A DNA stretch of 64,000 bases. Origin: Gammaproteobacteria bacterium (GTDB taxonomy: Bacteria > Pseudomonadota > Gammaproteobacteria > UBA4575). The notes beneath the pieces were generated by a model. It did not search any database. It was not told the DNA's origin and was given only the letters and a program-made list of their open reading frames with translations. Shown here piece by piece: positions 1 through 64,000 of the stretch. Each line of letters begins with the position of its first letter. Positions within the stretch are counted from its first letter, which is position 1. The position numbers were made by a program, and so were the translations under genes. Location: NCBI GenBank assembly GCA_965243395.1, contig CBDEUS010000002.1, forward strand, positions 1 to 64,000, written 5' to 3'.

Positions 1-3000
1 GGAACGTTGTTGTTCGGCGTACTGTCCGGATCGGCTTGGTCACTGGCACTGACTTGCGCGATGTTGTCATACGGTCCACTCGCGTTCACCGTCGCGGTGA
101 TCACTAAAGTCTCACTCGCCGCATTCGCTAACGCGCCCACCGTCCACACGCCGGTGCCACTGTTATACGTTCCAACACTTGGTGTATCACTCACATAGGT
201 GTAACCCGCCGGTAACTGATCCAACACCGCCACATTGGTCGCACCACTGGGACCGTTGTTGGTCACGGTGACCGTGAAGTTCACGTTCGCACCCACACTC
301 GGCGTCGCGTTGTCCACCACCTTCGTTAAACTTAAGTCCGCACTCGCCACCGGTGTGGTCAGTGCATTGTCTTGATCATCTTCTGCAGGAACGTTGTTGT
401 TCGGCGTACTGTCCGGATCGGCTTGGTCACTGGCACTGACTTGCGCGATGTTGTCATACGGTCCACTCGCGTTCACCGTCGCGGTGATCACTAAAGTCTC
501 ACTCGCCGCATTCGCTAACGCGCCCACCGTCCACACGCCGGTGCCACTGTTATACGTTCCAACACTTGGTGTATCACTCACATAGGTGTAACCCGCCGGT
601 AACTGATCCAACACCGCCACATTGGTCGCACCACTGGGACCGTTGTTGGTCACGGTGACCGTGAAGTTCACGTTCGCACCCACACTCGGCGTCGCGTTGT
701 CCACCACCTTCGTTAAACTTAAGTCCGCACTCGCCACCGGTGTGGTCAGTGCATTGTCTTGATCATCTTCTGCAGGAACGTTGTTGTTCGGCGTACTGTC
801 CGGATCGGCTTGGTCACTGGCACTGACTTGCGCGATGTTGTCATACGGTCCACTCGCGTTCACCGTCGCGGTGATCACTAAAGTCTCACTCGCCGCATTC
901 GCTAACGCGCCCACCGTCCACACGCCGGTGCCACTGTTATACGTTCCAACACTTGGTGTATCACTCACATAGGTGTAACCCGCCGGTAACTGATCCAACA
1001 CCGCCACATTGGTCGCACCACTGGGACCGTTGTTGGTCACGGTGACCGTGAAGTTCACGTTCGCACCCACACTCGGCGTCGCGTTGTCCACCACCTTCGT
1101 TAAACTTAAGTCCGCACTCGCCACCGGTGTGGTCAGTGCATTGTCTTGATCATCTTCTGCAGGAACGTTGTTGTTCGGCGTACTGTCCGGATCGGCTTGG
1201 TCACTGGCACTGACTTGCGCGATGTTGTCATACGGTCCACTCGCGTTCACCGTCGCGGTGATCACTAAAGTCTCACTCGCCGCATTCGCTAACGCGCCCA
1301 CCGTCCACACGCCGGTGCCACTGTTATACGTTCCAACACTTGGTGTATCACTCACATAGGTGTAACCCGCCGGTAACTGATCCAACACCGCCACATTGGT
1401 CGCACCACTGGGACCGTTGTTGGTCACGGTGACCGTGAAGTTCACGTTCGCACCCACACTCGGCGTCGCGTTGTCCACCACCTTCGTTAAACTTAAGTCC
1501 GCACTCGCCACCGGTGTGGTCAGTGCATTGTCTTGATCATCTTCTGCAGGAACGTTGTTGTTCGGCGTACTGTCCGGATCGGCTTGGTCACTGGCACTGA
1601 CTTGCGCGATGTTGTCATACGGTCCACTCGCGTTCACCGTCGCGGTGATCACTAAAGTCTCACTCGCCGCATTCGCTAACGCGCCCACCGTCCACACGCC
1701 GGTGCCACTGTTATACGTTCCAACACTTGGTGTATCACTCACATAGGTGTAACCCGCCGGTAACTGATCCAACACCGCCACATTGGTCGCACCACTGGGA
1801 CCGTTGTTGGTCACGGTGACCGTGAAGTTCACGTTCGCACCCACACTCGGCGTCGCGTTGTCCACCACCTTCGTTAAACTTAAGTCCGCACTCGCCACCG
1901 GTGTGGTCAGTGCATTGTCTTGATCATCTTCTGCAGGAACGTTGTTGTTCGGCGTACTGTCCGGATCGGCTTGGTCACTGGCACTGACTTGCGCGATGTT
2001 GTCATACGGTCCACTCGCGTTCACCGTCGCGGTGATCACTAAAGTCTCACTCGCCGCATTCGCTAACGCGCCCACCGTCCACACGCCGGTGCCACTGTTA
2101 TACGTTCCAACACTTGGTGTATCACTCACATAGGTGTAACCCGCCGGTAACTGATCCAACACCGCCACATTGGTCGCACCACTGGGACCGTTGTTGGTCA
2201 CGGTGACCGTGAAGTTCACGTTCGCACCCACACTCGGCGTCGCGTTGTCCACCACCTTCGTTAAACTTAAGTCCGCACTCGCCACCGGTGTGGTCAGTGC
2301 ATTGTCTTGATCATCTTCTGCAGGAACGTTGTTGTTCGGCGTACTGTCCGGATCGGCTTGGTCACTGGCACTGACTTGCGCGATGTTGTCATACGGTCCA
2401 CTCGCGTTCACCGTCGCGGTGATCACTAAAGTCTCACTCGCCGCATTCGCTAACGCGCCCACCGTCCACACGCCGGTGCCACTGTTATACGTTCCAACAC
2501 TTGGTGTATCACTCACATAGGTGTAACCCGCCGGTAACTGATCCAACACCGCCACATTGGTCGCACCACTGGGACCGTTGTTGGTCACGGTGACCGTGAA
2601 GTTCACGTTCGCACCCACACTCGGCGTCGCGTTGTCCACCACCTTCGTTAAACTTAAGTCCGCACTCGCCACCGGTGTGGTCAGTGCATTGTCTTGATCA
2701 TCTTCTGCAGGAACGTTGTTGTTCGGCGTACTGTCCGGATCGGCTTGGTCACTGGCACTGACTTGCGCGATGTTGTCATACGGTCCACTCGCGTTCACCG
2801 TCGCGGTGATCACTAAAGTCTCACTCGCCGCATTCGCTAACGCGCCCACCGTCCACACGCCGGTGCCACTGTTATACGTTCCAACACTTGGTGTATCACT
2901 CACATAGGTGTAACCCGCCGGTAACTGATCCAACACCGCCACATTGGTCGCACCACTGGGACCGTTGTTGGTCACGGTGACCGTGAAGTTCACGTTCGCA

Positions 3001-6000
3001 CCCACACTCGGCGTCGCGTTGTCCACCACCTTCGTTAAACTTAAGTCCGCACTCGCCACCGGTGTGGTCAGTGCATTGTCTTGATCATCTTCTGCAGGAA
3101 CGTTGTTGTTCGGCGTACTGTCCGGATCGGCTTGGTCACTGGCACTGACTTGCGCGATGTTGTCATACGGTCCACTCGCGTTCACCGTCGCGGTGATCAC
3201 TAAAGTCTCACTCGCCGCATTCGCTAACGCGCCCACCGTCCACACGCCGGTGCCACTGTTATACGTTCCAACACTTGGTGTATCACTCACATAGGTGTAA
3301 CCCGCCGGTAACTGATCCAACACCGCCACATTGGTCGCACCACTGGGACCGTTGTTGGTCACGGTGACCGTGAAGTTCACGTTCGCACCCACACTCGGCG
3401 TCGCGTTGTCCACCACCTTCGTTAAACTTAAGTCCGCACTCGCCACCGGTGTGGTCAGTGCATTGTCTTGATCATCTTCTGCAGGAACGTTGTTGTTCGG
3501 CGTACTGTCCGGATCGGCTTGGTCACTGGCACTGACTTGCGCGATGTTGTCATACGGTCCACTCGCGTTCACCGTCGCGGTGATCACTAAAGTCTCACTC
3601 GCCGCATTCGCTAACGCGCCCACCGTCCACACGCCGGTGCCACTGTTATACGTTCCAACACTTGGTGTATCACTCACATAGGTGTAACCCGCCGGTAACT
3701 GATCCAACACCGCCACATTGGTCGCACCACTGGGACCGTTGTTGGTCACGGTGACCGTGAAGTTCACGTTCGCACCCACACTCGGCGTCGCGTTGTCCAC
3801 CACCTTCGTTAAACTTAAGTCCGCACTCGCCACCGGTGTGGTCAGTGCATTGTCTTGATCATCTTCTGCAGGAACGTTGTTGTTCGGCGTACTGTCCGGA
3901 TCGGCTTGGTCACTGGCACTGACTTGCGCGATGTTGTCATACGGTCCACTCGCGTTCACCGTCGCGGTGATCACTAAAGTCTCACTCGCCGCATTCGCTA
4001 ACGCGCCCACCGTCCACACGCCGGTGCCACTGTTATACGTTCCAACACTTGGTGTATCACTCACATAGGTGTAACCCGCCGGTAACTGATCCAACACCGC
4101 CACATTGGTCGCACCACTGGGACCGTTGTTGGTCACGGTGACCGTGAAGTTCACGTTCGCACCCACACTCGGCGTCGCGTTGTCCACCACCTTCGTTAAA
4201 CTTAAGTCCGCACTCGCCACCGGTGTGGTCAGTGCATTGTCTTGATCATCTTCTGCAGGAACGTTGTTGTTCGGCGTACTGTCCGGATCGGCTTGGTCAC
4301 TGGCACTGACTTGCGCGATGTTGTCATACGGTCCACTCGCGTTCACCGTCGCGGTGATCACTAAAGTCTCACTCGCCGCATTCGCTAACGCGCCCACCGT
4401 CCACACGCCGGTGCCACTGTTATACGTTCCAACACTTGGTGTATCACTCACATAGGTGTAACCCGCCGGTAACTGATCCAACACCGCCACATTGGTCGCA
4501 CCACTGGGACCGTTGTTGGTCACGGTGACCGTGAAGTTCACGTTCGCACCCACACTCGGCGTCGCGTTGTCCACCACCTTCGTTAAACTTAAGTCCGCAC
4601 TCGCCACCGGTGTGGTCAGTGCATTGTCTTGATCATCTTCTGCAGGAACGTTGTTGTTCGGCGTACTGTCCGGATCGGCTTGGTCACTGGCACTGACTTG
4701 CGCGATGTTGTCATACGGTCCACTCGCGTTCACCGTCGCGGTGATCACTAAAGTCTCACTCGCCGCATTCGCTAACGCGCCCACCGTCCACACGCCGGTG
4801 CCACTGTTATACGTTCCAACACTTGGTGTATCACTCACATAGGTGTAACCCGCCGGTAACTGATCCAACACCGCCACATTGGTCGCACCACTGGGACCGT
4901 TGTTGGTCACGGTGACCGTGAAGTTCACGTTCGCACCCACACTCGGCGTCGCGTTGTCCACCACCTTCGTTAAACTTAAGTCCGCACTCGCCACCGGTGT
5001 GGTCAGTGCATTGTCTTGATCATCTTCTGCAGGAACGTTGTTGTTCGGCGTACTGTCCGGATCGGCTTGGTCACTGGCACTGACTTGCGCGATGTTGTCA
5101 TACGGTCCACTCGCGTTCACCGTCGCGGTGATCACTAAAGTCTCACTCGCCGCATTCGCTAACGCGCCCACCGTCCACACGCCGGTGCCACTGTTATACG
5201 TTCCAACACTTGGTGTATCACTCACATAGGTGTAACCCGCCGGTAACTGATCCAACACCGCCACATTGGTCGCACCACTGGGACCGTTGTTGGTCACGGT
5301 GACCGTGAAGTTCACGTTCGCACCCACACTCGGCGTCGCGTTGTCCACCACCTTCGTTAAACTTAAGTCCGCACTCGCCACCGGTGTGGTCAGTGCATTG
5401 TCTTGATCATCTTCTGCAGGAACGTTGTTGTTCGGCGTACTGTCCGGATCGGCTTGGTCACTGGCACTGACTTGCGCGATGTTGTCATACGGTCCACTCG
5501 CGTTCACCGTCGCGGTGATCACTAAAGTCTCACTCGCCGCATTCGCTAACGCGCCCACCGTCCACACGCCGGTGCCACTGTTATACGTTCCAACACTTGG
5601 TGTATCACTCACATAGGTGTAACCCGCCGGTAACTGATCCAACACCGCCACATTGGTCGCACCACTGGGACCGTTGTTGGTCACGGTGACCGTGAAGTTC
5701 ACGTTCGCACCCACACTCGGCGTCGCGTTGTCCACCACCTTCGTTAAACTTAAGTCCGCACTCGCCACCGGTGTGGTCAGTGCATTGTCTTGATCATCTT
5801 CTGCAGGAACGTTGTTGTTCGGCGTACTGTCCGGATCGGCTTGGTCACTGGCACTGACTTGCGCGATGTTGTCATACGGTCCACTCGCGTTCACCGTCGC
5901 GGTGATCACTAAAGTCTCACTCGCCGCATTCGCTAACGCGCCCACCGTCCACACGCCGGTGCCACTGTTATACGTTCCAACACTTGGTGTATCACTCACA

Positions 6001-9000
6001 TAGGTGTAACCCGCCGGTAACTGATCCAACACCGCCACATTGGTCGCACCACTGGGACCGTTGTTGGTCACGGTGACCGTGAAGTTCACGTTCGCACCCA
6101 CACTCGGCGTCGCGTTGTCCACCACCTTCGTTAAACTTAAGTCCGCACTCGCCACCGGTGTGGTCAGTGCATTGTCTTGATCATCTTCTGCAGGAACGTT
6201 GTTGTTCGGCGTACTGTCCGGATCGGCTTGGTCACTGGCACTGACTTGCGCGATGTTGTCATACGGTCCACTCGCGTTCACCGTCGCGGTGATCACTAAA
6301 GTCTCACTCGCCGCATTCGCTAACGCGCCCACCGTCCACACGCCGGTGCCACTGTTATACGTTCCAACACTTGGTGTATCACTCACATAGGTGTAACCCG
6401 CCGGTAACTGATCCAACACCGCCACATTGGTCGCACCACTGGGACCGTTGTTGGTCACGGTGACCGTGAAGTTCACGTTCGCACCCACACTCGGCGTCGC
6501 GTTGTCCACCACCTTCGTTAAACTTAAGTCCGCACTCGCCACCGGTGTGGTCAGTGCATTGTCTTGATCATCTTCTGCAGGAACGTTGTTGTTCGGCGTA
6601 CTGTCCGGATCGGCTTGGTCACTGGCACTGACTTGCGCGATGTTGTCATACGGTCCACTCGCGTTCACCGTCGCGGTGATCACTAAAGTCTCACTCGCCG
6701 CATTCGCTAACGCGCCCACCGTCCACACGCCGGTGCCACTGTTATACGTTCCAACACTTGGTGTATCACTCACATAGGTGTAACCCGCCGGTAACTGATC
6801 CAACACCGCCACATTGGTCGCACCACTGGGACCGTTGTTGGTCACGGTGACCGTGAAGTTCACGTTCGCACCCACACTCGGCGTCGCGTTGTCCACCACC
6901 TTCGTTAAACTTAAGTCCGCACTCGCCACCGGTGTGGTCAGTGCATTGTCTTGATCATCTTCTGCAGGAACGTTGTTGTTCGGCGTACTGTCCGGATCGG
7001 CTTGGTCACTGGCACTGACTTGCGCGATGTTGTCATACGGTCCACTCGCGTTCACCGTCGCGGTGATCACTAAAGTCTCACTCGCCGCATTCGCTAACGC
7101 GCCCACCGTCCACACGCCGGTGCCACTGTTATACGTTCCAACACTTGGTGTATCACTCACATAGGTGTAACCCGCCGGTAACTGATCCAACACCGCCACA
7201 TTGGTCGCACCACTGGGACCGTTGTTGGTCACGGTGACCGTGAAGTTCACGTTCGCACCCACACTCGGCGTCGCGTTGTCCACCACCTTCGTTAAACTTA
7301 AGTCCGCACTCGCCACCGGTGTGGTCAGTGCATTGTCTTGATCATCTTCTGCAGGAACGTTGTTGTTCGGCGTACTGTCCGGATCGGCTTGGTCACTGGC
7401 ACTGACTTGCGCGATGTTGTCATACGGTCCACTCGCGTTCACCGTCGCGGTGATCACTAAAGTCTCACTCGCCGCATTCGCTAACGCGCCCACCGTCCAC
7501 ACGCCGGTGCCACTGTTATACGTTCCAACACTTGGTGTATCACTCACATAGGTGTAACCCGCCGGTAACTGATCCAACACCGCCACATTGGTCGCACCAC
7601 TGGGACCGTTGTTGGTCACGGTGACCGTGAAGTTCACGTTCGCACCCACACTCGGCGTCGCGTTGTCCACCACCTTCGTTAAACTTAAGTCCGCACTCGC
7701 CACCGGTGTGGTCAGTGCATTGTCTTGATCATCTTCTGCAGGAACGTTGTTGTTCGGCGTACTGTCCGGATCGGCTTGGTCACTGGCACTGACTTGCGCG
7801 ATGTTGTCATACGGTCCACTCGCGTTCACCGTCGCGGTGATCACTAAAGTCTCACTCGCCGCATTCGCTAACGCGCCCACCGTCCACACGCCGGTGCCAC
7901 TGTTATACGTTCCAACACTTGGTGTATCACTCACATAGGTGTAACCCGCCGGTAACTGATCCAACACCGCCACATTGGTCGCACCACTGGGACCGTTGTT
8001 GGTCACGGTGACCGTGAAGTTCACGTTCGCACCCACACTCGGCGTCGCGTTGTCCACCACCTTCGTTAAACTTAAGTCCGCACTCGCCACCGGTGTGGTC
8101 AGTGCATTGTCTTGATCATCTTCTGCAGGAACGTTGTTGTTCGGCGTACTGTCCGGATCGGCTTGGTCACTGGCACTGACTTGCGCGATGTTGTCATACG
8201 GTCCACTCGCGTTCACCGTCGCGGTGATCACTAAAGTCTCACTCGCCGCATTCGCTAACGCGCCCACCGTCCACACGCCGGTGCCACTGTTATACGTTCC
8301 AACACTTGGTGTATCACTCACATAGGTGTAACCCGCCGGTAACTGATCCAACACCGCCACATTGGTCGCACCACTGGGACCGTTGTTGGTCACGGTGACC
8401 GTGAAGTTCACGTTCGCACCCACACTCGGCGTCGCGTTGTCCACCACCTTCGTTAAACTTAAGTCCGCACTCGCCACCGGTGTGGTCAGTGCATTGTCTT
8501 GATCATCTTCTGCAGGAACGTTGTTGTTCGGCGTACTGTCCGGATCGGCTTGGTCACTGGCACTGACTTGCGCGATGTTGTCATACGGTCCACTCGCGTT
8601 CACCGTCGCGGTGATCACTAAAGTCTCACTCGCCGCATTCGCTAACGCGCCCACCGTCCACACGCCGGTGCCACTGTTATACGTTCCAACACTTGGTGTA
8701 TCACTCACATAGGTGTAACCCGCCGGTAACTGATCCAACACCGCCACATTGGTCGCACCACTGGGACCGTTGTTGGTCACGGTGACCGTGAAGTTCACGT
8801 TCGCACCCACACTCGGCGTCGCGTTGTCCACCACCTTCGTTAAACTTAAGTCCGCACTCGCCACCGGTGTGGTCAGTGCATTGTCTTGATCATCTTCTGC
8901 AGGAACGTTGTTGTTCGGCGTACTGTCCGGATCGGCTTGGTCACTGGCACTGACTTGCGCGATGTTGTCATACGGTCCACTCGCGTTCACCGTCGCGGTG

Positions 9001-10404
9001 ATCACTAAAGTCTCACTCGCCGCATTCGCTAACGCGCCCACCGTCCACACGCCGGTGCCACTGTTATACGTTCCAACACTTGGTGTATCACTCACATAGG
9101 TGTAACCCGCCGGTAACTGATCCAACACCGCCACATTGGTCGCACCACTGGGACCGTTGTTGGTCACGGTGACCGTGAAGTTCACGTTCGCACCCACACT
9201 CGGCGTCGCGTTGTCCACCACCTTCGTTAAACTTAAGTCCGCACTCGCCACCGGTGTGGTCAGTGCATTGTCTTGATCATCTTCTGCAGGAACGTTGTTG
9301 TTCGGCGTACTGTCCGGATCGGCTTGGTCACTGGCACTGACTTGCGCGATGTTGTCATACGGTCCACTCGCGTTCACCGTCGCGGTGATCACTAAAGTCT
9401 CACTCGCCGCATTCGCTAACGCGCCCACCGTCCACACGCCGGTGCCACTGTTATACGTTCCAACACTTGGTGTATCACTCACATAGGTGTAACCCGCCGG
9501 TAACTGATCCAACACCGCCACATTGGTCGCACCACTGGGACCGTTGTTGGTCACGGTGACCGTGAAGTTCACGTTCGCACCCACACTCGGCGTCGCGTTG
9601 TCCACCACCTTCGTTAAACTTAAGTCCGCACTCGCCACCGGTGTGGTCAGTGCATTGTCTTGATCATCTTCTGCAGGAACGTTGTTGTTCGGCGTACTGT
9701 CCGGATCGGCTTGGTCACTGGCACTGACTTGCGCGATGTTGTCATACGGTCCACTCGCGTTCACCGTCGCGGTGATCACTAAAGTCTCACTCGCCGCATT
9801 CGCTAACGCGCCCACCGTCCACACGCCGGTGCCACTGTTATACGTTCCAACACTTGGTGTATCACTCACATAGGTGTAACCCGCCGGTAACTGATCCAAC
9901 ACCGCCACATTGGTCGCACCACTGGGACCGTTGTTGGTCACGGTGACCGTGAAGTTCACGTTCGCACCCACACTCGGCGTCGCGTTGTCCACCACCTTCG
10001 TTAAACTTAAGTCCGCACTCGCCACCGGTGTGGTCAGTGCATTGTCTTGATCATCTTCTGCAGGAACGTTGTTGTTCGGCGTACTGTCCGGATCGGCTTG
10101 GTCACTGGCACTGACTTGCGCGATGTTGTCATACGGTCCACTCGCGTTCACCGTCGCGGTGATCACTAAAGTCTCACTCGCCGCATTCGCTAACGCGCCC
10201 ACCGTCCACACGCCGGTGCCACTGTTATACGTTCCAACACTTGGTGTATCACTCACATAGGTGTAACCCGCCGGTAACTGATCCAACACCGCCACATTGG
10301 TCGCACCACTGGGACCGTTGTTGGTCACGGTGACCGTGAAGTTCACGTTCGCACCCACACTCGGCGTCGCGTTGTCCACCACCTTCGTTAAACTTAAGTC
10401 CGCA
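1..10404. repeat. Tandem array of 387-bp units, about 26.9 copies, continuing off the left edge
   Basis: The unit ggaacgttgttgttcggc...tcatcttctgca recurs every 387 nt, and identical shadow ORFs start at 7, 394, ... 10069. I saw no variant by eye. Identity breaks after ...aagtccgca at 10404. Unit GC counted at 219/387 (about 57%). Confidence 0.98.
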
Positions 10405-10628
10405 TTTGCTAATAGTGTGTTGCTATCTGATGCGGTATTGTTAGCTGGGGTTGGGTCACTGATTCCAGCGGGCGCGGTGACGGTGGCTGTGTTGACTAAA
10501 GGATTTGGAAATACAGCGGACGCTTGAAAGGAAAAAATGTACAGAAATATGAAAACAAAATAATTACGAAAACGTAAAAATTTACGATGTTCCCAACTCG
10601 ATTGTCGTTCCCTGATGAGAATTGACAC
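1..10628 (-). CDS. Giant secreted repetitive adhesin-like protein with tandem DUF11-type Ig-like domains (3'-partial, >3,540 aa)
   Basis: Manual translation gives a GTG start at 10628 after AAGGA and a signal peptide MSILIRERQSSWEHRKFLRFRNYFVFIFLYIFSFQASA|. The stop-free 129-aa repeat is ADLSLTKVVDNATPSVGANVNFTVTVTNNGPSGATNVAVLDQLPAGYTYVSDTPSVGTYNSGTGVWTVGALANAASETLVITATVNASGPYDNIAQVSASDQADPDSTPNNNVPAEDDQDNALTTPVAS, with DUF11 hallmarks ADLSLTK, N-x-GPS-x-A and DxLPAG. No stop codon lies inside the window. Confidence 0.93.
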   Translation of the reverse strand, partial: MSILIRERQSSWEHRKFLRFRNYFVFIFLYIFSFQASAVFPNPLVNTATVTAPAGISDPTPANNTASDSNTLLANADLSLTKVVDNATPSVGANVNFTVTVTNNGPSGATNVAVLDQLPAGYTYVSDTPSVGTYNSGTGVWTVGALANAASETLVITATVNASGPYDNIAQVSASDQADPDSTPNNNVPAEDDQDNALTTPVASADLSLTKVVDNATPSVGANVNFTVTVTNNGPSGATNVAVLDQLPAGYTYVSDTPSVGTYNSGTGVWTVGALANAASETLVITATVNASGPYDNIAQVSASDQADPDSTPNNNVPAEDDQDNALTTPVASADLSLTKVVDNATPSVGANVNFTVTVTNNGPSGATNVAVLDQLPAGYTYVSDTPSVGTYNSGTGVWTVGALANAASETLVITATVNASGPYDNIAQVSASDQADPDSTPNNNVPAEDDQDNALTTPVASADLSLTKVVDNATPSVGANVNFTVTVTNNGPSGATNVAVLDQLPAGYTYVSDTPSVGTYNSGTGVWTVGALANAASETLVITATVNASGPYDNIAQVSASDQADPDSTPNNNVPAEDDQDNALTTPVASADLSLTKVVDNATPSVGANVNFTVTVTNNGPSGATNVAVLDQLPAGYTYVSDTPSVGTYNSGTGVWTVGALANAASETLVITATVNASGPYDNIAQVSASDQADPDSTPNNNVPAEDDQDNALTTPVASADLSLTKVVDNATPSVGANVNFTVTVTNNGPSGATNVAVLDQLPAGYTYVSDTPSVGTYNSGTGVWTVGALANAASETLVITATVNASGPYDNIAQVSASDQADPDSTPNNNVPAEDDQDNALTTPVASADLSLTKVVDNATPSVGANVNFTVTVTNNGPSGATNVAVLDQLPAGYTYVSDTPSVGTYNSGTGVWTVGALANAASETLVITATVNASGPYDNIAQVSASDQADPDSTPNNNVPAEDDQDNALTTPVASADLSLTKVVDNATPSVGANVNFTVTVTNNGPSGATNVAVLDQLPAGYTYVSDTPSVGTYNSGTGVWTVGALANAASETLVITATVNASGPYDNIAQVSASDQADPDSTPNNNVPAEDDQDNALTTPVASADLSLTKVVDNATPSVGANVNFTVTVTNNGPSGATNVAVLDQLPAGYTYVSDTPSVGTYNSGTGVWTVGALANAASETLVITATVNASGPYDNIAQVSASDQADPDSTPNNNVPAEDDQDNALTTPVASADLSLTKVVDNATPSVGANVNFTVTVTNNGPSGATNVAVLDQLPAGYTYVSDTPSVGTYNSGTGVWTVGALANAASETLVITATVNASGPYDNIAQVSASDQADPDSTPNNNVPAEDDQDNALTTPVASADLSLTKVVDNATPSVGANVNFTVTVTNNGPSGATNVAVLDQLPAGYTYVSDTPSVGTYNSGTGVWTVGALANAASETLVITATVNASGPYDNIAQVSASDQADPDSTPNNNVPAEDDQDNALTTPVASADLSLTKVVDNATPSVGANVNFTVTVTNNGPSGATNVAVLDQLPAGYTYVSDTPSVGTYNSGTGVWTVGALANAASETLVITATVNASGPYDNIAQVSASDQADPDSTPNNNVPAEDDQDNALTTPVASADLSLTKVVDNATPSVGANVNFTVTVTNNGPSGATNVAVLDQLPAGYTYVSDTPSVGTYNSGTGVWTVGALANAASETLVITATVNASGPYDNIAQVSASDQADPDSTPNNNVPAEDDQDNALTTPVASADLSLTKVVDNATPSVGANVNFTVTVTNNGPSGATNVAVLDQLPAGYTYVSDTPSVGTYNSGTGVWTVGALANAASETLVITATVNASGPYDNIAQVSASDQADPDSTPNNNVPAEDDQDNALTTPVASADLSLTKVVDNATPSVGANVNFTVTVTNNGPSGATNVAVLDQLPAGYTYVSDTPSVGTYNSGTGVWTVGALANAASETLVITATVNASGPYDNIAQVSASDQADPDSTPNNNVPAEDDQDNALTTPVASADLSLTKVVDNATPSVGANVNFTVTVTNNGPSGATNVAVLDQLPAGYTYVSDTPSVGTYNSGTGVWTVGALANAASETLVITATVNASGPYDNIAQVSASDQADPDSTPNNNVPAEDDQDNALTTPVASADLSLTKVVDNATPSVGANVNFTVTVTNNGPSGATNVAVLDQLPAGYTYVSDTPSVGTYNSGTGVWTVGALANAASETLVITATVNASGPYDNIAQVSASDQADPDSTPNNNVPAEDDQDNALTTPVASADLSLTKVVDNATPSVGANVNFTVTVTNNGPSGATNVAVLDQLPAGYTYVSDTPSVGTYNSGTGVWTVGALANAASETLVITATVNASGPYDNIAQVSASDQADPDSTPNNNVPAEDDQDNALTTPVASADLSLTKVVDNATPSVGANVNFTVTVTNNGPSGATNVAVLDQLPAGYTYVSDTPSVGTYNSGTGVWTVGALANAASETLVITATVNASGPYDNIAQVSASDQADPDSTPNNNVPAEDDQDNALTTPVASADLSLTKVVDNATPSVGANVNFTVTVTNNGPSGATNVAVLDQLPAGYTYVSDTPSVGTYNSGTGVWTVGALANAASETLVITATVNASGPYDNIAQVSASDQADPDSTPNNNVPAEDDQDNALTTPVASADLSLTKVVDNATPSVGANVNFTVTVTNNGPSGATNVAVLDQLPAGYTYVSDTPSVGTYNSGTGVWTVGALANAASETLVITATVNASGPYDNIAQVSASDQADPDSTPNNNVPAEDDQDNALTTPVASADLSLTKVVDNATPSVGANVNFTVTVTNNGPSGATNVAVLDQLPAGYTYVSDTPSVGTYNSGTGVWTVGALANAASETLVITATVNASGPYDNIAQVSASDQADPDSTPNNNVPAEDDQDNALTTPVASADLSLTKVVDNATPSVGANVNFTVTVTNNGPSGATNVAVLDQLPAGYTYVSDTPSVGTYNSGTGVWTVGALANAASETLVITATVNASGPYDNIAQVSASDQADPDSTPNNNVPAEDDQDNALTTPVASADLSLTKVVDNATPSVGANVNFTVTVTNNGPSGATNVAVLDQLPAGYTYVSDTPSVGTYNSGTGVWTVGALANAASETLVITATVNASGPYDNIAQVSASDQADPDSTPNNNVPAEDDQDNALTTPVASADLSLTKVVDNATPSVGANVNFTVTVTNNGPSGATNVAVLDQLPAGYTYVSDTPSVGTYNSGTGVWTVGALANAASETLVITATVNASGPYDNIAQVSASDQADPDSTPNNNVPAEDDQDNALTTPVASADLSLTKVVDNATPSVGANVNFTVTVTNNGPSGATNVAVLDQLPAGYTYVSDTPSVGTYNSGTGVWTVGALANAASETLVITATVNASGPYDNIAQVSASDQADPDSTPNNNVPAEDDQDNALTTPVASADLSLTKVVDNATPSVGANVNFTVTVTNNGPSGATNVAVLDQLPAGYTYVSDTPSVGTYNSGTGVWTVGALANAASETLVITATVNASGPYDNIAQVSASDQADPDSTPNNNV

Positions 10629-10674
10629 TCGTTATTCCTTCAACGCGTTCCATAACCCCAAACTTGCCCGTCAA

Positions 10675-10697
10675 CGATTTAGAAAAAATCTAAATCG
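10675..10697. promoter_or_regulatory. Perfect 9-bp inverted repeat upstream of the adhesin start (operator or UTR hairpin)
   Basis: cgatttaga-aaaaa-tctaaatcg, 47 nt upstream of the GTG. Confidence 0.35.
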
Positions 10698-11080
10698 CCA
10701 CCCAAAAAATATTGAGCAAATTAAGTCGATTTGAGGCATTTGCGATCACGCAAAAAACTAGAGCGATCGCTGTAAATAATTGACTTTACAAAGAAATTCC
10801 TAACTTCTTTGATAAAGCCAATAATACGACTACAGCGTCAAATTTTAGACGGTACAGGTCTCAGAACTAAGGATTTACAGGCAAAAACCCGATTTAAGAT
10901 AAAGTTTTAGCGATGAAAGGTGTTAAGAAAAAGTTTATTGTGAATGACGATAAGCTGTTGATTTTTATAGATAAAAGGGGAATTTTTTTAACATTAATTC
11001 ACACCTCAGTAGCTGTTAAATATTTCTCATATTTTTCAGTGAGTTATGAAAATAAAACCAAAGTTACGGGTGGTTGTAGG

Positions 11081-11635
11081 CTATTTCCATTTGATATTGC
11101 ACCCAACACTTGGCTTCTGTTGAGTATTGATCTGTACACCCGCAATAATTGAAGCAAGTGCATTACGTAAATCCTCTCCGGTAACGGGAATGTTATTACC
11201 GGGACGAGAGTCATCCAGTTGACCTCGATACACGCATTCCAAATTTTTGTCGAAGACATAAAAGTCTGGGGTGCATGCTGCATCAAATAATTTTGCCACT
11301 TCTTGAGTCTCATCATATAAATATGGAAACTCATAACCCAATGACTCTGCGAGTTGTTTCATTTTATCCGGCGAATCTTCAGGATAGTTTTCAATATCAT
11401 TTGAACTAATGGCAATCAAATTTATTCCTTTAGATGGATACTCTCGGCCAAGCTTGACCAACTCATTTTGGATGTGTTTTACAAAAGGACAATGGTTACA
11501 AATAAACATTATTAGCGTTGCAAGATTTCCTTTTAGATCTTCTAAACTTTTTTGTTGACCAGAAACGGTATCTAAAAGACAGAAATCAGGGGCCTTTGTG
11601 CCTAGTGGCATCATGTTTGAAGGAGTTTGTACCAT
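11081..11635 (-). CDS. Thioredoxin-fold AhpC/TSA (redoxin) family protein
   Basis: APDF-x-L, FICNHCPFV (CxxC), ACTPDF, YRGQLDDSRP and SVGCNIKWK motifs. Confidence 0.9.
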   Translation of the reverse strand: MVQTPSNMMPLGTKAPDFCLLDTVSGQQKSLEDLKGNLATLIMFICNHCPFVKHIQNELVKLGREYPSKGINLIAISSNDIENYPEDSPDKMKQLAESLGYEFPYLYDETQEVAKLFDAACTPDFYVFDKNLECVYRGQLDDSRPGNNIPVTGEDLRNALASIIAGVQINTQQKPSVGCNIKWK

Positions 11636-11782
11636 AACGCAATCTATTTAATTTATGAGAATTAGCATTAATTAGTAGAATATTGAGCCTTATATTACCC
11701 ATATAACTAATGAGTTAAATAAATAATTTATCTCTGTAATAAACTACGCCTCAAAAATAAGTCCATTTTAAGGAACATACTA

Positions 11783-12940
11783 ATGCCAGTAACACGTGTA
11801 TTCACTTCAGAGTCAGTATCTGAAGGTCACCCAGATAAAATGTCTGACCAGATATCAGACGCAATTCTTGATGCCATTTTAAATCAAGATTCTAATGCAC
11901 GTGTAGCATGTGAAACCATGGTTAAAACCGGCATGGTCGTACTTGCCGGTGAGATTACGACTACTGCTCAAATTGAATATGAAAATATTGTCCGAGATAC
12001 GGTAAACAGTATTGGTTACGATAATTCCGATGTCGGATTTGATGGTCATAACTGTGCAGTATTGAATGCGTTAGGAAAACAGTCTCCGGATATTGCTCAA
12101 GGAGTAGACAGAAAATCCAAAGAAGAACAGGGTGCTGGAGATCAAGGCATGATGTTTGGTTATGCCAGTAATGAAACAGATGTATTAATGCCTGCACCCA
12201 TCACTTATTCACACCGTTTAGTACAAAAACAGTCTGAAGTCAGAAAAGCTGGAATACTAAGCTGGTTACGCCCAGATGCAAAAAGTCAAATTACATTCGT
12301 GTACGAAGACGGAAAACCAACAAGTATTAATGCAGTAGTGTTGTCTACACAACATGATCCAGACATAAGCCAAAGCGATCTACAAGAAGCCGTGATGGAG
12401 CACATTATTAAACCAACACTTCCAACAAAATGGTTGTCCAATGACACAAAGTACCATATCAATCCAACGGGTAAATTTGAAATTGGCGGCCCTGTAGGTG
12501 ATTGTGGATTAACAGGAAGAAAAATTATTGTTGATACCTATGGCGGAATGGCGCGACATGGAGGCGGCGCGTTTTCAGGCAAAGACCCTTCCAAAGTAGA
12601 TCGTTCTGCTGCGTATGCTGGGCGCTATGTGGCTAAAAATATAGTTGCAGCGGGTTTAGCCGAGCGATGTGAAATACAAATTTCCTATGCTATTGGTGTG
12701 GCTCAGCCTACCTCGGTATCAATTGATACATTTGGAACGGGTAAAATCGCCGATAGTAAAATTGAAGATATAGTACAAGACGTATTTGACTTACGCCCTT
12801 ATGGTATTGTCACCATGCTGGACTTGTTACAACCAATTTATCAAGCTACTGCAGCTTATGGCCATTTTGGTCGTGATGAAGATGGTTTTCCATGGGAAAA
12901 TACTGACAAGGTTTCTGAGTTAAAAGATCGTGTATCTTAA
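11783..12940 (+). CDS. metK: S-adenosylmethionine synthetase
   Basis: [35 protein letters not shown]. Confidence 0.99.
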
Positions 12941-12988
12941 TAATTTTTAGTTGCTTATATTTTTAGTGCTTAAGGAGCATTCGCACAT

Positions 12989-14302
12989 ATGACTACGCAA
13001 ACTGCCGAAAAACTTGAACCAGATTTTAAAATAGCTGACATCAATCTAGCTGATTGGGGTCGCAAAGAAATTGCCATCGCAGAAACAGAAATGCCTGGCT
13101 TAATGGCACTGCGAGAAAAATATGGAAAAGAAAAACCACTTGCAGGTGCACGTATTGCGGGCTGCTTGCATATGACTATACAAACTGCTGTTTTGATTGA
13201 AACACTCGTTGACCTTGGTGCTGATATTCGCTGGTCTTCTTGTAATATTTTTTCAACTCAAGATCACGCTGCTGCGGCTATTGCAGCAAATGGTATTCCA
13301 GTTTTTGCCTGGAAAGGTGAAACAGAAGAGGAATATGACTGGTGTATAGAGCAAACCATTTCGGGACCCAATGGCTGGACACCCAATATGATTCTAGATG
13401 ATGGCGGTGACCTGACTAAAGTCATGCATGAAAAATATCCTGAACTATTAAAAGAAGTAAAAGGTCTTTCTGAAGAAACCACAACTGGTGTTCACCGTTT
13501 ACATGAAATGGAAAAATCAGGTGAACTTAAAGTTCCAGCATTCAATGTAAATGATTCAGTAACTAAATCTAAGTTTGATAATTTGTATGGATGTCGAGAA
13601 TCATTAGTAGATGGCATTAAACGTGCCACCGATGTCATGATAGCTGGCAAAACTGCTGTGGTGTGTGGCTATGGAGATGTTGGTAAGGGAAGTGCACAAT
13701 CATTACGTGGTTTAGGCGCTACAGTTGTTATTACTGAAATTGATCCTATCTGTGCTCTACAAGCTGCTATGGAAGGTTACAGCGTAGTAACAATTGAAGA
13801 TGTGGTCGATAAAGCAGATATCTTTGTTACTACAACAGGTAACCTTAATGTAATCACTCATGGACACATGCTTGCTATGAAAGATCAAGCAATCGTTTGC
13901 AATATTGGACACTTTGATAATGAAATTGATATAAGTAGTTTAAAACAATATCAATGGGAAAATATTAAACCCCAAGTAGATCATGTTATTTTTCCAGACG
14001 GCAAACGCATCATAATTTTAGCTGAAGGTCGTCTAGTCAATTTAGGTTGTGCAACAGGACACCCTAGTTTTGTAATGTCTAATTCTTTTAGCAACCAAGT
14101 GCTTGCACAAATGGAACTTTGGACTAATGCAAATAAGTATGAAAATAAAGTTTATGTTTTGCCGAAAGAACTAGATGAGGAAGTTGCTCGTTTACATTTA
14201 GAAAAAATTGGTGTGAAACTTACCAAGCTAAGTAAAGAACAAGCAGATTATATAGGTGTTGAAATCGACGGTCCTTATAAACCTGATTATTACCGTTACT
14301 AA
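12989..14302 (+). CDS. ahcY: S-adenosylhomocysteine hydrolase
   Basis: [48 protein letters not shown]. Confidence 0.99.
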
Positions 14303-14341
14303 TTCGCACGAACATGATTTGTTACTCGCTTTGAACGATCG

Positions 14342-15082
14342 ATGCGAGTCATTCGTCTATTCACATCTAATCACCTCTTATCATCTAGTTCTGAACTTGA
14401 GCTAGATGAAAGAACACGTCATTACGCTTTAAACGTATTAAGACTAAACAAACATTCTAATTTAATAATATTTAACGGTGATGGTTTTGATTATGTTTGC
14501 GAGATTCTCGTTTGCAACAAATCAAACTTGCGAGTTAAAGTATCTGAAAAACGAACTTTAAACAACGAATCGCCTCTGAAGACTCATTTATATCTGGGCA
14601 TCTCAAAAAGCTCACATATGGATTTTGCTATTCAGAAATCTGTTGAAACAGGTGTAACCAGCATCCAGCCTGTAATGATGGAGCGCACAGTAAGCAAATC
14701 TAGCAATAAATCTTTAGCCAACAAACACCAGCATTGGAAACGTATTATTCAAAGCGCTTGTGAACAATGTGGCCGAGCGACAGTTCCTGAACTGCAAAAA
14801 TCAATAGAATTACATGATATTGAACCACTATTAGATAACGAACTTGGTTTGGTATTTGATTCGAATTCGAGCCAGAACATTCAAAGTTTAAAATTATGTG
14901 CGCCTAAAGTTATAAATCTTTTAATCGGACCTGAAGGTGGTTTATCAGAAAGAGAGATACAACAGGCATTGCAAAAGGGATTTCAAGCTGTTCATTGCGG
15001 TCCGAGAGTGTTACGCACGGAAACAGCAGCAGTTGCGGCCGTATTATTAGCCCAACGGGAATGGGGAGACCTCGCACAATAA
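14342..15082 (+). CDS. rsmE: 16S rRNA m3U1498 methyltransferase
   Basis: HxxxVLR, ACEQCGR, IGPEGG and RVLRTETA SPOUT motifs. Confidence 0.95.
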   Translation: MRVIRLFTSNHLLSSSSELELDERTRHYALNVLRLNKHSNLIIFNGDGFDYVCEILVCNKSNLRVKVSEKRTLNNESPLKTHLYLGISKSSHMDFAIQKSVETGVTSIQPVMMERTVSKSSNKSLANKHQHWKRIIQSACEQCGRATVPELQKSIELHDIEPLLDNELGLVFDSNSSQNIQSLKLCAPKVINLLIGPEGGLSEREIQQALQKGFQAVHCGPRVLRTETAAVAAVLLAQREWGDLAQ

Positions 15083-15190
15083 TAGAAACAACTAAGTTAA
15101 TTAGGTCTATACCATTACTCTTCTAGCAGGATAATAGAAAAATATGAGTGACTATGGCCTATACCATAGCCCCTCGCACACTAAACTTTA

Positions 15191-15667
15191 TCAGCTTGTG
15201 CGTGTTAAAAGAATTTCTTCTAATTTTTGAAAATTTGGAATAGCGAGTTCTTTGCTTCCAATTTTTACGTAGTATGAAATAAGCTCAGAGTGTTTACTCA
15301 TCATACCTTCGTGAGTATATAACGCTCGACTATCTAATATTAAGGGCCTTGGAATTGATTGCACTTCGATAGCATATAAAGGGAATGCTTCAGTATTTTC
15401 AATAACATGACATATCACTGCACGTATATGTTTTGATTTAGTAACTCTTGGTTGATTGCATATACGCTCAAATGAAACAACTGGAATTACGAAATCGTCC
15501 CATTCTATATCACCGATTAACCAATCATCTTCATCATCGTAAGTATTTACAGTAGGTTTATACACTACTTCTTTAACAATTGATTTTGGTAATAGCACAT
15601 CATTGCCACTCAAAGGTAACAACATACAACTCAGCGTAGGATAGGTTGTCGTTTCAGCTAATGACAT
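15191..15667 (-). CDS. chpC: CheW-like protein of the Pil-Chp system
   Basis: LLP..V.EVV and WLIGDIEW...IPVVSFE CheW motifs; directly after chpA. Confidence 0.8.
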   Translation of the reverse strand: MSLAETTTYPTLSCMLLPLSGNDVLLPKSIVKEVVYKPTVNTYDDEDDWLIGDIEWDDFVIPVVSFERICNQPRVTKSKHIRAVICHVIENTEAFPLYAIEVQSIPRPLILDSRALYTHEGMMSKHSELISYYVKIGSKELAIPNFQKLEEILLTRTS

Positions 15668-15672
15668 AAGAA

Positions 15673-18600
15673 TTAATTCACCACTTCCCTTACATAATCC
15701 AACAATTCACTTTCGTTATAAGGCTTACCCAAATACTTTTGTACTCCAATATCCATTGCTCGTTGACGATGTTTATCCCCTGTACGTGATGTAATCATAA
15801 TAATCGGCACATTTTTCAATCGATCATTATTTCTTACATGGTTTGCCAGTTCATAGCCATCCATACGTGGCATTTCGATATCCAATAAGATTAATGCCGG
15901 TGTAAAATCTTGTAGTTTTTGAACTGCATCGACACCATCTTTAGCAGTAGCCACTTTATAGTTATTACGTTCAAGAAAACGCGTCGTAACTTTACGGATC
16001 GTTATAGAATCATCGACCACCATTATGGTTGGTTGTGAATCAATTATTGTTTCATCATGACTAGGTTTAATCGTACGAGACTGATCCATTCCGTCCATTC
16101 GAATCAAACCCGGAACATCTAGAATTAATACTACATTGCCATCCCCTAAGATCGTTGCACCGGAAACTACCGGCAAACGACTTAACTGTACGGCTAAAGG
16201 CTTCACTACGATTTCATGGTTACCTAGTGTAGTTTCAACATGAATCGCCATACGAGAATCACCTGAACGCACTAGCAATACAGGAAACATTTTATCTGCG
16301 CCATCCAGTTGCGGTTGGTTTACACCCAATAAGCTACCTAAGTGACATAAACGGTAATTTCTATCTGCATAATGATAACTAGCATTCTCTTCTGCATATT
16401 TCTGTTTTAACTCATGAGCAGACAAACGCACTACACCTTCAACACTTACTAAAGGTATGGCATAAATTTCATTGGCACATTTGATTAATAAAGATTGTGT
16501 AATTGCTAAGGTAAATGGTATATGGATTGTGAAAATAGCCCCTTCACCCAATACTGAGTCAATTTGCAAAGAACCGCCAAGTTGTTTCAGTTCACTGGCT
16601 ACTACATCCATCCCCACACCACGTCCAGATACCTGCGAAACCTCTCCTGCTGTACTAAATCCTGGTGTTAAAATTAAATTCAGCGCTTCACGTTCAGATA
16701 TTTCTTCATCATCTAAAAAACCTAATTCTTTAGCTTTGTTTTTAATTTTTTCTACATTTAGCCCAGCGCCATCATCAGAAACTACAATTACAATTTCTGC
16801 GCCTTCGCGTTTGACTTCAATTTTAATTTCACCCTGCTTCGCTTTTTTAACATCTACTCTTTGTTCAGCTTCTTCAATTCCATGTGAGATTGCATTTCTA
16901 ACCAAATGCTCTAATGGTGCAATTATGCGATTAAGTATTGAGCTGTCTACTTCAGTATTTTGGCCAACTACTTTTAAATCAGCTTCTTTACTCAACTCAC
17001 GCGATGTTTGTCTAACAATTCGTTGTAAACGAGGAACCAGCTGATTAAATGGCACCATACGTGTACGCATTAGGCCTTCTTGTAAATCTCCACTAATTCG
17101 ACGCTGCTGTGAAAGCAATATTTCAGATTCACGCACTTGATCTGAAAGAATGTCTTTTATACTCAATAGGTCATTCACACTTTCTGCAAGCGATCTTGAA
17201 AGTTGCTGAATATTCGAATAGCGATCTAATTCAAGAGGGTCAAAGTCATCTTCTTCAGGCACTTCATGTGCATGTCTTGATAAAATTTGTGTTTCAGTTT
17301 CAATTTCTAAACTACGTAATTGCTCACGTAATCGATTTACAATTTGCTCAAGCTCATAAATGTTAACATTGTACGTATTGCTTACTTGCTCTAAACGCGC
17401 TTGAAAAATATTCACCTCGCCTGCATTGTTCACGAGATTATCTAATACACTAGATTGCAAACGTACTGATTGTTGAGAAACTATGGCCGGTGAAGAGCTG
17501 GTTTGTTCATTTGGGTCTACCGGGTTTCGTAAAACTGGAATCTTGACTACTTTATTTTCATCATCTTGAATTTTAGTCTTTTCTTTAGTTTTGCCTTGCA
17601 GCTTATCATTGGTTTCAGGTAGCTCAGATTTCCCTTCTGTTGGAAATGATTCACCCGTCCTTAAGGAATCTAATTCTGCAATTAAACCAGTGGCAGAAAA
17701 TACTGGTTGTTTATTAGCTGCAAGATCAATCATCTCATTTAAATGATCAAGACATCGCTGTACTAAATTAAATACTTCATCACTTGCATTAATACGTGAT
17801 TCTGCAATGTCGATGACTAAACTCTCAAAAATATGACTGAAGTCGCCAATATTGCTATAGGCAGCCATGCGTGCACTGCCTTTTAAAGTATGCAGCTGAC
17901 GACGGAATTCGGATACAGAGCTTTCATCTTTATGATTACTTCTCCACTTATCCAAACATTCATTACAGGTGACTAAAATATCGCTAGCTTCTTCTAAAAA
18001 GATTTCTACTAAATCAGCGTCTTTACCTTCATAAACATCTGCACTTTGAGACAACTCTGCAGCAGAAAGATTGGTGTCTGAGAGCGAAGCGATTTGAGTC
18101 TTTTCTAATTCATCCTCTGATTCATGTTTTGATTCTTCTTTTATGTCATCTTGTGCAATAACTTCGTCTAATTCTGCAATTTCATTACAATTTAAGTTTT
18201 TTACTTTTTCTAATAATTCACTGTTGACTGCAGATGTTTTCAATTCGCCGGGATTTTCTGTTATGCATTTTTTGACGTGCTCAATACAATCAACAAATAC
18301 TTCAAACTGTTCATTTTTTAATTTTTGTTTATTTTGATTTAGTTCTTGACAATATTTATCAAGCGGCCCTATTAATTTAGCAACTGCCTCAACTTTTGCT
18401 GTGCGTGAACAACCAAACAACGTATGCAATGCGTGCAATATTTTTTCATCAACTGGTAATATCTTGTGGGCTTTTTTAGGTTCAATTATTTCTTCTATGG
18501 CCTGGATATGCAGAATGGACTCTTCTAAAAACAAAGCATATAACTCATCTTCAAGATCATCTTGTACAACTGCTTGTTGTGAGCCTGATTCAGCTTCTTG

Positions 18601-21600
18601 TGATTCGCCAGCCTGCACATCTTCTTGTGCGTTTTCCTGTTCAATAGCTTCTATATCATCAACATCTATATTCAGCACTTCGATGTTTGTTTGAATAGCT
18701 GGATCTTCGCTATTTGACTGTTGTTTTTGAGTATCTAGAAAACTTTGTGCCTCAATAAATAAGTTTTTTACATCTGCAACAGGTTCTTGAGATGTTTTCA
18801 ATTGTAGAATTAACTCATTTAACAAACTAACGGAATTTTCTAGCAATTGGTGTAATTCGATATTCACTAAAAGTGACTTATCAATTACTTTGTTTAAGAT
18901 ATTTTCAATCTGCCAAGCATATTCACCAACGATCTCAGCACCAATTAATCGACCCCCACCTTTTAAAGTATGAAACGATCGTCTAACAATAGTTAAAGCA
19001 TCCTCATTATCTTCATCTGATTGCCAGATACTCCTGTTGAGATTTATTTTTTCAATCTCTTCTTCAGCTTCTTCTATAAAAATGTCAATAACATCTTTAT
19101 CTGCATCACCTCTATTTGCATGCAAAACATGCTCAACACCGTCATTTGTAATTGAAATTGAATAAGAAGACATATTGTCTTCTTCAAAATGAACATTATT
19201 TTCCTGATTTTCAATTTCGGACAATACTTCAGGTAATTGTAATTCTGAGTCATCAGAATTTTCGTCTATCGCTAAAACTTCCTCATCTTTTGCTTCATCA
19301 AGATTATTTAGATCATATGCTTTAGCATTAGTGCTTAGTTCTTCCTCTATTTCATTTAGATCAAGCATATTGGTAGCATCTAGATCAACTTCTACGACTC
19401 CAATAGCCTCTTCTTCATTACCCGTATCTACATCAATATCTTTTGCAAAATTTTCATTCACTATGCTGTTTAATTCTGTCGCAGCATCTTCAATGCTAGT
19501 AGACTCCAATTCGAGTAATTCAGGAGACAATTCGTCTTCAGGTTCAGATACGTCAGAAATTTCTCCATCACTGGCCGCATCAAGCGAAACGTCATCACTA
19601 TTTGATGATTCAATAGTTAAGTCTTGAGGAGTTGAGTCTTTTAAGTCATCGTTATCAGATTCCGCTGGATCAGCATCTAATAAGTCATAATCCAAGGATA
19701 AGTCTAAAGATGTCGCGCTCAGCTCTTCGAGGTTTAGTTCTTCGTCTAACTGAGTTTTATGATTTGACTGAGTGGAATCTACTTGCTGCGAATCGATACC
19801 AGATTCATTTATATCGTCATTAGTATTGTCAAATTCCGACTCTTTTGCGCTTATTTCAAATTTTTTTTTTAATTCTAAGTCTGCTGAGTTTGACGAAGCA
19901 AGTGAGCCGTCGTGTGCAAACTCTTCTACTTCTACGGTTTGTAATGGCTCGGAGTGACCAGATAAATCAACATCGCCGCCAACTAACTTAGAAGCATTTT
20001 TAATGCCATACTCAAGAATATCTTTTGGATCACCTTCATCAACAATAAGGGCTTCCAAATAACATTCAACACTAGTTATGGAATCTGCAAAGGCATCCAG
20101 CATTTCTGCATTAGAACTTAACTCTTGTGCCGCATCGCCACCAAGCAAGTAAGCCTGAATACACTCTAACATTTTTGCTGCATCATCTAAATTGAGAATT
20201 GACACTGCTCCCATTACTTTTCGAAAATGATCCTGCACATTTGCATATTTTTCTTGATCTTCAGGTTCAGTAAGTACTTGCGCAAAAATATTTTTTGCCT
20301 CTTCTATTTCGCTTAGCGCCTCTGTAAGTGTTTGCACTTGAATTGTTCTAAGTTGATTAGAATCGTCTTCCGAAGATTCAAGACCTCCTTCAGATGAATC
20401 TACTAGCTGAACCGCAGGTTTATTTAATATTCGATAATTAACAAAATTATCAACAATATTTTCAGCTTTAATTAGTGTTTCCGCTATAGATATAAAGTTA
20501 CTATCGGCATGCTCAAGCTCTTCAGCAGATAAGCCATTCAATGCAGTTACTTCACGTAATACATCTTCTCTGGGCTCATCTAGCCCAAGCATACTTAAAG
20601 TATCAGCGATCTTTTGCAACTCTTTGCCAACTTTTTGTACACTTTCCGAAGATCGATTTTTGCTATGCACATACAATTCGATAGAATCTTTTACCGTCTC
20701 GATATCTTCATGTAGCGCTTTCGAGACAGCACCTAACACATCTGCATTTGGACCTGACAAACCTTCCCTCATTTTGTCTATGTCCATTTCGCTAGGAATT
20801 AAATCATCAAGACCATAGGCCCTCTTAACTTTTGAAACTATTCGCCCACGCTCATTTGCAATGCCAACATAATAAAGTAAGTTTTTAATAAGACCAGAAG
20901 GAATTTGCGCAGCAAATGCAGTTTCATCTAGATCGATAAATTGCTTGATCTGCCGATCGACTTGACCTAACAATGAGGCTAAGCCTGTACTAGTAGGCAA
21001 CGCTTCAATAGCTAGTGCTTGTGATATCGCACTGGATATCCACCACAATCTTCTTGCTGCAATTTCATATGAACACTGATGCAAGCGTATTGACACCTTG
21101 CACATTTTCGTTGCAGCAACATCGATCTCTTTGTTCTGAATTAGACTAACTAAGCCTGTTTGGAAAGCATAACGAATCTTTTTTGCATAATCTTGTGCAG
21201 ACATATCAATTTGAACATTGACACTGGGGACATCAATATCATCAAAGTCTGGAAAGAATAAAATATTTTCAGAAAGTAAAGGTGCTTCTCGCACACCTCG
21301 CAAATCATTCAGCAATGGCAACAAAACAACAGGCAAATCTTTATTACCCGCTTGTACGTACTCAAGATAGTCGGACATTTGCAGAATGCCTCTTGAAAGA
21401 CATTCATGTGCTTTATCTTTTTGTGTTATTGCTTCATTTATTAAACTATCAACTACCTCGAACATTTCACGTGCTAAAACAGCAGCACCATTAATTTGCA
21501 CTAACTGTAATGTTCTTTCAACTTGTGCAAGTGAATTCGAAACTTCGGCTAATAATTCTAAATTAGAGCCCTCTTCAATAAATTCCTCTAACTTAGTGCG

Positions 21601-21687
21601 CGCTTCTTCAATGATAACGTCGACTTCATGCTTAACTTTTTTAACCGCTACTTTTTCAAGTGCGCTGTTTCGCATTTTCATGTTCAT
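15673..21687 (-). CDS. chpA: Pil-Chp hybrid histidine kinase (multiple Hpt domains, HATPase, CheW, receiver)
   Basis: Hpt motifs FHTLKGG, LHTLFG and LHTLKGS; HLVRNAISHGIE, DDGAG, SGRGVGMDVV; C-terminal receiver VVDDS..LLDIEMPRMDG; 2004 aa. Confidence 0.95.
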   Translation of the reverse strand: MNMKMRNSALEKVAVKKVKHEVDVIIEEARTKLEEFIEEGSNLELLAEVSNSLAQVERTLQLVQINGAAVLAREMFEVVDSLINEAITQKDKAHECLSRGILQMSDYLEYVQAGNKDLPVVLLPLLNDLRGVREAPLLSENILFFPDFDDIDVPSVNVQIDMSAQDYAKKIRYAFQTGLVSLIQNKEIDVAATKMCKVSIRLHQCSYEIAARRLWWISSAISQALAIEALPTSTGLASLLGQVDRQIKQFIDLDETAFAAQIPSGLIKNLLYYVGIANERGRIVSKVKRAYGLDDLIPSEMDIDKMREGLSGPNADVLGAVSKALHEDIETVKDSIELYVHSKNRSSESVQKVGKELQKIADTLSMLGLDEPREDVLREVTALNGLSAEELEHADSNFISIAETLIKAENIVDNFVNYRILNKPAVQLVDSSEGGLESSEDDSNQLRTIQVQTLTEALSEIEEAKNIFAQVLTEPEDQEKYANVQDHFRKVMGAVSILNLDDAAKMLECIQAYLLGGDAAQELSSNAEMLDAFADSITSVECYLEALIVDEGDPKDILEYGIKNASKLVGGDVDLSGHSEPLQTVEVEEFAHDGSLASSNSADLELKKKFEISAKESEFDNTNDDINESGIDSQQVDSTQSNHKTQLDEELNLEELSATSLDLSLDYDLLDADPAESDNDDLKDSTPQDLTIESSNSDDVSLDAASDGEISDVSEPEDELSPELLELESTSIEDAATELNSIVNENFAKDIDVDTGNEEEAIGVVEVDLDATNMLDLNEIEEELSTNAKAYDLNNLDEAKDEEVLAIDENSDDSELQLPEVLSEIENQENNVHFEEDNMSSYSISITNDGVEHVLHANRGDADKDVIDIFIEEAEEEIEKINLNRSIWQSDEDNEDALTIVRRSFHTLKGGGRLIGAEIVGEYAWQIENILNKVIDKSLLVNIELHQLLENSVSLLNELILQLKTSQEPVADVKNLFIEAQSFLDTQKQQSNSEDPAIQTNIEVLNIDVDDIEAIEQENAQEDVQAGESQEAESGSQQAVVQDDLEDELYALFLEESILHIQAIEEIIEPKKAHKILPVDEKILHALHTLFGCSRTAKVEAVAKLIGPLDKYCQELNQNKQKLKNEQFEVFVDCIEHVKKCITENPGELKTSAVNSELLEKVKNLNCNEIAELDEVIAQDDIKEESKHESEDELEKTQIASLSDTNLSAAELSQSADVYEGKDADLVEIFLEEASDILVTCNECLDKWRSNHKDESSVSEFRRQLHTLKGSARMAAYSNIGDFSHIFESLVIDIAESRINASDEVFNLVQRCLDHLNEMIDLAANKQPVFSATGLIAELDSLRTGESFPTEGKSELPETNDKLQGKTKEKTKIQDDENKVVKIPVLRNPVDPNEQTSSSPAIVSQQSVRLQSSVLDNLVNNAGEVNIFQARLEQVSNTYNVNIYELEQIVNRLREQLRSLEIETETQILSRHAHEVPEEDDFDPLELDRYSNIQQLSRSLAESVNDLLSIKDILSDQVRESEILLSQQRRISGDLQEGLMRTRMVPFNQLVPRLQRIVRQTSRELSKEADLKVVGQNTEVDSSILNRIIAPLEHLVRNAISHGIEEAEQRVDVKKAKQGEIKIEVKREGAEIVIVVSDDGAGLNVEKIKNKAKELGFLDDEEISEREALNLILTPGFSTAGEVSQVSGRGVGMDVVASELKQLGGSLQIDSVLGEGAIFTIHIPFTLAITQSLLIKCANEIYAIPLVSVEGVVRLSAHELKQKYAEENASYHYADRNYRLCHLGSLLGVNQPQLDGADKMFPVLLVRSGDSRMAIHVETTLGNHEIVVKPLAVQLSRLPVVSGATILGDGNVVLILDVPGLIRMDGMDQSRTIKPSHDETIIDSQPTIMVVDDSITIRKVTTRFLERNNYKVATAKDGVDAVQKLQDFTPALILLDIEMPRMDGYELANHVRNNDRLKNVPIIMITSRTGDKHRQRAMDIGVQKYLGKPYNESELLDYVREVVN

Positions 21688-21705
21688 ATTAGTAACAGTT
21701 TTTAA

Positions 21706-23016
21706 CTAAGATGCTTTTCTATTGTCGATCACAGTATCTTCAATCGTCTGCGGTAACTTAAAACCAGCAACTGAACGCTTTAACTCTTGAGCGAGATTCT
21801 TAAGCTTACCCACCCAACTGGCAGTATTACTTGCACCATCAGAGGTTTGCATAGTGATCTCTTGAATAACATTCATAGTTTTAGTTACGTTTGATGCTGC
21901 TATGGTTTGCTTATCCGCTGCATCAGTAATATTTTGAATCAACGCTGCTAAGTTATCAGAGACTGATTCAATCTCCACAAGTGCTTCACCTGCGTTTTCG
22001 GCCAGTCTCGCTCCACTTACAACGTTTGATGTACTTTGTTCCATCGAAATAACTGCTTCATTGGTATCGCTCTGAATTGTTTTTACCAATGCTTCGATTT
22101 GTTTAGTTGCTGTACCTGCACGTTCAGCTAATCGTTGTACTTCATCGGCAACTACAGCAAAACCTCTACCTGCTTCACCAGCAGTAGATGCTTGAATTGC
22201 CGCGTTTAATGCAAGAATGTTTGTTTGATCTGCAATCTCGTCAATTAACCCTACGATGTCTCCAATTTCTTGAGAGCTTTCACCTAATCTTTTAATTCGT
22301 TTTGAAGTTTCCTGAATTTGTTCACGAATGGTATCCATACCATCAATCGTACGACTTACAGCCTGAGCACCTTTATGTGCAATGTTTACAGATTGTTGAG
22401 CAACTTCTGCAGAACTTTTAGCGTGACCAGAAACTTGTTCGATTGATTTTGCCATTTCTGATACAGCAGAAGTTACATTAGCAATTTCTCGCGCTTGTTT
22501 TTCACTCGAAGTAGTTAGTTTCTGTGTGGAATCATGTGTTACATCTGCCGCAGAAGCCACTTGTTTAGATGTATTGTTAATGGTGTTAACAAGATTCCGT
22601 AATGCGTCAATGGAATAGTTTACCGAGTCAGCAATTGCACCAGTAATATCTTCGGTTACCGTTGTATGTACAGTTAGATCGCCTTCTGCAAGATTAGTCA
22701 TTTCATCAAGCAACAATAAAATCGCCTGCTGGTTACGTCGATTTTGTTCATCAACTGCAGCAAGCTGTTGCTTTACTTTGCTGCCCCATTTATTTGCAAA
22801 CACTAATAACAAGATTAAAAACACCATGCCAGCAATAAAAACTATTGCCGAAAAGAAACTGTTATTTAAATCAATACCTGTGAATTTACTTAAATCAAAT
22901 GCCAATATTGCCATTGCACCCATAACCAAAAATGCAAATAACGCTAATATAGTCAACGCAGATTTGCTTGATTGACTTCCCTTGTCTGCACGAGCAATTG
23001 AATTCTTTAATGCCAT
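21706..23016 (-). CDS. pilJ: PilJ-type methyl-accepting chemotaxis protein lacking a periplasmic sensor domain
   Basis: Two TM helices, then [19 protein letters not shown] (PilJ-like HAMP) and the MCP tip [28 protein letters not shown]; operon position. Confidence 0.9.
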
Positions 23017-23332
23017 ATTTCAAAAATTTCCCAAGTGTTAATTTGTCTCGATTAAAAATGAGATTATCGACATTCGTTTTTTGTGTAGCCTTGATTCCCA
23101 GGTATCTGCTGTTGACTCTGACACGCCAAATACCCACCAAAAATCAATAATTTCCAGACACTAATGATACTTGTGAATAGCACCTTCCAAGGCATTGCTG
23201 TGTCGTGAAAATACTTACTTTTATCGGTTAGAAAGATGGGCTTCAAACCAAATGCCATCTAGGATAAATAGATCATCGTGGGATCGGTCCCCATGACCAA
23301 TATCAGTCGAAATTTAGCTTAAATATAAGCGC

Positions 23333-23890
23333 TCAATAAAAATTGCGTAACTCACTAAAGCGTATATCAGATAACAAACTCTGGATCGAGAGTGCAGCAA
23401 ACCACTCGTCTCCTGAATTATAGAATGCAGTTATATGTTCAATGTGATCGTAGTCAAATCCGTCTGGAACTTCATCAATACCTTGATCACTATGAAAAGA
23501 TTTCATGCCAATGATTGAATCAATGATTAAACCATAATAATGACCTTGATAGTTCACTAGCAACATACGTTTTGATGTGTATTTTCCTGATATAGGTTTT
23601 GCAAAAATAAACTCATGAATATCTAACAATGTTATTAAATTTCCTCTTACATTAGCGATTCCTACCAACCATGATGGAGAACGAGGAATAGACGTATAGT
23701 CTTTTACACTTAATACTTCACTAACATCTGCAATAGGAATGATGTATTTATGTGTACCTAATTGAAAACCCAACCCATGTGAAAAACTAACATCGGACTC
23801 TTGCTGCACCAAACCCCCTTGTAGTGCAACACACTTGCGATCTACGCCCAGTAAATATTCAAATGGAGTGGTTTCTTCAGAAGCAGCCAT
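23333..23890 (-). CDS. pilI: CheW-like adaptor PilI
   Basis: IPRSPSWLVGIANVRGNL; position in pilGHIJ; ATG start chosen two codons inside the ORF-track start. Confidence 0.88.
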   Translation of the reverse strand: MAASEETTPFEYLLGVDRKCVALQGGLVQQESDVSFSHGLGFQLGTHKYIIPIADVSEVLSVKDYTSIPRSPSWLVGIANVRGNLITLLDIHEFIFAKPISGKYTSKRMLLVNYQGHYYGLIIDSIIGMKSFHSDQGIDEVPDGFDYDHIEHITAFYNSGDEWFAALSIQSLLSDIRFSELRNFY

Positions 23891-23910
23891 GCGCAATTCC
23901 TGCCGGAACC

Positions 23911-24276
23911 TTATGCCGCCAAAAATGATTTAATCGAATTAACCAGCATCTCCGAATCTACAGGTTTAACCAAATACCCTTTTGCACCCTGGCGCGTAGC
24001 CCAAACTTTATCTGTCTGCTGACTTTTAGTAGACACCATAACAACAGGAATCTCCGCTGTTTCAGGACTTGTAGTAATCTTTCGCGTAGCCTGAAAACCA
24101 TTCATACCGGGCATCACGATATCCATTAGAATCAAGTCCGGATGTATGTCTTTAGCGGCCTCAACTCCTTCCTCACCACTATCTGCAGTAGACACTTTGT
24201 GTCCGGTTTGCTCAAGCAGTTTAGAAATAAAGTGACGCTCTGTGGGAGAATCGTCTACAACAAGAATATGAGCCAT
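23911..24276 (-). CDS. pilH: Single-domain response regulator PilH
   Basis: MAHILVVDDSPTE, LMDIVMPGMNGFQATR, DKVWATRQGA. Confidence 0.93.
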   Translation of the reverse strand: MAHILVVDDSPTERHFISKLLEQTGHKVSTADSGEEGVEAAKDIHPDLILMDIVMPGMNGFQATRKITTSPETAEIPVVMVSTKSQQTDKVWATRQGAKGYLVKPVDSEMLVNSIKSFLAA

Positions 24277-24295
24277 ATCAATTTGGTTAGAGTTC

Positions 24296-24721
24296 TTACT
24301 TGCCACTGTATTCTGCAATGGCCCCTAATAAATCATCACGAGTAAACGGCTTTGTTAAATATTGTTCTGAACCTACAATTTTTCCTCGTGCTTTATCAAA
24401 AATACTATCTTTACTCGATAACATAATTACAGGTGTTGATTTAAACATACGATTATTTTTAATCAGTGCACAAGTTTGATAGCCATCTAAACGTGGCATC
24501 ATAATGTCGATAAAAATTAAATTAGGACGATGTTCTGCAATCATAGCTAATGCTTCAAAACCATCATTTGCCGTAAAAACTTCACAGCCTTCTTTAGTTA
24601 GTAAAGATTCAGCTGATTTGCGAATGGTTTTACTATCGTCAATCACCATAACCTTTAGTGCACTAGAACTATTTCCACCCGCTTGGGCTGAATCATCTAA
24701 CGCTAAACCACTTTCTTGCAT
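24296..24721 (-). CDS. pilG: Single-domain response regulator PilG
   Basis: KVMVIDDSKTIR, DIMMPRLDGYQTCALIKNN, MLSSKD; divergent from gshB. Confidence 0.96.
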   Translation of the reverse strand: MQESGLALDDSAQAGGNSSSALKVMVIDDSKTIRKSAESLLTKEGCEVFTANDGFEALAMIAEHRPNLIFIDIMMPRLDGYQTCALIKNNRMFKSTPVIMLSSKDSIFDKARGKIVGSEQYLTKPFTRDDLLGAIAEYSGK

Positions 24722-24913
24722 AATTTCTTCCTAAGATCGAATTTTGAACCGATATCGTCTATTGTGAGTACCAAATTGTTATTCTCCATGCCATACAAGC
24801 ATAATTACTTATCAAAGCAATGATTTGTATGGAAATACAACCATGCCAGCTATGAATAATAGGACAACAAACTTCCGATATAAGTAGTCTAATCCCGGAT
24901 GAGGTAGGCCCAT

Positions 24914-25870
24914 ATGACCATAAAACTAGCCGTAATCATGGACCCGATAGAAAGCATAAAGGTAAGCAAAGACAGTACCTTGGCAATGCTTCTGGAAGCC
25001 CAGAACCGAGATTATGAAGTCCACTTTTTGCAAACCGGCGACCTGTTTTTAAAGGATGGCAAACTCATGGGTCACTTGTCTCGGTTAGAAGTTCGAGATC
25101 AGCCTGAAAACTACTATACAAAACAAGCAGCCAAACTTATGGAAATATCCATGTTTGATGTAGTGCTGATGCGCAAGGACCCGCCATTTAATATGGAATA
25201 TATCTACACTACGTACTTGTTAGATCGCCTGGTTGATTCTAATACTTTGGTTATTAATGATCCTACGAGTTTACGTAACGCTAATGAAAAATTGTTTGCC
25301 ACCCAATTTAAAGACTGTATTGCTCCTTACATAGTTACCCAAAAACAATCTTTGTTGAATGAATTTATTGAGGAACATAAACAAATTGTCGTAAAACCTT
25401 TAGACGGCATGGCAGGCAATTCCATTTTTCAAGTCAGACATGATGATACGAATCGCAACGTCATACTAGAAACCATTACACAGCAACAACAATGTACCGT
25501 AATGGCACAAAAGTTTATTCCGGAATATGTGGAGGGTGATAAGCGCATAATACTAGTGAATGGTGAGCCGATCCCCTATGCCTTGTTACGCGTTCCCTCT
25601 CGAGGAGAGCTACGAGCAAACCTGGCTAAGGGTGGCAGCGCAAAAGGTATTGAGCTGAACGATAGGGATCAATATATATGTGATCAAGTCAAACCTATTT
25701 TGCAAAAATTACGCCTAAGTTTCGTAGGCCTAGACGTGATAGGAGAATTTCTAACCGAAATTAATGTTACCAGCCCAACGGGAATACGCGAATTGGATAA
25801 AATGTATGAATTAAATATAAGTGCACAATTATTTGATCATATTGAATCTCAACTAAAAGGTTATCAATGA
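24914..25870 (+). CDS. gshB: Glutathione synthetase
   Basis: MDPI...KDST, MRKDPPF, KPLDGM, GDKRI, EINVTSPTG. Confidence 0.97.
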   Translation: MTIKLAVIMDPIESIKVSKDSTLAMLLEAQNRDYEVHFLQTGDLFLKDGKLMGHLSRLEVRDQPENYYTKQAAKLMEISMFDVVLMRKDPPFNMEYIYTTYLLDRLVDSNTLVINDPTSLRNANEKLFATQFKDCIAPYIVTQKQSLLNEFIEEHKQIVVKPLDGMAGNSIFQVRHDDTNRNVILETITQQQQCTVMAQKFIPEYVEGDKRIILVNGEPIPYALLRVPSRGELRANLAKGGSAKGIELNDRDQYICDQVKPILQKLRLSFVGLDVIGEFLTEINVTSPTGIRELDKMYELNISAQLFDHIESQLKGYQ

Positions 25871-26004
25871 TGCATGGTTTGGTGATATTTCTTCTATACG
25901 GTTTTCCCCAATAGATGAATGAAACTCGAAATAAGTTTTTCTCGCCAACAAACACTTACAATATATAAAATCACCATAATTTAGTTATACCATTTATTAA
26001 CACC

Positions 26005-26895
26005 ATGTCAGCTGTAGTCAATCCCGTACAAGTAACTGCATCTGATCGACTTGGTTTTAGTTTATTTTTTGCTGCAATTCTGCATGCAATTTTGATTTTA
26101 GGTTTAGGGTTTGGTCTTCCTTTTGTAAGTGATTTTAATACTTCATCCATGCTTGAAGTCACTATGGTGCTAACTAAAACACACCAAGAACCTGATGAGG
26201 CTAAACATATTGCCAGTGAAAACCAATTAGCAAGCGGAAGCACAAATCAAGAAAATCAACCTTCGGCACCTTTTAGCGGCAGTAGCTTTAACCAAAACAC
26301 CGGTATTGCGCTAAATCAAGCCACACAGAATCCACCGCCTGCGAATGATACAAATGAACAACAGGAACAACTTATTACACAAAACAAATCTACCACAAGT
26401 GTGGTTGTAAATGATGTAAAAGAGATTTCCGAAAAACCTATTCCAAACAGAAAAAAAAGTATTTCCAAACAGGAGCTAGAATTGGCTAAATTAGTTGCAG
26501 AACTGCGACAAGAAGAGAGTGATTACGCTAAGCGTCCTCGAATAAATTACATAGACACATTAAGCGCCAAAACCGCAACAGAAGCCACTTATGTTCGCGA
26601 ATGGGTAGAGAAAGTTGAGCGAGTCGGCAACCTCAATTATCCCGATGAGGTTAGAAATCAAGGTCTATCTGGGACATTGATCCTTAGTGTGCTTTTGAAT
26701 CATGATGGTACTGTGGAATTAATGGAAATTCGCTCTTCTGCGGGCAGATCATTATTGGATGAATCGGCAAAAAGAATTGTCAACTTCTCATCACCGTTTC
26801 AACCCTTCCCAGAAGAAATGCGAGATAACTATGATCAGCTAATGATTACTCGAACATGGTTATTCGGTAAAGACAACACTCTACTTACCAAATGA
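26005..26895 (+). CDS. TonB-family energy transducer (TonB3-like)
   Basis: N-terminal TM with conserved His (AAILH); C-terminal TonB domain KVERVGNLNYP..ITRTW; position between gshB and algH. Confidence 0.85.
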   Translation: MSAVVNPVQVTASDRLGFSLFFAAILHAILILGLGFGLPFVSDFNTSSMLEVTMVLTKTHQEPDEAKHIASENQLASGSTNQENQPSAPFSGSSFNQNTGIALNQATQNPPPANDTNEQQEQLITQNKSTTSVVVNDVKEISEKPIPNRKKSISKQELELAKLVAELRQEESDYAKRPRINYIDTLSAKTATEATYVREWVEKVERVGNLNYPDEVRNQGLSGTLILSVLLNHDGTVELMEIRSSAGRSLLDESAKRIVNFSSPFQPFPEEMRDNYDQLMITRTWLFGKDNTLLTK

Positions 26896-26925
26896 AATGG
26901 TAAAGCAGGTAAAAAAATAACAAGC

Positions 26926-27510
26926 ATGTCAGAAAGTCTGACTAAGCAATTACTCATCGCCATGCCCAGCATGGAGGATCCTAATTTTTCCCGCACAGTT
27001 ACTGTAATTTGCGAACACAATCAGCATGGTGCTATGGGCATCATCATCAATCAACCAACCACGATGTTCGTGGACGAGTTACTCAGAAATTTAGTTGACG
27101 AAGAAATTAATGAAACCCAACAAGCTGAAGATCAAATTAAGCTTGCTAAACATGGTCCAGTATACGCCGGCGGACCTGTGCACATTGACCGAGGCTTCAT
27201 ATTACATGACTCTGACCGGCAATGGCCTTCTACTCACATTATTGATAACGACTTAAAGCTTACAACTTCAGAAGATATTCTTTTTGATATCGCTCAAGAT
27301 AAGGGCCCAAAAAATGCGATTGTGGCTCTAGGGTATGCTGGCTGGAGTGCAGGACAATTAGAACAAGAAATATCAGATAATGCTTGGCTAACTGTTCCTT
27401 ATGAAGCAAAGATCGTATTCGACACTCCAATTGAGCAACGTTGGCAATCTGCGGCAACTAAAATTGGTGTGGACCTGCATTTAATATCCAATCAAACTGG
27501 CCATGCATAA
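26926..27510 (+). CDS. algH: YqgE/AlgH (UPF0301) family protein
   Basis: LLIAMP..DPNF, GAMGIIINQP, GGPV, LGYAGWSAGQLEQE. Confidence 0.95.
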   Translation: MSESLTKQLLIAMPSMEDPNFSRTVTVICEHNQHGAMGIIINQPTTMFVDELLRNLVDEEINETQQAEDQIKLAKHGPVYAGGPVHIDRGFILHDSDRQWPSTHIIDNDLKLTTSEDILFDIAQDKGPKNAIVALGYAGWSAGQLEQEISDNAWLTVPYEAKIVFDTPIEQRWQSAATKIGVDLHLISNQTGHA

Positions 27511-27563
27511 GCGACCTCTTAAACCAACGAATATAAAAATCTCAACTGTCTTGCCTTACTATA

Positions 27564-27995
27564 ATGGCTAGCGTAATTGGTTTTGATTATGGTGAAAGGA
27601 GAATAGGTGTTGCAATTGGTGTTACCGATGTTAAATCGGCAAATCCACTGACAACTCTAATCGTACCTACGAGTGGAGTCCCCTGGGACAAAATAAACTC
27701 TATCATTGAGGAATGGAATCCATATATGTTGGTTGTCGGCTGTGTTGAACACGCTACTCAAAATAATAATACCATCCAAAAACATATAAGTGACTTTTGC
27801 AAAAATCTCAATTCACGTTACCATCTACCCGTAGAAACGATTGATGAGTCATATACTTCAGTCAAAGCCTATGAAATTCTTAAAGAGCTACGTAGCCAAG
27901 GACGAAAAAAAATAAGCAAAACTGACATAGACAAGGCCTCTGCCGCAATCATTTTAGATTCGTGGTTTTCTTCTAAAATTGAATCTCAATCATGA
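27564..27995 (+). CDS. ruvX: YqgF/RuvX pre-16S rRNA nuclease
   Basis: GFDYGERRIGVA, DESYTS, D..SA.IIL. Confidence 0.93.
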   Translation: MASVIGFDYGERRIGVAIGVTDVKSANPLTTLIVPTSGVPWDKINSIIEEWNPYMLVVGCVEHATQNNNTIQKHISDFCKNLNSRYHLPVETIDESYTSVKAYEILKELRSQGRKKISKTDIDKASAAIILDSWFSSKIESQS

Positions 27996-28495
27996 CCGAA
28001 CTAAATGCCCAACAACTTACCGAAAACCTAGGAAAAGACTTAAAGAGCTATTTATCCGAGCATGAAATAGTTGATCCAATTTTTATTGGTATACAAACTG
28101 GCGGGGTATGGATTGCCAAACAATTACAAACATTACTAAACAATAAAGACAAACTTGGTGTATTAGACATTACATTTTATCGAGATGATTTCAGCCGCGT
28201 TGGCATTCAACCCACCGTTAAACCTTCTAAACTTCCTTTAAGCGTCGATAATCAACATATCGTTTTAATTGACGATATTTTGCATACTGGACGTACTATT
28301 CGTGCAGCACTGAATGAAATATTTGACTATGGGAGACCAGCTTCCGTAACACTAGTAGTCTTGGTTCAGCGTAACGGGAAAGAATTGCCGATTCAACCGG
28401 ACGTGGTTGCGAAAACATTAACTTTAGACGTTACACAACACATAAAGTTACGTGGGCCAGATCCCTTAAAGTTAGAAATTATTGATCAAAAGTAA
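27992..28495 (+). CDS. pyrR: PyrR / uracil phosphoribosyltransferase
   Basis: LDITFYRDD, DDILHTGRTIRAAL, ELPIQPD. Confidence 0.95.
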   Translation: MTELNAQQLTENLGKDLKSYLSEHEIVDPIFIGIQTGGVWIAKQLQTLLNNKDKLGVLDITFYRDDFSRVGIQPTVKPSKLPLSVDNQHIVLIDDILHTGRTIRAALNEIFDYGRPASVTLVVLVQRNGKELPIQPDVVAKTLTLDVTQHIKLRGPDPLKLEIIDQK

Positions 28496-28501
28496 TTAAT
28501 A

Positions 28502-29440
28502 ATGCGACATTTTTTACAAATAGACGGACACAGTGCTAAAGAGTTGAACCATATCTTAGATACTGCGGAATCGTTTACTAGTGTTGATGATCGTGCTGTA
28601 AAAAAAGTCCCTCTACTTCGTGGTAAAACCATAGTTAATCTTTTCTTTGAGCCCAGCACACGTACGCGCACAACTTTTGAACTTGCAGCAAAAAGACTTT
28701 CTGCTGATGTTTTAAATATTAATATTGCAACTTCTGCAACAACAAAAGGTGAAAGTCTGCTTGACACATTGTTTAACTTAGAGGCCATGAACTCAGACAT
28801 GTTCATAGTTAGACATCCAGAGAGTGGTGCGGCTGAATTTATGAGTAACTATGTTGCACCTCACGTTAGTATTATCAACGCTGGCGATGGTAGGCATGCG
28901 CACCCTACCCAAGCAATGTTAGATATGTTCACTATCCGAAAACACAAAAATGATTTTTCTAAAGTAAAAGTGGCCATAGTTGGCGATATCTTACATTCAC
29001 GCGTCGCGCGCTCACAAATTGAGGCACTGAATTTACTAGGGGCACGCGAGATTCGAGTAATTGCACCGAGAACACTATTACCAGCAAACATTACACAACT
29101 TGGCGTTGAAGTATTTCAAACCTGTAAAGATGGATTACGCGATGTCGATGTAATCATCATGTTAAGACTGCAAAAAGAACGTATGCAAGGCGCATTTCTT
29201 CCCAGTGAACATGAGTACTTTCAGCTTTATGGATTGACATCGGAACGTCTTGCATTTGCTAAACCTGACGCAATAGTCATGCATCCAGGACCCATCAACC
29301 GTGGTGTGGAAATCAGCTCAGAAGTTGCAGATGGACCACAATCCGTTATTTTGCAACAAGTCGAGTATGGTATTGCAGTGCGCATGGCCATTTTATCAAT
29401 CGCAATGGGCTCACATGATGATTTGGATAATGACACATGA
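28502..29440 (+). CDS. pyrB: Aspartate carbamoyltransferase catalytic subunit
   Basis: [30 protein letters not shown]. Confidence 0.98.
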
Positions 29441-30723
29441 AGCTTGAAATCATAAATGGTCATCTTGTTGATCCTAAAAATGAAATAGATCAACAAGCGA
29501 ATGTGTATATTGCGGATGGCAAAGTTATTGCAGTTGGTAAACAGCCTGCTGACTGGCAAGCGGATCAATCTATTGATGCTAAAAGCAAGTTAGTACTTCC
29601 TGGTTTAGTTGAATTATCCGCTAATTTACGTGAGCCTGGGCACGAACATAAAGCAACAGTGCAATCCGAAACTCAAGCTGCCGCTGCCGCTGGCATCACT
29701 AGTCTTGCATGTTTACCTAATACCGATCCAGCTGTTGATTCCCCAGCACAAGTAGAACTTATTGAGCAACTCTCTCATGACAGCGGGAAATGTCGAGTCT
29801 ACGTAATCGGTGCGTTGACTTCAGGACTACGTGGCGAGAACTTAAGCGAGATGGCAGCTCTTAAAGCAGCCGGCTGTGTAGGCGTTAGTAATGTATTTCA
29901 TCCAATGAAAAGCTCTTTAGTACTGCGACGTGCAATGGAGTATGCCAGTAGTCAAGATTTAACCATATTTTCTTATCCACTCGTTCATGCCTTGGCCAAT
30001 AATGGATGTGTGCATGAAGGCATAACTTCATCACGTTTGGGATTACCCGGTATCCCAGCTGCAGCAGAAACAGCGGCCGTTGCATTTCAAATTGCATTAA
30101 TTGAAGAATTAAATGTACGCACCCATTTCTGCCGTATTTCAACTCATCGATCCGTAAATATGATCGCACGCGCACGATTCGACAAACTACCCATCACAGC
30201 TGACACGAGTATTTTGCACTTATATTTAACCGATCAGGAAATCCAAGGCTTTGATGGTTTATGCCATAACCAACCACCCTTTAGAACCACAGAAGATAGA
30301 GACGGTCTACGAAAAGGTGTTCGTGATAACACCTTATCCGCAATTTGTGCTGATCATCAGCCACATGAAATTGAAGCAAAACTTGCTCCATTTCAATCCA
30401 CCGAACCAGGTAGCTCTACCTTAGAAACTTTATTACCGTTAACTTTGGAGCTGGTAAAAGAAGATGTTCTCTCATTAAGCGATGCGGTAAATATGATTAC
30501 TCAACAGCCCGCCGATATTCTTGGTATCTCTGCTGGAAATTTATGTGTAGGGTCAAATGCCGATGTCTGCATTGTAGATTTGAAAATGAGCTGGATTTTA
30601 AATAGTGAAAACATGTACAGCCAAGGGAAAAACACCCCTCTGCTCGGTGACCAACTCAATGGTCGTGTAACGCATACCATACTGGGTGGTCAGCTCATTT
30701 ATGAAAATAATATAAAAAATTAA
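29437..30723 (+). CDS. pyrC: Dihydroorotase-like subunit (probably non-catalytic PyrC')
   Basis: Amidohydrolase fold, but [14 protein letters not shown] replaces the metal-binding DxHxH motif; overlaps the pyrB stop. Confidence 0.85.
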
Positions 30724-30734
30724 AAGGATAAACT

Positions 30735-31604
30735 CTGAATTCTCATCGCGGAACAATATTTGAAGAATCTGCAAACGTAATCCATCAAGAAGCACTCGCT
30801 GCAGAACAATACTGTCTCTCATTACATGCTCCTAAGTGTGCTCAAAATGCACGTGCAGGTAATTTCGTACATTTGCAATGCGATACGCAACTTGGACTGC
30901 GTCGTCCCTATTCAATTATGCGTGCCAATAAACAAAACGGGCAAATTGATATTCTTTACAAAGTAGTTGGAGAGGGCAGTGCGCTGCTAGCGACGCGAAA
31001 AAGTGGCGATATCATTCAATGCCTAGGACCTATAGGCAACCAATTCACGTTAAGTGAAAAAACAACACACCCATTGCTACTAGGTGGAGGTGTGGGCATT
31101 CCACCCATGGTGTTTTTTGCGGATGAATTAAGACAACAAAAAAACGTTCATCCCTTCGTAATCATGGGCTCGGAAATTCCTTTTCCTTTTACTACTCAAC
31201 CATCAAAAATAATGGTTCCCAATATACCTGGAGAAGTGATTGCAGCTATGCCATTACTTGATGATTGGAACATTGCTTCACGCCTAACCAGTCAACAAGG
31301 TTATCAAGGTTGTTATCAAGGTTATGTACATGAACTCGCTGAAGAGTGGCTACAAGGATTGGATGAAAAAACTAAACAAAAAGTGGAAATTTTCTCGTGC
31401 GGACCAACACCCATGCTGCAAGCGGTTGCAGCACTTGCTGGCAAACACTCACTCCCGTGTCAACTTTCACTTGAAGAACACATGGCCTGCGCTGTTGGTG
31501 GCTGTGCAGGTTGTGTAGTACCTTATAAAGAAAACAATAAAATCACCGCCATGAAACGCGTCTGTGTCGATGGCCCGATCTTTAATGCTGAAAATATTTA
31601 TTAA
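30735..31604 (+). CDS. pyrK: Dihydroorotate dehydrogenase electron-transfer subunit (probable CTG start)
   Basis: LRRPYSI, GGGVGIPP, CGPTPML, MACAVGGCAGC..RVCVDGP (2Fe-2S). The frame is open 46 codons upstream of the ORF-track start, to a CTG after AAGGA. Confidence 0.88.
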   Translation: MNSHRGTIFEESANVIHQEALAAEQYCLSLHAPKCAQNARAGNFVHLQCDTQLGLRRPYSIMRANKQNGQIDILYKVVGEGSALLATRKSGDIIQCLGPIGNQFTLSEKTTHPLLLGGGVGIPPMVFFADELRQQKNVHPFVIMGSEIPFPFTTQPSKIMVPNIPGEVIAAMPLLDDWNIASRLTSQQGYQGCYQGYVHELAEEWLQGLDEKTKQKVEIFSCGPTPMLQAVAALAGKHSLPCQLSLEEHMACAVGGCAGCVVPYKENNKITAMKRVCVDGPIFNAENIY

Positions 31605-31727
31605 AAAACAAATGGATGTAACTTATCCGAACAACTCAGAAATCCTTGCCGAGGTTTAATTTCCTGACAGTCAAATCTAAAATTAACGGATAGCTTTCTA
31701 GTAATTATCAGACTAAATCTATATTTA

Positions 31728-31832
31728 TTATTGCTGCTTCTTTTCCTTTCTTATGTGACCAGCCAAAGCCCAAAAAAATATAACTAAGCCCAGAAGCATT
31801 ATAATGAAGGTCCATGTAATTATTTCACCCAT
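31728..31832 (-). CDS. Putative 34-aa single-pass membrane protein
   Basis: GAGGGGAG-tt-ATG; MGEIITWTFIIMLLGLVIFFWALAGHIRKEKKQQ*; hydrophobic helix plus basic tail. Confidence 0.55.
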   Translation of the reverse strand: MGEIITWTFIIMLLGLVIFFWALAGHIRKEKKQQ

Positions 31833-31990
31833 AACTCCCCTCTTTCATTTTTAATTTTAAGAATGTTTTATTTTACATTAAATTAATACTTTTGAGTGTC
31901 TCCTTTAGCTCAGGAGAAAATATAAACTCAGCTTCGATGTGGTAAATTTGTCTAGAATCAACAATTTACAAACTTAAAATGCCCGCAACA

Positions 31991-32040
31991 ACCGTCATGG
32001 ATTGTGGAAGTGCATAATTTGCCGAGACAAATTTCTGCCG
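31991..32040. repeat. Degenerate ~50-bp intergenic repeat, copy 1
   Basis: accgtcatggattgtggaagtgcataattt...ttctgccg aligns with 45999-46047. Confidence 0.45.
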
Positions 32041-32107
32041 ACCTAATGTTGATATCTTACAGCTAAGGGTAGAATTGAAATGTTTTCGCAGAAGAGCGAT
32101 ATAGAGA

Positions 32108-33442
32108 TTATTGATCGCCAAACACCGACTTCAATCGGTCTAAATAGCCTGAGTCCTTGTCTTCTTCTTCCTCGAAAATTGGTTTTCCAGACTCTGTTGA
32201 TGCACCTTTGTCAGATTGCACCTCATCCAGTATGTCATCATCAAACCCAACATGGCTATCTAATGCGTCTTCACTGACCGAATCAGATAAGGTAGGAGGT
32301 GCCTTCTTTCCTTTCGTATTTGCTAGGTCAGGTTGTTCTGACGGGAACACCAATTGATCGCTTGACTCACTAACACTTTTAACGCCACCACCAAAATTGA
32401 TTTGCCACTCAAGATTACCGCGTGAATCAGCATTATTTAATGCATCATCTAGTGAGATCCGTTCGCTCTTATATAAATCATAAAGTGATTGATCAAAAGT
32501 TTGCATTCCAGAAGCAGCACCTTTTTCCATAATCTCTTTAATCTCACCAATATCACCTCGTTTAATGAGTTCTGAAATGTAAGGTGTGTTGATCATGACC
32601 TCAACTGCCGGTACACGACCGCCTTCTACACTTGGAATCAAACGTTGTGAAATGATACTGCGTAAGTTTAATGATAAGTCCATTAAGATTTGCGCCTTAC
32701 CTTCCGGTGGGAAAAAGTTAACAATACGATCAAGCGCTTGGTTAGAGTTAACAGCGTGTAATGTTGTCAAACATAAATGACCCGTATCAGCATAAGTAAT
32801 AGCTGCTTCCATGGTTTGCTTGTCACGCACCTCACCAATCATGATTAAATCGGGTGCTTCACGCATTGCCTCACGCAAGGCATTTTCATAAGAAAGAGTA
32901 TCCAATCCCACTTCACGTTGACCAATAATCGATTTCTTATGGCTGAAAGCGTACTCAATGGGGTCTTCTATGGTAAGAATATGTCCAGTTTGCTCGATGT
33001 TACGGTGCTCAATCATGGAAGCCAAAGATGTTGACTTACCTGAACCGGTGGAACCTACAACCAGCACTAGTCCATTTTTTTGCATCACCAGTTTTTTAAG
33101 AATGGGTGGCAATCCTAGTACTTCCAAATCAGGAATATCACCTTTAATGTAACGAATCACCATTGAAATTTCGCCACGCTGATAATATAAATTGACACGG
33201 AATCGGCCTGCACCTGCGACTGAAATACCAAGGTTCATCTCCTTAGTCATTTCGAATTCTCTGATCTGCTGATCATCCATGATGCTGTATGCGATTTTCT
33301 TCACTACACCTGGCTCGAGAACATTTCTACTCACACGACGCGTGACACCTTCAACTTTTGTGCACACGGGAGCGCCTGTAGTAAAAAACAGGTCAGAAGC
33401 ATTTTGCTCCACCATCAGTTTTAGGTAAGGATCAATGTTCAT
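32108..33442 (-). CDS. Second PilU-like retraction ATPase with an acidic C-terminal extension
   Basis: ASDLF, GSTGSGKST, TIEDPIE, REAPD..GEVRD, GHL..TLHA, GMQTFDQ; D/E-rich tail. Confidence 0.9.
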   Translation of the reverse strand: MNIDPYLKLMVEQNASDLFFTTGAPVCTKVEGVTRRVSRNVLEPGVVKKIAYSIMDDQQIREFEMTKEMNLGISVAGAGRFRVNLYYQRGEISMVIRYIKGDIPDLEVLGLPPILKKLVMQKNGLVLVVGSTGSGKSTSLASMIEHRNIEQTGHILTIEDPIEYAFSHKKSIIGQREVGLDTLSYENALREAMREAPDLIMIGEVRDKQTMEAAITYADTGHLCLTTLHAVNSNQALDRIVNFFPPEGKAQILMDLSLNLRSIISQRLIPSVEGGRVPAVEVMINTPYISELIKRGDIGEIKEIMEKGAASGMQTFDQSLYDLYKSERISLDDALNNADSRGNLEWQINFGGGVKSVSESSDQLVFPSEQPDLANTKGKKAPPTLSDSVSEDALDSHVGFDDDILDEVQSDKGASTESGKPIFEEEEDKDSGYLDRLKSVFGDQ

Positions 33443-33459
33443 TGCGTATATTTTATAAC

Positions 33460-34650
33460 TTATCCAAGATTGACGCGTTTAACTGGTGAGATTAAACCAG
33501 CATCTTCGTCAGTCTCTTCGACCATTAAGTCATCTGTACCATCCAGTAAGTCTTGATTCTTAGATTCCTTACTATCGAGCTTCAAGCGTAAGCGTAGATC
33601 GTTCACCGAATCAGCATTACGCAATCCATCTTCCATGGTAATCAAACCTGATTCGATAAGATGGAATAGATGTTGGTCAAAGGTTTGCATGCCCAGCTCA
33701 TTCGATTTTGCTATTAAGCCTTTCATTTCATGCACTTGCCCTTTGAAAATTAAATCTGCCATCAATGGTGTGTTTAGCATTATTTCTACTGCAGGGACTC
33801 GACCGTCTTGACCCTTGATCGGCAATAATCTTTGTGAAACCACTGACTTTAAATTTAACGAGAGATCCATTAACAATTGATCGCGTCGGTCATCAGGGAA
33901 AAAGTTAATGATACGATCCAGTGCCTGGTTTGTACTGTTAGCGTGCAAAGTGGATAAACACAAATGACCCGTTTCTGCGAAAGCAATTGCATGCTCCATG
34001 GTTGCACGATCACGAATCTCACCAATTAGAATCACATCAGGCGCTTGTCGAAGAGTATTTTTTAAGGCAATTTCATAATCTTCTGTATCTACACCAACTT
34101 CGCGTTGAGTGATAATGCAATTCTTGTGCTTATGCACAAATTCGATCGGATCTTCAATGGTTACAATGTGTCCAAAACTATTTTCATTTCGATAACCCAC
34201 CATCGCAGCTAGCGAAGTAGACTTACCACTACCAGTTCCACCTACAAAAATCACCAAACCACGTTTAGTCATCGAAATGTCACGCAATACTGGAGGTAAT
34301 CTTAAAGACTCGAATTTCGGAATTTCAGAATTAATAACACGCAACACCATGCCGGGACTACCCCGTTGTGCAAAAGCGTTGACACGAAATCGAGATACAT
34401 TAGGTAAACTAATTGCAAAGTTACATTCCTGAGTTTCTTCAAATTCTCTAGATTGTTTGTCGTTCATAATTGAACGCACTAACACTTGGGCATGACTAGT
34501 AGTAAGTGGCTGGTTAGTTACTGGAACCATCTTGCCATCAATTTTCATTGAGGGTGGAGCGCCCACAGTAACGAATAAGTCTGAACCGCCTTTAGTTAAA
34601 AGGTTGCGCAATAAATCATGCATAAAGCTTATGGCTTTATCTCTATTCAT
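33460..34650 (-). CDS. pilU: Type IV pilus ATPase PilU
   Basis: GGTGSGKSTSLAAM, LKNTLRQAPDVILIGEIRD, NQALDRIINFF. Confidence 0.95.
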   Translation of the reverse strand: MNRDKAISFMHDLLRNLLTKGGSDLFVTVGAPPSMKIDGKMVPVTNQPLTTSHAQVLVRSIMNDKQSREFEETQECNFAISLPNVSRFRVNAFAQRGSPGMVLRVINSEIPKFESLRLPPVLRDISMTKRGLVIFVGGTGSGKSTSLAAMVGYRNENSFGHIVTIEDPIEFVHKHKNCIITQREVGVDTEDYEIALKNTLRQAPDVILIGEIRDRATMEHAIAFAETGHLCLSTLHANSTNQALDRIINFFPDDRRDQLLMDLSLNLKSVVSQRLLPIKGQDGRVPAVEIMLNTPLMADLIFKGQVHEMKGLIAKSNELGMQTFDQHLFHLIESGLITMEDGLRNADSVNDLRLRLKLDSKESKNQDLLDGTDDLMVEETDEDAGLISPVKRVNLG

Positions 34651-34693
34651 AGTTTCTACCTTTAGCTACAACTTTTCCTTGAATTAGAAAATT

Positions 34694-35728
34694 TTAAAAA
34701 TCATTTTTGTTCTCGGCTTTACGACGTGCTTCTTCACGCGCAATTAATCCTTTTGCCAAAATATCTTGTAAATTTTGATCCAATGTTTGCATACCCACAT
34801 TGTTACCCGTTTGAATCGCCGAATACATTTGTGCGACTTTATCTTCATTAATTAAGTTACGAATCGCGGGTGTACCAATCAAAATTTCATGTGCTGCAAC
34901 ACGACCACCACCAATCTTGCGACACAGTGTTTGTGATATGACAGCACGTATCGATGCGGCTAACATGGAGCGCACCATATCTTTTTCAGCACCAGGAAAT
35001 ACGTCGATTATTCGGTCAATGGTTTTTGCCGCTGAACTTGTGTGCAATGTTCCTAAAACTAAGTGACCCGTTTCTGCAGCCGTGAGTGCCAGTCGAATTG
35101 TTTCCAAGTCACGCAATTCGCCTACAAGAATCGTATCGGGATCTTCACGCAAGGCGGAACGAAGTGCTTCATTAAAACCTAAAGTATCGCGATGTACTTC
35201 ACGTTGGTTAATCAAACTTTTTTTACTTTCATGAACAAATTCGATCGGATCTTCAATAGTAAGAATATGGCTGTATTCGTTATCATTTTTATGATCCAAC
35301 ATGGCTGCAAGTGTAGTTGACTTCCCTGAGCCGGTTGGTCCTGTTACTAACACCAATCCACGTGGATAACTTGCAATCTCTGCGAAAATTTTTGGGCAGT
35401 CTAATTCTTCGAGAGTAAGGATTTTGCTAGGAATCGTTCTAAAAACTGCACCTGCGCCACGATTCTGAATAAATGCGTTGACACGAAATCGAGCCAAACC
35501 AGGGATCTCGAATGAGAAATCAGTTTCTAAAAATTCTTCGTAGTCTTTGCGTTGTTTATCGTTCATGATGTCATAAACCATTTCATGAACTTGACGATGT
35601 TCCATTGCAGGAACATTAATCCTTCTAACGTCACCATCTACACGAATCATGGGTGGCACACCTGCAGAGAGGTGTAAATCTGAAGCGCCATTTTTAACGC
35701 TAAATGCAAGCAACTGCGAAATGTCCAC
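34694..35728 (-). CDS. pilT: Type IV pilus retraction ATPase PilT
   Basis: ASDLHLSAG, GPTGSGKSTT, LREDPD, AIRNLI. Confidence 0.98.
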   Translation of the reverse strand: MDISQLLAFSVKNGASDLHLSAGVPPMIRVDGDVRRINVPAMEHRQVHEMVYDIMNDKQRKDYEEFLETDFSFEIPGLARFRVNAFIQNRGAGAVFRTIPSKILTLEELDCPKIFAEIASYPRGLVLVTGPTGSGKSTTLAAMLDHKNDNEYSHILTIEDPIEFVHESKKSLINQREVHRDTLGFNEALRSALREDPDTILVGELRDLETIRLALTAAETGHLVLGTLHTSSAAKTIDRIIDVFPGAEKDMVRSMLAASIRAVISQTLCRKIGGGRVAAHEILIGTPAIRNLINEDKVAQMYSAIQTGNNVGMQTLDQNLQDILAKGLIAREEARRKAENKNDF

Positions 35729-36090
35729 GAATACTCCTTTATCTAGCTCGGTTGAACACGCGTGGGGGGTATATGTACTTCCTGTATTTAAAATAACTCA
35801 GCATTAACCCTACCTTCCTCAGTCAGTTAGAGGCAGAATTATCCTTACCACTGACTCTGGACTGAGCATCTAATAACGCTAGTGTCGATGGAATATAGAG
35901 GTGTGGACTTTGATTCTCGACAAGCCGCCAATTTCATGCGACTAAATGGCCGGGAACACTTCATTGTGACAAAAAATTGAGCAAAATAGAGTTACTTATC
36001 ACAACTTTACCGTTAATCTGAAAGTGTGAAACACATCAAATTTTGGCTCAAGAATACCTCTTAATAGATCAAACAAATTACAACAAAAAC

Positions 36091-36798
36091 ATGGCCGATA
36101 ATTTTCAAATTGAGCACAATCTAAAACAAGTTTTATTAACTATACGAGAGTTAGAAAAAAAATATAAACGTCCAAAAAATAGCGTGCGGCTACTTGCAGT
36201 GAGTAAAACAAAACCTATTGAAGACATAATTACGGCACACGCTTATGGACAAATATCATTTGGTGAAAATTATGTGCAGGAAGCAGTCGAAAAAATAAAT
36301 GCATTAAAAAATAATTCAGATGAAACAAATAAAATAGAATGGCACTTTATTGGGCCTTTACAAAAAAATAAAACACGCTTAATTGCTGAAAATTTCGACT
36401 GGATACATAGTGTAGATCGGTACATCATCGCACAACGGTTAAGCGAGCAACGACCAAAAGACCTTCCTCCACTACAAGTATGTATACAGATAAATATTGA
36501 TCAAGAAGAATCAAAATCAGGCGTAACAGTCGACAAAATTCAACGCTTAGCAGAAGATATTGCAGATTTAAAAAATCTTAAATTGCGTGGTTTAATGGCA
36601 ATTCCCAAGATAAGCAGCGATACTACGCAGCAACGTAAATCATTTGCAGCGTTAAGTGAACAGCTAGAACACTTGAATCAGCAAGGCTTCGAGCTTGACA
36701 CCTTATCGATGGGTATGAGTGCTGATCTGGAGGCGGCCATTGCTGAAGGTGCAACTATAGTGCGTATTGGAACAGCAATTTTTGGCAAACGTGATTAA
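36091..36798 (+). CDS. yggS: PLP homeostasis protein YggS
   Basis: LAVSKT, FGENYVQE, WHFIGPLQKNK, LSMGMS, VRIGTAIFG; ATG 36091 preferred to the upstream TTG. Confidence 0.96.
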   Translation: MADNFQIEHNLKQVLLTIRELEKKYKRPKNSVRLLAVSKTKPIEDIITAHAYGQISFGENYVQEAVEKINALKNNSDETNKIEWHFIGPLQKNKTRLIAENFDWIHSVDRYIIAQRLSEQRPKDLPPLQVCIQINIDQEESKSGVTVDKIQRLAEDIADLKNLKLRGLMAIPKISSDTTQQRKSFAALSEQLEHLNQQGFELDTLSMGMSADLEAAIAEGATIVRIGTAIFGKRD

Positions 36799-36811
36799 AT
36801 AGAGTTTAGAT

Positions 36812-37645
36812 ATGAATTCACTTCAGCATAACCTAAATATTGTATTCATTGGTGGCGGCAATATGGGTCAAGCTTTAGTTACGGGTCTACTTGACAGTGG
36901 TTGGCCTGCGGACAACATTGCCATTGTTGACAATGATCACGCCATGACAGCAATTCTCAAAGAAAAATTCCCGCGTTGCCATATCTATTCTCAATCTGAA
37001 GCTGCTCTTAACTTAGCAGACGTAGTTGTATTAGCAGTAAAGCCCCAGGTCATACAAACAGCTTGCGAACAAATTGCTGCGCAGTGCCAAATCAAACGCC
37101 CTTTGATTATCTCCATCGCTGCAGGAATACTAATTAATAGTATTGATCACTGGCTGGGGGGTGAGCTGCCTATTATTCGCTGCATGCCCAATACCCCGGC
37201 TCTCGTACAAGCAGGAGTCACGGGTTTATATGCAACCGAGGAGGTATCAGCAGAACAACATGAGATTGCGGATCAAATATTGAGTTGCGTAGGCGATGTA
37301 TGTTGGCTAGATGATGAAACATTACTCGATGCAGTAACGGCTTTATCCGGAAGTGGTCCTGCATATTTCTTTTATTTAATCGAAGCCATGATAGAAGCAG
37401 GAAAAAGCCTAGGACTTACTGAAACTCAAGCTCGCGAGCTCACCGTGGCGACCGCCGCCGGTGCCGCCAAACTCATTAAGAAAAGCGGCAAATCTGCACA
37501 AGATCTACGTCTTGCGGTAACCTCTAAGGGTGGAACTACAGAGGCTGCAATAAACTCTTTACAAGAACATGAAATGAAAAAAATAATCGATACTGCAATC
37601 AACAAAGCAGCAGAAAAATCCAAATTGTTAGCAAATACTAAATAA
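36812..37645 (+). CDS. proC: Pyrroline-5-carboxylate reductase
   Basis: FIGGGNM, LAVKPQ, RCMPNTP, SGSGPAY, VTSKGGTT. Confidence 0.97.
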   Translation: MNSLQHNLNIVFIGGGNMGQALVTGLLDSGWPADNIAIVDNDHAMTAILKEKFPRCHIYSQSEAALNLADVVVLAVKPQVIQTACEQIAAQCQIKRPLIISIAAGILINSIDHWLGGELPIIRCMPNTPALVQAGVTGLYATEEVSAEQHEIADQILSCVGDVCWLDDETLLDAVTALSGSGPAYFFYLIEAMIEAGKSLGLTETQARELTVATAAGAAKLIKKSGKSAQDLRLAVTSKGGTTEAAINSLQEHEMKKIIDTAINKAAEKSKLLANTK

Positions 37646-37652
37646 ATACCTA

Positions 37653-38204
37653 ATGAACGCAATTAGTAATGTTTTAGACTTTTTAATACATGTTTTATTT
37701 ACCATGTATATTTATGCAGTTATTCTCCGCATGCTGCTTGGTTACACTCGTGCTGATTTTTACAATCCTTTTTCGCAATTTATTTTAACTGTCACCAATC
37801 CAGTCCTAACTCCATTACGAAAATTCATTCCAAGCCTGGGTGGAATAGATACTTCTGCAATTATTTTAATTTTAGTTTTAAAATTTGTTGAACTTGCTTT
37901 ACGTAGTTTTCTAATTGGTAAACAAGTTTTATTAAGCGCTCTTATCGTGCCGTCTATTATTGGTGTACTGCAACAGATTCTGAATATATTTATTTTTGCA
38001 ATAATTATATTGGTAATCATCAGCTGGGTCGCCCCTCATATGCATGGACAAAGCAATCCTATTACTCCTATTTTACGGGCAATCACTGAGCCCTTAATAC
38101 GCCCTGCCCGCAAGTTGATCCCTCCGGTAGGAATATTTGATCTTTCAACACTTGTGGTTTTGTTAGCCCTCTATTGCATAAAAATCTTTTTGCACTCTTT
38201 ATAA
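37653..38204 (+). CDS. yggT: YggT family membrane protein
   Basis: ADFYNPFSQF...T.P...PLR repeat; follows proC. Confidence 0.92.
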   Translation: MNAISNVLDFLIHVLFTMYIYAVILRMLLGYTRADFYNPFSQFILTVTNPVLTPLRKFIPSLGGIDTSAIILILVLKFVELALRSFLIGKQVLLSALIVPSIIGVLQQILNIFIFAIIILVIISWVAPHMHGQSNPITPILRAITEPLIRPARKLIPPVGIFDLSTLVVLLALYCIKIFLHSL

Positions 38205-38271
38205 GAGATTGCACGTATACCAAGTGACGATTACACTGGGTAAGTAATAACCGTTAATTTATTATTTAAAC

Positions 38272-39408
38272 GTGCCTGATACTCTTCCTGCAGATTCCGT
38301 TGGTCTCGTAGAGACACAATTTCTTACGGTCAAGGAAACTTTAACTCTTGATTGTGGGCGTTCATTACCTGATTTTACGCTTGCATATGAAACCTACGGA
38401 ACTCTTAATGCTGAAAAAAGTAATGCGATATTAATTTGCCATGCACTTTCTGGTGACCAACATGTTGCAGGTTACAACAGCATGGAAGAACGCAAACCTG
38501 GTTGGTGGGATAATTGCATTGGACCTGGCAAACCATTTGATACAGATCATTTTTTTATTGTTTGTCCAAATAATTTAGGTGGATGTAAAGGTAGCAGTGG
38601 ACCAAATACACTCAACCCTAAAACAGGTAAACCTTATGGCCCAGACTTCCCTCTAGTGACTGTGCGAGACTGGGTAAACAGTCAAACTTATCTTGCTGAT
38701 TCGCTTGGCATTAAACAGTGGGCTGCACTAATTGGCGGCAGCTTGGGAGGTATGCAGGTCATGCAATGGGCCATTGATTACCCTGAGCGATTACGACATG
38801 CATTAGTCATTGCAGCTACGCCAAAATTAACTGCACAAAATATTGCGTTTAATGAAGTAGCACGCCAGGCAATATTTTCTGATCCTGATTTTTATGCAGG
38901 TCGATATTATGAACACAATACTATACCTCGCCAAGGTTTAATGCTCGCACGTATGCTTGGACATATAACTTATTTATCTGATGATGCTATGCGTGAAAAA
39001 TTTGGTCGCGATTTGCGTGAAGGTAAACTAAATTTCGGATTTGATGTTGAATTCCAAGTTGAAAGTTATTTGCGATATCAAGGAAAATCTTTTGTAGATC
39101 GTTTTGATGCCAATACTTATTTGTTAATGACTAAAGTACTTGATTACTTTGATCCTGCTTTACAATTTAATCATGATTTATCTCTTGCATTTAAAAATAC
39201 AGATGCAAATTTCTTAGTAGTCTCTTTCACAGGAGATTGGAGATTTACACCTGCCCGTTCTCGCGAAATTGTTCGCGCGCTAATTGCTGCAAACAAGAAA
39301 GTTAGTTATGCAGAAATAGAAGCAGAATTAGGTCACGACGCATTCCTTACTCGTATCCCTGAGTATCATGGTGTGTTGAACGCGTATATGGATACGATAG
39401 AAATATAA
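38272..39408 (+). CDS. metX: Homoserine O-acyltransferase (MetX family)
   Basis: YETYG.LN, CHALSG, GGSLGG nucleophile, GHDAFL. Confidence 0.96.
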
Positions 39409-39428
39409 TTGAATAGTTAAAACTAACT

Positions 39429-40055
39429 ATGAGCAAATCACCAACAAATACATTAAGACCTGATTTAGAGCTCATATGTGAGTGGATTAAACCTAACACA
39501 CGCATTCTTGATCTAGGCTGCGGTGATGGTGCACTACTGAACCATTTATATAAAACTCGCAATGTTACAGGTTATGGTTTAGAAATTGATCAGGCAAATA
39601 TTATTCAATGTATTACAAAAGGCGTTCAAGTTATCCAAACAAACTTGGATGAAGGTATTACTGAATTTTTTGATGAAAATTCGTTTGACTATGTAGTCAT
39701 GACCCAAACCTTGCAGGCGATTCAGCACCCCGATCAACTATTAAGTGAAATGATGCGCATTGGCAAGGAAGGTATTGTCACTTTCCCGAATATGGCCTAT
39801 TGGCGAAACCGTTTGCAATTGGCCCTTGGGGGTCATATGCCTATCACGCGCACTTTGCCAAATTCATGGTATGACACACCAAACATTCATCTCTGCTCAT
39901 TACATGATTTTGAGCTTTTATGTGAGCAAAACAGTATAAATATTATACAAAGGACTGTCGTCGATCACGCCCATCGATACAGTGTTCGCACCAAGCTATT
40001 TCCCAATCTACTCGGCGAGATCGCGATTTATCGTTTCTGTAAAAACTCGGGCTAA
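39429..40055 (+). CDS. metW: Methionine biosynthesis protein MetW
   Basis: LDLGCGDG, QTLQA, WYDTPNIH; follows metX. Confidence 0.95.
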   Translation: MSKSPTNTLRPDLELICEWIKPNTRILDLGCGDGALLNHLYKTRNVTGYGLEIDQANIIQCITKGVQVIQTNLDEGITEFFDENSFDYVVMTQTLQAIQHPDQLLSEMMRIGKEGIVTFPNMAYWRNRLQLALGGHMPITRTLPNSWYDTPNIHLCSLHDFELLCEQNSINIIQRTVVDHAHRYSVRTKLFPNLLGEIAIYRFCKNSG

Positions 40056-40241
40056 ATTCAATATTAAAAATTGATAAAGTCGTAGGTCAATTCAAGAAGT
40101 TTAGTTTTAAAATTCATTTTTTTGAAAAAAGTGCTATGTTCTTCGCATTTTTTAGAACATTGCTATTGTATTTTTTTTCATAGTGTTTGATCATACTGCC
40201 GCACTTTATTACTGTTCATTATCGAATTAGAGGATTTATGC

Positions 40242-40571
40242 ATGGCCGCTACAAAAAGCTCATCTGTTAAGAAACCACCTACAAAATCAGAAATATTGAA
40301 TTTCATCTCAGGTGAAACCGATCTCTCCCGCAAAGAGGTCTCATCAGTATTTGATGCTCTAGAAAAAATTATTGCTAGAGAATTAAAACCACGTGGCGCA
40401 GGATATTTTAATCTTCCAGGTCTGTTGAAGATCAAGGTTGTGAAAAAGCCTGCTCGTAAAGCTCGCAAAGGCATCAACCCATTCACGGGTGAAGAAATGA
40501 TGTTCAAAGCAAAACCTGCTAGCAAAGGAATTAAGGTTCTACCGCTTAAAGGTTTGAAAAGCATGGTTTAA
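40242..40571 (+). CDS. HU/IHF-family histone-like DNA-binding protein
   Basis: TKSE.., PGLLKI, ARKGINPFTGEEM..KAKPA; Lys-rich. Confidence 0.92.
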   Translation: MAATKSSSVKKPPTKSEILNFISGETDLSRKEVSSVFDALEKIIARELKPRGAGYFNLPGLLKIKVVKKPARKARKGINPFTGEEMMFKAKPASKGIKVLPLKGLKSMV

Positions 40572-40572
40572 T

Positions 40573-40612
40573 AAAAAAGGGTGCGCAATAATTGATTGAC
40601 GCACCCTTTTTT
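40573..40612. terminator. Bidirectional intrinsic terminator
   Basis: aaaaaagggtgcg...cgcacccttttt between convergent genes. Confidence 0.9.
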
Positions 40613-40641
40613 AATTTTACAATTTATGTTTTAGCTAGTTG

Positions 40642-41094
40642 CTAAAGCTCTACAACACTCAGTTTAGTTTGAATATAAACACTATGTGGTATATAGAGTA
40701 AGTCAGCAATTTTTCTAATTTGGTACTCCTCATACTTATCTAAATTATTGTCTGCGTAAGCCACGCGCCATAAATCTTCTAACAAAATTCTTTTTTCCTC
40801 TTCATTACAACTTTCGTTAATTATTTTAACGAATGGATGAATAGAAACATGGCTTTCCTGTTCTGTTCGTGCCAAATTTATCAAATTATCTACTTCTTCA
40901 TTGGAAAAATTAAATCTCTCTGATAATGAATTTGCAATTTCTACTAACTCTTCATCTTGGATATCAAAATCAGCACGACTCACTTCTAACAACAATGCGG
41001 CAGATGCTAAATGCAAAATTTGTTGCTCATCGACTTCATGGTCACTATTTTTACTTATCTTTTCTTGAATAAAGTCGGCAATTGATCGAAACAT
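40642..41094 (-). CDS. TerB-family protein
   Basis: LLLEVSRAD, LWRVAYAD..LDKYEE..IRKIADLL. Confidence 0.85.
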   Translation of the reverse strand: MFRSIADFIQEKISKNSDHEVDEQQILHLASAALLLEVSRADFDIQDEELVEIANSLSERFNFSNEEVDNLINLARTEQESHVSIHPFVKIINESCNEEEKRILLEDLWRVAYADNNLDKYEEYQIRKIADLLYIPHSVYIQTKLSVVEL

Positions 41095-41120
41095 GTTATT
41101 ACTATGAAGTAAATTGCTTG

Positions 41121-41432
41121 TTAATTATTCGCTCTATAGTTTTGATATGCGCCGTTTTCAAAGCAATCAAAAAAGTCTTCGGTTAGCGGGTGTGTAATGG
41201 GTTCTGCACTTGCATCTATCTCTAAATGTCTTTCCGCAACATAGGTCGTCATCAACTGCCCATCAACTAACACGTGATACCATGGCTTATCTTTGGGAGG
41301 TCGGGACTTTGCAACCTTCATATACCACTCTTCGGTACCTGTGTATTCAGCATCTACATCGTAAATTACACCGCGATAATTAAATTTTTTATGCACGATT
41401 AGCTGGCCAATTGAAAATTGTGCTTTATGCAT
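41121..41432 (-). CDS. hspQ: Heat shock protein HspQ (YccV-like)
   Basis: FSIGQLIVH..YRGVIYDVD, PWYHVL, TYVAE. Confidence 0.93.
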   Translation of the reverse strand: MHKAQFSIGQLIVHKKFNYRGVIYDVDAEYTGTEEWYMKVAKSRPPKDKPWYHVLVDGQLMTTYVAERHLEIDASAEPITHPLTEDFFDCFENGAYQNYRANN

Positions 41433-41604
41433 AATCCTGACTCCTGATGAATTAATTTGTGATTAAACTTAATGATTTTTATACCTACCATACTCTATAT
41501 CTATAAAAGATCCATGGTATATACGACATAATCTGCTAGGCTATGGAAATTATAATTCATTGTAATTTTTTGAATAATCTCTTTACGTATGTATCGGCCA
41601 AAAA

Positions 41605-41901
41605 ATGACACCTCGAAGTAAAGAACAACGTATATTAATTGTAATGCGTAAATTATTAGCGCAAATTGTAAAAGATACAACGCCAGGACCTGGCATGCGA
41701 CACCCTCTGAGCGAACAAACTATAAAGGATATACGCGACTGCTTTGGTCTAATTTCAGCAAGAGAACGCGAACTCACTGAACAGGCGGGCATTGTAAACA
41801 AAGACCGGCCACGTTACATAGATGAACCAAAAACCTCAACAGTAATCGAATTTAGAAAGCCCAATAAATCTTCAGATGACAATTCATCAGAAGACGAATA
41901 A
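41605..41901 (+). CDS. Conserved-looking hypothetical protein
   Basis: 98-aa ORF with KDTTP.PGMRHPLS..I.DIR.C..LISARERE; no function recognised. Confidence 0.7.
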   Translation: MTPRSKEQRILIVMRKLLAQIVKDTTPGPGMRHPLSEQTIKDIRDCFGLISARERELTEQAGIVNKDRPRYIDEPKTSTVIEFRKPNKSSDDNSSEDE

Positions 41902-41933
41902 TTTCATGAATTACGTGCATCAGCATATTTCCA

Positions 41934-42338
41934 ATGCCCTCACGAACTGCCCAACAGCAAATAGAAGTTACACGACATACGATGCGCATTCTTGACGAAT
42001 GGGGAGTACCTGGTAAGAATATAATTACTCTTTTAGCATTACCAAACAAAATTAGACTTCGTCACTTAGACCGCTATCGCGATGGCGAGGCTTTTCCAGA
42101 GTCTTCTGAAATTATGGAACGTGTCACTCATATTGCAGGAATAGCAGATGCACTGCGAACCAGTTTCCCACGCAACTCACACATGGGTGTTCTATGGATG
42201 CAAACACCGCATCGACGCTTTCAAAATCAAACGCCTTTACATATGTTATTAGAACAAGGATTAAACGGATTACGCATGGTTCGCTCCGAGTTAGACTGTG
42301 CATTTTCCTGGGACGAATCACATAATAATTACAAATAA
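41934..42338 (+). CDS. MbcA/ParS/Xre antitoxin-like (DUF2384-like) protein
   Basis: C-terminal WM..PH..F...TP...L..GL..VR..LD pattern. Confidence 0.65.
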   Translation: MPSRTAQQQIEVTRHTMRILDEWGVPGKNIITLLALPNKIRLRHLDRYRDGEAFPESSEIMERVTHIAGIADALRTSFPRNSHMGVLWMQTPHRRFQNQTPLHMLLEQGLNGLRMVRSELDCAFSWDESHNNYK

Positions 42339-42423
42339 TTAATCCAGGCATTTACATTGTTTGTTTCATCTACAAACATGCATGTTTATAATGTCCTTAC
42401 AAGTAACTCTTTAGCATTTTCAA

Positions 42424-42840
42424 ATGGAATTATTAGCCGACATTAAAGTAAAACTTGAGCCTGGAGTAGAAATTACTCCCGAGAACAAGTGCGGATTTTG
42501 TACAAATTCGTATTGCTGTAGCTATGTAACTGAAGAATTAGAAACACCAAAGAAAAAAGAAGACTATGAGCACATGCTATGGCAAGTGTCGCATGAGAAT
42601 GTTTCGGTTTATAAAGATGATGAAGGCTGGTGGGTATCTTTTGCAGCTAAGTGTAGCCATTTGCAGCCCGATGGAGGTTGCGGTATCTATGATGTGCGCC
42701 CACAAATCTGCCGTGACCATTCTAACGATTATTGTGAATTTGACTCACCGGCAGAAGATGACTTCGACCTATACTTCCCTGACTATGAATCCTTACTGAA
42801 GTATTGCAAAAAACGTTTCAAACGCTGGAAAAGAGGGTAA
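42424..42840 (+). CDS. YkgJ-family cysteine-cluster (CxxCxxCC) protein
   Basis: CGFCTNSYCC, C.HL...CGIYDVRPQICR. Confidence 0.88.
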   Translation: MELLADIKVKLEPGVEITPENKCGFCTNSYCCSYVTEELETPKKKEDYEHMLWQVSHENVSVYKDDEGWWVSFAAKCSHLQPDGGCGIYDVRPQICRDHSNDYCEFDSPAEDDFDLYFPDYESLLKYCKKRFKRWKRG

Positions 42841-42845
42841 GCACT

Positions 42846-43508
42846 TTATTCCGGCATAATCTCTGCAAAATCGGCTATAGCATTAAAATGCAAAGTATCT
42901 TGTATCGGCTTTGAACTATCTGGCTGTTTGATCGAGATTAGATGCTTTACTCCGTAAGATTCTGCTGCAGCCAAGACCGAAAGATTATCGTCTATGAAAA
43001 GAGTCGTCTGTGGATCAAATGGTTCAGCCTCCATCAGTTTATGCCAAAATTCCTGTTCTTCTTTGGCGTAGCCATAATCATGTGAGGAAATTATTTTTCC
43101 AAAGTGCCTTTCGAGCTCAAGATGATCCATTTTGACTGCAATACTTTTACGGTGTGCATTTGTTACTAAAGCAATATTTTTATTATGGTGGCTGAGCTTT
43201 TTCAGGAACTTTTCAACATTCGGGAAGATCTGAATGTGTTTAGCCACCTCACGCTTTAATGCTGCAATATCTAAATCAAGCTCATTGCTCCAGTAGTCAA
43301 CACAATACCAGTCTAATGAACCAGACTTACTCCTGTAATGCGCCAGTAACTTCTGCTTGGCAACATCCAATTCTATTGCATGTTTTTGACTGAATCGCAG
43401 CGGTACATGCTCATGCCAAAAATAGTTATCAAAATACAAATCTAACAATGTACCATCCATATCTAAAAATACTGTGGTAATCGTTTTCCAGTCCATTGGT
43501 ATTTGCAT
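42846..43508 (-). CDS. yrfG: GMP/IMP nucleotidase (HAD family)
   Basis: LDMDGTLLDLYFDN.FW, LDWYCVDYW, LVTNAH, FIDD. Confidence 0.93.
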   Translation of the reverse strand: MQIPMDWKTITTVFLDMDGTLLDLYFDNYFWHEHVPLRFSQKHAIELDVAKQKLLAHYRSKSGSLDWYCVDYWSNELDLDIAALKREVAKHIQIFPNVEKFLKKLSHHNKNIALVTNAHRKSIAVKMDHLELERHFGKIISSHDYGYAKEEQEFWHKLMEAEPFDPQTTLFIDDNLSVLAAAESYGVKHLISIKQPDSSKPIQDTLHFNAIADFAEIMPE

Positions 43509-43538
43509 TAAATATCAGATGCTTGATAATTACATAAC

Positions 43539-44366
43539 ATGGAAATGAATGATAAACGGCTCAAGGAATTGGTCAATCCTGTTTGTGAAATTGCAAAACA
43601 GGCTGGTGCAGAGATCATGAAAATTTATTCTGAAGGATTTGAAATTCAGGAAAAAAATGATCATTCACCGCTCACAACAGCAGACCTCGCATCACATACT
43701 CTAATTATTAACAAGCTAACAGACCTCACACCCGAAATTCCAATTTTATCTGAGGAATCTGCTTCAATTTCTTTTGATGAACGCTCTAGTTGGGAGTCGT
43801 ATTGGCTGATTGACCCATTAGACGGAACACGTGAATTTATAAAACGTAATGGTGAATTTACGGTAAATATCGCTTTAGTTACTGAACATAACTCAAGCCT
43901 TGGAGTTGTTCATATCCCCGTGCAAGATATCACGTATTTTGCATCCAGGAATCACGGCGCATGCAAGCAAGTTGGAAATGGTGCTGCCGAAAAAATAACA
44001 GTTCGTAATTCAACGCCTGATAGTAAACCCACCATCTGTGGGAGCCGTTCTCATGCTGGAAAATCTTTACAAGCCTTACAAAATGAAATTGGTGAATTCG
44101 AACTTATTAGCATGGGCAGCTCAATAAAAATGTGTTTAGTTGCTGAAGGTGTTGCGGATATTTACCCGCGTTTTGGGCCGACATCAGAATGGGATACGGC
44201 TGCTGCACACTGTGTTGTAAATGAGGCCGGGGGCAAAATTGTGAATACTGATCTAGAAACTTTACCTTACAATACTAAAGATTCTTTACTTAACCCTTCG
44301 TTTATTGCAATTGGCGATATGAATCAACAATGGCGAGATTTTTTAACTAACCACCTAAACAACTAA
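43539..44366 (+). CDS. cysQ: 3'(2'),5'-bisphosphate nucleotidase
   Basis: SPLT.AD, LSEE, DPLDGTREF, SRSH, EWDTAA. Confidence 0.96.
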   Translation: MEMNDKRLKELVNPVCEIAKQAGAEIMKIYSEGFEIQEKNDHSPLTTADLASHTLIINKLTDLTPEIPILSEESASISFDERSSWESYWLIDPLDGTREFIKRNGEFTVNIALVTEHNSSLGVVHIPVQDITYFASRNHGACKQVGNGAAEKITVRNSTPDSKPTICGSRSHAGKSLQALQNEIGEFELISMGSSIKMCLVAEGVADIYPRFGPTSEWDTAAAHCVVNEAGGKIVNTDLETLPYNTKDSLLNPSFIAIGDMNQQWRDFLTNHLNN

Positions 44367-44782
44367 AAAGCTGGTAAATCTCCGTCCAGAAACCAAGTTT
44401 CGGCCTCTTCTACGTACCACCAACTTTGTGTATCACGTAGCGTCTTCACTGCATTAGTAGTTTCAAAATAGTATGAAACTTCAGCTTCCACTATAGCCGT
44501 TTTTAGCTCTTCGCCCATAGCTACTCTCTTAATTTCATAATCCGTAACACGTATATCTTTATAGTCGTCAAGATTAACTTCTACTTCAGATTCATCCTGT
44601 CGACGGATCATATTCACAGCACCTTCATATTCCCGCCAACGTAGTAATCGTCCATATAGTTTGGATCGTTCATCAAAAGAATTAAGCGTTTTGTTTTTTT
44701 GTGTCGAAGCGCAGCCTTCTATAGATAAAACTGAAACAAATAAGATACTAATTGCGAATAAAATTAAATTGGTTTTCATCAC
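44363..44782 (-). CDS. Putative lipoprotein
   Basis: Basic N-terminus, hydrophobic stretch and IEG-C lipobox-like motif. Confidence 0.7.
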   Translation of the reverse strand: MMKTNLILFAISILFVSVLSIEGCASTQKNKTLNSFDERSKLYGRLLRWREYEGAVNMIRRQDESEVEVNLDDYKDIRVTDYEIKRVAMGEELKTAIVEAEVSYYFETTNAVKTLRDTQSWWYVEEAETWFLDGDLPAF

Positions 44783-44796
44783 TAATCAGAGCCTTC

Positions 44797-45816
44797 TTAA
44801 CCCCAACCTTGTAAGACAATTTTGCCAATAGTATGGCGACCTTCAATTTCTGCATGTGCAGATTTTAAATTCGTTGCGTTGATCGGCTCTAGCACTTTAT
44901 TAGAAGTAGTTTTAATTGCCCCAGAATCAACTAATTCAGCAACACGGTTTAATAAATTATGTTGTTCAATCATATCCTCTGTTTCATACATGGAACGCGT
45001 AAACATAAACTCCCAAGCAAAGGTTGCACTTTTACTTTTGAGCGCACCTAAATCAACATTACCCGCAGTTTCTACTATTGAACATATTTTACCTTGCGGT
45101 TTTATTACTGTGGCCATAGATTGCCAATGCTCGTCTGTGTCATTAAAACATAAGATATAGTCGTATCCATCGATACCAATTTCTTGTACCTGCTCCGATA
45201 TATCCAGGTAATGATTAATAATATGATCCACGCCTAATTCTTTACACCATTTTTTTGACTCAGGTCGTGAAGCTGTAACCGTAATAGAAAGCTTGGTGAG
45301 TTGTTTAGCAAATTGCGTGGCCATAGAACCAACACCACCTGCTCCACCTATAATCAGTAATTCTTTGCCAGCTTCTTCATCCCCCTGAATAATTCCTAGA
45401 CGATCAAACATCGACTCCCATGCCGTAATACTCGTTAAAGGCATTGCCGCAGCTTGCGTAAAGTCTAATGATTTGGGTTTATTGCCAACAATTCGCTCAT
45501 CGACAATATGAAATTCACTATTACAACCCGGTTGCACAAAACTACCAGCATAAAAAACTTCGTCACCCACTTTAAACAAAGTTGCCTCTGGCCCAACAGC
45601 GGCTACCACCCCTGCTGCGTCCCAGCCTAAAATTCTTGGGCTTTCTTCCACTTTATCTTGAGGGGCACGCATCTTAGTATCCACAGGATTGACCGCAACC
45701 GCTCGCACCTCCACCAATAATTCACGACCCTGTGGACTTGGTTTTTCAATCTCTACATCGACTAAAGAATCGGGGGCATCAATGGGAAGATATTTATATA
45801 AGCCAACTGCTTTCAA
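44797..45816 (-). CDS. Zinc-binding alcohol dehydrogenase / quinone reductase-like MDR family protein
   Basis: AVNPVDTK, LGWDAAG, GGAGGVGS, WEFMFTR. Confidence 0.92.
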   Translation of the reverse strand: MKAVGLYKYLPIDAPDSLVDVEIEKPSPQGRELLVEVRAVAVNPVDTKMRAPQDKVEESPRILGWDAAGVVAAVGPEATLFKVGDEVFYAGSFVQPGCNSEFHIVDERIVGNKPKSLDFTQAAAMPLTSITAWESMFDRLGIIQGDEEAGKELLIIGGAGGVGSMATQFAKQLTKLSITVTASRPESKKWCKELGVDHIINHYLDISEQVQEIGIDGYDYILCFNDTDEHWQSMATVIKPQGKICSIVETAGNVDLGALKSKSATFAWEFMFTRSMYETEDMIEQHNLLNRVAELVDSGAIKTTSNKVLEPINATNLKSAHAEIEGRHTIGKIVLQGWG

Positions 45817-45998
45817 GATCGGTCTCCATACAAGTTTTATTAATGAATTATTTGTTAATACATATTATTTCATAGTGAGGACATGGATGTCCGAATATGA
45901 GTTAAATCATGGGTTATTTGAACAAATTAAAGCCATGTGAACTATAAATGACCAATATGATGTCAATATTATATGGGCTCGTGAATATGATCGCTTCG

Positions 45999-46047
45999 AC
46001 CGCCATGGACGACGGGAGTGCAGAAATTACTAAAAAATATTCTGTCG
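45999..46047. repeat. Degenerate ~50-bp intergenic repeat, copy 2
   Basis: accgccatggacgacgggagtgcagaaatt...ttctgtcg aligns with 31991-32040. Confidence 0.45.
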
Positions 46048-46099
46048 GCGTAAAAAAGTTGCAACTTGGATGTTGCTGTAGGAGCAATATTCTACGATT

Positions 46100-46411
46100 T
46101 TAAAATTTATCTAATCTAAATACCTGTGCATCACTTAGATACATAACTATTGCATAATTCTCGAAATATTTGTCCTTTAGGTAAGCTGAAATTTGTTTAG
46201 CTAGCTCTATGTTGCATATTATTTCAACACGAATATTACTTTCTGTTTCCCAACTTCCCATTCGTGAGCCACGACGGCCTTTACCGCGCGCATTAACTAT
46301 CGTGTAACCATTCACACCCAGTTTTTCAAAATCATCTACTAAAGAAGACTCGATAGTTGCTTCAGTTATAATTGTTAGAACTTTAATTTTGTGAATATTT
46401 TCAGTAGCCAT
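46100..46411 (-). CDS. sbtB: P-II-like regulator (SbtB-like)
   Basis: IITE, GVNGYTI..ARGKG.RG, NIRVEIIC; 5 nt downstream of sbtA. Confidence 0.82.
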   Translation of the reverse strand: MATENIHKIKVLTIITEATIESSLVDDFEKLGVNGYTIVNARGKGRRGSRMGSWETESNIRVEIICNIELAKQISAYLKDKYFENYAIVMYLSDAQVFRLDKF

Positions 46412-46416
46412 AAATT

Positions 46417-47358
46417 TTATCCCGTAGTGACACTATACAAAAACTCGGCTAATGATAAATAAATTGGAATTCCTAAAATTACATTAAACGAAAATGTAAT
46501 TCCAAGTGACGCAGTAAGCGAGAGTGTGGGATTTGCTTCAGGAACAGAAATACGCATCGCGGCAGGAACTGCAATGTATGACGCGCTTGCTGCTAAAGTC
46601 GCTAACATGCCAATGCCGCCGATTGATAATCCTAAAAGTAAACCGATAAATCCTCCAATGACTGCAGATAATAATGGCATTAGGATTCCGAAAATAGCCA
46701 AAAATAAACCGTGATCTTTCAGGGTGCCTACTTGCATGGCTGCAATTAGTCCCATTTCAAGCAAAAAGATTGCAAGCACTCCTTTGAATAAATCAAAAAA
46801 TAGTGGTTGTATTGATGATATTCCATCTGGCCCTGCTATCCACCCAATAAATAAACCACCTACTAACAATATAATTCCTTTACCGAGGAAAACTTCATGA
46901 AATACAAATGACCACTGCGTATCTCTAGAGATTCCTTTTGCAAGAATAATTCCAACCAAAATTGCGGGAATTTCCAGAAGAACTAAAAGTAGAGGCATGT
47001 ACTCTTCGTAGAAAATATTTCTAGTTCCATAATAAGCTACAGCGACAGCAAATGTACCAACACTAACAGACCCATAGTGAGCGGCTATAGATGCTGCATC
47101 TGCCTTTTTAAATCTTCCTAAATAACGCAAAATTGGGAATGCAACCAATGTCAAAATTGCTCCCATTAAAATCACGGCCAACATATCCGGAATAAGGCTA
47201 ATGAGAGATTGTTTTGCCAGCTCAACTCCGCCCTTTAATCCAATCGAGATAAGAAGCAGAAAACTAATAAACTCATAAATCTGAGTAGGCAATCGCAACG
47301 TAGAACGAAAGATACCAGCTAAAAATCCCAATAAAAAAAATAAGATAATGGGGTCGAT
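46417..47358 (-). CDS. sbtA: Sodium-dependent bicarbonate transporter family permease (possible ATC start)
   Basis: IGLKGG, AAHYGSVS, FLLEMG, ASASYIAVPAAMR, N...GIP.Y. The frame extends upstream to DPIILFFLLG. Confidence 0.9.
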   Translation of the reverse strand: MDPIILFFLLGFLAGIFRSTLRLPTQIYEFISFLLLISIGLKGGVELAKQSLISLIPDMLAVILMGAILTLVAFPILRYLGRFKKADAASIAAHYGSVSVGTFAVAVAYYGTRNIFYEEYMPLLLVLLEIPAILVGIILAKGISRDTQWSFVFHEVFLGKGIILLVGGLFIGWIAGPDGISSIQPLFFDLFKGVLAIFLLEMGLIAAMQVGTLKDHGLFLAIFGILMPLLSAVIGGFIGLLLGLSIGGIGMLATLAASASYIAVPAAMRISVPEANPTLSLTASLGITFSFNVILGIPIYLSLAEFLYSVTTG

Positions 47359-47628
47359 GTTATTTCCTTTAATTTTTTCTATTCAATGCGTACTCAAGAC
47401 TTAAGCTACTAAATACTTCTTGAAACCCAACGATATCAGGCTACGCGTTCTTCAATATATGCATGGACCAAGTAATTTTTTGTTCATGCTCATCCGGAGT
47501 AAAAGCGGGTTGTTCGTAATAACGAACGCCTGGACGCACTAGATGTAGAAAATTAAATTAAGCAACACGAAAATTCATTTATCTATTTCGTGCACATTTG
47601 AAAAACAGTTTATTAAAACTGTACTTAA

Positions 47629-47910
47629 TTAATGCGTATGTACAACCTCGCCTTTTCGATGCAAATAAATTGCACAAGCTACGCGTAAAAAGGAAGTAAA
47701 ATTTTGTACGTCTTTATGCGTGTCTAAAATCTCATCGTACAGTACATTGATAAATTGAGGCACGCTTTGGCTTTCTTCCTCTGCCATTTGGTCAAGTATT
47801 TCCCAGAATTCATTTTCTAATCGAATACTGGTTACACAGCCTTGAATGCGAATGGATCGACAATCACTATCGTAGCGATCCGGAGGTGTACCGGTATATA
47901 TATTACACAT
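47629..47910 (-). CDS. Ribbon-helix-helix (RHH_4-like) domain protein
   Basis: RSIRIQGCVTSIRLENEFW.IL, NFTSFLRV.C. Confidence 0.85.
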   Translation of the reverse strand: MCNIYTGTPPDRYDSDCRSIRIQGCVTSIRLENEFWEILDQMAEEESQSVPQFINVLYDEILDTHKDVQNFTSFLRVACAIYLHRKGEVVHTH

Positions 47911-48068
47911 AGGACTGAACCTTAATTAAATTATGGTTTTAATTATTGTTATATATTTTTTAGTACTCTTATTTATAGTGCAACTAATATATATGTACAA
48001 GTAGTATTCCTTTACTACCTGAATATTCGTTAGGTTTTTATACTTAATTTATAAACAAGAGGATAAAA

Positions 48069-48464
48069 ATGGCAAAAGTAATTCATTCAATGATACGAGT
48101 GCTCGATGTAGATCGCTCTAAAGAATTTTATGAAAAAGCATTTGGACTTAAAGAAAAACGCTATTTGGATTTCGATGATTTTGCTCTGGTGTATCTAGGT
48201 AATGATGAAAACGATTTTGAAATCGAACTGACTCTAAATAAGGGTCAAAAAGATGCTTACACTCATGGCAATGGCTATGGACATATAGCGGTGTGTGTAG
48301 ATGACTTAGATTCAGAGCATGCACGTATAAAATCCTTGGGTTATGCGCCACAGGATGTGGTGGAATTTAGCCCTGGCGGTGAATTACTAGCAAAGTTTTT
48401 CTTCATTAAAGATCCGGACGGATACGAAATTGAAGTTTTACAGAGGCACGGAGCCTATACATAA
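48069..48464 (+). CDS. VOC / glyoxalase I family protein
   Basis: HSMIRV.D..RS..FY, EIELT.N, GYGHIA, DPDGYEIE. Confidence 0.9.
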   Translation: MAKVIHSMIRVLDVDRSKEFYEKAFGLKEKRYLDFDDFALVYLGNDENDFEIELTLNKGQKDAYTHGNGYGHIAVCVDDLDSEHARIKSLGYAPQDVVEFSPGGELLAKFFFIKDPDGYEIEVLQRHGAYT

Positions 48465-48536
48465 AAAGGAAATCTATAAATAAATTTATCGCCTCACAAA
48501 AATAATAATAATTGAGGCTTAGCGGAGGAGGTATCT

Positions 48537-49103
48537 ATGTTAGACCTTGATCTAACGCGTCGTGAGTTTTTACAAACTAGCGGCACAGTCCTTATGGGGA
48601 CGATTGCAACTGGCTCAGGTATTTTAAGCATGTTGGCACCCAGCCAAACATGGGCCTTAGAGCTTACAAAACTAGATAAATCTACAGGACATGCGCTGTT
48701 ACTGGCCACGCGGCAAATTCTTCCGCATGACACTCTCGATGATGCTGTCTATGCACTTGTTGTGAAGGATTTAGATGCTGCTGCGGCAGGCGATGATGCA
48801 GTAGCAAAATTACTCACAGATGGCGTTGCTCAGTTAAACGCAGATGCAGGGGGTGATTGGTCTGGAGCAAATGGGGACAAACAATCCGCTGTAATTGAAA
48901 AAATGGCCGGCAATGATTTCTTTGAAAAAATTCGCGGTACAGCCATTGTTTCGCTTTATAACAATGAAATGGCCTGGGCACATTTTGGCTATGAAGGGGA
49001 TGCGTGGAAACATGGTGGTTATTTAACTCGTGGTTTCGATGATTTGAATTGGCTGCCTGATCCACCCGCGGATGCAAGTCCACCGGCTTATGCTGCTGAA
49101 TAA
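48537..49103 (+). CDS. Tat-exported small subunit of a GMC dehydrogenase (gluconate 2-dehydrogenase subunit 3-like)
   Basis: TRREFL Tat motif; PHD.L, W..FGYEG, GGYL.RGF.DL.WLP; precedes the GMC gene. Confidence 0.82.
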   Translation: MLDLDLTRREFLQTSGTVLMGTIATGSGILSMLAPSQTWALELTKLDKSTGHALLLATRQILPHDTLDDAVYALVVKDLDAAAAGDDAVAKLLTDGVAQLNADAGGDWSGANGDKQSAVIEKMAGNDFFEKIRGTAIVSLYNNEMAWAHFGYEGDAWKHGGYLTRGFDDLNWLPDPPADASPPAYAAE

Positions 49104-49114
49104 GGAGAATTACA

Positions 49115-50683
49115 ATGGCTAAATATGATTTAAATGATAACGGCGTAGTAGTTGTAATCGGGTCCGGTGCAGGCGGAGGAACACTTGCAAATGAGTTATG
49201 CCAAAAAGGCATCCAAGTAGTTTTACTTGAGGCAGGTAAACGTGAAAACAATGAGAGTTTTGTTAATGATGAGTGGTCATCATTCGGACAAATTTCGTGG
49301 CTCGATTCACGCAGCTCTTCTGGCACTTGGAGAGTAGGCAAAGACTTTAACGGCTTACCAGCATGGATTTGTAAAACGGTCGGCGGTTCAACTACACACT
49401 GGGCAGGTGCAAGCTTACGATTTCAAGAGCACGAATTTAGAGTAAAAACTGAATACGGTGATATAGACGGTGCCAATATGCTCGATTGGCCTATTACTCT
49501 AAAAGATCTTGAACCTTACTACGCAAAAGCCGAAGACAAAATGGGCGTTACGCGAACGAATGATGTCCCGGGCTTACCTGGTAATAATAATTTCAAAGTG
49601 ATGTATGCCGGTGCAAAAAAACTGGGTTACAAGCACTGCCATACCGGGCGCATGGCAATTAACAGTAAGCCACGTGATGGGCGTGGAGCATGCTTGCAAT
49701 TAGGTTTTTGTTTCCAAGGTTGTAAAACCGGGGCTAAATGGTCCACCTTAGTTGCAGAAATTCCTAAAGCTGAAAAAACTGGAAAATTAGATTTACGCCC
49801 TGAATCACATGTCTTAAAAATAGAACAAGACAAATCAGGAAAAGTAACCGGTGTTGTGTATGCGGATGCCGATGGTAATCAGCACATGCAAAAAGCGCGT
49901 GCGGTTTGTGTTGCAGGAAACTCCATTGAAACACCGCGCTTATTATTAAATTCTGAGAATAGTCATAGTCCAGATGGCCTCGCAAATTCATCCGGCCAAG
50001 TGGGTAAAAACTACATGCGTCATATGACGGGTTCCGTGTATGCAGCATTTGAAAAACCTGTACATATGTGGCGTGGTACTACCATGGCAGGAATCATCAC
50101 CGACGAATCCATCAATGATCCAAAACGAGGTTTTGTGGGAGGCTATGAGATGGAGACCTTATCCATAGGCCTACCCTTTATGGCAGCATTTTTGGACCCC
50201 GGCGCATGGGGCCGGGACTTTACCAGAAAGATGGATACTTATAGTCATATGGCAGGTATGTGGCTAGTAGGAGAAGATTTACCGCAAGAAACCAATGCCG
50301 TAACTTTACATTCAGAAAATAAAGATCAGCATGGTATGCCCACACCGAATGTGCATTTTGATGATCATGAAAATGACATTGCAATGCGCAATCATGCTTA
50401 TAAGCAGGGATCTGCGATATATGATGCGGCCGGCGCTAAAGAAAACTATTTAGTTCCACCGTATCCTTCTACACATAACCTTGGTACTTGTCGTATGAGT
50501 GCCGAAGCAAAAGATGGCGTGTGCAATGCGCATGGCCAAACTCATGACATTTCCAACTTATTCATATCAGACGGTAGTCAGTTCACAACAGGTGCAGCAG
50601 AAAATCCAACTCTCACTATTGTAACCTTGGCTATTCGTCAAGCAGATTACATTGCGAAACAATTAAGTGAAAAAGCAATCTAG
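49115..50683 (+). CDS. GMC-family FAD oxidoreductase, large subunit
   Basis: VIGSGAGG, VGGSTTHW, Cys motif CLQLGFCFQGC, HNLGTCRM, ENPTLT. Confidence 0.93.
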   Translation: MAKYDLNDNGVVVVIGSGAGGGTLANELCQKGIQVVLLEAGKRENNESFVNDEWSSFGQISWLDSRSSSGTWRVGKDFNGLPAWICKTVGGSTTHWAGASLRFQEHEFRVKTEYGDIDGANMLDWPITLKDLEPYYAKAEDKMGVTRTNDVPGLPGNNNFKVMYAGAKKLGYKHCHTGRMAINSKPRDGRGACLQLGFCFQGCKTGAKWSTLVAEIPKAEKTGKLDLRPESHVLKIEQDKSGKVTGVVYADADGNQHMQKARAVCVAGNSIETPRLLLNSENSHSPDGLANSSGQVGKNYMRHMTGSVYAAFEKPVHMWRGTTMAGIITDESINDPKRGFVGGYEMETLSIGLPFMAAFLDPGAWGRDFTRKMDTYSHMAGMWLVGEDLPQETNAVTLHSENKDQHGMPTPNVHFDDHENDIAMRNHAYKQGSAIYDAAGAKENYLVPPYPSTHNLGTCRMSAEAKDGVCNAHGQTHDISNLFISDGSQFTTGAAENPTLTIVTLAIRQADYIAKQLSEKAI

Positions 50684-50700
50684 TTAATCTGTTTTCATAA

Positions 50701-50736
50701 GTATAAAAAAGCCTCTACTCAGAGGCTTTTTTATAC
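50701..50736. terminator. Intrinsic terminator
   Basis: Perfect 16-bp inverted repeat gtataaaaaagcctct-actc-agaggcttttttatac after the GMC gene. Confidence 0.92.
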
Positions 50737-51259
50737 CTTGTTAATAAATTTTATTAATAGAAAATATAAGATTTACGTGAATACCTGCAGTTTCAATCAT
50801 TAATGTTAATAGCTGAACAATAAACAAACTAAATACTGCTAAGACATCGAAAAGATATCACTTAAAAATTAGTGTTATTCGATATCCGAGAGTTAATGCT
50901 TTTAAATCAAGAGATTATTGACTATTTATGTCATAAATAAATATTTTCAGCTTCATAAATAGATATGAATTCGCTTATGAAGAACATTTAAAACTATTAT
51001 CAAGAGGCATCTACTTATCATGCATAATAAATATGTGTTATCGGTCTATGCCCTTCTTAAAATAATTTTATTCAAGAACACCGTATTGCCGATAAGTTTT
51101 TTAAACCCAAGATATAAGTAGATTGGCGGTTTAAACACAATAAGAAAATCGATAGATTAGAAGTGCAGATAAACTGCACCACTTAAATTATAAAAGCAAA
51201 AAACGATTAGCATACGCCACGTAAGTTAATTGGGACGTGCTATAGACGAGGGGTTATCA

Positions 51260-51799
51260 ATGAAAGCTAATTATTATCTTTCTCCTACTTTAAAAAGTAC
51301 GCATCAAATTTCAGATGATTTACATGAGGTTGGTATAAATGATTGGTTTATACATGTCATCAGTAAAGATGAATCTGGACTCAATAAAGAACATGTACAT
51401 TCTAGTAATTACTTAGAAACACTAGATGTTCTTCGTAATGGTGGTATTGGAGGTTTGATTGGTTTCATCATTGGTGTATTCGCGGCAGGCGCACTTATGT
51501 TTTTTAAACCCTTTGGACCTAATATGCCTGAATACGTGTACCTGATTGTGATTGTATTATTTACTTTATTTGGGATTTGGGAAGGCGGTTTAGCCGGTGT
51601 AGCGTGTGAGAATAAAAAACTCGCTAAGTTTCATGATGAATTAGAAGAAGGGAAATATTTAATCCTTATCTATACTGGTAAAAACCAGGAGGATGTAGTT
51701 AACGAAATGATGGTTCGCAAACATCCTGAAGCGCAATTAGTTGCAACGGATACTCAGTACTTCAACCCCTTCAGCCAGTTAAAAAGATTAGAAAGCTAA
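51260..51799 (+). CDS. Two-TM glycine-zipper-like membrane protein (DUF1269-like)
   Basis: GAGGGG RBS before ATG 51260; GGIGGLIGFIIG and FGIWEGGLAG helices; first gene of the oxidase cluster. Confidence 0.7.
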   Translation: MKANYYLSPTLKSTHQISDDLHEVGINDWFIHVISKDESGLNKEHVHSSNYLETLDVLRNGGIGGLIGFIIGVFAAGALMFFKPFGPNMPEYVYLIVIVLFTLFGIWEGGLAGVACENKKLAKFHDELEEGKYLILIYTGKNQEDVVNEMMVRKHPEAQLVATDTQYFNPFSQLKRLES

Positions 51800-51841
51800 T
51801 CTGAATAAATTTTAGAATACTTATTAATAAAAGATACTGCA

Positions 51842-52735
51842 GTGAACGCAACCTTAACAGCAACTAGAAATGTTTTAAGTGATTTTGTTGAGATCTGCAA
51901 ACCTCGTATTGCATTATTAGTTTTGGTAACCACTTTTTCAGGAATGTGGTTAGCAAGTAGTGCCAACTTATCCTTTGATCTTATCTTCTTAACTTTACTC
52001 GGAACTGGACTGGCTTCGGCGGCAAGTGGAGCATTTAATAATTATGTTGATCGCGAAGTAGATAAACTTATGGCGCGTACGCGCACTCGTGCCCTACCCT
52101 GCTCACGTCTACACCCTCAACAAGCTTTATGGTTGGGCGTAATGTTAAGTCTGTGGTCATTCGCAATTCTTTTCTATTTAGTCAATCCACTGACTGCTTT
52201 TTTAGTTCAAGCAACTACATTTTTTTATGTTGTGATCTACACCATGTGGTTGAAACGCACGTCTCCACTGTGTACTGAAGTTGGTGGCGTTGCCGGTGCG
52301 ATGCCACCCGTAATTGGCTGGGCTGCAGTAACCAATGAAATTGCATGGCCCGCACTAGTGATGTTTTTAATAATGTTTATTTGGCAACCTCCACATTTTT
52401 GGGCATTAGCATTATTGCGAAAAGATGAGTATCGAAAAGCAAATTTACCGATGTTGCCCGTAGTTAGCGGTGATCGCGCCACTAAAATTCGAATGTTGCT
52501 TTATACCATCGCCTTAGTGCCAGCAAGCTTAGCGATGTACTACTTAGATCTAGTTGGACCTACTTATTTAGTTTTAGCGTTAATACTAGGCATTGCATAT
52601 TTGGTTTTAACTATAGACTTTGCACGCAAACCGATTACACATAAAAGCACTCGAAAATTATTTGGGTTTTCGATTTTGTACTTATTAGGTTTATTCACAT
52701 TAATTTTTATTGATTGCCAATGTTATGTTGGATAG
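51842..52735 (+). CDS. cyoE: Protoheme IX farnesyltransferase (heme O synthase), copy 1
   Basis: KPRI, N...DREVD.LM.RT..R.LP, YT.WLKR, GA.PP..GW, WQPPHF. Confidence 0.95.
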   Translation: MNATLTATRNVLSDFVEICKPRIALLVLVTTFSGMWLASSANLSFDLIFLTLLGTGLASAASGAFNNYVDREVDKLMARTRTRALPCSRLHPQQALWLGVMLSLWSFAILFYLVNPLTAFLVQATTFFYVVIYTMWLKRTSPLCTEVGGVAGAMPPVIGWAAVTNEIAWPALVMFLIMFIWQPPHFWALALLRKDEYRKANLPMLPVVSGDRATKIRMLLYTIALVPASLAMYYLDLVGPTYLVLALILGIAYLVLTIDFARKPITHKSTRKLFGFSILYLLGLFTLIFIDCQCYVG

Positions 52736-52792
52736 GACAGTAGGGGCTTGTCTGATTACATATTAAAAAGTTTGAAATAGGGAGTAACTGAT

Positions 52793-54151
52793 ATGGCTGT
52801 TGCCATTATTTTAATATTACTTGTTGTCGGATCTGTAATTTTCCATTTTATGAGCCCGTGGTATTTCACGGAACTTGCTTCTAATTGGGGTGCAATTGAC
52901 ACCACAGTGACGATCACTTTTGTTGTGTGCGGAATTGTATTCGTGTTAGCCAATTTATTTATGGCGTATTGCATAATTAAGTTTCGCAATAAGAGTAAAG
53001 ATCAACGCGCGGCCTACGAACCAGAAAATAAGAAACTTGAAGCATGGTTAACTGTGATCACAACAATAGGTGTAGTCGCGATGCTTGCTCCGGGCCTTGT
53101 GGTTTGGGCAAAATTTGTATCCCCGCCTGTTGATGCCAACATTGTTGAAGCAGTAGGACAACAATGGCAATGGAGTTTTCGCTTACCCGGCAAGGATCAG
53201 CGCTTAGGCACAGTGGATGCCAAAAAAATAAGCATCGATAATCCATTTGGAATGAATGCAGATGATCCATATGGACAGGACGACATTTTAATTCCAGGAA
53301 ATGAACTACACATACCGCTCAACCAAGCCGTTAAATTTAACCTACGTTCCAAAGACGTTTTACATAATTTCACCGTTCCACAATTTCGCGTAAAAATGGA
53401 TTTGGTTCCTGGCATGGTGACATGGCAGTGGCTAACACCAACACGTGTAGGTGAATTTGAAATACTTTGTGAAGAACTTTGCGGCATTGGTCACCACACA
53501 ATGCGTGGCAAAGTGGTTGTTGACGAAGAAAAAGATTATCAAGCATGGTTATCGCAACAGAAAACCTATGCCCAATTCCTAGCTGAAAAAGAAATTCATG
53601 CCGATGTCGCTGCGGGCAAAGCACTTTATCAAGTTTGTGCTTCGTGCCATGGGCTAGAAGGTGAAGGTAATCCTGCTCTCAATTCTCCTAAGATCAGTGG
53701 TCAAGAGACTTGGTACCTTAAAAGACAGTTAGGGTATTTCAAACACGGGATTCGTGGCAGTGATCCTAATGATACCTATGGTGCACAAATGGCACCCATG
53801 GCAGCAACGCTTGTTGATGATGCTGCAATGAACAACATAGCGGCCTACATACAAACTCTTCCCGACAACCCCGCACCTCAAACTATTAAAGGTGATGCTG
53901 AAAAAGGCAAAAGACTTTATGTCACTTGTGGTAAATGTCATGGCAAGAGTGCTGAAGGTAGATGGGCCGTTAATGCACCGCGGATAAAGGGCATGAGCGA
54001 TTGGTATTTGCTCACTCAACTTCAAAACTTTAAACAAGGATTACGTGGTGCACATCCTGGCGATGTCACGGGTAGGCAGATGGAATCTATGGTGCTGAGT
54101 TTAAGTGATGAAAAAATGCATGATGTGATTGCATACATTAATTCTTTATAA
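52793..54151 (+). CDS. coxB: Cytochrome c oxidase subunit II with two fused c-type heme domains
   Basis: Three hydrophobic helices; QWQW; CuA ligands DVLH...CEELCGIGHHTM; CASCH and CGKCH. Confidence 0.95.
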   Translation: MAVAIILILLVVGSVIFHFMSPWYFTELASNWGAIDTTVTITFVVCGIVFVLANLFMAYCIIKFRNKSKDQRAAYEPENKKLEAWLTVITTIGVVAMLAPGLVVWAKFVSPPVDANIVEAVGQQWQWSFRLPGKDQRLGTVDAKKISIDNPFGMNADDPYGQDDILIPGNELHIPLNQAVKFNLRSKDVLHNFTVPQFRVKMDLVPGMVTWQWLTPTRVGEFEILCEELCGIGHHTMRGKVVVDEEKDYQAWLSQQKTYAQFLAEKEIHADVAAGKALYQVCASCHGLEGEGNPALNSPKISGQETWYLKRQLGYFKHGIRGSDPNDTYGAQMAPMAATLVDDAAMNNIAAYIQTLPDNPAPQTIKGDAEKGKRLYVTCGKCHGKSAEGRWAVNAPRIKGMSDWYLLTQLQNFKQGLRGAHPGDVTGRQMESMVLSLSDEKMHDVIAYINSL

Positions 54152-54195
54152 ATTTTTTAGTAACAAGTAAATAGTAGAGTAACGAGGTAAATAAG

Positions 54196-55941
54196 ATGGC
54201 ACACGTTGCACTCGCCGACGAAGGTCAAGCGCTTCATCATCCTAAAACGTGGATTGGAACCTACGTATGGAGCCAAGATCATAAAGTAATAGGCATTCAA
54301 TACATATTAACTGCAACTGCAGTAGGTGTAGTCGCGCTCGTGCTATCCGGCATGATGCGTTTACAACTGGGTTTCCCAGGGGTATTTGATTTAATTCAAC
54401 CGGATGAATATTACCAAGCCGTGACTATGCACGGCATGATCATGATTGTATTCATGCTTACGGCATTTTTCCTGGGTGGTTTTGGCAACATACTGGTGCC
54501 GTTAATGTGCGGAGCTCGGGATATGGCCTTTCCGTATATGAATATGCTCAGCTATTGGGTGTATTTATTATCTGTAATTGTTGTATGTGCAAGTTTCTTT
54601 GTACCCGAAGGTCCTACTGGAGCAGGTTGGACACTCTACCCGCCTCAAGCTGTCACGGAAGGTACAGCCGGTGCCGACTGGGGAATTGTTTGTATGACGG
54701 TGTCTTTGGGTTTATTCGTTGTCGCGTTCACTATGGGCGGTTTGAACTACGTGACGACTGCATTTCAGGCTCGTACACGCGGTATGACTCTTATGCGTAT
54801 GCCTTTGTCAGTATGGGGCATCATCATGGCAACAATTTTAGGTCTGCTTGCATTTCCTGCTTTGTTAGTAAGCGTAATTATGATGACGCTAGACAAAATG
54901 TTAGGTACAAGCTTTTTTATCCCCGCAATTTCTTCCTTAGGTGAAAACCTAAGTCATGAAGGTGGTAGCCCGATTTTATTCCAACACTTGTTCTGGTTCT
55001 TTGGGCATCCCGAAGTGTACATTGTTGCATTACCTGCTTTCGGTATCGTTTCTGACTTGGTCAGTACTCATGCGCGTAAAAATATATTTGGTTTCCGCAT
55101 GATGGTATGGGCTTTAGTTGCGATTGGTGGTTTAAGTTTCATTGTATGGGCACACCATATGTACGTCAGTGGTATGAACCCGTATTTCGGATTTTTCTTT
55201 GCCACAACAACATTAATTATTGCGGTTCCGACGGCGATCAAAGTCTATAACTGGGTGCTGACGTTGTGGCAAGGCAACATTCATTTGAATGTGCCGATGT
55301 TATTTGCCATTGGCTTTATCTTTACCTTTATTCATGGCGGCATCACGGGTTTATTCCTCGGTAATGTGGTTGTAGACGTTCCTCTGTCTGATACCTATTT
55401 TGTAGTGGGACACTTTCATATGGTCATGGGAGTATCACCGTTCTTAGTTGTATTTGGTGGAATTTATCACTGGTTTCCGTTGCTCACTGGACGCATGTTG
55501 AATGACACCATGGGCAAGATTCACTTCTGGATGACCTTCTTAGGCACCTATGCCATTTACTTACCAATGCACTACATTGGCATTTTAGGTGTACCACGTC
55601 GTTACTTTGCCAATGGTTCGACAGAATTCTTACCTGAATCTGTTCAGACAGCGAATGTGAGCATTACGATTGCTGCATTAGTTGTAGGTACGGCGCAATT
55701 CTTATTCTTGGTTAACATCTTCTGGAGCATCTTCAAAGGCAAGCGAGCAGAAAAGAACCCTTGGCGTGCCACCTCACTGGAATGGCAAACACCGGACATG
55801 CCTCCTAAACATGGTAACTGGGGACCAGAACTTCCTGTAGTCCATCGTTGGGCATATTCCTACAGTGTTCCAGGCGCACGTGAAGACTTCATTCCGCAAA
55901 CGGAAGAACCAAGTGAAAATACTAAAGGTGATGTGCACTAG
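54196..55941 (+). CDS. coxA: Heme-copper oxidase subunit I (A1 type, CoxN-like)
   Basis: DHKVIG (D channel), TMHG, GHPEVY, WAHHM, PTAIK (K channel), HFH, PRRY. Confidence 0.97.
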   Translation: MAHVALADEGQALHHPKTWIGTYVWSQDHKVIGIQYILTATAVGVVALVLSGMMRLQLGFPGVFDLIQPDEYYQAVTMHGMIMIVFMLTAFFLGGFGNILVPLMCGARDMAFPYMNMLSYWVYLLSVIVVCASFFVPEGPTGAGWTLYPPQAVTEGTAGADWGIVCMTVSLGLFVVAFTMGGLNYVTTAFQARTRGMTLMRMPLSVWGIIMATILGLLAFPALLVSVIMMTLDKMLGTSFFIPAISSLGENLSHEGGSPILFQHLFWFFGHPEVYIVALPAFGIVSDLVSTHARKNIFGFRMMVWALVAIGGLSFIVWAHHMYVSGMNPYFGFFFATTTLIIAVPTAIKVYNWVLTLWQGNIHLNVPMLFAIGFIFTFIHGGITGLFLGNVVVDVPLSDTYFVVGHFHMVMGVSPFLVVFGGIYHWFPLLTGRMLNDTMGKIHFWMTFLGTYAIYLPMHYIGILGVPRRYFANGSTEFLPESVQTANVSITIAALVVGTAQFLFLVNIFWSIFKGKRAEKNPWRATSLEWQTPDMPPKHGNWGPELPVVHRWAYSYSVPGAREDFIPQTEEPSENTKGDVH

Positions 55942-55943
55942 TC

Positions 55944-56609
55944 ATGACCGCAACACTCATCTTTCTAGCAGTAATAATGGGCGGAGTCGTAATATGGCTC
56001 ATTCGCCAAACGATCAATGTGCAACCCTGGGCTGAAGAAGGGCCAATAGGTCAACATCATGCGGGAGGCGCATTTTCTATTCCTGCTGCAAAAATTGGTT
56101 TAGTTGTATTTCTTGCGGTAGCAAGCTCGTTATTTTCATTATTTATCAGTGCTTACTTTCAACGCATGGAGTATGGAGACTGGACACCATTACCTGAACC
56201 AGGTTTGTTGTGGATAAACACTGGCATGCTTGTTCTGGCCAGTGTGTTCTTTCAACGCGCACGTAATGCTGCAATTAAAAGTTTAGCTAGAAATGTGAAA
56301 TCGAATTTAATGATTGCAGGTTTATTTACTTTTGCATTTATTGCTAGCCAGCTGTGGGTCTGGAAAGGACTACACGATGCAGGCTTTTTCTTAACCAGCA
56401 ATCCTGCCAATTCGTTCTTTTATGTGCTTACCGCCATTCATGCTTTACATATCTTGGGTGGTTTGTGGGTATGGAGTAAATCGGTTTTCAAACTTCAAAC
56501 TAATGCTGAAGTTCACAAAGTTCGTATGAGTGTCGAACTATGCGCAATTTACTGGCACTTTTTATTACTAGTTTGGTTAGTGCTATTTGCACTACTGTTA
56601 TCAACCTAA
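55944..56609 (+). CDS. Oxidase subunit III-like (CoxO-like)
   Basis: F..LTAIHALH, YWHFL..VW. Confidence 0.88.
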   Translation: MTATLIFLAVIMGGVVIWLIRQTINVQPWAEEGPIGQHHAGGAFSIPAAKIGLVVFLAVASSLFSLFISAYFQRMEYGDWTPLPEPGLLWINTGMLVLASVFFQRARNAAIKSLARNVKSNLMIAGLFTFAFIASQLWVWKGLHDAGFFLTSNPANSFFYVLTAIHALHILGGLWVWSKSVFKLQTNAEVHKVRMSVELCAIYWHFLLLVWLVLFALLLST

Positions 56610-56632
56610 ATTTTCAAAAGGAATAACAAAAC

Positions 56633-57307
56633 ATGTCAAGTTCAGGACAAGTCACAGATCAAGGTGTAGTGAATGATCTGGTAGACGATTGGGCAGAAGA
56701 AAAAGAAGTCTTTAAGGTTCATTGGGGCAAAGCCATGATGTGGATCTTTCTGTTAAGTGACACATTTATTTTTACTTCATTCCTTACCGGTTATATGAAA
56801 GTTCGTGCGAGCTCTACGATCCCATGGCCAAATGCAAGCGAGATCTTTGCGTTGAGTTTTGGTGGAGACCCTATTCCATTAATCTTGATTGCGATCATGA
56901 CATTTGTACTTATTACCAGTAGTGGCACGATGGCGCTTGCGGTGAACTATGGTTACCGTCGAGACCGTGGGAAAACAGCAACGCTATTATTTATAACTGC
57001 CGCCTTCGGACTTTTATTTGTTGGCATGCAAGCATTTGAGTGGACCAAGCTTATTGTTGATGAAGGCGTACGTCCCTGGGGTAATCCATTTGGTGCACCA
57101 CAGTTTGGTGCCTGCTTTTTTATGATTACGGGATTTCACGGGGCTCATGTATCAGGTGGTGTCATCTACCTAACCTACGTTGCCATTGGCGTGCTCAATG
57201 GTCGCTATGAGAAAAAAGGCTATGACATTGTTGAGATATGTGGCCTGTATTGGCACTTCGTGGATTTGGTTTGGGTATTTATTTTTGCATTCTTTTATCT
57301 TTGGTGA
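56633..57307 (+). CDS. Oxidase subunit III-like (CoxP-like)
   Basis: MWIFLLSD, TGFHGAHV, YWHFVDLVW. Confidence 0.9.
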   Translation: MSSSGQVTDQGVVNDLVDDWAEEKEVFKVHWGKAMMWIFLLSDTFIFTSFLTGYMKVRASSTIPWPNASEIFALSFGGDPIPLILIAIMTFVLITSSGTMALAVNYGYRRDRGKTATLLFITAAFGLLFVGMQAFEWTKLIVDEGVRPWGNPFGAPQFGACFFMITGFHGAHVSGGVIYLTYVAIGVLNGRYEKKGYDIVEICGLYWHFVDLVWVFIFAFFYLW

Positions 57308-57316
57308 GGTATAACC

Positions 57317-57682
57317 ATGTCAGCATCAAAATCAGGACACCAAGAACATCCTCTTAGCATTTATCTTTGGATTTGGGTCTTATTGTTCGTGCTTAGCACA
57401 TTTTCTTATATGGTAGATTATTACCAGCTACAAGGTGCCTTGCGCTGGAACCTCATCATCATCTTTATGATGCTAAAAGCAGGTTTCATTGTTGCAATCT
57501 TCATGCATATGACCTGGGAGCGCATCACCTTGATCACCGCTATCTTGGTACCTCCGCTATGCCTGCTGGTTTTAATAGTGTTGATGTCAATTGAAGGTCA
57601 ATACACACATAAGTCTAGAGCTACTTTCTTTGGCCTCGAAGAAGCGCCCGTTGTTGAACATCATGGCGAGAAGAGTCATTAA
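57317..57682 (+). CDS. Oxidase subunit IV family (CoxQ-like)
   Basis: Three TMs, KA..IVAIFMHM.WE. Confidence 0.88.
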   Translation: MSASKSGHQEHPLSIYLWIWVLLFVLSTFSYMVDYYQLQGALRWNLIIIFMMLKAGFIVAIFMHMTWERITLITAILVPPLCLLVLIVLMSIEGQYTHKSRATFFGLEEAPVVEHHGEKSH

Positions 57683-57762
57683 TTGCGGACTCATATTTTT
57701 TATTCAACTTAATTACGTAACGGTGTATTCTTAATTGATAATTCATTCATAATTAGAAATCT

Positions 57763-58371
57763 ATAATTCGCCCTTTCCGTAATATTCTCATTTGCTACAT
57801 CTGTAGCATCTTTATTTGCACAAATGCATTTGCGCATGGGGGCGTGTTTCTTGAAGATGATATTTGTGTTATTCAAATTGATTTCTTTCAAGCACATTTC
57901 ACAATCTATCAACCTCAAATCACTCAGCATGAGGAATTTTGTGAGGATATTCCTGAAATTGGAGATACAATTTTTGTAATGGAATATCTACATGATGGCT
58001 TAAGAGAAATGCCCATAGATTTTCGCATTATCAAAGACACACAAAAGTTAGGGCGTTTTGCAAAATTAGAAGACGTTGAGAAAATCGAAAATCTCGATTC
58101 ACATACTGTTCTTTATCAACCCCCGCAAACCGGACCTGATGGCATCTACTTAGCCAAGTACGACTTCTTGGAAGAAGGCTATTACATTGGTATTGTAAGT
58201 GCTGAACGATTGAGCGATGGAATGGTCTACACGGCTGTATTCCCTTTTCAAGTTGGTAGCAATAGTTGGGGATATATACCTTTAATAATTATTATTGCTA
58301 TCTTTTTACAACTTAATTACTGGCTAATGAGCGGAGGTTTTGCGCGTTTACGCAAAATATTTTCATCATGA
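57763..58371 (+). CDS. PmoD/AmoD-like periplasmic, membrane-anchored putative copper protein (start uncertain)
   Basis: In-frame upstream extension IIRPFRNILICYICSIFICTNAFA|HGGV; mature motifs EDDIC, HFTIYQP, FCEDIP..G.T, LR.MP...RIIKD; C-terminal TM helix. Confidence 0.72.
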   Translation: MIRPFRNILICYICSIFICTNAFAHGGVFLEDDICVIQIDFFQAHFTIYQPQITQHEEFCEDIPEIGDTIFVMEYLHDGLREMPIDFRIIKDTQKLGRFAKLEDVEKIENLDSHTVLYQPPQTGPDGIYLAKYDFLEEGYYIGIVSAERLSDGMVYTAVFPFQVGSNSWGYIPLIIIIAIFLQLNYWLMSGGFARLRKIFSS

Positions 58372-58763
58372 AATTTGCAAATATCATAGTTCTATTATTC
58401 GTAAGTTTTTCTGTTTTGGCTAATACCAATATAGAAGCTACCAAGGAATCAAATAATCAACTATTTAAAGTTAGTTTTATAAGCAAAGCAGATCCAATCA
58501 AAATTAATAAAATACATACATGGATTATTCATATCGAAGACATAAATGGTAACAATATCGAAGATGCAACTATTACTGTAGATGGTGGTATGCCGGCACA
58601 TGACCATGGGCTCCCTACACAACCACAAATAACAAAGCATTTAGGTGATGGCCGCTATTTACTCGAAGGTATGAAATTCCATATGTTGGGATACTGGACC
58701 GTAACCATATCTATTTCCCATGGCAACCTAAGCGATGAAGTAACTTTTGAATTAAATTTTTAA
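58368..58763 (+). CDS. YtkA-like (FixH/YtkA family) periplasmic protein
   Basis: Signal peptide SVLA|; DGGMPAHDHG.P, G.Y..EG.KFHM.G.W; overlaps the upstream stop (ATGA). Confidence 0.82.
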   Translation: MKFANIIVLLFVSFSVLANTNIEATKESNNQLFKVSFISKADPIKINKIHTWIIHIEDINGNNIEDATITVDGGMPAHDHGLPTQPQITKHLGDGRYLLEGMKFHMLGYWTVTISISHGNLSDEVTFELNF

Positions 58764-58772
58764 ACTTGATTC

Positions 58773-60056
58773 ATGAGTTTTATAAACCTTCCCAGAATCC
58801 AATACATCATTTTTGCTCTAGTTATTTTATTAGTTGCTTATTGGCTAGTATCAAATAAAAATTCTAAAATCGATTGGTCTGCAGAAGAAATAAAAGTTTT
58901 AAATACTTTATCTTTAGACAGCATAGATAAACTACCTAAAAGTCACAGCAATATCGTTGCTGATAATCCTGCTGCTGCAGAATTAGGTTGGTTGCTCTTT
59001 TTTGACGAGCGCTTGAGTCATAACGGCAAAGTTTCCTGTGCAACCTGCCATATTCCGGAACTTAAATTCACTGACGGCTTAAAAACTGCAGCGGGTGCCC
59101 AAGCAGGTTTACGCAATACCAATACACTAATTGGTGTTGCATACAGTCCTTGGCAATTTTGGGATGGACGCAAAGATAGCCTGTGGTCACAAGCATTATC
59201 ACCTTTGGAAAATGAATTGGAGCATGCAGGCACGCGAACACAATTTATTCATATCATTTCCAATGATGAAAATTACAAAAAAAAGTATCAACATTTGTTT
59301 GGACCGTTGCCTGATTTTTCAGACCCAACTCGTTTCCCCAAGTCTGCTGGCCCTATTAACAATAAAAATATTAATCAAGCTTGGCAAAAAATGGCAAGTG
59401 AAGATAAAAATTTGGTTACCAATGTATTTGTGAATATCGCGAAAGTAATTGAAGCATATGAACGACTACTGCTTCCAGGTCGAAGTAGATTTGACGATTA
59501 TGTACAGGGTGTAGTTGAAAATAATACTGAAAAATTAACTGCACTCTCCAAAGATGAAGCTCGAGGACTAAAATTATTCATTGGCAAAGCACAATGTATT
59601 AATTGTCATAACGGGCCTTTGTTTACCAATAATGAATTTCATAATACCGCTATACTTTCCCCTACTCGTCAACTGCCGAGCATAGGTAGAGTTGAAGGTG
59701 TCCGTAAAGTATTTGATGATCCGTTTAACTGTCTAGGACAACATAGTGATGCAGAAAAAAATCAATGCGCTGACTTACGCTTTGCAAAATCAGGGGACGA
59801 ATTAATTGGCGCCCACAAAGTGCCCACGCTAAGAAATGTCGTGGAAACAGCCCCCTATATGTATGCTGGACAATTAGAAACGCTTGAAGAAGTAATTGAA
59901 CATTACGATAGCGCACCGCTGGCAATGATTGGCCATAATGAAAGTAAACCACTTGAACTAAGTAACAAAGAAAAAAAACAACTCGAGCTATTTTTATCTA
60001 GCTTATCTAGCCCATTAGCCACAGATCCTAAGTGGCTTAAAAACCCTCATTTATGA
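58773..60056 (+). CDS. Diheme cytochrome c peroxidase / MauG / MbnH superfamily protein
   Basis: LG..LFFD.RLS, CATCH, QFWDGR, CINCH, KVPTLRNV..TAPYM; N-terminal TM anchor. Confidence 0.9.
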   Translation: MSFINLPRIQYIIFALVILLVAYWLVSNKNSKIDWSAEEIKVLNTLSLDSIDKLPKSHSNIVADNPAAAELGWLLFFDERLSHNGKVSCATCHIPELKFTDGLKTAAGAQAGLRNTNTLIGVAYSPWQFWDGRKDSLWSQALSPLENELEHAGTRTQFIHIISNDENYKKKYQHLFGPLPDFSDPTRFPKSAGPINNKNINQAWQKMASEDKNLVTNVFVNIAKVIEAYERLLLPGRSRFDDYVQGVVENNTEKLTALSKDEARGLKLFIGKAQCINCHNGPLFTNNEFHNTAILSPTRQLPSIGRVEGVRKVFDDPFNCLGQHSDAEKNQCADLRFAKSGDELIGAHKVPTLRNVVETAPYMYAGQLETLEEVIEHYDSAPLAMIGHNESKPLELSNKEKKQLELFLSSLSSPLATDPKWLKNPHL

Positions 60057-60215
60057 AAAGAAAGCACTAAGCTATTGCTAAAGAAATAGTCATAGGGCTC
60101 AAACAATCTATCCTGTTAAAGATATAATTTTGTTCAACAATTTCTTACTATTAAATGAGTAATATCACATAGATTAATATTCATACTATCCCTCCTTTAT
60201 TGCGGAGCTTATAAA

Positions 60216-61112
60216 TTGAACGCCACTATTACTGCGGTTCGCACACAAGCAAGTGACTTTTTTGAACTGTGTAAACCACGAATTGCTTTACTGGTCTTAC
60301 TTACCACTTTTACGGGTATGTGGTTAGCTGGCGGCGGTTCTGTACCACTTGAACTAGTTATTTATACTTTACTTGGAACCGGTCTTGCCTCTGCTTCGAG
60401 CGGCGCATTAAATAACTATGTAGATCGTGAAGTAGATAAGCTGATGGCACGCACACGTACACGCGCCTTACCTTCAGCTAGGCTTTTCCCACAACAAGCG
60501 CTATGGCTGGGAGGATTATTAAGCATTTCATCTTTTGTAATCCTGTTTTATTTAGTTAACCCACTAACAGCTTATTTGGCATTGGGCACAACATTTTTCT
60601 ATGTAGTGATCTATACCATCTGGCTGAAACGTATCACGCCATTGTGCACAGAAATCGGCGGTGTAGCAGGTGCACTTCCTCCTGTGATTGGTTGGGCGGC
60701 AGTCACCAACGATATAAGTTGGCAAGCCATGGTAATGTTTATCATCATGTTTATATGGCAGCCGCCACACTTTTGGGCTTTAGCATTATTGCGGGCTGAA
60801 GAATATCGACGTGCGAAATTACCTATGCTGCCAGTCGTAAGTGGTATGGAAATTACTAAATTTCGAATGCTGTTATATACCATCGTACTCATTCCTATAA
60901 GTACAATGATGTTTTGGCTTAACTTAACAGGGCCTGTCTATTTAACTGCAGCATTAGTACTTGGCGCAATTTACTTATTTATCACTATTGATTTTGCGCG
61001 CAAACCAATCACCCACCAAAGCACTAAACGATTGTTTGGCTATTCAATAATATATTTATGCGGCTTATTTGTATTTATTTTTGCAGATTGTCAATGTAAT
61101 TCTGCGCTGTAA
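60216..61112 (+). CDS. cyoE: Protoheme IX farnesyltransferase (heme O synthase), copy 2
   Basis: Same motifs as 51842-52735; aligns to it without gaps; TTG start after GGAG. Confidence 0.95.
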   Translation: MNATITAVRTQASDFFELCKPRIALLVLLTTFTGMWLAGGGSVPLELVIYTLLGTGLASASSGALNNYVDREVDKLMARTRTRALPSARLFPQQALWLGGLLSISSFVILFYLVNPLTAYLALGTTFFYVVIYTIWLKRITPLCTEIGGVAGALPPVIGWAAVTNDISWQAMVMFIIMFIWQPPHFWALALLRAEEYRRAKLPMLPVVSGMEITKFRMLLYTIVLIPISTMMFWLNLTGPVYLTAALVLGAIYLFITIDFARKPITHQSTKRLFGYSIIYLCGLFVFIFADCQCNSAL

Positions 61113-61253
61113 TTTACATTTACAGCAACAAAGTCATATTCTCTTGATGGCAACATCCATCACTCTCAATTCTTAAAGCATTTTCTAAGAATTTTAGTTT
61201 CAAGAATAATAGCCGATATAGTCATATCAGCTTAACTACCTGCCACTAAAATT

Positions 61254-61628
61254 ATGAAAATAGTGCTTTGCATAGTCATCGTATTTTTACTCGCTTCTGA
61301 AAACGCATACTCTTCAGTAAAAACCATTACCTGTAGCTATGATACTTTTGCATCTGTGCAAAAAGTTGATAGAACTACTGAAGTAATGAAGCTAACCTTC
61401 ACCGTGAATACTGAAACCAGTGAGGCTAAAATAATTCGCAAAAATGGAATTACTGAAGTTGATTTGTATCCAACTGGGGGCGGATTTACGTTTATTGAAG
61501 TTAATGAGCGAGGCAACGTGCTTACCACAACCGTAGACGTCCATGGAAAATCAGCACACAGCCGTAACACTATTTTAGATAGTGAACTGGTGCCAAGTCA
61601 GTTTTATGGAACATGCGATTACAAATAG
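61254..61628 (+). CDS. Secreted hypothetical protein
   Basis: Signal peptide; Cys near both mature termini (TC..., G-T-C); no family recognised. Confidence 0.65.
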   Translation: MKIVLCIVIVFLLASENAYSSVKTITCSYDTFASVQKVDRTTEVMKLTFTVNTETSEAKIIRKNGITEVDLYPTGGGFTFIEVNERGNVLTTTVDVHGKSAHSRNTILDSELVPSQFYGTCDYK

Positions 61629-61645
61629 TACATTTAACTTTCTTC

Positions 61646-62398
61646 TTAGCCCTGATCATATAATTCACACGGACTGCGTAGCTCATCCGGAATATTGGGT
61701 GGACATATTCCACATACCTCGTTACCTGGTACCGCAAAATCAATTTTTTTAGGATAAGGTAAATCCAAGTCATTCATAATTTTTACAAACTGCTCTTTAG
61801 GCATACCATTTCCTAAACGTGGATTACGCGCTTTTTCCTGTGCAATGCTGCTTACATGACGACCGGCATAATCATGTGCTGGATATACCAAGGTTTCTCC
61901 AGGCAAGGAAAATAATTTTTCTTGAATGCTTTCATATAATTGACCCGCATCGCCTGATTGAAAGTCAGTGCGACCACATGCATCAATTAATAATGCATCT
62001 CCGGTAAATACCATTTGCTGAGACCCTTGTTTGATTAAATACGCATAATGATGGTCAGTATGCCCGGGTGTAAACAAGGGATGTAATTGTATTGAGCCTA
62101 TTTTAAATACCTGGCCTTCTTCGGCGTATAAATCTGCGCAAGGAAGTTGTGTTTGTTTTGGATAAACAATTTCACATTGAGTTATTGCCTTAAGCTTAGT
62201 TGCACTGGTTAGATGATCAGCGTGTATATGTGTATCGATTGTATAATTTAACTTTAAACCCAATGTCTGAAGCACGTCCAAATCACGTTCCACTGTTTCC
62301 AAAACAGGGTCAATTAAAGCGACCTGACCCTGTTCTGGGCAAGCAATCAAATACGTATATGTTGAAGAACTACTCTCAAATAACTGACGAAAAATCAT
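61646..62398 (-). CDS. Persulfide dioxygenase (ETHE1-like MBL fold)
   Basis: IFRQLF..SSTYTYL, THIHADH, TPGHT, GDALLI..CGRTDFQ, YPAHDY, NPRL. Confidence 0.9.
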   Translation of the reverse strand: MIFRQLFESSSSTYTYLIACPEQGQVALIDPVLETVERDLDVLQTLGLKLNYTIDTHIHADHLTSATKLKAITQCEIVYPKQTQLPCADLYAEEGQVFKIGSIQLHPLFTPGHTDHHYAYLIKQGSQQMVFTGDALLIDACGRTDFQSGDAGQLYESIQEKLFSLPGETLVYPAHDYAGRHVSSIAQEKARNPRLGNGMPKEQFVKIMNDLDLPYPKKIDFAVPGNEVCGICPPNIPDELRSPCELYDQG

Positions 62399-62406
62399 TT
62401 TAAATT

Positions 62407-62694
62407 TTATCCATGTGCGATTGGTTTATCTGTAAAAAGAAAATCTTTTAACTCATTATCAAATGTTGGATCTTGCCTACGAATCCATTCTAATACCATA
62501 GCTGCATGCTCTTTCTCCTCGTCACGATTATGGGCGAGAATAGCTTTTAGGTCTTTATCCTTACATGCATCCACGCGTTGGTTATACCAATCAACAGCCT
62601 CAAGCTCTTCCATCAAGGAAGTAATCGCTCTATGCATATCTCGCGTTTCATCCGATAATTCATCTATTGGTTCATGATAACCTTCATTTGCCAT
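62407..62694 (-). CDS. Encapsulin-associated-type ferritin-like protein (Flp/EncFtn)
   Basis: HRA..SL.EELEAVDWY.QR, HNRDEEKEHAAM.LEWIRR. Confidence 0.92.
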   Translation of the reverse strand: MANEGYHEPIDELSDETRDMHRAITSLMEELEAVDWYNQRVDACKDKDLKAILAHNRDEEKEHAAMVLEWIRRQDPTFDNELKDFLFTDKPIAHG

Positions 62695-62769
62695 ATTTAA
62701 CCTCTTATTATCTAATTAGCTTAACCGTAGTTTACTAAACCAAACAATAATTTATCCAGAAAGTTAGCT

Positions 62770-64000
62770 ATGCAATACGATGTGATTGATGCCCAGGTAT
62801 ACCCTGACGGACAACTCGATGTTTTATCTAAGATTGAAGTCAGCCGACTGTTAGATAACAGCCAAGGGGGCTTATTCAGCTTATTTCGTAATTCATCTCT
62901 AGCAGTACTAAATTGCGGTAATCCGCTAGACGATGGCCGTGAATTATTACAACGTTATGAATCCTTTGATATCTCGTTAGTTCAGGAAGAAAAAGGCATC
63001 AGCCTTAAATTAAGCAATGCACCTGCTAGTGCATTTGTAGATGGCTCAATAATTAAAGGAATAGGCGAGCATTTATTTTCTGTTTTGCGTGACGTTATCT
63101 ACGCCAATGATGAAATCTACGCAAACCCAAAATTAAATCTGCAAACATCTGAAGGCATAACTGATGCAGTTTTTCATATTCTTCGCAATGCCGATGTCTT
63201 GCAACCTAATGAAGAACCTAATTTAGTCGTTTGTTGGGGAGGACACTCTATCAGCAGAAAAGAATATGATTATTCTAAAGAAGTGGGTTATCAGTTAGGT
63301 TTGCGCGGCTTTGACATTTGCACAGGTTGTGGACCAGGAGCAATGAAAGGACCCATGAAAGGCGCAACGATTGGGCATGCAAAACAGCGTGTTAAGAACT
63401 CTCAATATCTTGGTCTAACGGAACCCGGAATTATTGCAGCCGAACCACCTAATCCAATCGTTAATGATTTAGTCATCATGCCGGATATCGAAAAACGCTT
63501 AGAAGCTTTTGTGCGACTTGGTCACGCCATGATTGCATTTCCTGGTGGAGTCGGTACTGCAGAAGAAATATTTTACACGTTGGGCATGTTGTTGCACCCA
63601 AGCAATAAGGACATACCTTTTCCATTTGTTTTTACCGGCCCCGAGAGTGCAAAAGATTATTTCACAGAAATTGATAACTTCATTGGTATTACTCTCGGCA
63701 AGCAAGCACAAAGCTTCTACAAAATAATTATCAATGATCCAAATGCAGTAGCTAAAGAAATTCAATCCGGTATTGATAATGTAAGCAAATATAGAGAAAG
63801 CAAAAATGATGCTTACTACTTCAACTGGACATTGAATATCGACCCAATTTTACAAATACCTTTCAAACCCACTCATGAGAATATGCAGGCATTAGCTCTC
63901 CATGATGATCAAGACGAGTTTCAGCTAGCCGCTAATATTCGTAATGCTCTATCAGGAATAGTTGCAGGAAATGTAAAAGATGAAGGAATTAAAGCCGTCG
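62770..64000 (+). CDS. ppnN: Nucleotide 5'-monophosphate nucleosidase (LOG family), 3'-partial
   Basis: Manual translation from ATG 62770: MQYDVIDAQVYP...; VVCWGGHSI, TGCGPGAMKGPMKGA, MPDIEKRLEAFVR, FPGGVGTAEE; absent from the ORF track because there is no stop in the window. Confidence 0.93.
   Translation, partial: MQYDVIDAQVYPDGQLDVLSKIEVSRLLDNSQGGLFSLFRNSSLAVLNCGNPLDDGRELLQRYESFDISLVQEEKGISLKLSNAPASAFVDGSIIKGIGEHLFSVLRDVIYANDEIYANPKLNLQTSEGITDAVFHILRNADVLQPNEEPNLVVCWGGHSISRKEYDYSKEVGYQLGLRGFDICTGCGPGAMKGPMKGATIGHAKQRVKNSQYLGLTEPGIIAAEPPNPIVNDLVIMPDIEKRLEAFVRLGHAMIAFPGGVGTAEEIFYTLGMLLHPSNKDIPFPFVFTGPESAKDYFTEIDNFIGITLGKQAQSFYKIIINDPNAVAKEIQSGIDNVSKYRESKNDAYYFNWTLNIDPILQIPFKPTHENMQALALHDDQDEFQLAANIRNALSGIVAGNVKDEGIKAV

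Follow-up and report, generated by a model that had tools for sequence, protein, structure and literature searches.

A candidate split CLIPPER/DUF11 domain that probably fixes alternative tip proteins to the stalk of a giant adhesin in a gammaproteobacterium

The window analysed here, viz. the whole stretch of 64,000 nucleotides at positions 1-64000 of contig C2 of genome G000, contains a giant adhesin gene whose product raises the question of why an orphan piece of a CLIPPER/DUF11 domain should be placed directly at the mature N-terminus of a protein, ahead of a long series of complete domains. In a preliminary description of this DNA, the piece was taken for the C-terminal half of a DUF11 domain that could complete an incomplete domain in trans, on another subunit or an anchor protein, leading to covalent head-to-tail polymerisation, with a deletion scar as the alternative.

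The adhesin is encoded by the minus strand as ORF 3..10628, which starts with GTG and is open at its 3' end in the window (Table 1). The signal peptide, as read from the sequence, has a basic n-region, a hydrophobic core and an A-x-A end, and the translation runs from ...FLYIFSFQASA to VFPNPLVNTATVTAPAGISDPTPANNTASDSNTLLAN and then to ADLSLTK..., the middle portion of 111 nt (37 residues) being referred to here as the tag. The first stalk repeat directly abuts the tag, with no linker between them, and its match to PF01345 (132.2 bits) is above the gathering score. The candidates for the isopeptide-forming Lys, Asp and Asn that had been suggested for the repeats can be identified as K7, D41 and N93, and their spacings (34 and 86) are near those of K715, D748 and N806 (33 and 91) in 9IFR, which, according to the available text of PMC12617251, is the crystal structure of a CLIPPER/DUF11 intramolecular isopeptide domain from the fibrillar adhesin B9T28_05395 of Acinetobacter silvestris. 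Tandem Repeats Finder reports a single array (positions 1-10404; period 387; 26.9 copies; 100% matches), whose boundary coincides exactly with that of the tag. The gene resumes on another contig, C1, where the same array is present at the contig start, and the identical CLIPPER repeats number about 27 when counted inwards from the 5' end and 24 from the 3' end. The 24 repeat units on C1 are followed by DUF7933, DUF11, an OmpA domain and a C-terminal part, with the stop codon at C1:15112. The C-terminal part shows a sub-threshold match to OMP_b-brl (27.3 bits versus a cut-off of 28.7 bits); in a test for a Type Va beta-domain, no autotransporter family was detected in the C-terminus at E 0.01 or better, and a PDB sequence search with the last 1160 aa of the adhesin found no solved relative. 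The adhesin is probably anchored in the envelope by its C-terminal OmpA-like domain and an outer-membrane barrel, and as these would hold that end of the protein in the envelope, the mature N-terminus should form the far end of the fibre.

Table 1. Features of the adhesin gene in the window and of the two partner genes on contig C1.
Feature	Position	Strand	Basis or remarks
Probable Shine-Dalgarno GAAGGA	10636..10641	-	7 nt upstream of the GTG start; read off the sequence
Sec-type signal peptide, 38 aa, GTG start, ends ...SFQASA	10515..10628	-	Translation; cleavage site inferred
Tag, 37-aa mature N-terminus, strands b8-loop-b9 of CLIPPER/DUF11	10404..10514	-	Profile matches
First complete CLIPPER/DUF11 repeat, 129 aa	10017..10403	-	PF01345 positions 1-109 of 114, E 1.4e-38
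Remaining stalk, 387-bp repeats with identical DNA, running off the contig start	3..10016	-	Tandem Repeats Finder
Partner gene 1, 873 aa	C1:15124-17745		Start 12 nt after the preceding stop codon; signal peptide, C-terminal catcher
Partner gene 2, 588 aa	C1:17837-19603		Start 92 nt after the preceding stop codon; signal peptide, C-terminal catcher

In isolation, the tag matches PF01345 at positions 90-112 of 114 (E 0.011; 16.5 bits, the cut-off being 24.6 bits), and due to this position below the cut-off, the likeness based on the single sequence is weak. The tag fails as a complete CLIPPER/DUF11 domain and represents a domain fragment. Its resemblance to the last strands of a DUF11 domain is upheld, with only b8-b9 being matched, and it is indeed an orphan C-terminal piece; however, it makes up roughly the final quarter of a domain (b8-loop-b9) rather than half of it. 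When a tag profile based on 23 N-terminal pieces from other genomes, with the window and its near twin excluded, was compared with the 4604 stop-to-stop ORFs of the genome, the adhesin piece was matched at E 2.9e-17, the next best value was 4.1, and none of the internal stalk repeats gave a match. As this match is unique in the genome, the piece is not a chance match. Across 12 tags, 15 columns are invariant and these include N8, the candidate isopeptide Asn of the tag, which is found within VNTATV.

The adhesin belongs to a three-gene operon, bordered at one end by a peroxiredoxin gene and metK and at the opposite end by tkt, gap and pgk. It had been anticipated that neighbouring genes might encode a DUF11 domain with Lys and Asp but no final two strands, and two such genes are present on C1. 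Both partner proteins terminate in ...ADL[SQ]ITK...D.LP...VPVQFS.NM.DY-stop, and PF01345 matches their C-termini at positions 1-98 and 1-86 of 114 (57.3 and 46.1 bits, above the cut-off). These ends, termed catchers, comprise CLIPPER strands b1-b7 and retain the isopeptide Lys as well as the catalytic Asp, but they are not complete domains, as the stop codon falls a single loop short of the Asn strand; the final residue of the catcher is aromatic in every case. In a search of the 4604 ORFs with a profile of unsplit domains, C-terminal partial domains were limited to the two partner ORFs, and a regex scan concurs in finding one tag and two catchers in the genome. Against Pfam, the only matches of the tip domains of the partner proteins at E 1 or better were two at chance level. 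The ESM Atlas provides leads, to be taken solely as such, for these domains, viz. H-type lectin (0.83), an unnamed cluster (0.90) and CshA_NR2 (0.78). No dedicated chaperone, separate usher gene or export machine was found in the three-gene operon or its housekeeping flanks, and the export route of the tip proteins is not evident within the operon.

The relationship between the two kinds of ends becomes clear when they are placed on the unsplit profile (133 positions; 94 unsplit domains from 29 loci). On this profile, the catchers extend from position 1 to positions 99-102 (24/24) and the tags begin at position 103 (12/12), with the window's tag occupying positions 103-130, so that in the profile alignment a catcher and a tag together cover every strand of one isopeptide domain, neither overlapping nor leaving a gap. 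In the unsplit relatives, both motifs are contiguous (...VPVAFASSMTT-DPLVNTATA...) and form the two sides of one loop. The Lys and Asp are present in all 56 distinct catcher ends and the Asn strand (profile positions 103-107) is missing from all 56, whereas K, D and N are found together in 94/94 unsplit units. The Asn is present in every tag identified independently of a motif filter; a separate count from tags collected by regex is circular, since the regex itself demands Asn. The tag has an i-E of 0.24 against the unsplit-domain profile in a genome-wide search, and the stalk repeats align to this profile at positions 1-65 only. Judged from this short alignment of the stalk repeats, and from the lack of internal repeats among the matches of the tag profile, the tag is a member of the CLIPPER subfamily of the catchers, not of that of the stalk repeats. 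The two final strands that the adhesin carries at its start are exactly those missing from the products of the next two genes, so that the tip proteins are likely to click onto the stalk. Thus, of the proposal that the piece completes an incomplete domain in trans, the existence of truncated partner domains is borne out, but the partner is neither an anchor protein nor another copy of the adhesin; and because the partners here are two separate tip-type proteins, the expected head-to-tail polymerisation gives way to hetero-coupling.

Structure prediction bears on both ends. The catcher modelled alone (pLDDT 92.0, pTM 0.81) is confidently predicted to fold and thus has no obvious need for completion. 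Its best solved match is 9IFR (VIA Z 9.2, rmsd 2.3 A, 97 residues aligned; next Z 7.8), the aligned range being 7..112 of the model and 18..115 of the chain, which denotes the first and last residues only and does not allow strands to be assigned. 9IFR is also the top match of the catcher in Foldseek (E 1.2e-03), and PDB sequence searches with the catcher, the tag plus repeat and the catcher profile gave nothing significant. A complex prediction based on the alignments of the catcher and the tag scored 0.48, whereas none of its 3 controls exceeded 0.01, and the verdict of the tool is 'weak support'; its three runs share at least 99% of contacts, with a tag pLDDT of at least 68, and no contact list was returned. 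In the calibration of this tool, 116 of 157 solved complexes attain its mark, as do 2 of 215 mismatched pairs; among these passes, the ones at 0.60 or less comprise only 18 of the 157 solved complexes but both of the mismatches. The halves of a split domain may also pass through their likeness to solved intact domains, e.g. 9IFR. Taken with the sequence comparison and the gene order, and weakly with this prediction, the pairing of tag and catcher is supported.

The tag is found in 14 of 40 related genomes and stop-terminated catchers in 15, viz. the same 14 and G003, these being related genomes and not independent samples; no genome among the 40 has a tag without a catcher. In one-contig genomes, the catcher genes share the strand of the tag and are located 7-20 kb further downstream. 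The arrangement of a signal peptide followed by the tag is common to 11 orthologous loci, and the orthologues thus carry this piece, as had been proposed for examination, and not a full first domain; the tag is kept even ahead of repeats of another type. In a contig scan, a stop-terminated catcher ORF was present at 40 of 73 loci, and 25 of these 40 also have a same-strand gene for a signal peptide and tag (21 identified by regex; L080, L096 and L104 by eye; plus L088). The gene order is reversed, with the tag gene directly after the catcher gene, in Stenotrophomonas, Solilutibacter, Pseudoxanthomonas, Arenimonas and Luteimonas, where 134-228 nt separate the catcher stop from the tag motif. 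At the other 15 catcher loci no tag occurs within the available stretch; 13 of them have the adhesin-upstream order, in which a giant tag gene would fall upstream, beyond the locus, and L074 (Lysobacter) and L094 (a Kangiellaceae MAG) have no tag within 10 kb of the catcher. Proteins that combine a tag with a catcher are found only elsewhere, in L075 and L088. Overall, the system is present in Lysobacterales (Stenotrophomonas among them), in a gammaproteobacterial family of Thiotrichales-like character, and in a single MAG with the label Rhodospirillaceae. When the 76-aa N-terminus was used in a word-based search, 68 matches were obtained, mostly to internal b8-b9; the motif is within the first 90 residues in 8 of them, and in P0046 (Stenotrophomonas sp., 1410 aa) and P0050 alone does a genuine signal peptide precede the tag; this search covered proteins of 134-2000 aa and giant adhesins are therefore beyond its reach. 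HMMER with the catcher alignment matched 39507 proteins among 1.84 billion representatives at E 0.001 or better, and the 150 matches listed are all long multi-repeat CLIPPER proteins, which are uninformative for catchers.

Based on these results, the reading that we favour, and consider probable, is that of a natural split CLIPPER tag/catcher pair, which fixes alternative tip proteins to the stalk and is probably locked by an isopeptide bond. The tag would slot into the catcher as strands b8-b9 and complete the beta-sandwich, and the joint would mimic an ordinary CLIPPER-CLIPPER junction because the tag continues straight into the first repeat. The Lys of the catcher and the Asn of the tag would then probably form an autocatalytic intermolecular isopeptide bond, with the Asp of the catcher assisting, as the invariant triad suggests, and one of the two alternative tip proteins would thereby be locked on the stalk with no assembly enzyme. 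The coupling is perhaps covalent in view of the conserved triad. However, the two strands could also complete the sandwich non-covalently, i.e. by donor-strand complementation only, as in chaperone-usher pili, and all of the evidence for pairing (partner genes, profile fit, gene order and complex score) fits this explanation equally. Further, some DUF11 domains lack the isopeptide residues according to the available text of PMC12617251. Against this, the Lys and Asp are retained by every catcher and the Asn by every tag, in a family that does not always keep them, and engineered split isopeptide domains are reactive in trans (PMC5333627, in its available part), which makes an absence of the bond unlikely, although worth serious consideration.

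Two other explanations dispense with the pairing of tag and catcher. The piece may have no partner in trans and either cap the adhesin's own first domain or be the remnant of a lost one. In an AlphaFold2 model of the tag and repeat 1, the tag forms two strands beside the repeat with moderate confidence (pLDDT blocks 68, 85, 81 and 71; no contacts returned), and a fold-back cap is thus compatible with the modelling; likewise, the array stops exactly at the tag boundary. However, the piece is conserved in the 14 relatives before different repeat types, and also in Lysobacterales, it falls in the catcher subfamily with a profile matching no internal repeat, and a scar would not match precisely what neighbouring genes lack, and do so in both gene orders. 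The deletion scar has therefore lost its footing, and this explanation as a whole is highly improbable. The terminal motifs (the N-terminal one and the C-terminal ...VPV.FS....Y) could alternatively be sorting or export signals for an envelope machine instead of mutual partners, in keeping with their position at the chain termini of secreted proteins, the constantly aromatic last residue of the catcher and the lack of an evident tip export route. This is the least probable of the explanations and has very little to commend it when the operon has no dedicated machine and housekeeping genes flank it, and when the unsplit relatives show the two motifs as the sides of a single domain's loop.

The inferred split domain can be compared with several known systems. 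In chaperone-usher and type V pili, donor-strand complementation or exchange completes an Ig-like fold with the N-terminal strand of the next subunit. The present system resembles these in that an incomplete fold would be completed by an N-terminus, a tip adhesin would sit on a stalk and an outer-membrane barrel probably lies at the base, but it differs in that two strands would be donated instead of one, the stalk is one giant polypeptide and the joint is likely to be covalently locked. The cluster does not contain the periplasmic chaperone and separate usher gene that define a chaperone-usher pilus, and the adhesin has a barrel-like C-terminal region of its own. SpyTag/SpyCatcher and SnoopTag/SnoopCatcher are engineered pairs derived from split Gram-positive isopeptide domains. 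The likeness to them lies in a short peptide with one reactive residue, which completes a truncated sandwich holding the other residue and the catalytic acid and would thereby yield an intermolecular isopeptide bond spontaneously; however, those pairs are laboratory constructs, whereas the candidate pair described here is natural, conserved and encoded by neighbouring genes. The 'Bio Molecular Welding' pair derived from RrgA is likewise engineered (PMC5333627, available text). In the 'exchange and lock' filaments of C. perfringens BsaA, a member of the TasA family (PMC11580942), and the Sulfolobus thread Saci_0406 (PMC9715654), as described in the available parts of these papers, an N-terminal strand is similarly donated to the sheet of another chain and a sortase-free isopeptide bond is proposed to follow. 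However, these are homopolymers based on other folds and residues (in the thread, the N-terminal amine to Asn), in contrast to the CnaA-like CLIPPER fold and the heterotypic tip-to-stalk pairing proposed here. The closest parallel to the adhesin itself, the CLIPPER adhesin in the available text of PMC12617251, shares with it the domain family, Lys-Asp-Asn triad, signal peptide, long repeat stalk and OmpA-like anchor, but there the domain is intact with an intrachain bond, whereas here the b7-b8 loop marks the point at which one domain is parted into two gene products. The terms 'split', 'in trans', 'truncated' and 'strand complementation' are absent from the main text of that paper, and no description of a natural split isopeptide domain was found in the literature searched, subscription journals and supplements lying outside the search.

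A broader reading, whose parts are put forward jointly and only tentatively, as the whole is rather more doubtful than the pairing itself, is that a split CnaA-like isopeptide domain could serve in Gram-negative bacteria as a covalent click connector free of enzymes and chaperones, with one tag on a common stalk and interchangeable catcher-bearing tips being captured at the fibre end. Such capture might be extracellular and might even take place between neighbouring cells, two-ended proteins such as those of L075 and L088 might build whole fibres subunit by subunit, and the lineage-specific pairs might make up a natural, possibly orthogonal, protein ligation set. If the bond forms, this would be a natural counterpart of SpyTag/SpyCatcher and a third route for joining the parts of surface fibres, besides sortases and chaperone-usher strand exchange. 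If the proposed coupling is true, it would provide new Gram-negative tag/catcher pairs for protein engineers, and it would also explain how a headless stalk obtains an adhesive tip and how alternative tips are available for each stalk.

In the translation of the adhesin gene (features are listed in the table), the repeats starting with ADLSLTK, which form the stalk of the protein, join without any linker a 37-residue mature N-terminus, referred to here as the tag. The array encoding these repeats (positions 1-10404) has a period of 387 bp, with 26.9 copies, 100% matches and 0 indels as determined by Tandem Repeats Finder. A single stalk repeat matches the Pfam DUF11 model (PF01345) at positions 1-109 of 114 (E 1.4e-38), and the tag alone matches this model at positions 90-112 only (16.5 bits, below the cut-off of 24.6 bits). 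The preliminary description of an orphan DUF11 end after the signal peptide was correct, and the resemblance seen from the single sequence is a weak one (E 0.011). The genome (G000) consists of two contigs totalling 2.58 Mb, with the window being the opening 64 kb of contig C2, and the 387-bp repeat is found again, on the opposite strand, at the start of the other contig (C1), where the adhesin frame remains open for 5036 further residues comprising 24 more units, a DUF7933 domain, another DUF11 domain, an OmpA family domain and then about 1150-1160 residues. The repeat counts, about 27 on C2 and 24 on C1, are the copies reached from either side and not necessarily the true copy number, as both contigs end inside the array, and due to this the C1-C2 junction was likewise left unjoined. 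The identity of the repeats at the DNA level (100% over the copies in the window, with the 24 more at G000:C1:1-9350) suggests that the array expanded or was homogenised very recently, or else that the assembly was consensus-polished.

Features of the adhesin and of the two genes that follow it
Feature	Position	Strand	Details
Adhesin ORF	3..10628	minus	GTG start; open past window start
GAAGGA	7 nt upstream of the GTG start	minus	read from sequence
Sec-type signal peptide of adhesin		minus	ends ...SFQASA; translation
Tag (37 residues), VFPNPLVNTATVTAPAGISDPTPANNTASDSNTLLAN	10404-10514	minus	between signal peptide and repeats
Adhesin last 1160 residues, post-OmpA	G000:C1:11630-15109		outside window; ends ...GWFFDITGKY
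Catcher gene 1	C1:15124-17745	same as adhesin	873 aa, signal peptide
Catcher gene 2	C1:17837-19603	same as adhesin	588 aa, signal peptide

The DUF11 domain has recently been renamed CLIPPER and a structure of it (9IFR) solved (PMC12617251, 2025). As described there, the domain folds into a CnaA-like sandwich of nine strands, in which an isopeptide formed within the chain joins Lys715 to Asn806, adjoining Asp748, and confers heat and protease resistance, and the isopeptide residues are missing from some DUF11 domains. The equivalents of this triad in a stalk repeat are K7, D41 and N93. The Asn in the tag motif VNTATV aligns with N93 and the tag, therefore, corresponds to strand b8 carrying the candidate reactive Asn, the loop after it and strand b9. 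A profile based on 23 tags from other genomes (the window tag and its near twin from locus L011 being left out) matched, among the 4604 stop-to-stop ORFs of the genome, only the N-terminus of the adhesin (E 2.9e-17, 60.9 bits; the next best match has E 4.1), with 0 matches to the internal stalk repeats. Because this profile matches the adhesin N-terminus alone, the tag is, as judged from its sequence, a family of its own and not a generic DUF11 end. The consensus of the mature tag is [AVT]FP[DNS]PL.N[TI]ATV..P.G..DP...NN.A.D.N.L, and 15 of its columns, including the Asn, are invariant in 12 distinct tags.

The stop codon of the adhesin (C1:15112) is directly followed by two genes on the same strand, whose proteins both end in a DUF11 domain retaining the Lys (in ADL[SQ]ITK) and the Asp (in D.LP) and terminate with ...DVPVQFS[AS]NM[SG]DY, immediately ahead of where the Asn strand would start; the Pfam DUF11 matches in them cover positions 1-98 and 1-86 of 114 (1-96 and 1-83 in another run). 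The complementary truncated domain that had been predicted, with Lys and Asp kept and the final strands missing, is therefore present in both genes 3' of the adhesin, and such ends are referred to here as catchers. N-terminal to the catcher, the 873-aa protein contains three DUF7933 domains and the 588-aa protein a DUF7927/RrgB_K2N_iso_D2-type domain. The N-terminal regions of these two proteins, termed tip proteins below, match no Pfam family, and the ESM Atlas provided leads only (e.g. an H-type lectin at 0.83). When the 4604 ORFs were searched with a profile of intact domains of the same subfamily (the unsplit profile, described below), C-terminal partial domains were found in the two partner ORFs only; the genome total is one tag and two catchers, and a regex scan was concordant. 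A second giant ORF (G000:C2:77532-90935, outside the window; 4467 aa) has internal DUF11 matches covering model positions 1-85 to 1-90, which probably represent a divergent CLIPPER subtype and not a terminal catcher. The three-gene unit is flanked by housekeeping genes, viz. peroxiredoxin, metK, ahcY and an RNA methyltransferase on the window side and tkt, gap, pgk, pyk and fba on the C1 side. Elsewhere in the window, the minus strand encodes a 2004-aa CheA-type hybrid kinase (15673-21687) with three Hpt stretches, HATPase_c, a CheW-like domain and a receiver, and an adjoining CheW-like gene (15191-15667), in a ChpA/PilL-like layout unrelated to the tag and catchers.

In a profile scan of genome contigs, the catcher alignment matched 73 loci, 40 of which have a stop-terminated catcher ORF. 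At the remaining 33 loci (from Burkholderiales, other betaproteobacteria, Tahibacter, NOR5-3 and others) the match runs beyond the catcher end, and most of these have unsplit tandem repeats of the catcher's CLIPPER subfamily, in which the catcher end motif abuts the tag start motif (...VPVAFASSMTT-DPLVNTATA...). Based on 94 such units from 29 loci (at most 4 per locus, drawn from 111 distinct units), an unsplit profile of 133 positions was constructed. All 24 catchers examined align to its positions 1 to 99-102 and all 12 tags start at position 103, placing the split point in the b7-b8 loop, with a few residues added by each half (...DY C-terminally and [AV]FP or [SG]YP N-terminally). When 56 distinct catcher ends were aligned to the profile, the Lys (position 5) and Asp (position 39) were present, and positions 103-107 missing, in all of them; K, D and N are all kept in 94/94 unsplit units. 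The presence of Asn in 25/25 tags is a circular count, as the regex used for collecting them demands this residue, and the Asn is also present in every tag collected without an Asn-requiring filter. Since some DUF11 domains lose these residues (PMC12617251), their invariance in the tags and catchers favours a real isopeptide bond.

The combination of signal peptide and tag, which the preliminary description proposed to look for in homologues, is shared by 14 of 40 related genomes, viz. 11 of the 14 genomes from the same genus and one each from three other genera of the family. The tag is also kept ahead of other types of repeats (SLAIVKTLDSNADED...), and this conservation before differing repeats argues against a recent deletion scar, a scar being the alternative raised earlier. 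Stop-terminated catcher ends are present in 15 of the 40 genomes, consisting of the 14 tag carriers and G003, a 190-contig assembly in which the tag was not found; no genome among the 40 has the tag without a catcher, and two others (G009 and G034) gave only partial matches to ordinary domains with the catcher query. These counts describe a pattern and are not a test, as the relatives are non-independent. The 26 distinct catcher ends all have the form ...[VI]P[VI].[FY]S..[MP].DY-stop, save one ending in DYLP. Several genomes contain two or three catcher genes in tandem. In the genomes assembled as one contig, the tag and the catcher genes share a strand, the catchers being 7-20 kb further downstream. 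In one of these single-contig genomes (G019; loci L063/L020) the system is compact, with the tag at 2539, the barrel end ...GWFFDIVGKY at 9073 and the catcher gene directly after it; its adhesin frame has stops about 150 residues past the tag, so that the gene is a pseudogene or its sequence is in error. At L014 (G006:C125, 1516-1983), stop codons occur a few codons after the tag and, about 190 nt further on, all that is present of a catcher is its final 53 residues, as if the entire operon had undergone a large deletion or had been collapsed in assembly.

Of the 40 catcher loci, 25 have a same-strand gene with signal peptide and tag (21 recognised by regex, 3 by eye, viz. L080, L096 and L104, plus L088). 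The opposite gene order, with the catcher gene ahead of the giant tag gene and 134-228 nt between catcher stop and tag motif, occurs in Stenotrophomonas, Solilutibacter, Pseudoxanthomonas, Arenimonas and Luteimonas. Thirteen of the 15 loci where a tag was not seen have the order of the window lineage (adhesin upstream of catchers) and, hence, the giant tag gene is expected upstream, outside the stretch covered; at the other two, L074 (Lysobacter) and L094 (Kangiellaceae), no tag is present within 10 kb.

The AlphaFold2 model of the catcher alone, made from the catcher alignment, is a confident one (pLDDT 92.0, pTM 0.81), and its top solved match is 9IFR (Foldseek rank 1, E 1.2e-03, TM 0.65; VIA-align Z 9.2, rmsd 2.3 A over 97 aligned residues; runner-up Z 7.8). 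Prediction of the complex, using the catcher alignment with the tag alignment as partner, gave 'weak support' (0.48 versus 0.01 for the best of 3 controls; a score without contacts), where, in the calibration of the tool, 116 of the 157 solved complexes pass the mark, as do 2 of the 215 mismatches, with only 18 of the 157 and both passing mismatches lying at 0.60 or below, and where halves of a split domain may pass by resembling solved intact domains. Contact agreement between three runs was at least 99% and the tag pLDDT at least 68. Modelling would also allow the tag, which is modelled beside the adhesin's own first repeat as two strands (pLDDT 68-85; output without contacts), to serve as a fold-back cap. 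The stalk repeats match the unsplit profile at positions 1-65 only, and therefore the tag belongs with the catcher subfamily and not with that of the stalk. At the level of sequence and gene order, a domain split into tag and catcher is well supported: both halves exist, match at the split point, are encoded by adjacent genes and between them retain the triad.

The C-terminal 1160 residues of the adhesin match no Pfam family above cut-off (OMP_b-brl is sub-threshold only) and have no solved relative by sequence; they may form a large undescribed barrel, also serving export, and the aromatic final residue resembles an outer-membrane beta-signal. If the protein is laid out like the OmpA-anchored adhesin of PMC12617251, its C-terminus would be the anchor and its mature N-terminus the distal end of the fibre. 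The main text of that study makes no mention of split or trans CLIPPER forms, and no natural split isopeptide domain was found in the full-text literature searched. For BsaA of C. perfringens (PMC11580942) and the Sulfolobus thread (PMC9715654), it has been proposed that one chain donates a strand to another and that an isopeptide between the two then forms spontaneously, which is the same donate-then-bond principle in other folds.

Some of the proteins carry both halves. At L075 (a Luteimonas MAG; 6137-17290), three genes in a row encode a 731-aa catcher-ended protein, a 661-aa ORF with both tag and catcher, and a tag-bearing protein whose frame breaks after 1128 aa and is overlapped by an ORF in a different frame; the end of this ORF, ...GWFLNFAGWY, is similar to that of the putative barrel of the window adhesin. 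This arrangement implies a tip-adaptor-anchor assembly. At L088 (1-903, a MAG labelled Rhodospirillaceae), a protein of about 300 aa has a signal peptide, a tag (FTSVTNTATV...) and a catcher end (...IPVVFAATESGFL) and may act as a minimal self-linking subunit; the gene after it bears a tag as well. Based on these two-ended proteins, chain building would occur elsewhere, whereas the window genome, as read from its genes, encodes only tips separately, with no chain-type subunit of the L075 or L088 kind. SpyTag is an engineered Tag/Catcher of the same working principle. Engineered pairs (e.g. PMC5333627) work as proposed here for the CLIPPER halves, which are known from sequence and gene order. 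In the mechanism proposed, the tag would enter the catcher as strands b8-b9, the catcher Lys would then attack the tag Asn with assistance from the Asp and release of ammonia, and one of the two alternative tip proteins would thereby become a covalent extension of the far end of the stalk.

Follow-up and report, generated by a model that had tools for sequence, protein, structure and literature searches.

The question raised by this locus is why a protein resembling PmoD/AmoD should be encoded next to a haem-copper oxidase in a bacterium without a copper membrane monooxygenase. The described PmoD/AmoD members come almost entirely (98.5%) from genomes encoding such a monooxygenase, and a 2026 review still calls the family unique to methane and ammonia oxidisers (PMC13058606). 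We analysed a stretch of 64,000 nt from Gammaproteobacteria bacterium UBA4575 (assembly GCA_965243395.1, contig CBDEUS010000002.1, positions 1-64,000, forward strand; hereafter the window), whose source genome is 100% complete. A preliminary description of this DNA had proposed that a PmoD-like, a YtkA-like and a MauG/MbnH-like gene form a dedicated copper module for the oxidase and may replace the usual copper chaperones.

The genes of the cluster all lie on the forward (+) strand. A terminator-like hairpin with a 16-bp stem (50701..50736, +, from a consensus scan only) probably closes the upstream GMC-oxidoreductase gene and marks the 5' limit of the oxidase transcription unit. The first gene (51230..51799), which also comes first in near relatives according to tblastn synteny, encodes a small membrane protein with a weak likeness to DUF1269 (E = 0.011, below the cut-off). 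It is followed by the first of two ctaB copies for haem O synthase, UbiA family (51842..52735; PF01040, E = 1.2e-64), subunit II, which has a canonical CuA motif (CEELCGIGHHTM) and is fused to two cytochrome c domains (52793..54151; COX2, E = 3.8e-18, with Cytochrom_C matching in two stretches), A-type subunit I with the GHPEVY motif (54196..55941; PF00115, E = 2.7e-137), two COX3-like subunits with 25% identity to each other (55944..56609, PF00510, E = 5.5e-8; 56633..57307, PF00510, E = 3.4e-17) and subunit IV (coxIV, 57317..57682; PF03626, E = 4.4e-12). With COX1, COX2 with its CuA motif, COX3, COX4 and haem O synthase all present, the oxidase is, as judged from these genes, of the A-type, cytochrome-c-fused and caa3-like. 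Directly 3' of coxIV, with no strong terminator found in between by the consensus scan, are the genes of the trio, namely those for a PmoD/AmoD-family protein (57763..58371), a YtkA/CtaK-like periplasmic protein (58368..58763) and a membrane-anchored dihaem enzyme of the MauG/MbnH type (58773..60056). An ORF check bore out the coordinates of the trio given in the preliminary description, together with the 4-nt overlap of the first two genes, the 9-nt gap between the second and the third, and the position after coxIV. The second ctaB copy (60216..61112; 73% identity to the first), which is 3' of the trio in the nearest relatives also, and a gene for a small secreted protein without a family match (61254..61628), whose downstream position is kept in the nearest relatives, follow.

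The PmoD-like product matched PmoD of known structure both in a sequence search (phmmer against 6cpd_A, E = 3.6e-15, residues 33-165) and in a fold search with its AF2 model (pLDDT 92.8; Foldseek against 6cpd_B, E = 2.9e-12, TMt 0.84), and this profile and structure check supported the family identity proposed earlier. The identification comes from these PDB sequence and fold searches only, as none of the Pfam and NCBIfam models matched the product; Fisher et al. 2018 (PMC6189053) stated that PmoD had no pre-existing family, and defined PmoD/AmoD in their methods by an N-terminal signal peptide, two strictly conserved Cys, a C-terminal TM helix and a length of 150-250 aa. Read from the translation, the product has a signal-like N-terminus ending in AFA|H, C35 and C60, a hydrophobic helix at about 171-190 and 202 aa, and it also contains all the peptide features quoted previously (AFA|HGGV, EDDIC-x7-QAH-FTIYQP, FCEDIP, RIIKD and the C-terminal helix). 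We thus regard it, by sequence and predicted fold, as a true member of the PmoD/AmoD family, which shares with PmoD/AmoD/AmoE of methane and ammonia oxidisers (PMC6189053; 6cpd) the fold, the signal peptide, a cupredoxin-like domain in the periplasm, the C-terminal helix and the length of about 200 aa. The reading frame opens at 57757 and has no ATG, GTG or TTG 5' of the signal peptide, and its first canonical start is a GTG at 57844, past the predicted signal-peptide cleavage site; a start at 57763 therefore implies ATA or ATT as the initiation codon.

In the alignment of PmoD-like relatives (the L055 row with a stop codon was left out), H25, which is the first residue of the mature protein, D33, C35, H45 and C60 were conserved family-wide, so that the family keeps C-x9-H-xn-C together with the first His of the mature protein. 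C35 and C60 align with C41 and C65 of 6cpd, and a His occupies the position of H51. This Cx9HxnC motif corresponds to the class for which Fisher et al. observed copper binding but no formation of CuA (PMC6189053), and the ligand set Cx7MxHxnC of the CuA-forming subgroup is not present. The Cx7QxH motif in the preliminary description does occur, but its Gln is not a conserved ligand: Q43 stands at the position of the CuA Met, and homologues have K, R, S, Q, T or E there. This variation rules out Q43 as a ligand replacing the Met.

Neither pmoA nor pmoB (PF02461, PF04744) was matched in the 100%-complete genome, in agreement with the earlier proposal that PmoD acts here outside a monooxygenase context, and the PF04744 search served as its own control with 13 positives among 400 genomes of the class. 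The copper monooxygenase (PF02461, PF04744) was likewise not found in any of 10 further genomes carrying PmoD-like genes. Relatives of the PmoD-like protein were present in 299 species genomes and formed 526 clusters at 50% identity. The PmoD-like protein further differs from PmoD of monooxygenase-encoding genomes in its gene context, which consists of a haem-copper oxidase operon on the 5' side and YtkA-like and MauG-like partner genes.

The second product of the trio belongs to the YtkA family as had been described (PF13115, 48.4 bits against a gathering cut-off of 25.9), and its model resembles the copper/silver-binding CrdA (E = 4.4e-7, TMt 0.78). H50, W52, M75, H78, H80, H105, M106 and W110 are invariant among 25 sequences, and conserved His/Met residues in PF13115 are also a feature of Bacillus subtilis CtaK and of the YtkA domain of YcnJ. 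CtaK of B. subtilis is described in PMC9145763 as a lipoprotein; the N-terminal signal region of the YtkA-like protein (MKFANIIVLLFVSFSVLANT) contains no Cys and so does not offer an anchor of the CtaK type. Because the lipobox Cys is absent, the YtkA-like protein is probably soluble in the periplasm. In Bacillus, CtaK and the YtkA domain help to assemble CuA (PMC9145763, PMC13344008). What would tie the YtkA-like protein to CuA assembly here is the linkage of its gene to a caa3-like operon, a genetic tie that CtaK also has to a caa3-type oxidase. Unlike the CtaK gene, the gene here never occurs without a MauG-like gene, and it is often fused to a PmoD domain.

The third product has two haem motifs, CATCH (C89-H93) and CINCH (C275-H279), and a set of 27 sequences keeps C89/C92/H93, C275/C278/H279 and Y378 without exception. 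The axial ligand of the second haem is a Tyr in MauG and MbnH and a Met in peroxidases. Y378 aligns with the Tyr of MbnH (6e1c), in contrast to the Met of peroxidases 1iqc, 3o5c, 2c1u and 3hq8, and with the two CxxCH motifs this agrees with the MauG/MbnH type assigned previously. The best match in the PDB sequences was the bacterial peroxidase 1iqc (E = 5.6e-29). The scores remained far under the cut-offs of both equivalogs (MbnH TIGR04039, 149.5 against 362.85 bits; MauG TIGR03791, 130.6 against 443.85 bits), indicating that the enzyme represents a separate subfamily.

We consider, with moderate confidence, that the trio is a periplasm-facing module for copper acquisition and insertion which was recruited into the caa3-like A-type oxidase operon. 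In marine bacteria, many of which have none of the usual copper chaperones, it is probably the oxidase's copper supplier. The YtkA-like protein would be the soluble His/Met copper carrier, like Bacillus CtaK. The PmoD-like protein, held at the membrane through the C-terminal helix, may bind copper through the N-terminal His25, Asp33, Cys35, His45 and Cys60 and would work directly with the YtkA-like protein. The MauG-type enzyme, anchored by an N-terminal helix, would act oxidatively on a protein partner, most likely the YtkA-like protein. This oxidation might either generate or switch on a copper site, in the way known for MbnH and MbnP, or adjust the redox state of Cys or Cu. From the module, copper would then reach CuA and/or CuB of the adjacent oxidase.

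To see how far the oxidase and the trio belong together, the gene orders of 80 related loci, fetched by a search built on a 17-sequence PmoD-like alignment, were compared. The oxidase genes and the trio occurred in identical order in 20 loci, and three more cox-linked loci were cut by contig ends; since the order recurs in 20 of 80 loci, the arrangement is far beyond chance, and the survey thus found the cox, ytkA and mauG synteny anticipated in the preliminary description. In a quick tree with SH-aLRT support and without bootstrap, the cox-linked PmoD-like proteins formed a single clade (24 rows, SH-aLRT 96), and the homologues from outside monooxygenase clusters formed their own clade (81 rows, SH-aLRT 98) beside gammaproteobacterial pmoCAB-pmoD-MCO clusters. 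In 13 of the 80 loci the trio occurred with no cox genes within reach, in one of them (L013) just because a contig end cuts the locus. In another locus (L016), the same flanking genes enclose the trio and ctaB2 but not the cox structural genes. A PmoD-like gene was paired with a multicopper oxidase in 13 loci, in addition to one with a convergent cox operon, and stood alone in 29, indicating that the PmoD part is not specific to the oxidase. The earlier idea of a dedicated oxidase module is therefore upheld by the conserved synteny with the oxidase and weakened by the trios without cox genes and by the PmoD-like genes beside multicopper oxidases.

These trio-only loci, together with L016, would fit another explanation, in which the trio is a general periplasmic module for copper uptake or homeostasis, like MbnP/MbnH with a TonB-dependent transporter, that serves the whole cell without a dedicated hand-off to the oxidase, and in which its place beside the oxidase in one lineage only reflects convenient co-expression. 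Among 12 trio-only loci examined, a same-strand gene for a TonB-dependent receptor was 3' of the MauG-like gene in three, and a divergent gene for a ZIP-like small membrane protein was present in six; the association of PmoD-like genes with different copper enzymes (CuMMO, MCO and COX) is also what a general module would show. However, the cox-linked form, with its strict order and close spacing in 20 loci, is a well-supported clade, and the distribution of other assembly factors described below also speaks for the oxidase. We therefore regard the general module as rather unlikely, though the strongest of the alternatives; it overlaps with our preferred explanation, since a general module can still supply the oxidase.

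The distribution of the usual assembly factors was then considered. Their presumed task, performed by Sco and PCuAC for CuA and by Cox11 or Caa3_CtaG for CuB, would be shared with the trio, and the protein families are unrelated. No match to Sco, Cox11 or pmoA/pmoB was found within the 64-kb window, as the preliminary description had noted for pmo and sco, but Sco, PCuAC and Cox11 are all present elsewhere in the source genome, so that their replacement by the trio is not supported there. The source genome has a second, canonical aa3 operon (coxII-coxI-cox11-coxIII-surf1-...-ctaA), accompanied by the usual copper-assembly factors, and an mtoX-type Sco-MauG cluster (L106). Among the 20 genomes with the cox and trio arrangement, for which completeness figures are not given so that 'not found' does not equal absent, Cox11 was found in 5, the very ones that also have a second, canonical aa3 COX1, PCuAC in 11, strong Sco in 11 and Caa3_CtaG in none. 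Cox11 thus tracks the canonical aa3 operon (5/5) and not the window-type oxidase. As Sco and PCuAC are kept in the source genome and in 11 of 20 relatives, there is not in every case a need for the module to stand in for them. In the same 9 of the 20 genomes, Cox11, Caa3_CtaG, PCuAC and canonical Sco were all not found (again with completeness not given), and the window-type COX1 is their sole A-type oxidase; in all five of these genomes that were examined, the sole Sco-like gene lies in an SBP56(MtoX)-Sco-MauG-thioredoxin cluster. Because the other CuA/CuB factors were not found in these nine, a copper source for the oxidase is needed, and the trio is the operon-encoded candidate. Judging from this gene content, the replacement of the usual chaperones by the trio, as suggested earlier, is plausible for these 9 of 20 relatives. 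A gene for haem A synthase was detected in 8 of these 9 genomes and in 19 of the 20 overall; CtaA in these relatives and in the source genome rules out a window-type oxidase without haem A.

The target of the MauG-like enzyme may be considered separately. MauG-family enzymes act on separate substrate proteins (PMC11951088), and it is conceivable, though improbable, that the enzyme does not modify the YtkA-like protein but either a residue of oxidase subunit I or II or the PmoD-like protein, with the PmoD-like and YtkA-like proteins as docking or electron-relay partners. His56 is conserved in 92% of the PmoD-like proteins that occur together with YtkA and MauG genes but in 0% of those that do not, and it could mark a trio-specific site on the PmoD-like protein. 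Yet the MauG-like and YtkA-like genes always co-occur, even without an oxidase gene nearby (a YtkA-like gene was present in 33 of 33 loci having a MauG-like gene), and a paralogue elsewhere in the source genome is a 521-aa YtkA-MauG fusion (hhalign probability 99.7, E = 3e-26; PF03150, E = 1.7e-34). The predicted complex of the MauG-like and YtkA-like proteins was a weak pass, with a score of 0.53 against 0.00 for the best control, at least 97% of contacts agreeing between runs and a partner pLDDT of at least 79; in the calibration, the mark was reached by 116 of 157 solved complexes and by 2 of 215 mismatched pairs. These observations point to the YtkA-like protein as the more likely substrate. 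A YtkA motif was also found behind the PmoD domain in 12 of 270 homologues, and 26 of 27 'longer' YtkA relatives are such PmoD-YtkA fusions, which count in favour of the copper module. Finally, that the proteins are redox accessories rather than copper suppliers, the PmoD-like protein carrying electrons to the oxidase and the dihaem protein removing H2O2 as a peroxidase, is very improbable: the cupredoxin fold of PmoD, the CuA-type electron transfer proposed for operon PmoDs (PMC6189053, PMC13058606) and the match to 1iqc would fit, but the CuA ligand Met is absent at a variable position, an invariant Tyr takes the place of the axial Met of peroxidases, as it does in MbnH, and the YtkA-like partner belongs to a copper-carrier family.

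The preferred explanation, that the trio acquires copper and inserts it into the oxidase, has parallels in known systems. MbnH generates the kynurenine copper ligand of MbnP (PMC11951088) by converting a Trp of its partner, and the YtkA-like partner here has two invariant Trp. The trio further resembles MbnH-MbnP in that a dihaem enzyme with the aligned Tyr is encoded beside a small periplasmic copper-type protein and that TonB-dependent receptor genes adjoin some trio-only loci, whereas the partner, whose modification is putative, is YtkA-like and not MbnP. Clusters of mtoX-SCO1-mauG and SCO1-MauG fusions are described by Eyice et al. (PMC5739008), and such mtoX-SCO1/senC-mauG clusters, for the maturation of methanethiol oxidase, likewise combine a periplasmic copper chaperone and a MauG-like enzyme beside a copper enzyme. 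The trio departs from these clusters in having a YtkA-like chaperone in place of Sco and an additional PmoD-family protein, and its client would be a membrane oxidase. Bacillus CtaK works with Sco, whereas canonical Sco was not found in 9 of the 20 cox and trio relatives.

A wider reading, which we put forward as a rather speculative suggestion, is that PmoD proteins are general membrane-tethered copper insertases for copper enzymes of the membrane or periplasm (pMMO/AMO, multicopper oxidases and haem-copper oxidases), with a site that needs a free N-terminal His together with Asp33, Cys35, His45 and Cys60. Jointly with a YtkA-like carrier, which the MauG-type enzyme would mature by forming a protein-derived copper ligand, they would provide a third and self-sufficient route of CuA/CuB assembly, one that in streamlined marine Gammaproteobacteria takes over from Sco, PCuAC and Cox11. 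Published PmoD constructs carried extra N-terminal residues, and on this reading the free-His site could not have formed in them.

A literature search for PmoD together with YtkA found nothing, and among the papers listed when PmoD was combined with cytochrome c oxidase, or PmoD/AmoD with multicopper oxidase and Gammaproteobacteria, none described such a system in its title or the beginning of its abstract. The novelty is tempered by the supplementary table of Fisher et al. 2018 (PMC6189053), in which the same gene arrangement is already listed, uninterpreted. The PmoD family is nevertheless abundant in bacteria without a copper monooxygenase and attached to three different copper enzymes, which moves the question from the role of PmoD for pMMO to its role for copper enzymes generally, and the oxidase system should be an easier object of study than pMMO. 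For the oxidase of 9 among the 20 genomes, no Cox11, Caa3_CtaG, PCuAC or canonical Sco was detectable, which points to a copper-assembly route not yet described; a MauG-type enzyme acting in it would put protein-derived cofactor chemistry to a new use.

As a separate observation on the occurrence of this DNA, contigs from one sample, possibly the source, matched positions 57300-60100 with zero differences, and contigs from two other studies matched parts of the same region with lower identity.

The PmoD-like (57763-58371), YtkA-like (58368-58763) and MauG-like (58773-60056) genes belong to a single tightly packed plus-strand cluster that spans 50.7-61.7 kb of the window. Ahead of this trio lie, in order, genes for a small membrane protein (51230-51799), a haem O synthase (ctaB copy 1, 51842-52735), oxidase subunit II with two fused cytochrome c domains and the CuA motif CEELCGIGHHTM (52793-54151), subunit I with GHPEVY (54196-55941), two COX3-like proteins with a mutual identity of 25% (55944-56609 and 56633-57307) and coxIV (57317-57682), and behind it a second ctaB copy, 73% identical to the first (60216-61112), and a small secreted protein gene (61254-61628), all on the plus strand. 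A consensus scan, the only method applied here to terminators, placed a terminator-like hairpin ending the preceding gene at 50701-50736 and found no strong terminator between coxIV and the trio. The spacing of the trio, a 4-nt overlap and a 9-nt gap, was as the preliminary description had given it. The ctaB paralogues flank the oxidase-plus-trio cluster on either side, and the haem A synthase of the genome sits in another operon, that of the canonical aa3 oxidase. Downstream, the minus strand (61646-62694) encodes two proteins, one of 250 aa with a metallo-beta-lactamase fold and one of 95 aa that is EncFtn-like (E 2.5e-45).

No Pfam or NCBIfam model exists for the PmoD-like protein. Its only PDB sequence match by phmmer was PmoD itself (6cpd, E 3.6e-15, residues 33-165). 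An AlphaFold2 model of its soluble domain (pLDDT 92.8, pTM 0.87, 118-row alignment) again retrieved 6cpd with Foldseek (E 2.9e-12, TM 0.74/0.84), the next matches being at E 4e-4 or worse. The protein (202 aa) has the signal peptide, the invariant Cys residues C35 and C60 and the C-terminal helix by which Fisher et al. (2018, PMC6189053) define the family. The first gene of the trio thus encodes a genuine PmoD-family member, as had been proposed from the sequence. The Gln set there against the Met of CuA-forming members is not conserved, this position being variable in homologues (K, R, S, Q, T, E). The protein is of the Cx9HxnC class, which in the work of Fisher et al. bound copper and formed no CuA. 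Across all context groups, including the pmoB-adjacent copies, His25, Gly26, Gly27, Asp33, Cys35, His45, Phe46, Cys60 and Pro64 are conserved. His25 is the first mature residue, directly after AxA. As two additional vector-derived residues preceded the N-terminus of the constructs of Fisher et al., a site requiring a free N-terminal His would presumably not have formed in them.

The reading frame of the PmoD-like gene opens at 57757 and has no ATG, GTG or TTG ahead of the signal peptide (57757-57843). ATA ATT CGC, right behind the upstream stop, is common to the window and its closest relative, locus L010. A canonical start at least 17 codons upstream of the mature His is absent in the window and in six loci of relatives (L010, L012, L013, L014, L015 and L023) and present in the remaining 74 loci. 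The simplest reading suggested by these sequences is a start at a non-canonical ATA or ATT, which would be lineage-specific and probably a weak codon.

We searched the organism's own genome (2.58 Mb in two contigs, rated 100% complete, with the window at the start of contig 2) for pmoA (PF02461) and pmoB (PF04744) and found no match. The pmoB search can be considered valid, because it was positive in 13 genomes out of a sample of 400 from the class. A PmoD-family profile detected 18 of the same 400, including all 13 with pmoB; the other five were the own genome, G150, G361, G204 and, weakly, G244. These tallies take in three unpublished genomes (G039, G141 and G308). Likewise, pmoB was found in none of 10 further carrier genomes, which were reached via their loci and whose completeness is not given. 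These results uphold the placement of PmoD outside a monooxygenase setting. Fisher et al. (2018, PMC6189053) describe the family as confined to methane and ammonia oxidisers, 98.5% of their 860 sequences coming from species with a copper membrane monooxygenase (CuMMO), and a 2026 review (PMC13058606) calls it 'unique to AOB and methanotrophs'. Non-CuMMO homologues do appear in supplementary file 3 of the 2018 study, from Pseudohongiella and from a bin of Woeseiaceae (326 aa, annotated YtkA-like), and a conserved position named 'H1' is followed there as well. For one gammaproteobacterial MAG the file gives coxII (452 aa), coxI, two cox3, coxIV, the PmoD homologue (class Cx9HxnC, with 0 under 'species contains CuMMO' and none under 'neighbourhood Cu genes'), a YtkA-like gene and a cytochrome c peroxidase, exactly the arrangement of the window cluster, and in a second genome coxI is at -3. 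Since that file lists the same gene order, the arrangement was already in print as raw data; as far as our searches show, it has been neither described nor interpreted in the literature searched, and no publication was found that treats PmoD together with YtkA. To these data we add the extent of the family beyond genomes with a CuMMO, three alternative contexts of PmoD-like genes, fusions linking the trio proteins, the MauG-type assignment of the third gene and the observation that, of 20 carriers of the cox operon and trio, 9 are missing the standard chaperones.

Among 1311 candidates, 1268 were near-length homologues of the PmoD-like protein, forming 526 clusters at 50% identity (58 with E ≤ 1e-30), and relatives came from 299 species genomes. 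The neighbourhoods of the best 80 loci from these genomes, by record title Gammaproteobacteria MAGs (Pseudohongiella, Woeseiaceae, OM182 and Thiotrichales among them), were surveyed by tblastn with the window's proteins. The expected synteny was recovered: 20 of these 80 loci have the cox operon and the complete trio in identical order. Two more (L012 and L055) have cox and the PmoD-like gene before the contig ends, 13 have the YtkA-like and MauG-like genes with no coxI in reach (L013 is cut inside cox3), and two have the YtkA-like gene before the contig end. The PmoD-like gene is followed by a 557-620-aa multicopper oxidase (MCO) and a small MCO-like protein (~230 aa) in 13 loci, and in one more (L028) this pair is accompanied by a convergent cox operon; the MCO was assigned by Pfam for four loci and by tblastn for the others. 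The remaining 29 loci have none of these contexts, and in the five of them examined by Pfam or ORF layout (L038, L043, L047, L063 and L074) the PmoD-like gene has an SDR gene and a TonB-dependent receptor gene as neighbours. Where a genome carries pmoB, the PmoD homologue is directly behind it, and in four such genomes (G103, G230, G011 and G286; loci L092-L095, with pmoCAB upstream) a 559-aa MCO follows it. Thirteen PmoD-MCO loci lack any CuMMO (L025, L039, L068, L084 and L085 are among the loci with this gene pair), and PmoD together with an MCO seems to form a second unit that is conserved.

Locus L016 (1769-8548) has the same flanks as the window, a GMC oxidoreductase and the small membrane protein, and keeps the trio, ctaB2 and the small secreted protein without ctaB1, coxII, coxI, both cox3 and coxIV. 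In the trio-only loci, which mostly carry a fused PmoD-YtkA gene, a TonB-dependent receptor gene lies behind the MauG-like gene in 3 of 12 (L040, L062 and L080) and a divergent gene for a ZIP-like protein (~200 aa) ahead of the fused gene in 6 of 12 (L040, L069, L070, L071, L080 and L087). A quick maximum likelihood tree of PmoD sequences (91 rows, SH-aLRT support only, midpoint root for drawing) grouped the cox-linked proteins in one clade (24 rows, 96), the trio-only proteins in a separate clade (13 rows, 93) and the 81 non-CuMMO rows together, apart from the CuMMO-linked rows (98). His56 (57928-57930) is present in 92% of the 38 rows of PmoD-like proteins accompanied by YtkA and MauG genes, compared with 0% of the 45 rows with an MCO or without a partner; Glu/Asp68 and Asp126 split in the same way, more weakly. 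From this distribution, His56 is a candidate trio-specific contact or ligand.

The YtkA-like protein scored above the PF13115 cut-off (48.4 vs 25.9 bits), and H50, W52, M75, H78, H80, H105, M106 and W110 are invariant in 25 orthologues. Its model (pLDDT 88.9) was closest in fold to Helicobacter CrdA, a copper-resistance protein whose structure was solved with silver (E 4.4e-7, TMt 0.78-0.80), and a match to FetP was weaker. Two CxxCH sites and a hydrophobic anchor at the N-terminus are seen in the MauG-like protein, whose top NCBIfam models were MbnH (E 1.2e-43) and MauG (E 6.7e-38), with scores far under both equivalog cut-offs. Tyr378, at what we take to be the axial ligand position, is invariant in 27 orthologues and aligned opposite a Tyr of MbnH (6e1c) and opposite Met in four peroxidases, which, judged by sequence, places the enzyme in the protein-oxidising branch and not among ordinary peroxidases.

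A YtkA-like gene is present in all 33 loci that carry a MauG-like gene, and gene fusions link all members of the trio. In eleven representatives (331-582 aa), a PmoD-like domain is followed by a membrane helix and a YtkA-like domain with GGMPxHxHG, a motif found in 12 of 270 PmoD-like homologues. Custom HMMs recognised a PmoD-like domain at the front of 26 of the 27 longer YtkA relatives, for which NCBI, where it gives a name, uses 'FixH family protein'. In addition, contig 1 of the own genome encodes a 521-aa fusion (864001-865566, minus strand; L105:4004-5566) of a YtkA-like domain (GGMPSHGHGLPSEP; hhalign prob 99.7, E 3e-26) and a MauG-like dihaem domain (PF03150, E 1.7e-34). As this gene adjoins rhodanese, DUF6969, sulphur-transport and aminotransferase class V genes, the client of the fusion is possibly sulphur-related. 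A complex prediction for the MauG-like (60-427) and YtkA-like (28-131) proteins passed with a score of 0.53 (best control 0.00; passes up to 0.60 are rated weak), with at least 97% of contacts agreeing between runs and partner pLDDT of at least 79, and in the tool's own calibration 116 of 157 solved complexes and 2 of 215 mismatched pairs scored high enough to pass. The modelling weakly supports a pairing of the two proteins.

The trio had also been suggested to replace the usual chaperones. This does not apply to the own genome, which has two strong and several weaker Sco genes, PCuAC, and a canonical aa3 operon, coxII-coxI-cox11-coxIII-surf1-(Sco-like)-ctaA, at 562-574 kb of contig 2, whereas some relatives are consistent with it. 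In the 20 genomes with the full cox and trio arrangement, whose completeness is not reported, Cox11 was found in five, and just these five have a canonical COX1 in addition to the window-type one (at E ~1e-160, except in G412, where the copy next to Cox11 is cut by the contig end). Caa3_CtaG was found in none (the Bacillus positive control matched), PCuAC in 11, haem A synthase in 19 and Sco in all 20, nine of them with a single weak match (E 1e-14 to 1e-17). Cox11, PCuAC and a strong Sco were all not found in the same nine of the 20 (G402, G414-G417, G420, G423, G425 and G426), five of which are single-chromosome records. The window-type COX1 is the sole A-type oxidase in each of the nine, four have one additional, cbb3-like match, and eight have haem A synthase (G415 was negative). 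Because those factors were not found there, no machinery for copper handling other than the trio can be recognised as linked to the oxidase in these genomes, and this is the strongest argument for the idea proposed from the sequence.

Beside what was observed directly (families, gene order, fusions, co-occurrence and missing chaperones), the following scheme may be considered. The YtkA-like protein would be a copper carrier, by analogy with Bacillus, in which CtaK and the YtkA domain of YcnJ are genetically tied to the CuA of the caa3 oxidase (PMC9145763, PMC13344008). The membrane-held PmoD-like protein would bind copper via His25, Asp33, Cys35, His45 and Cys60 and exchange it with the YtkA-like protein, and the MauG-type enzyme may mature its partner oxidatively. 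The last step would resemble the production by MbnH of the kynurenine ligand of MbnP (PMC11951088), or the situation in mtoX clusters, where MauG-like genes lie beside Sco (PMC5739008). Since the trio also occurs without oxidase genes, sometimes beside TonB-dependent receptor genes, we interpret it as a module for acquiring and delivering copper that has been recruited to the oxidase, and not as an oxidase-only factor.

In all five chaperone-poor genomes examined (L108-L112), the weak Sco-like gene lies within an SBP56(MtoX)-Sco-like-MauG-like-thioredoxin cluster and is the only Sco-family gene. A resembling cluster at 654-666 kb of contig 1 of the own genome (L106) contains Sco, SBP56 (methanethiol-oxidase-like), Sco-like, MauG-like and two thioredoxin-like genes; its SBP56-to-thioredoxin-like part is conserved in all five of these streamlined relatives, and its strong Sco gene is not. 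At the start of the window, an open-ended minus-strand ORF of >3500 aa (3-10628) carries DUF11 repeats (8 stretches, E 5.7e-289, from a scan of the first 1000 residues) and has a GC content of 0.566 with constant skew, other parts of the window being at ~0.38.
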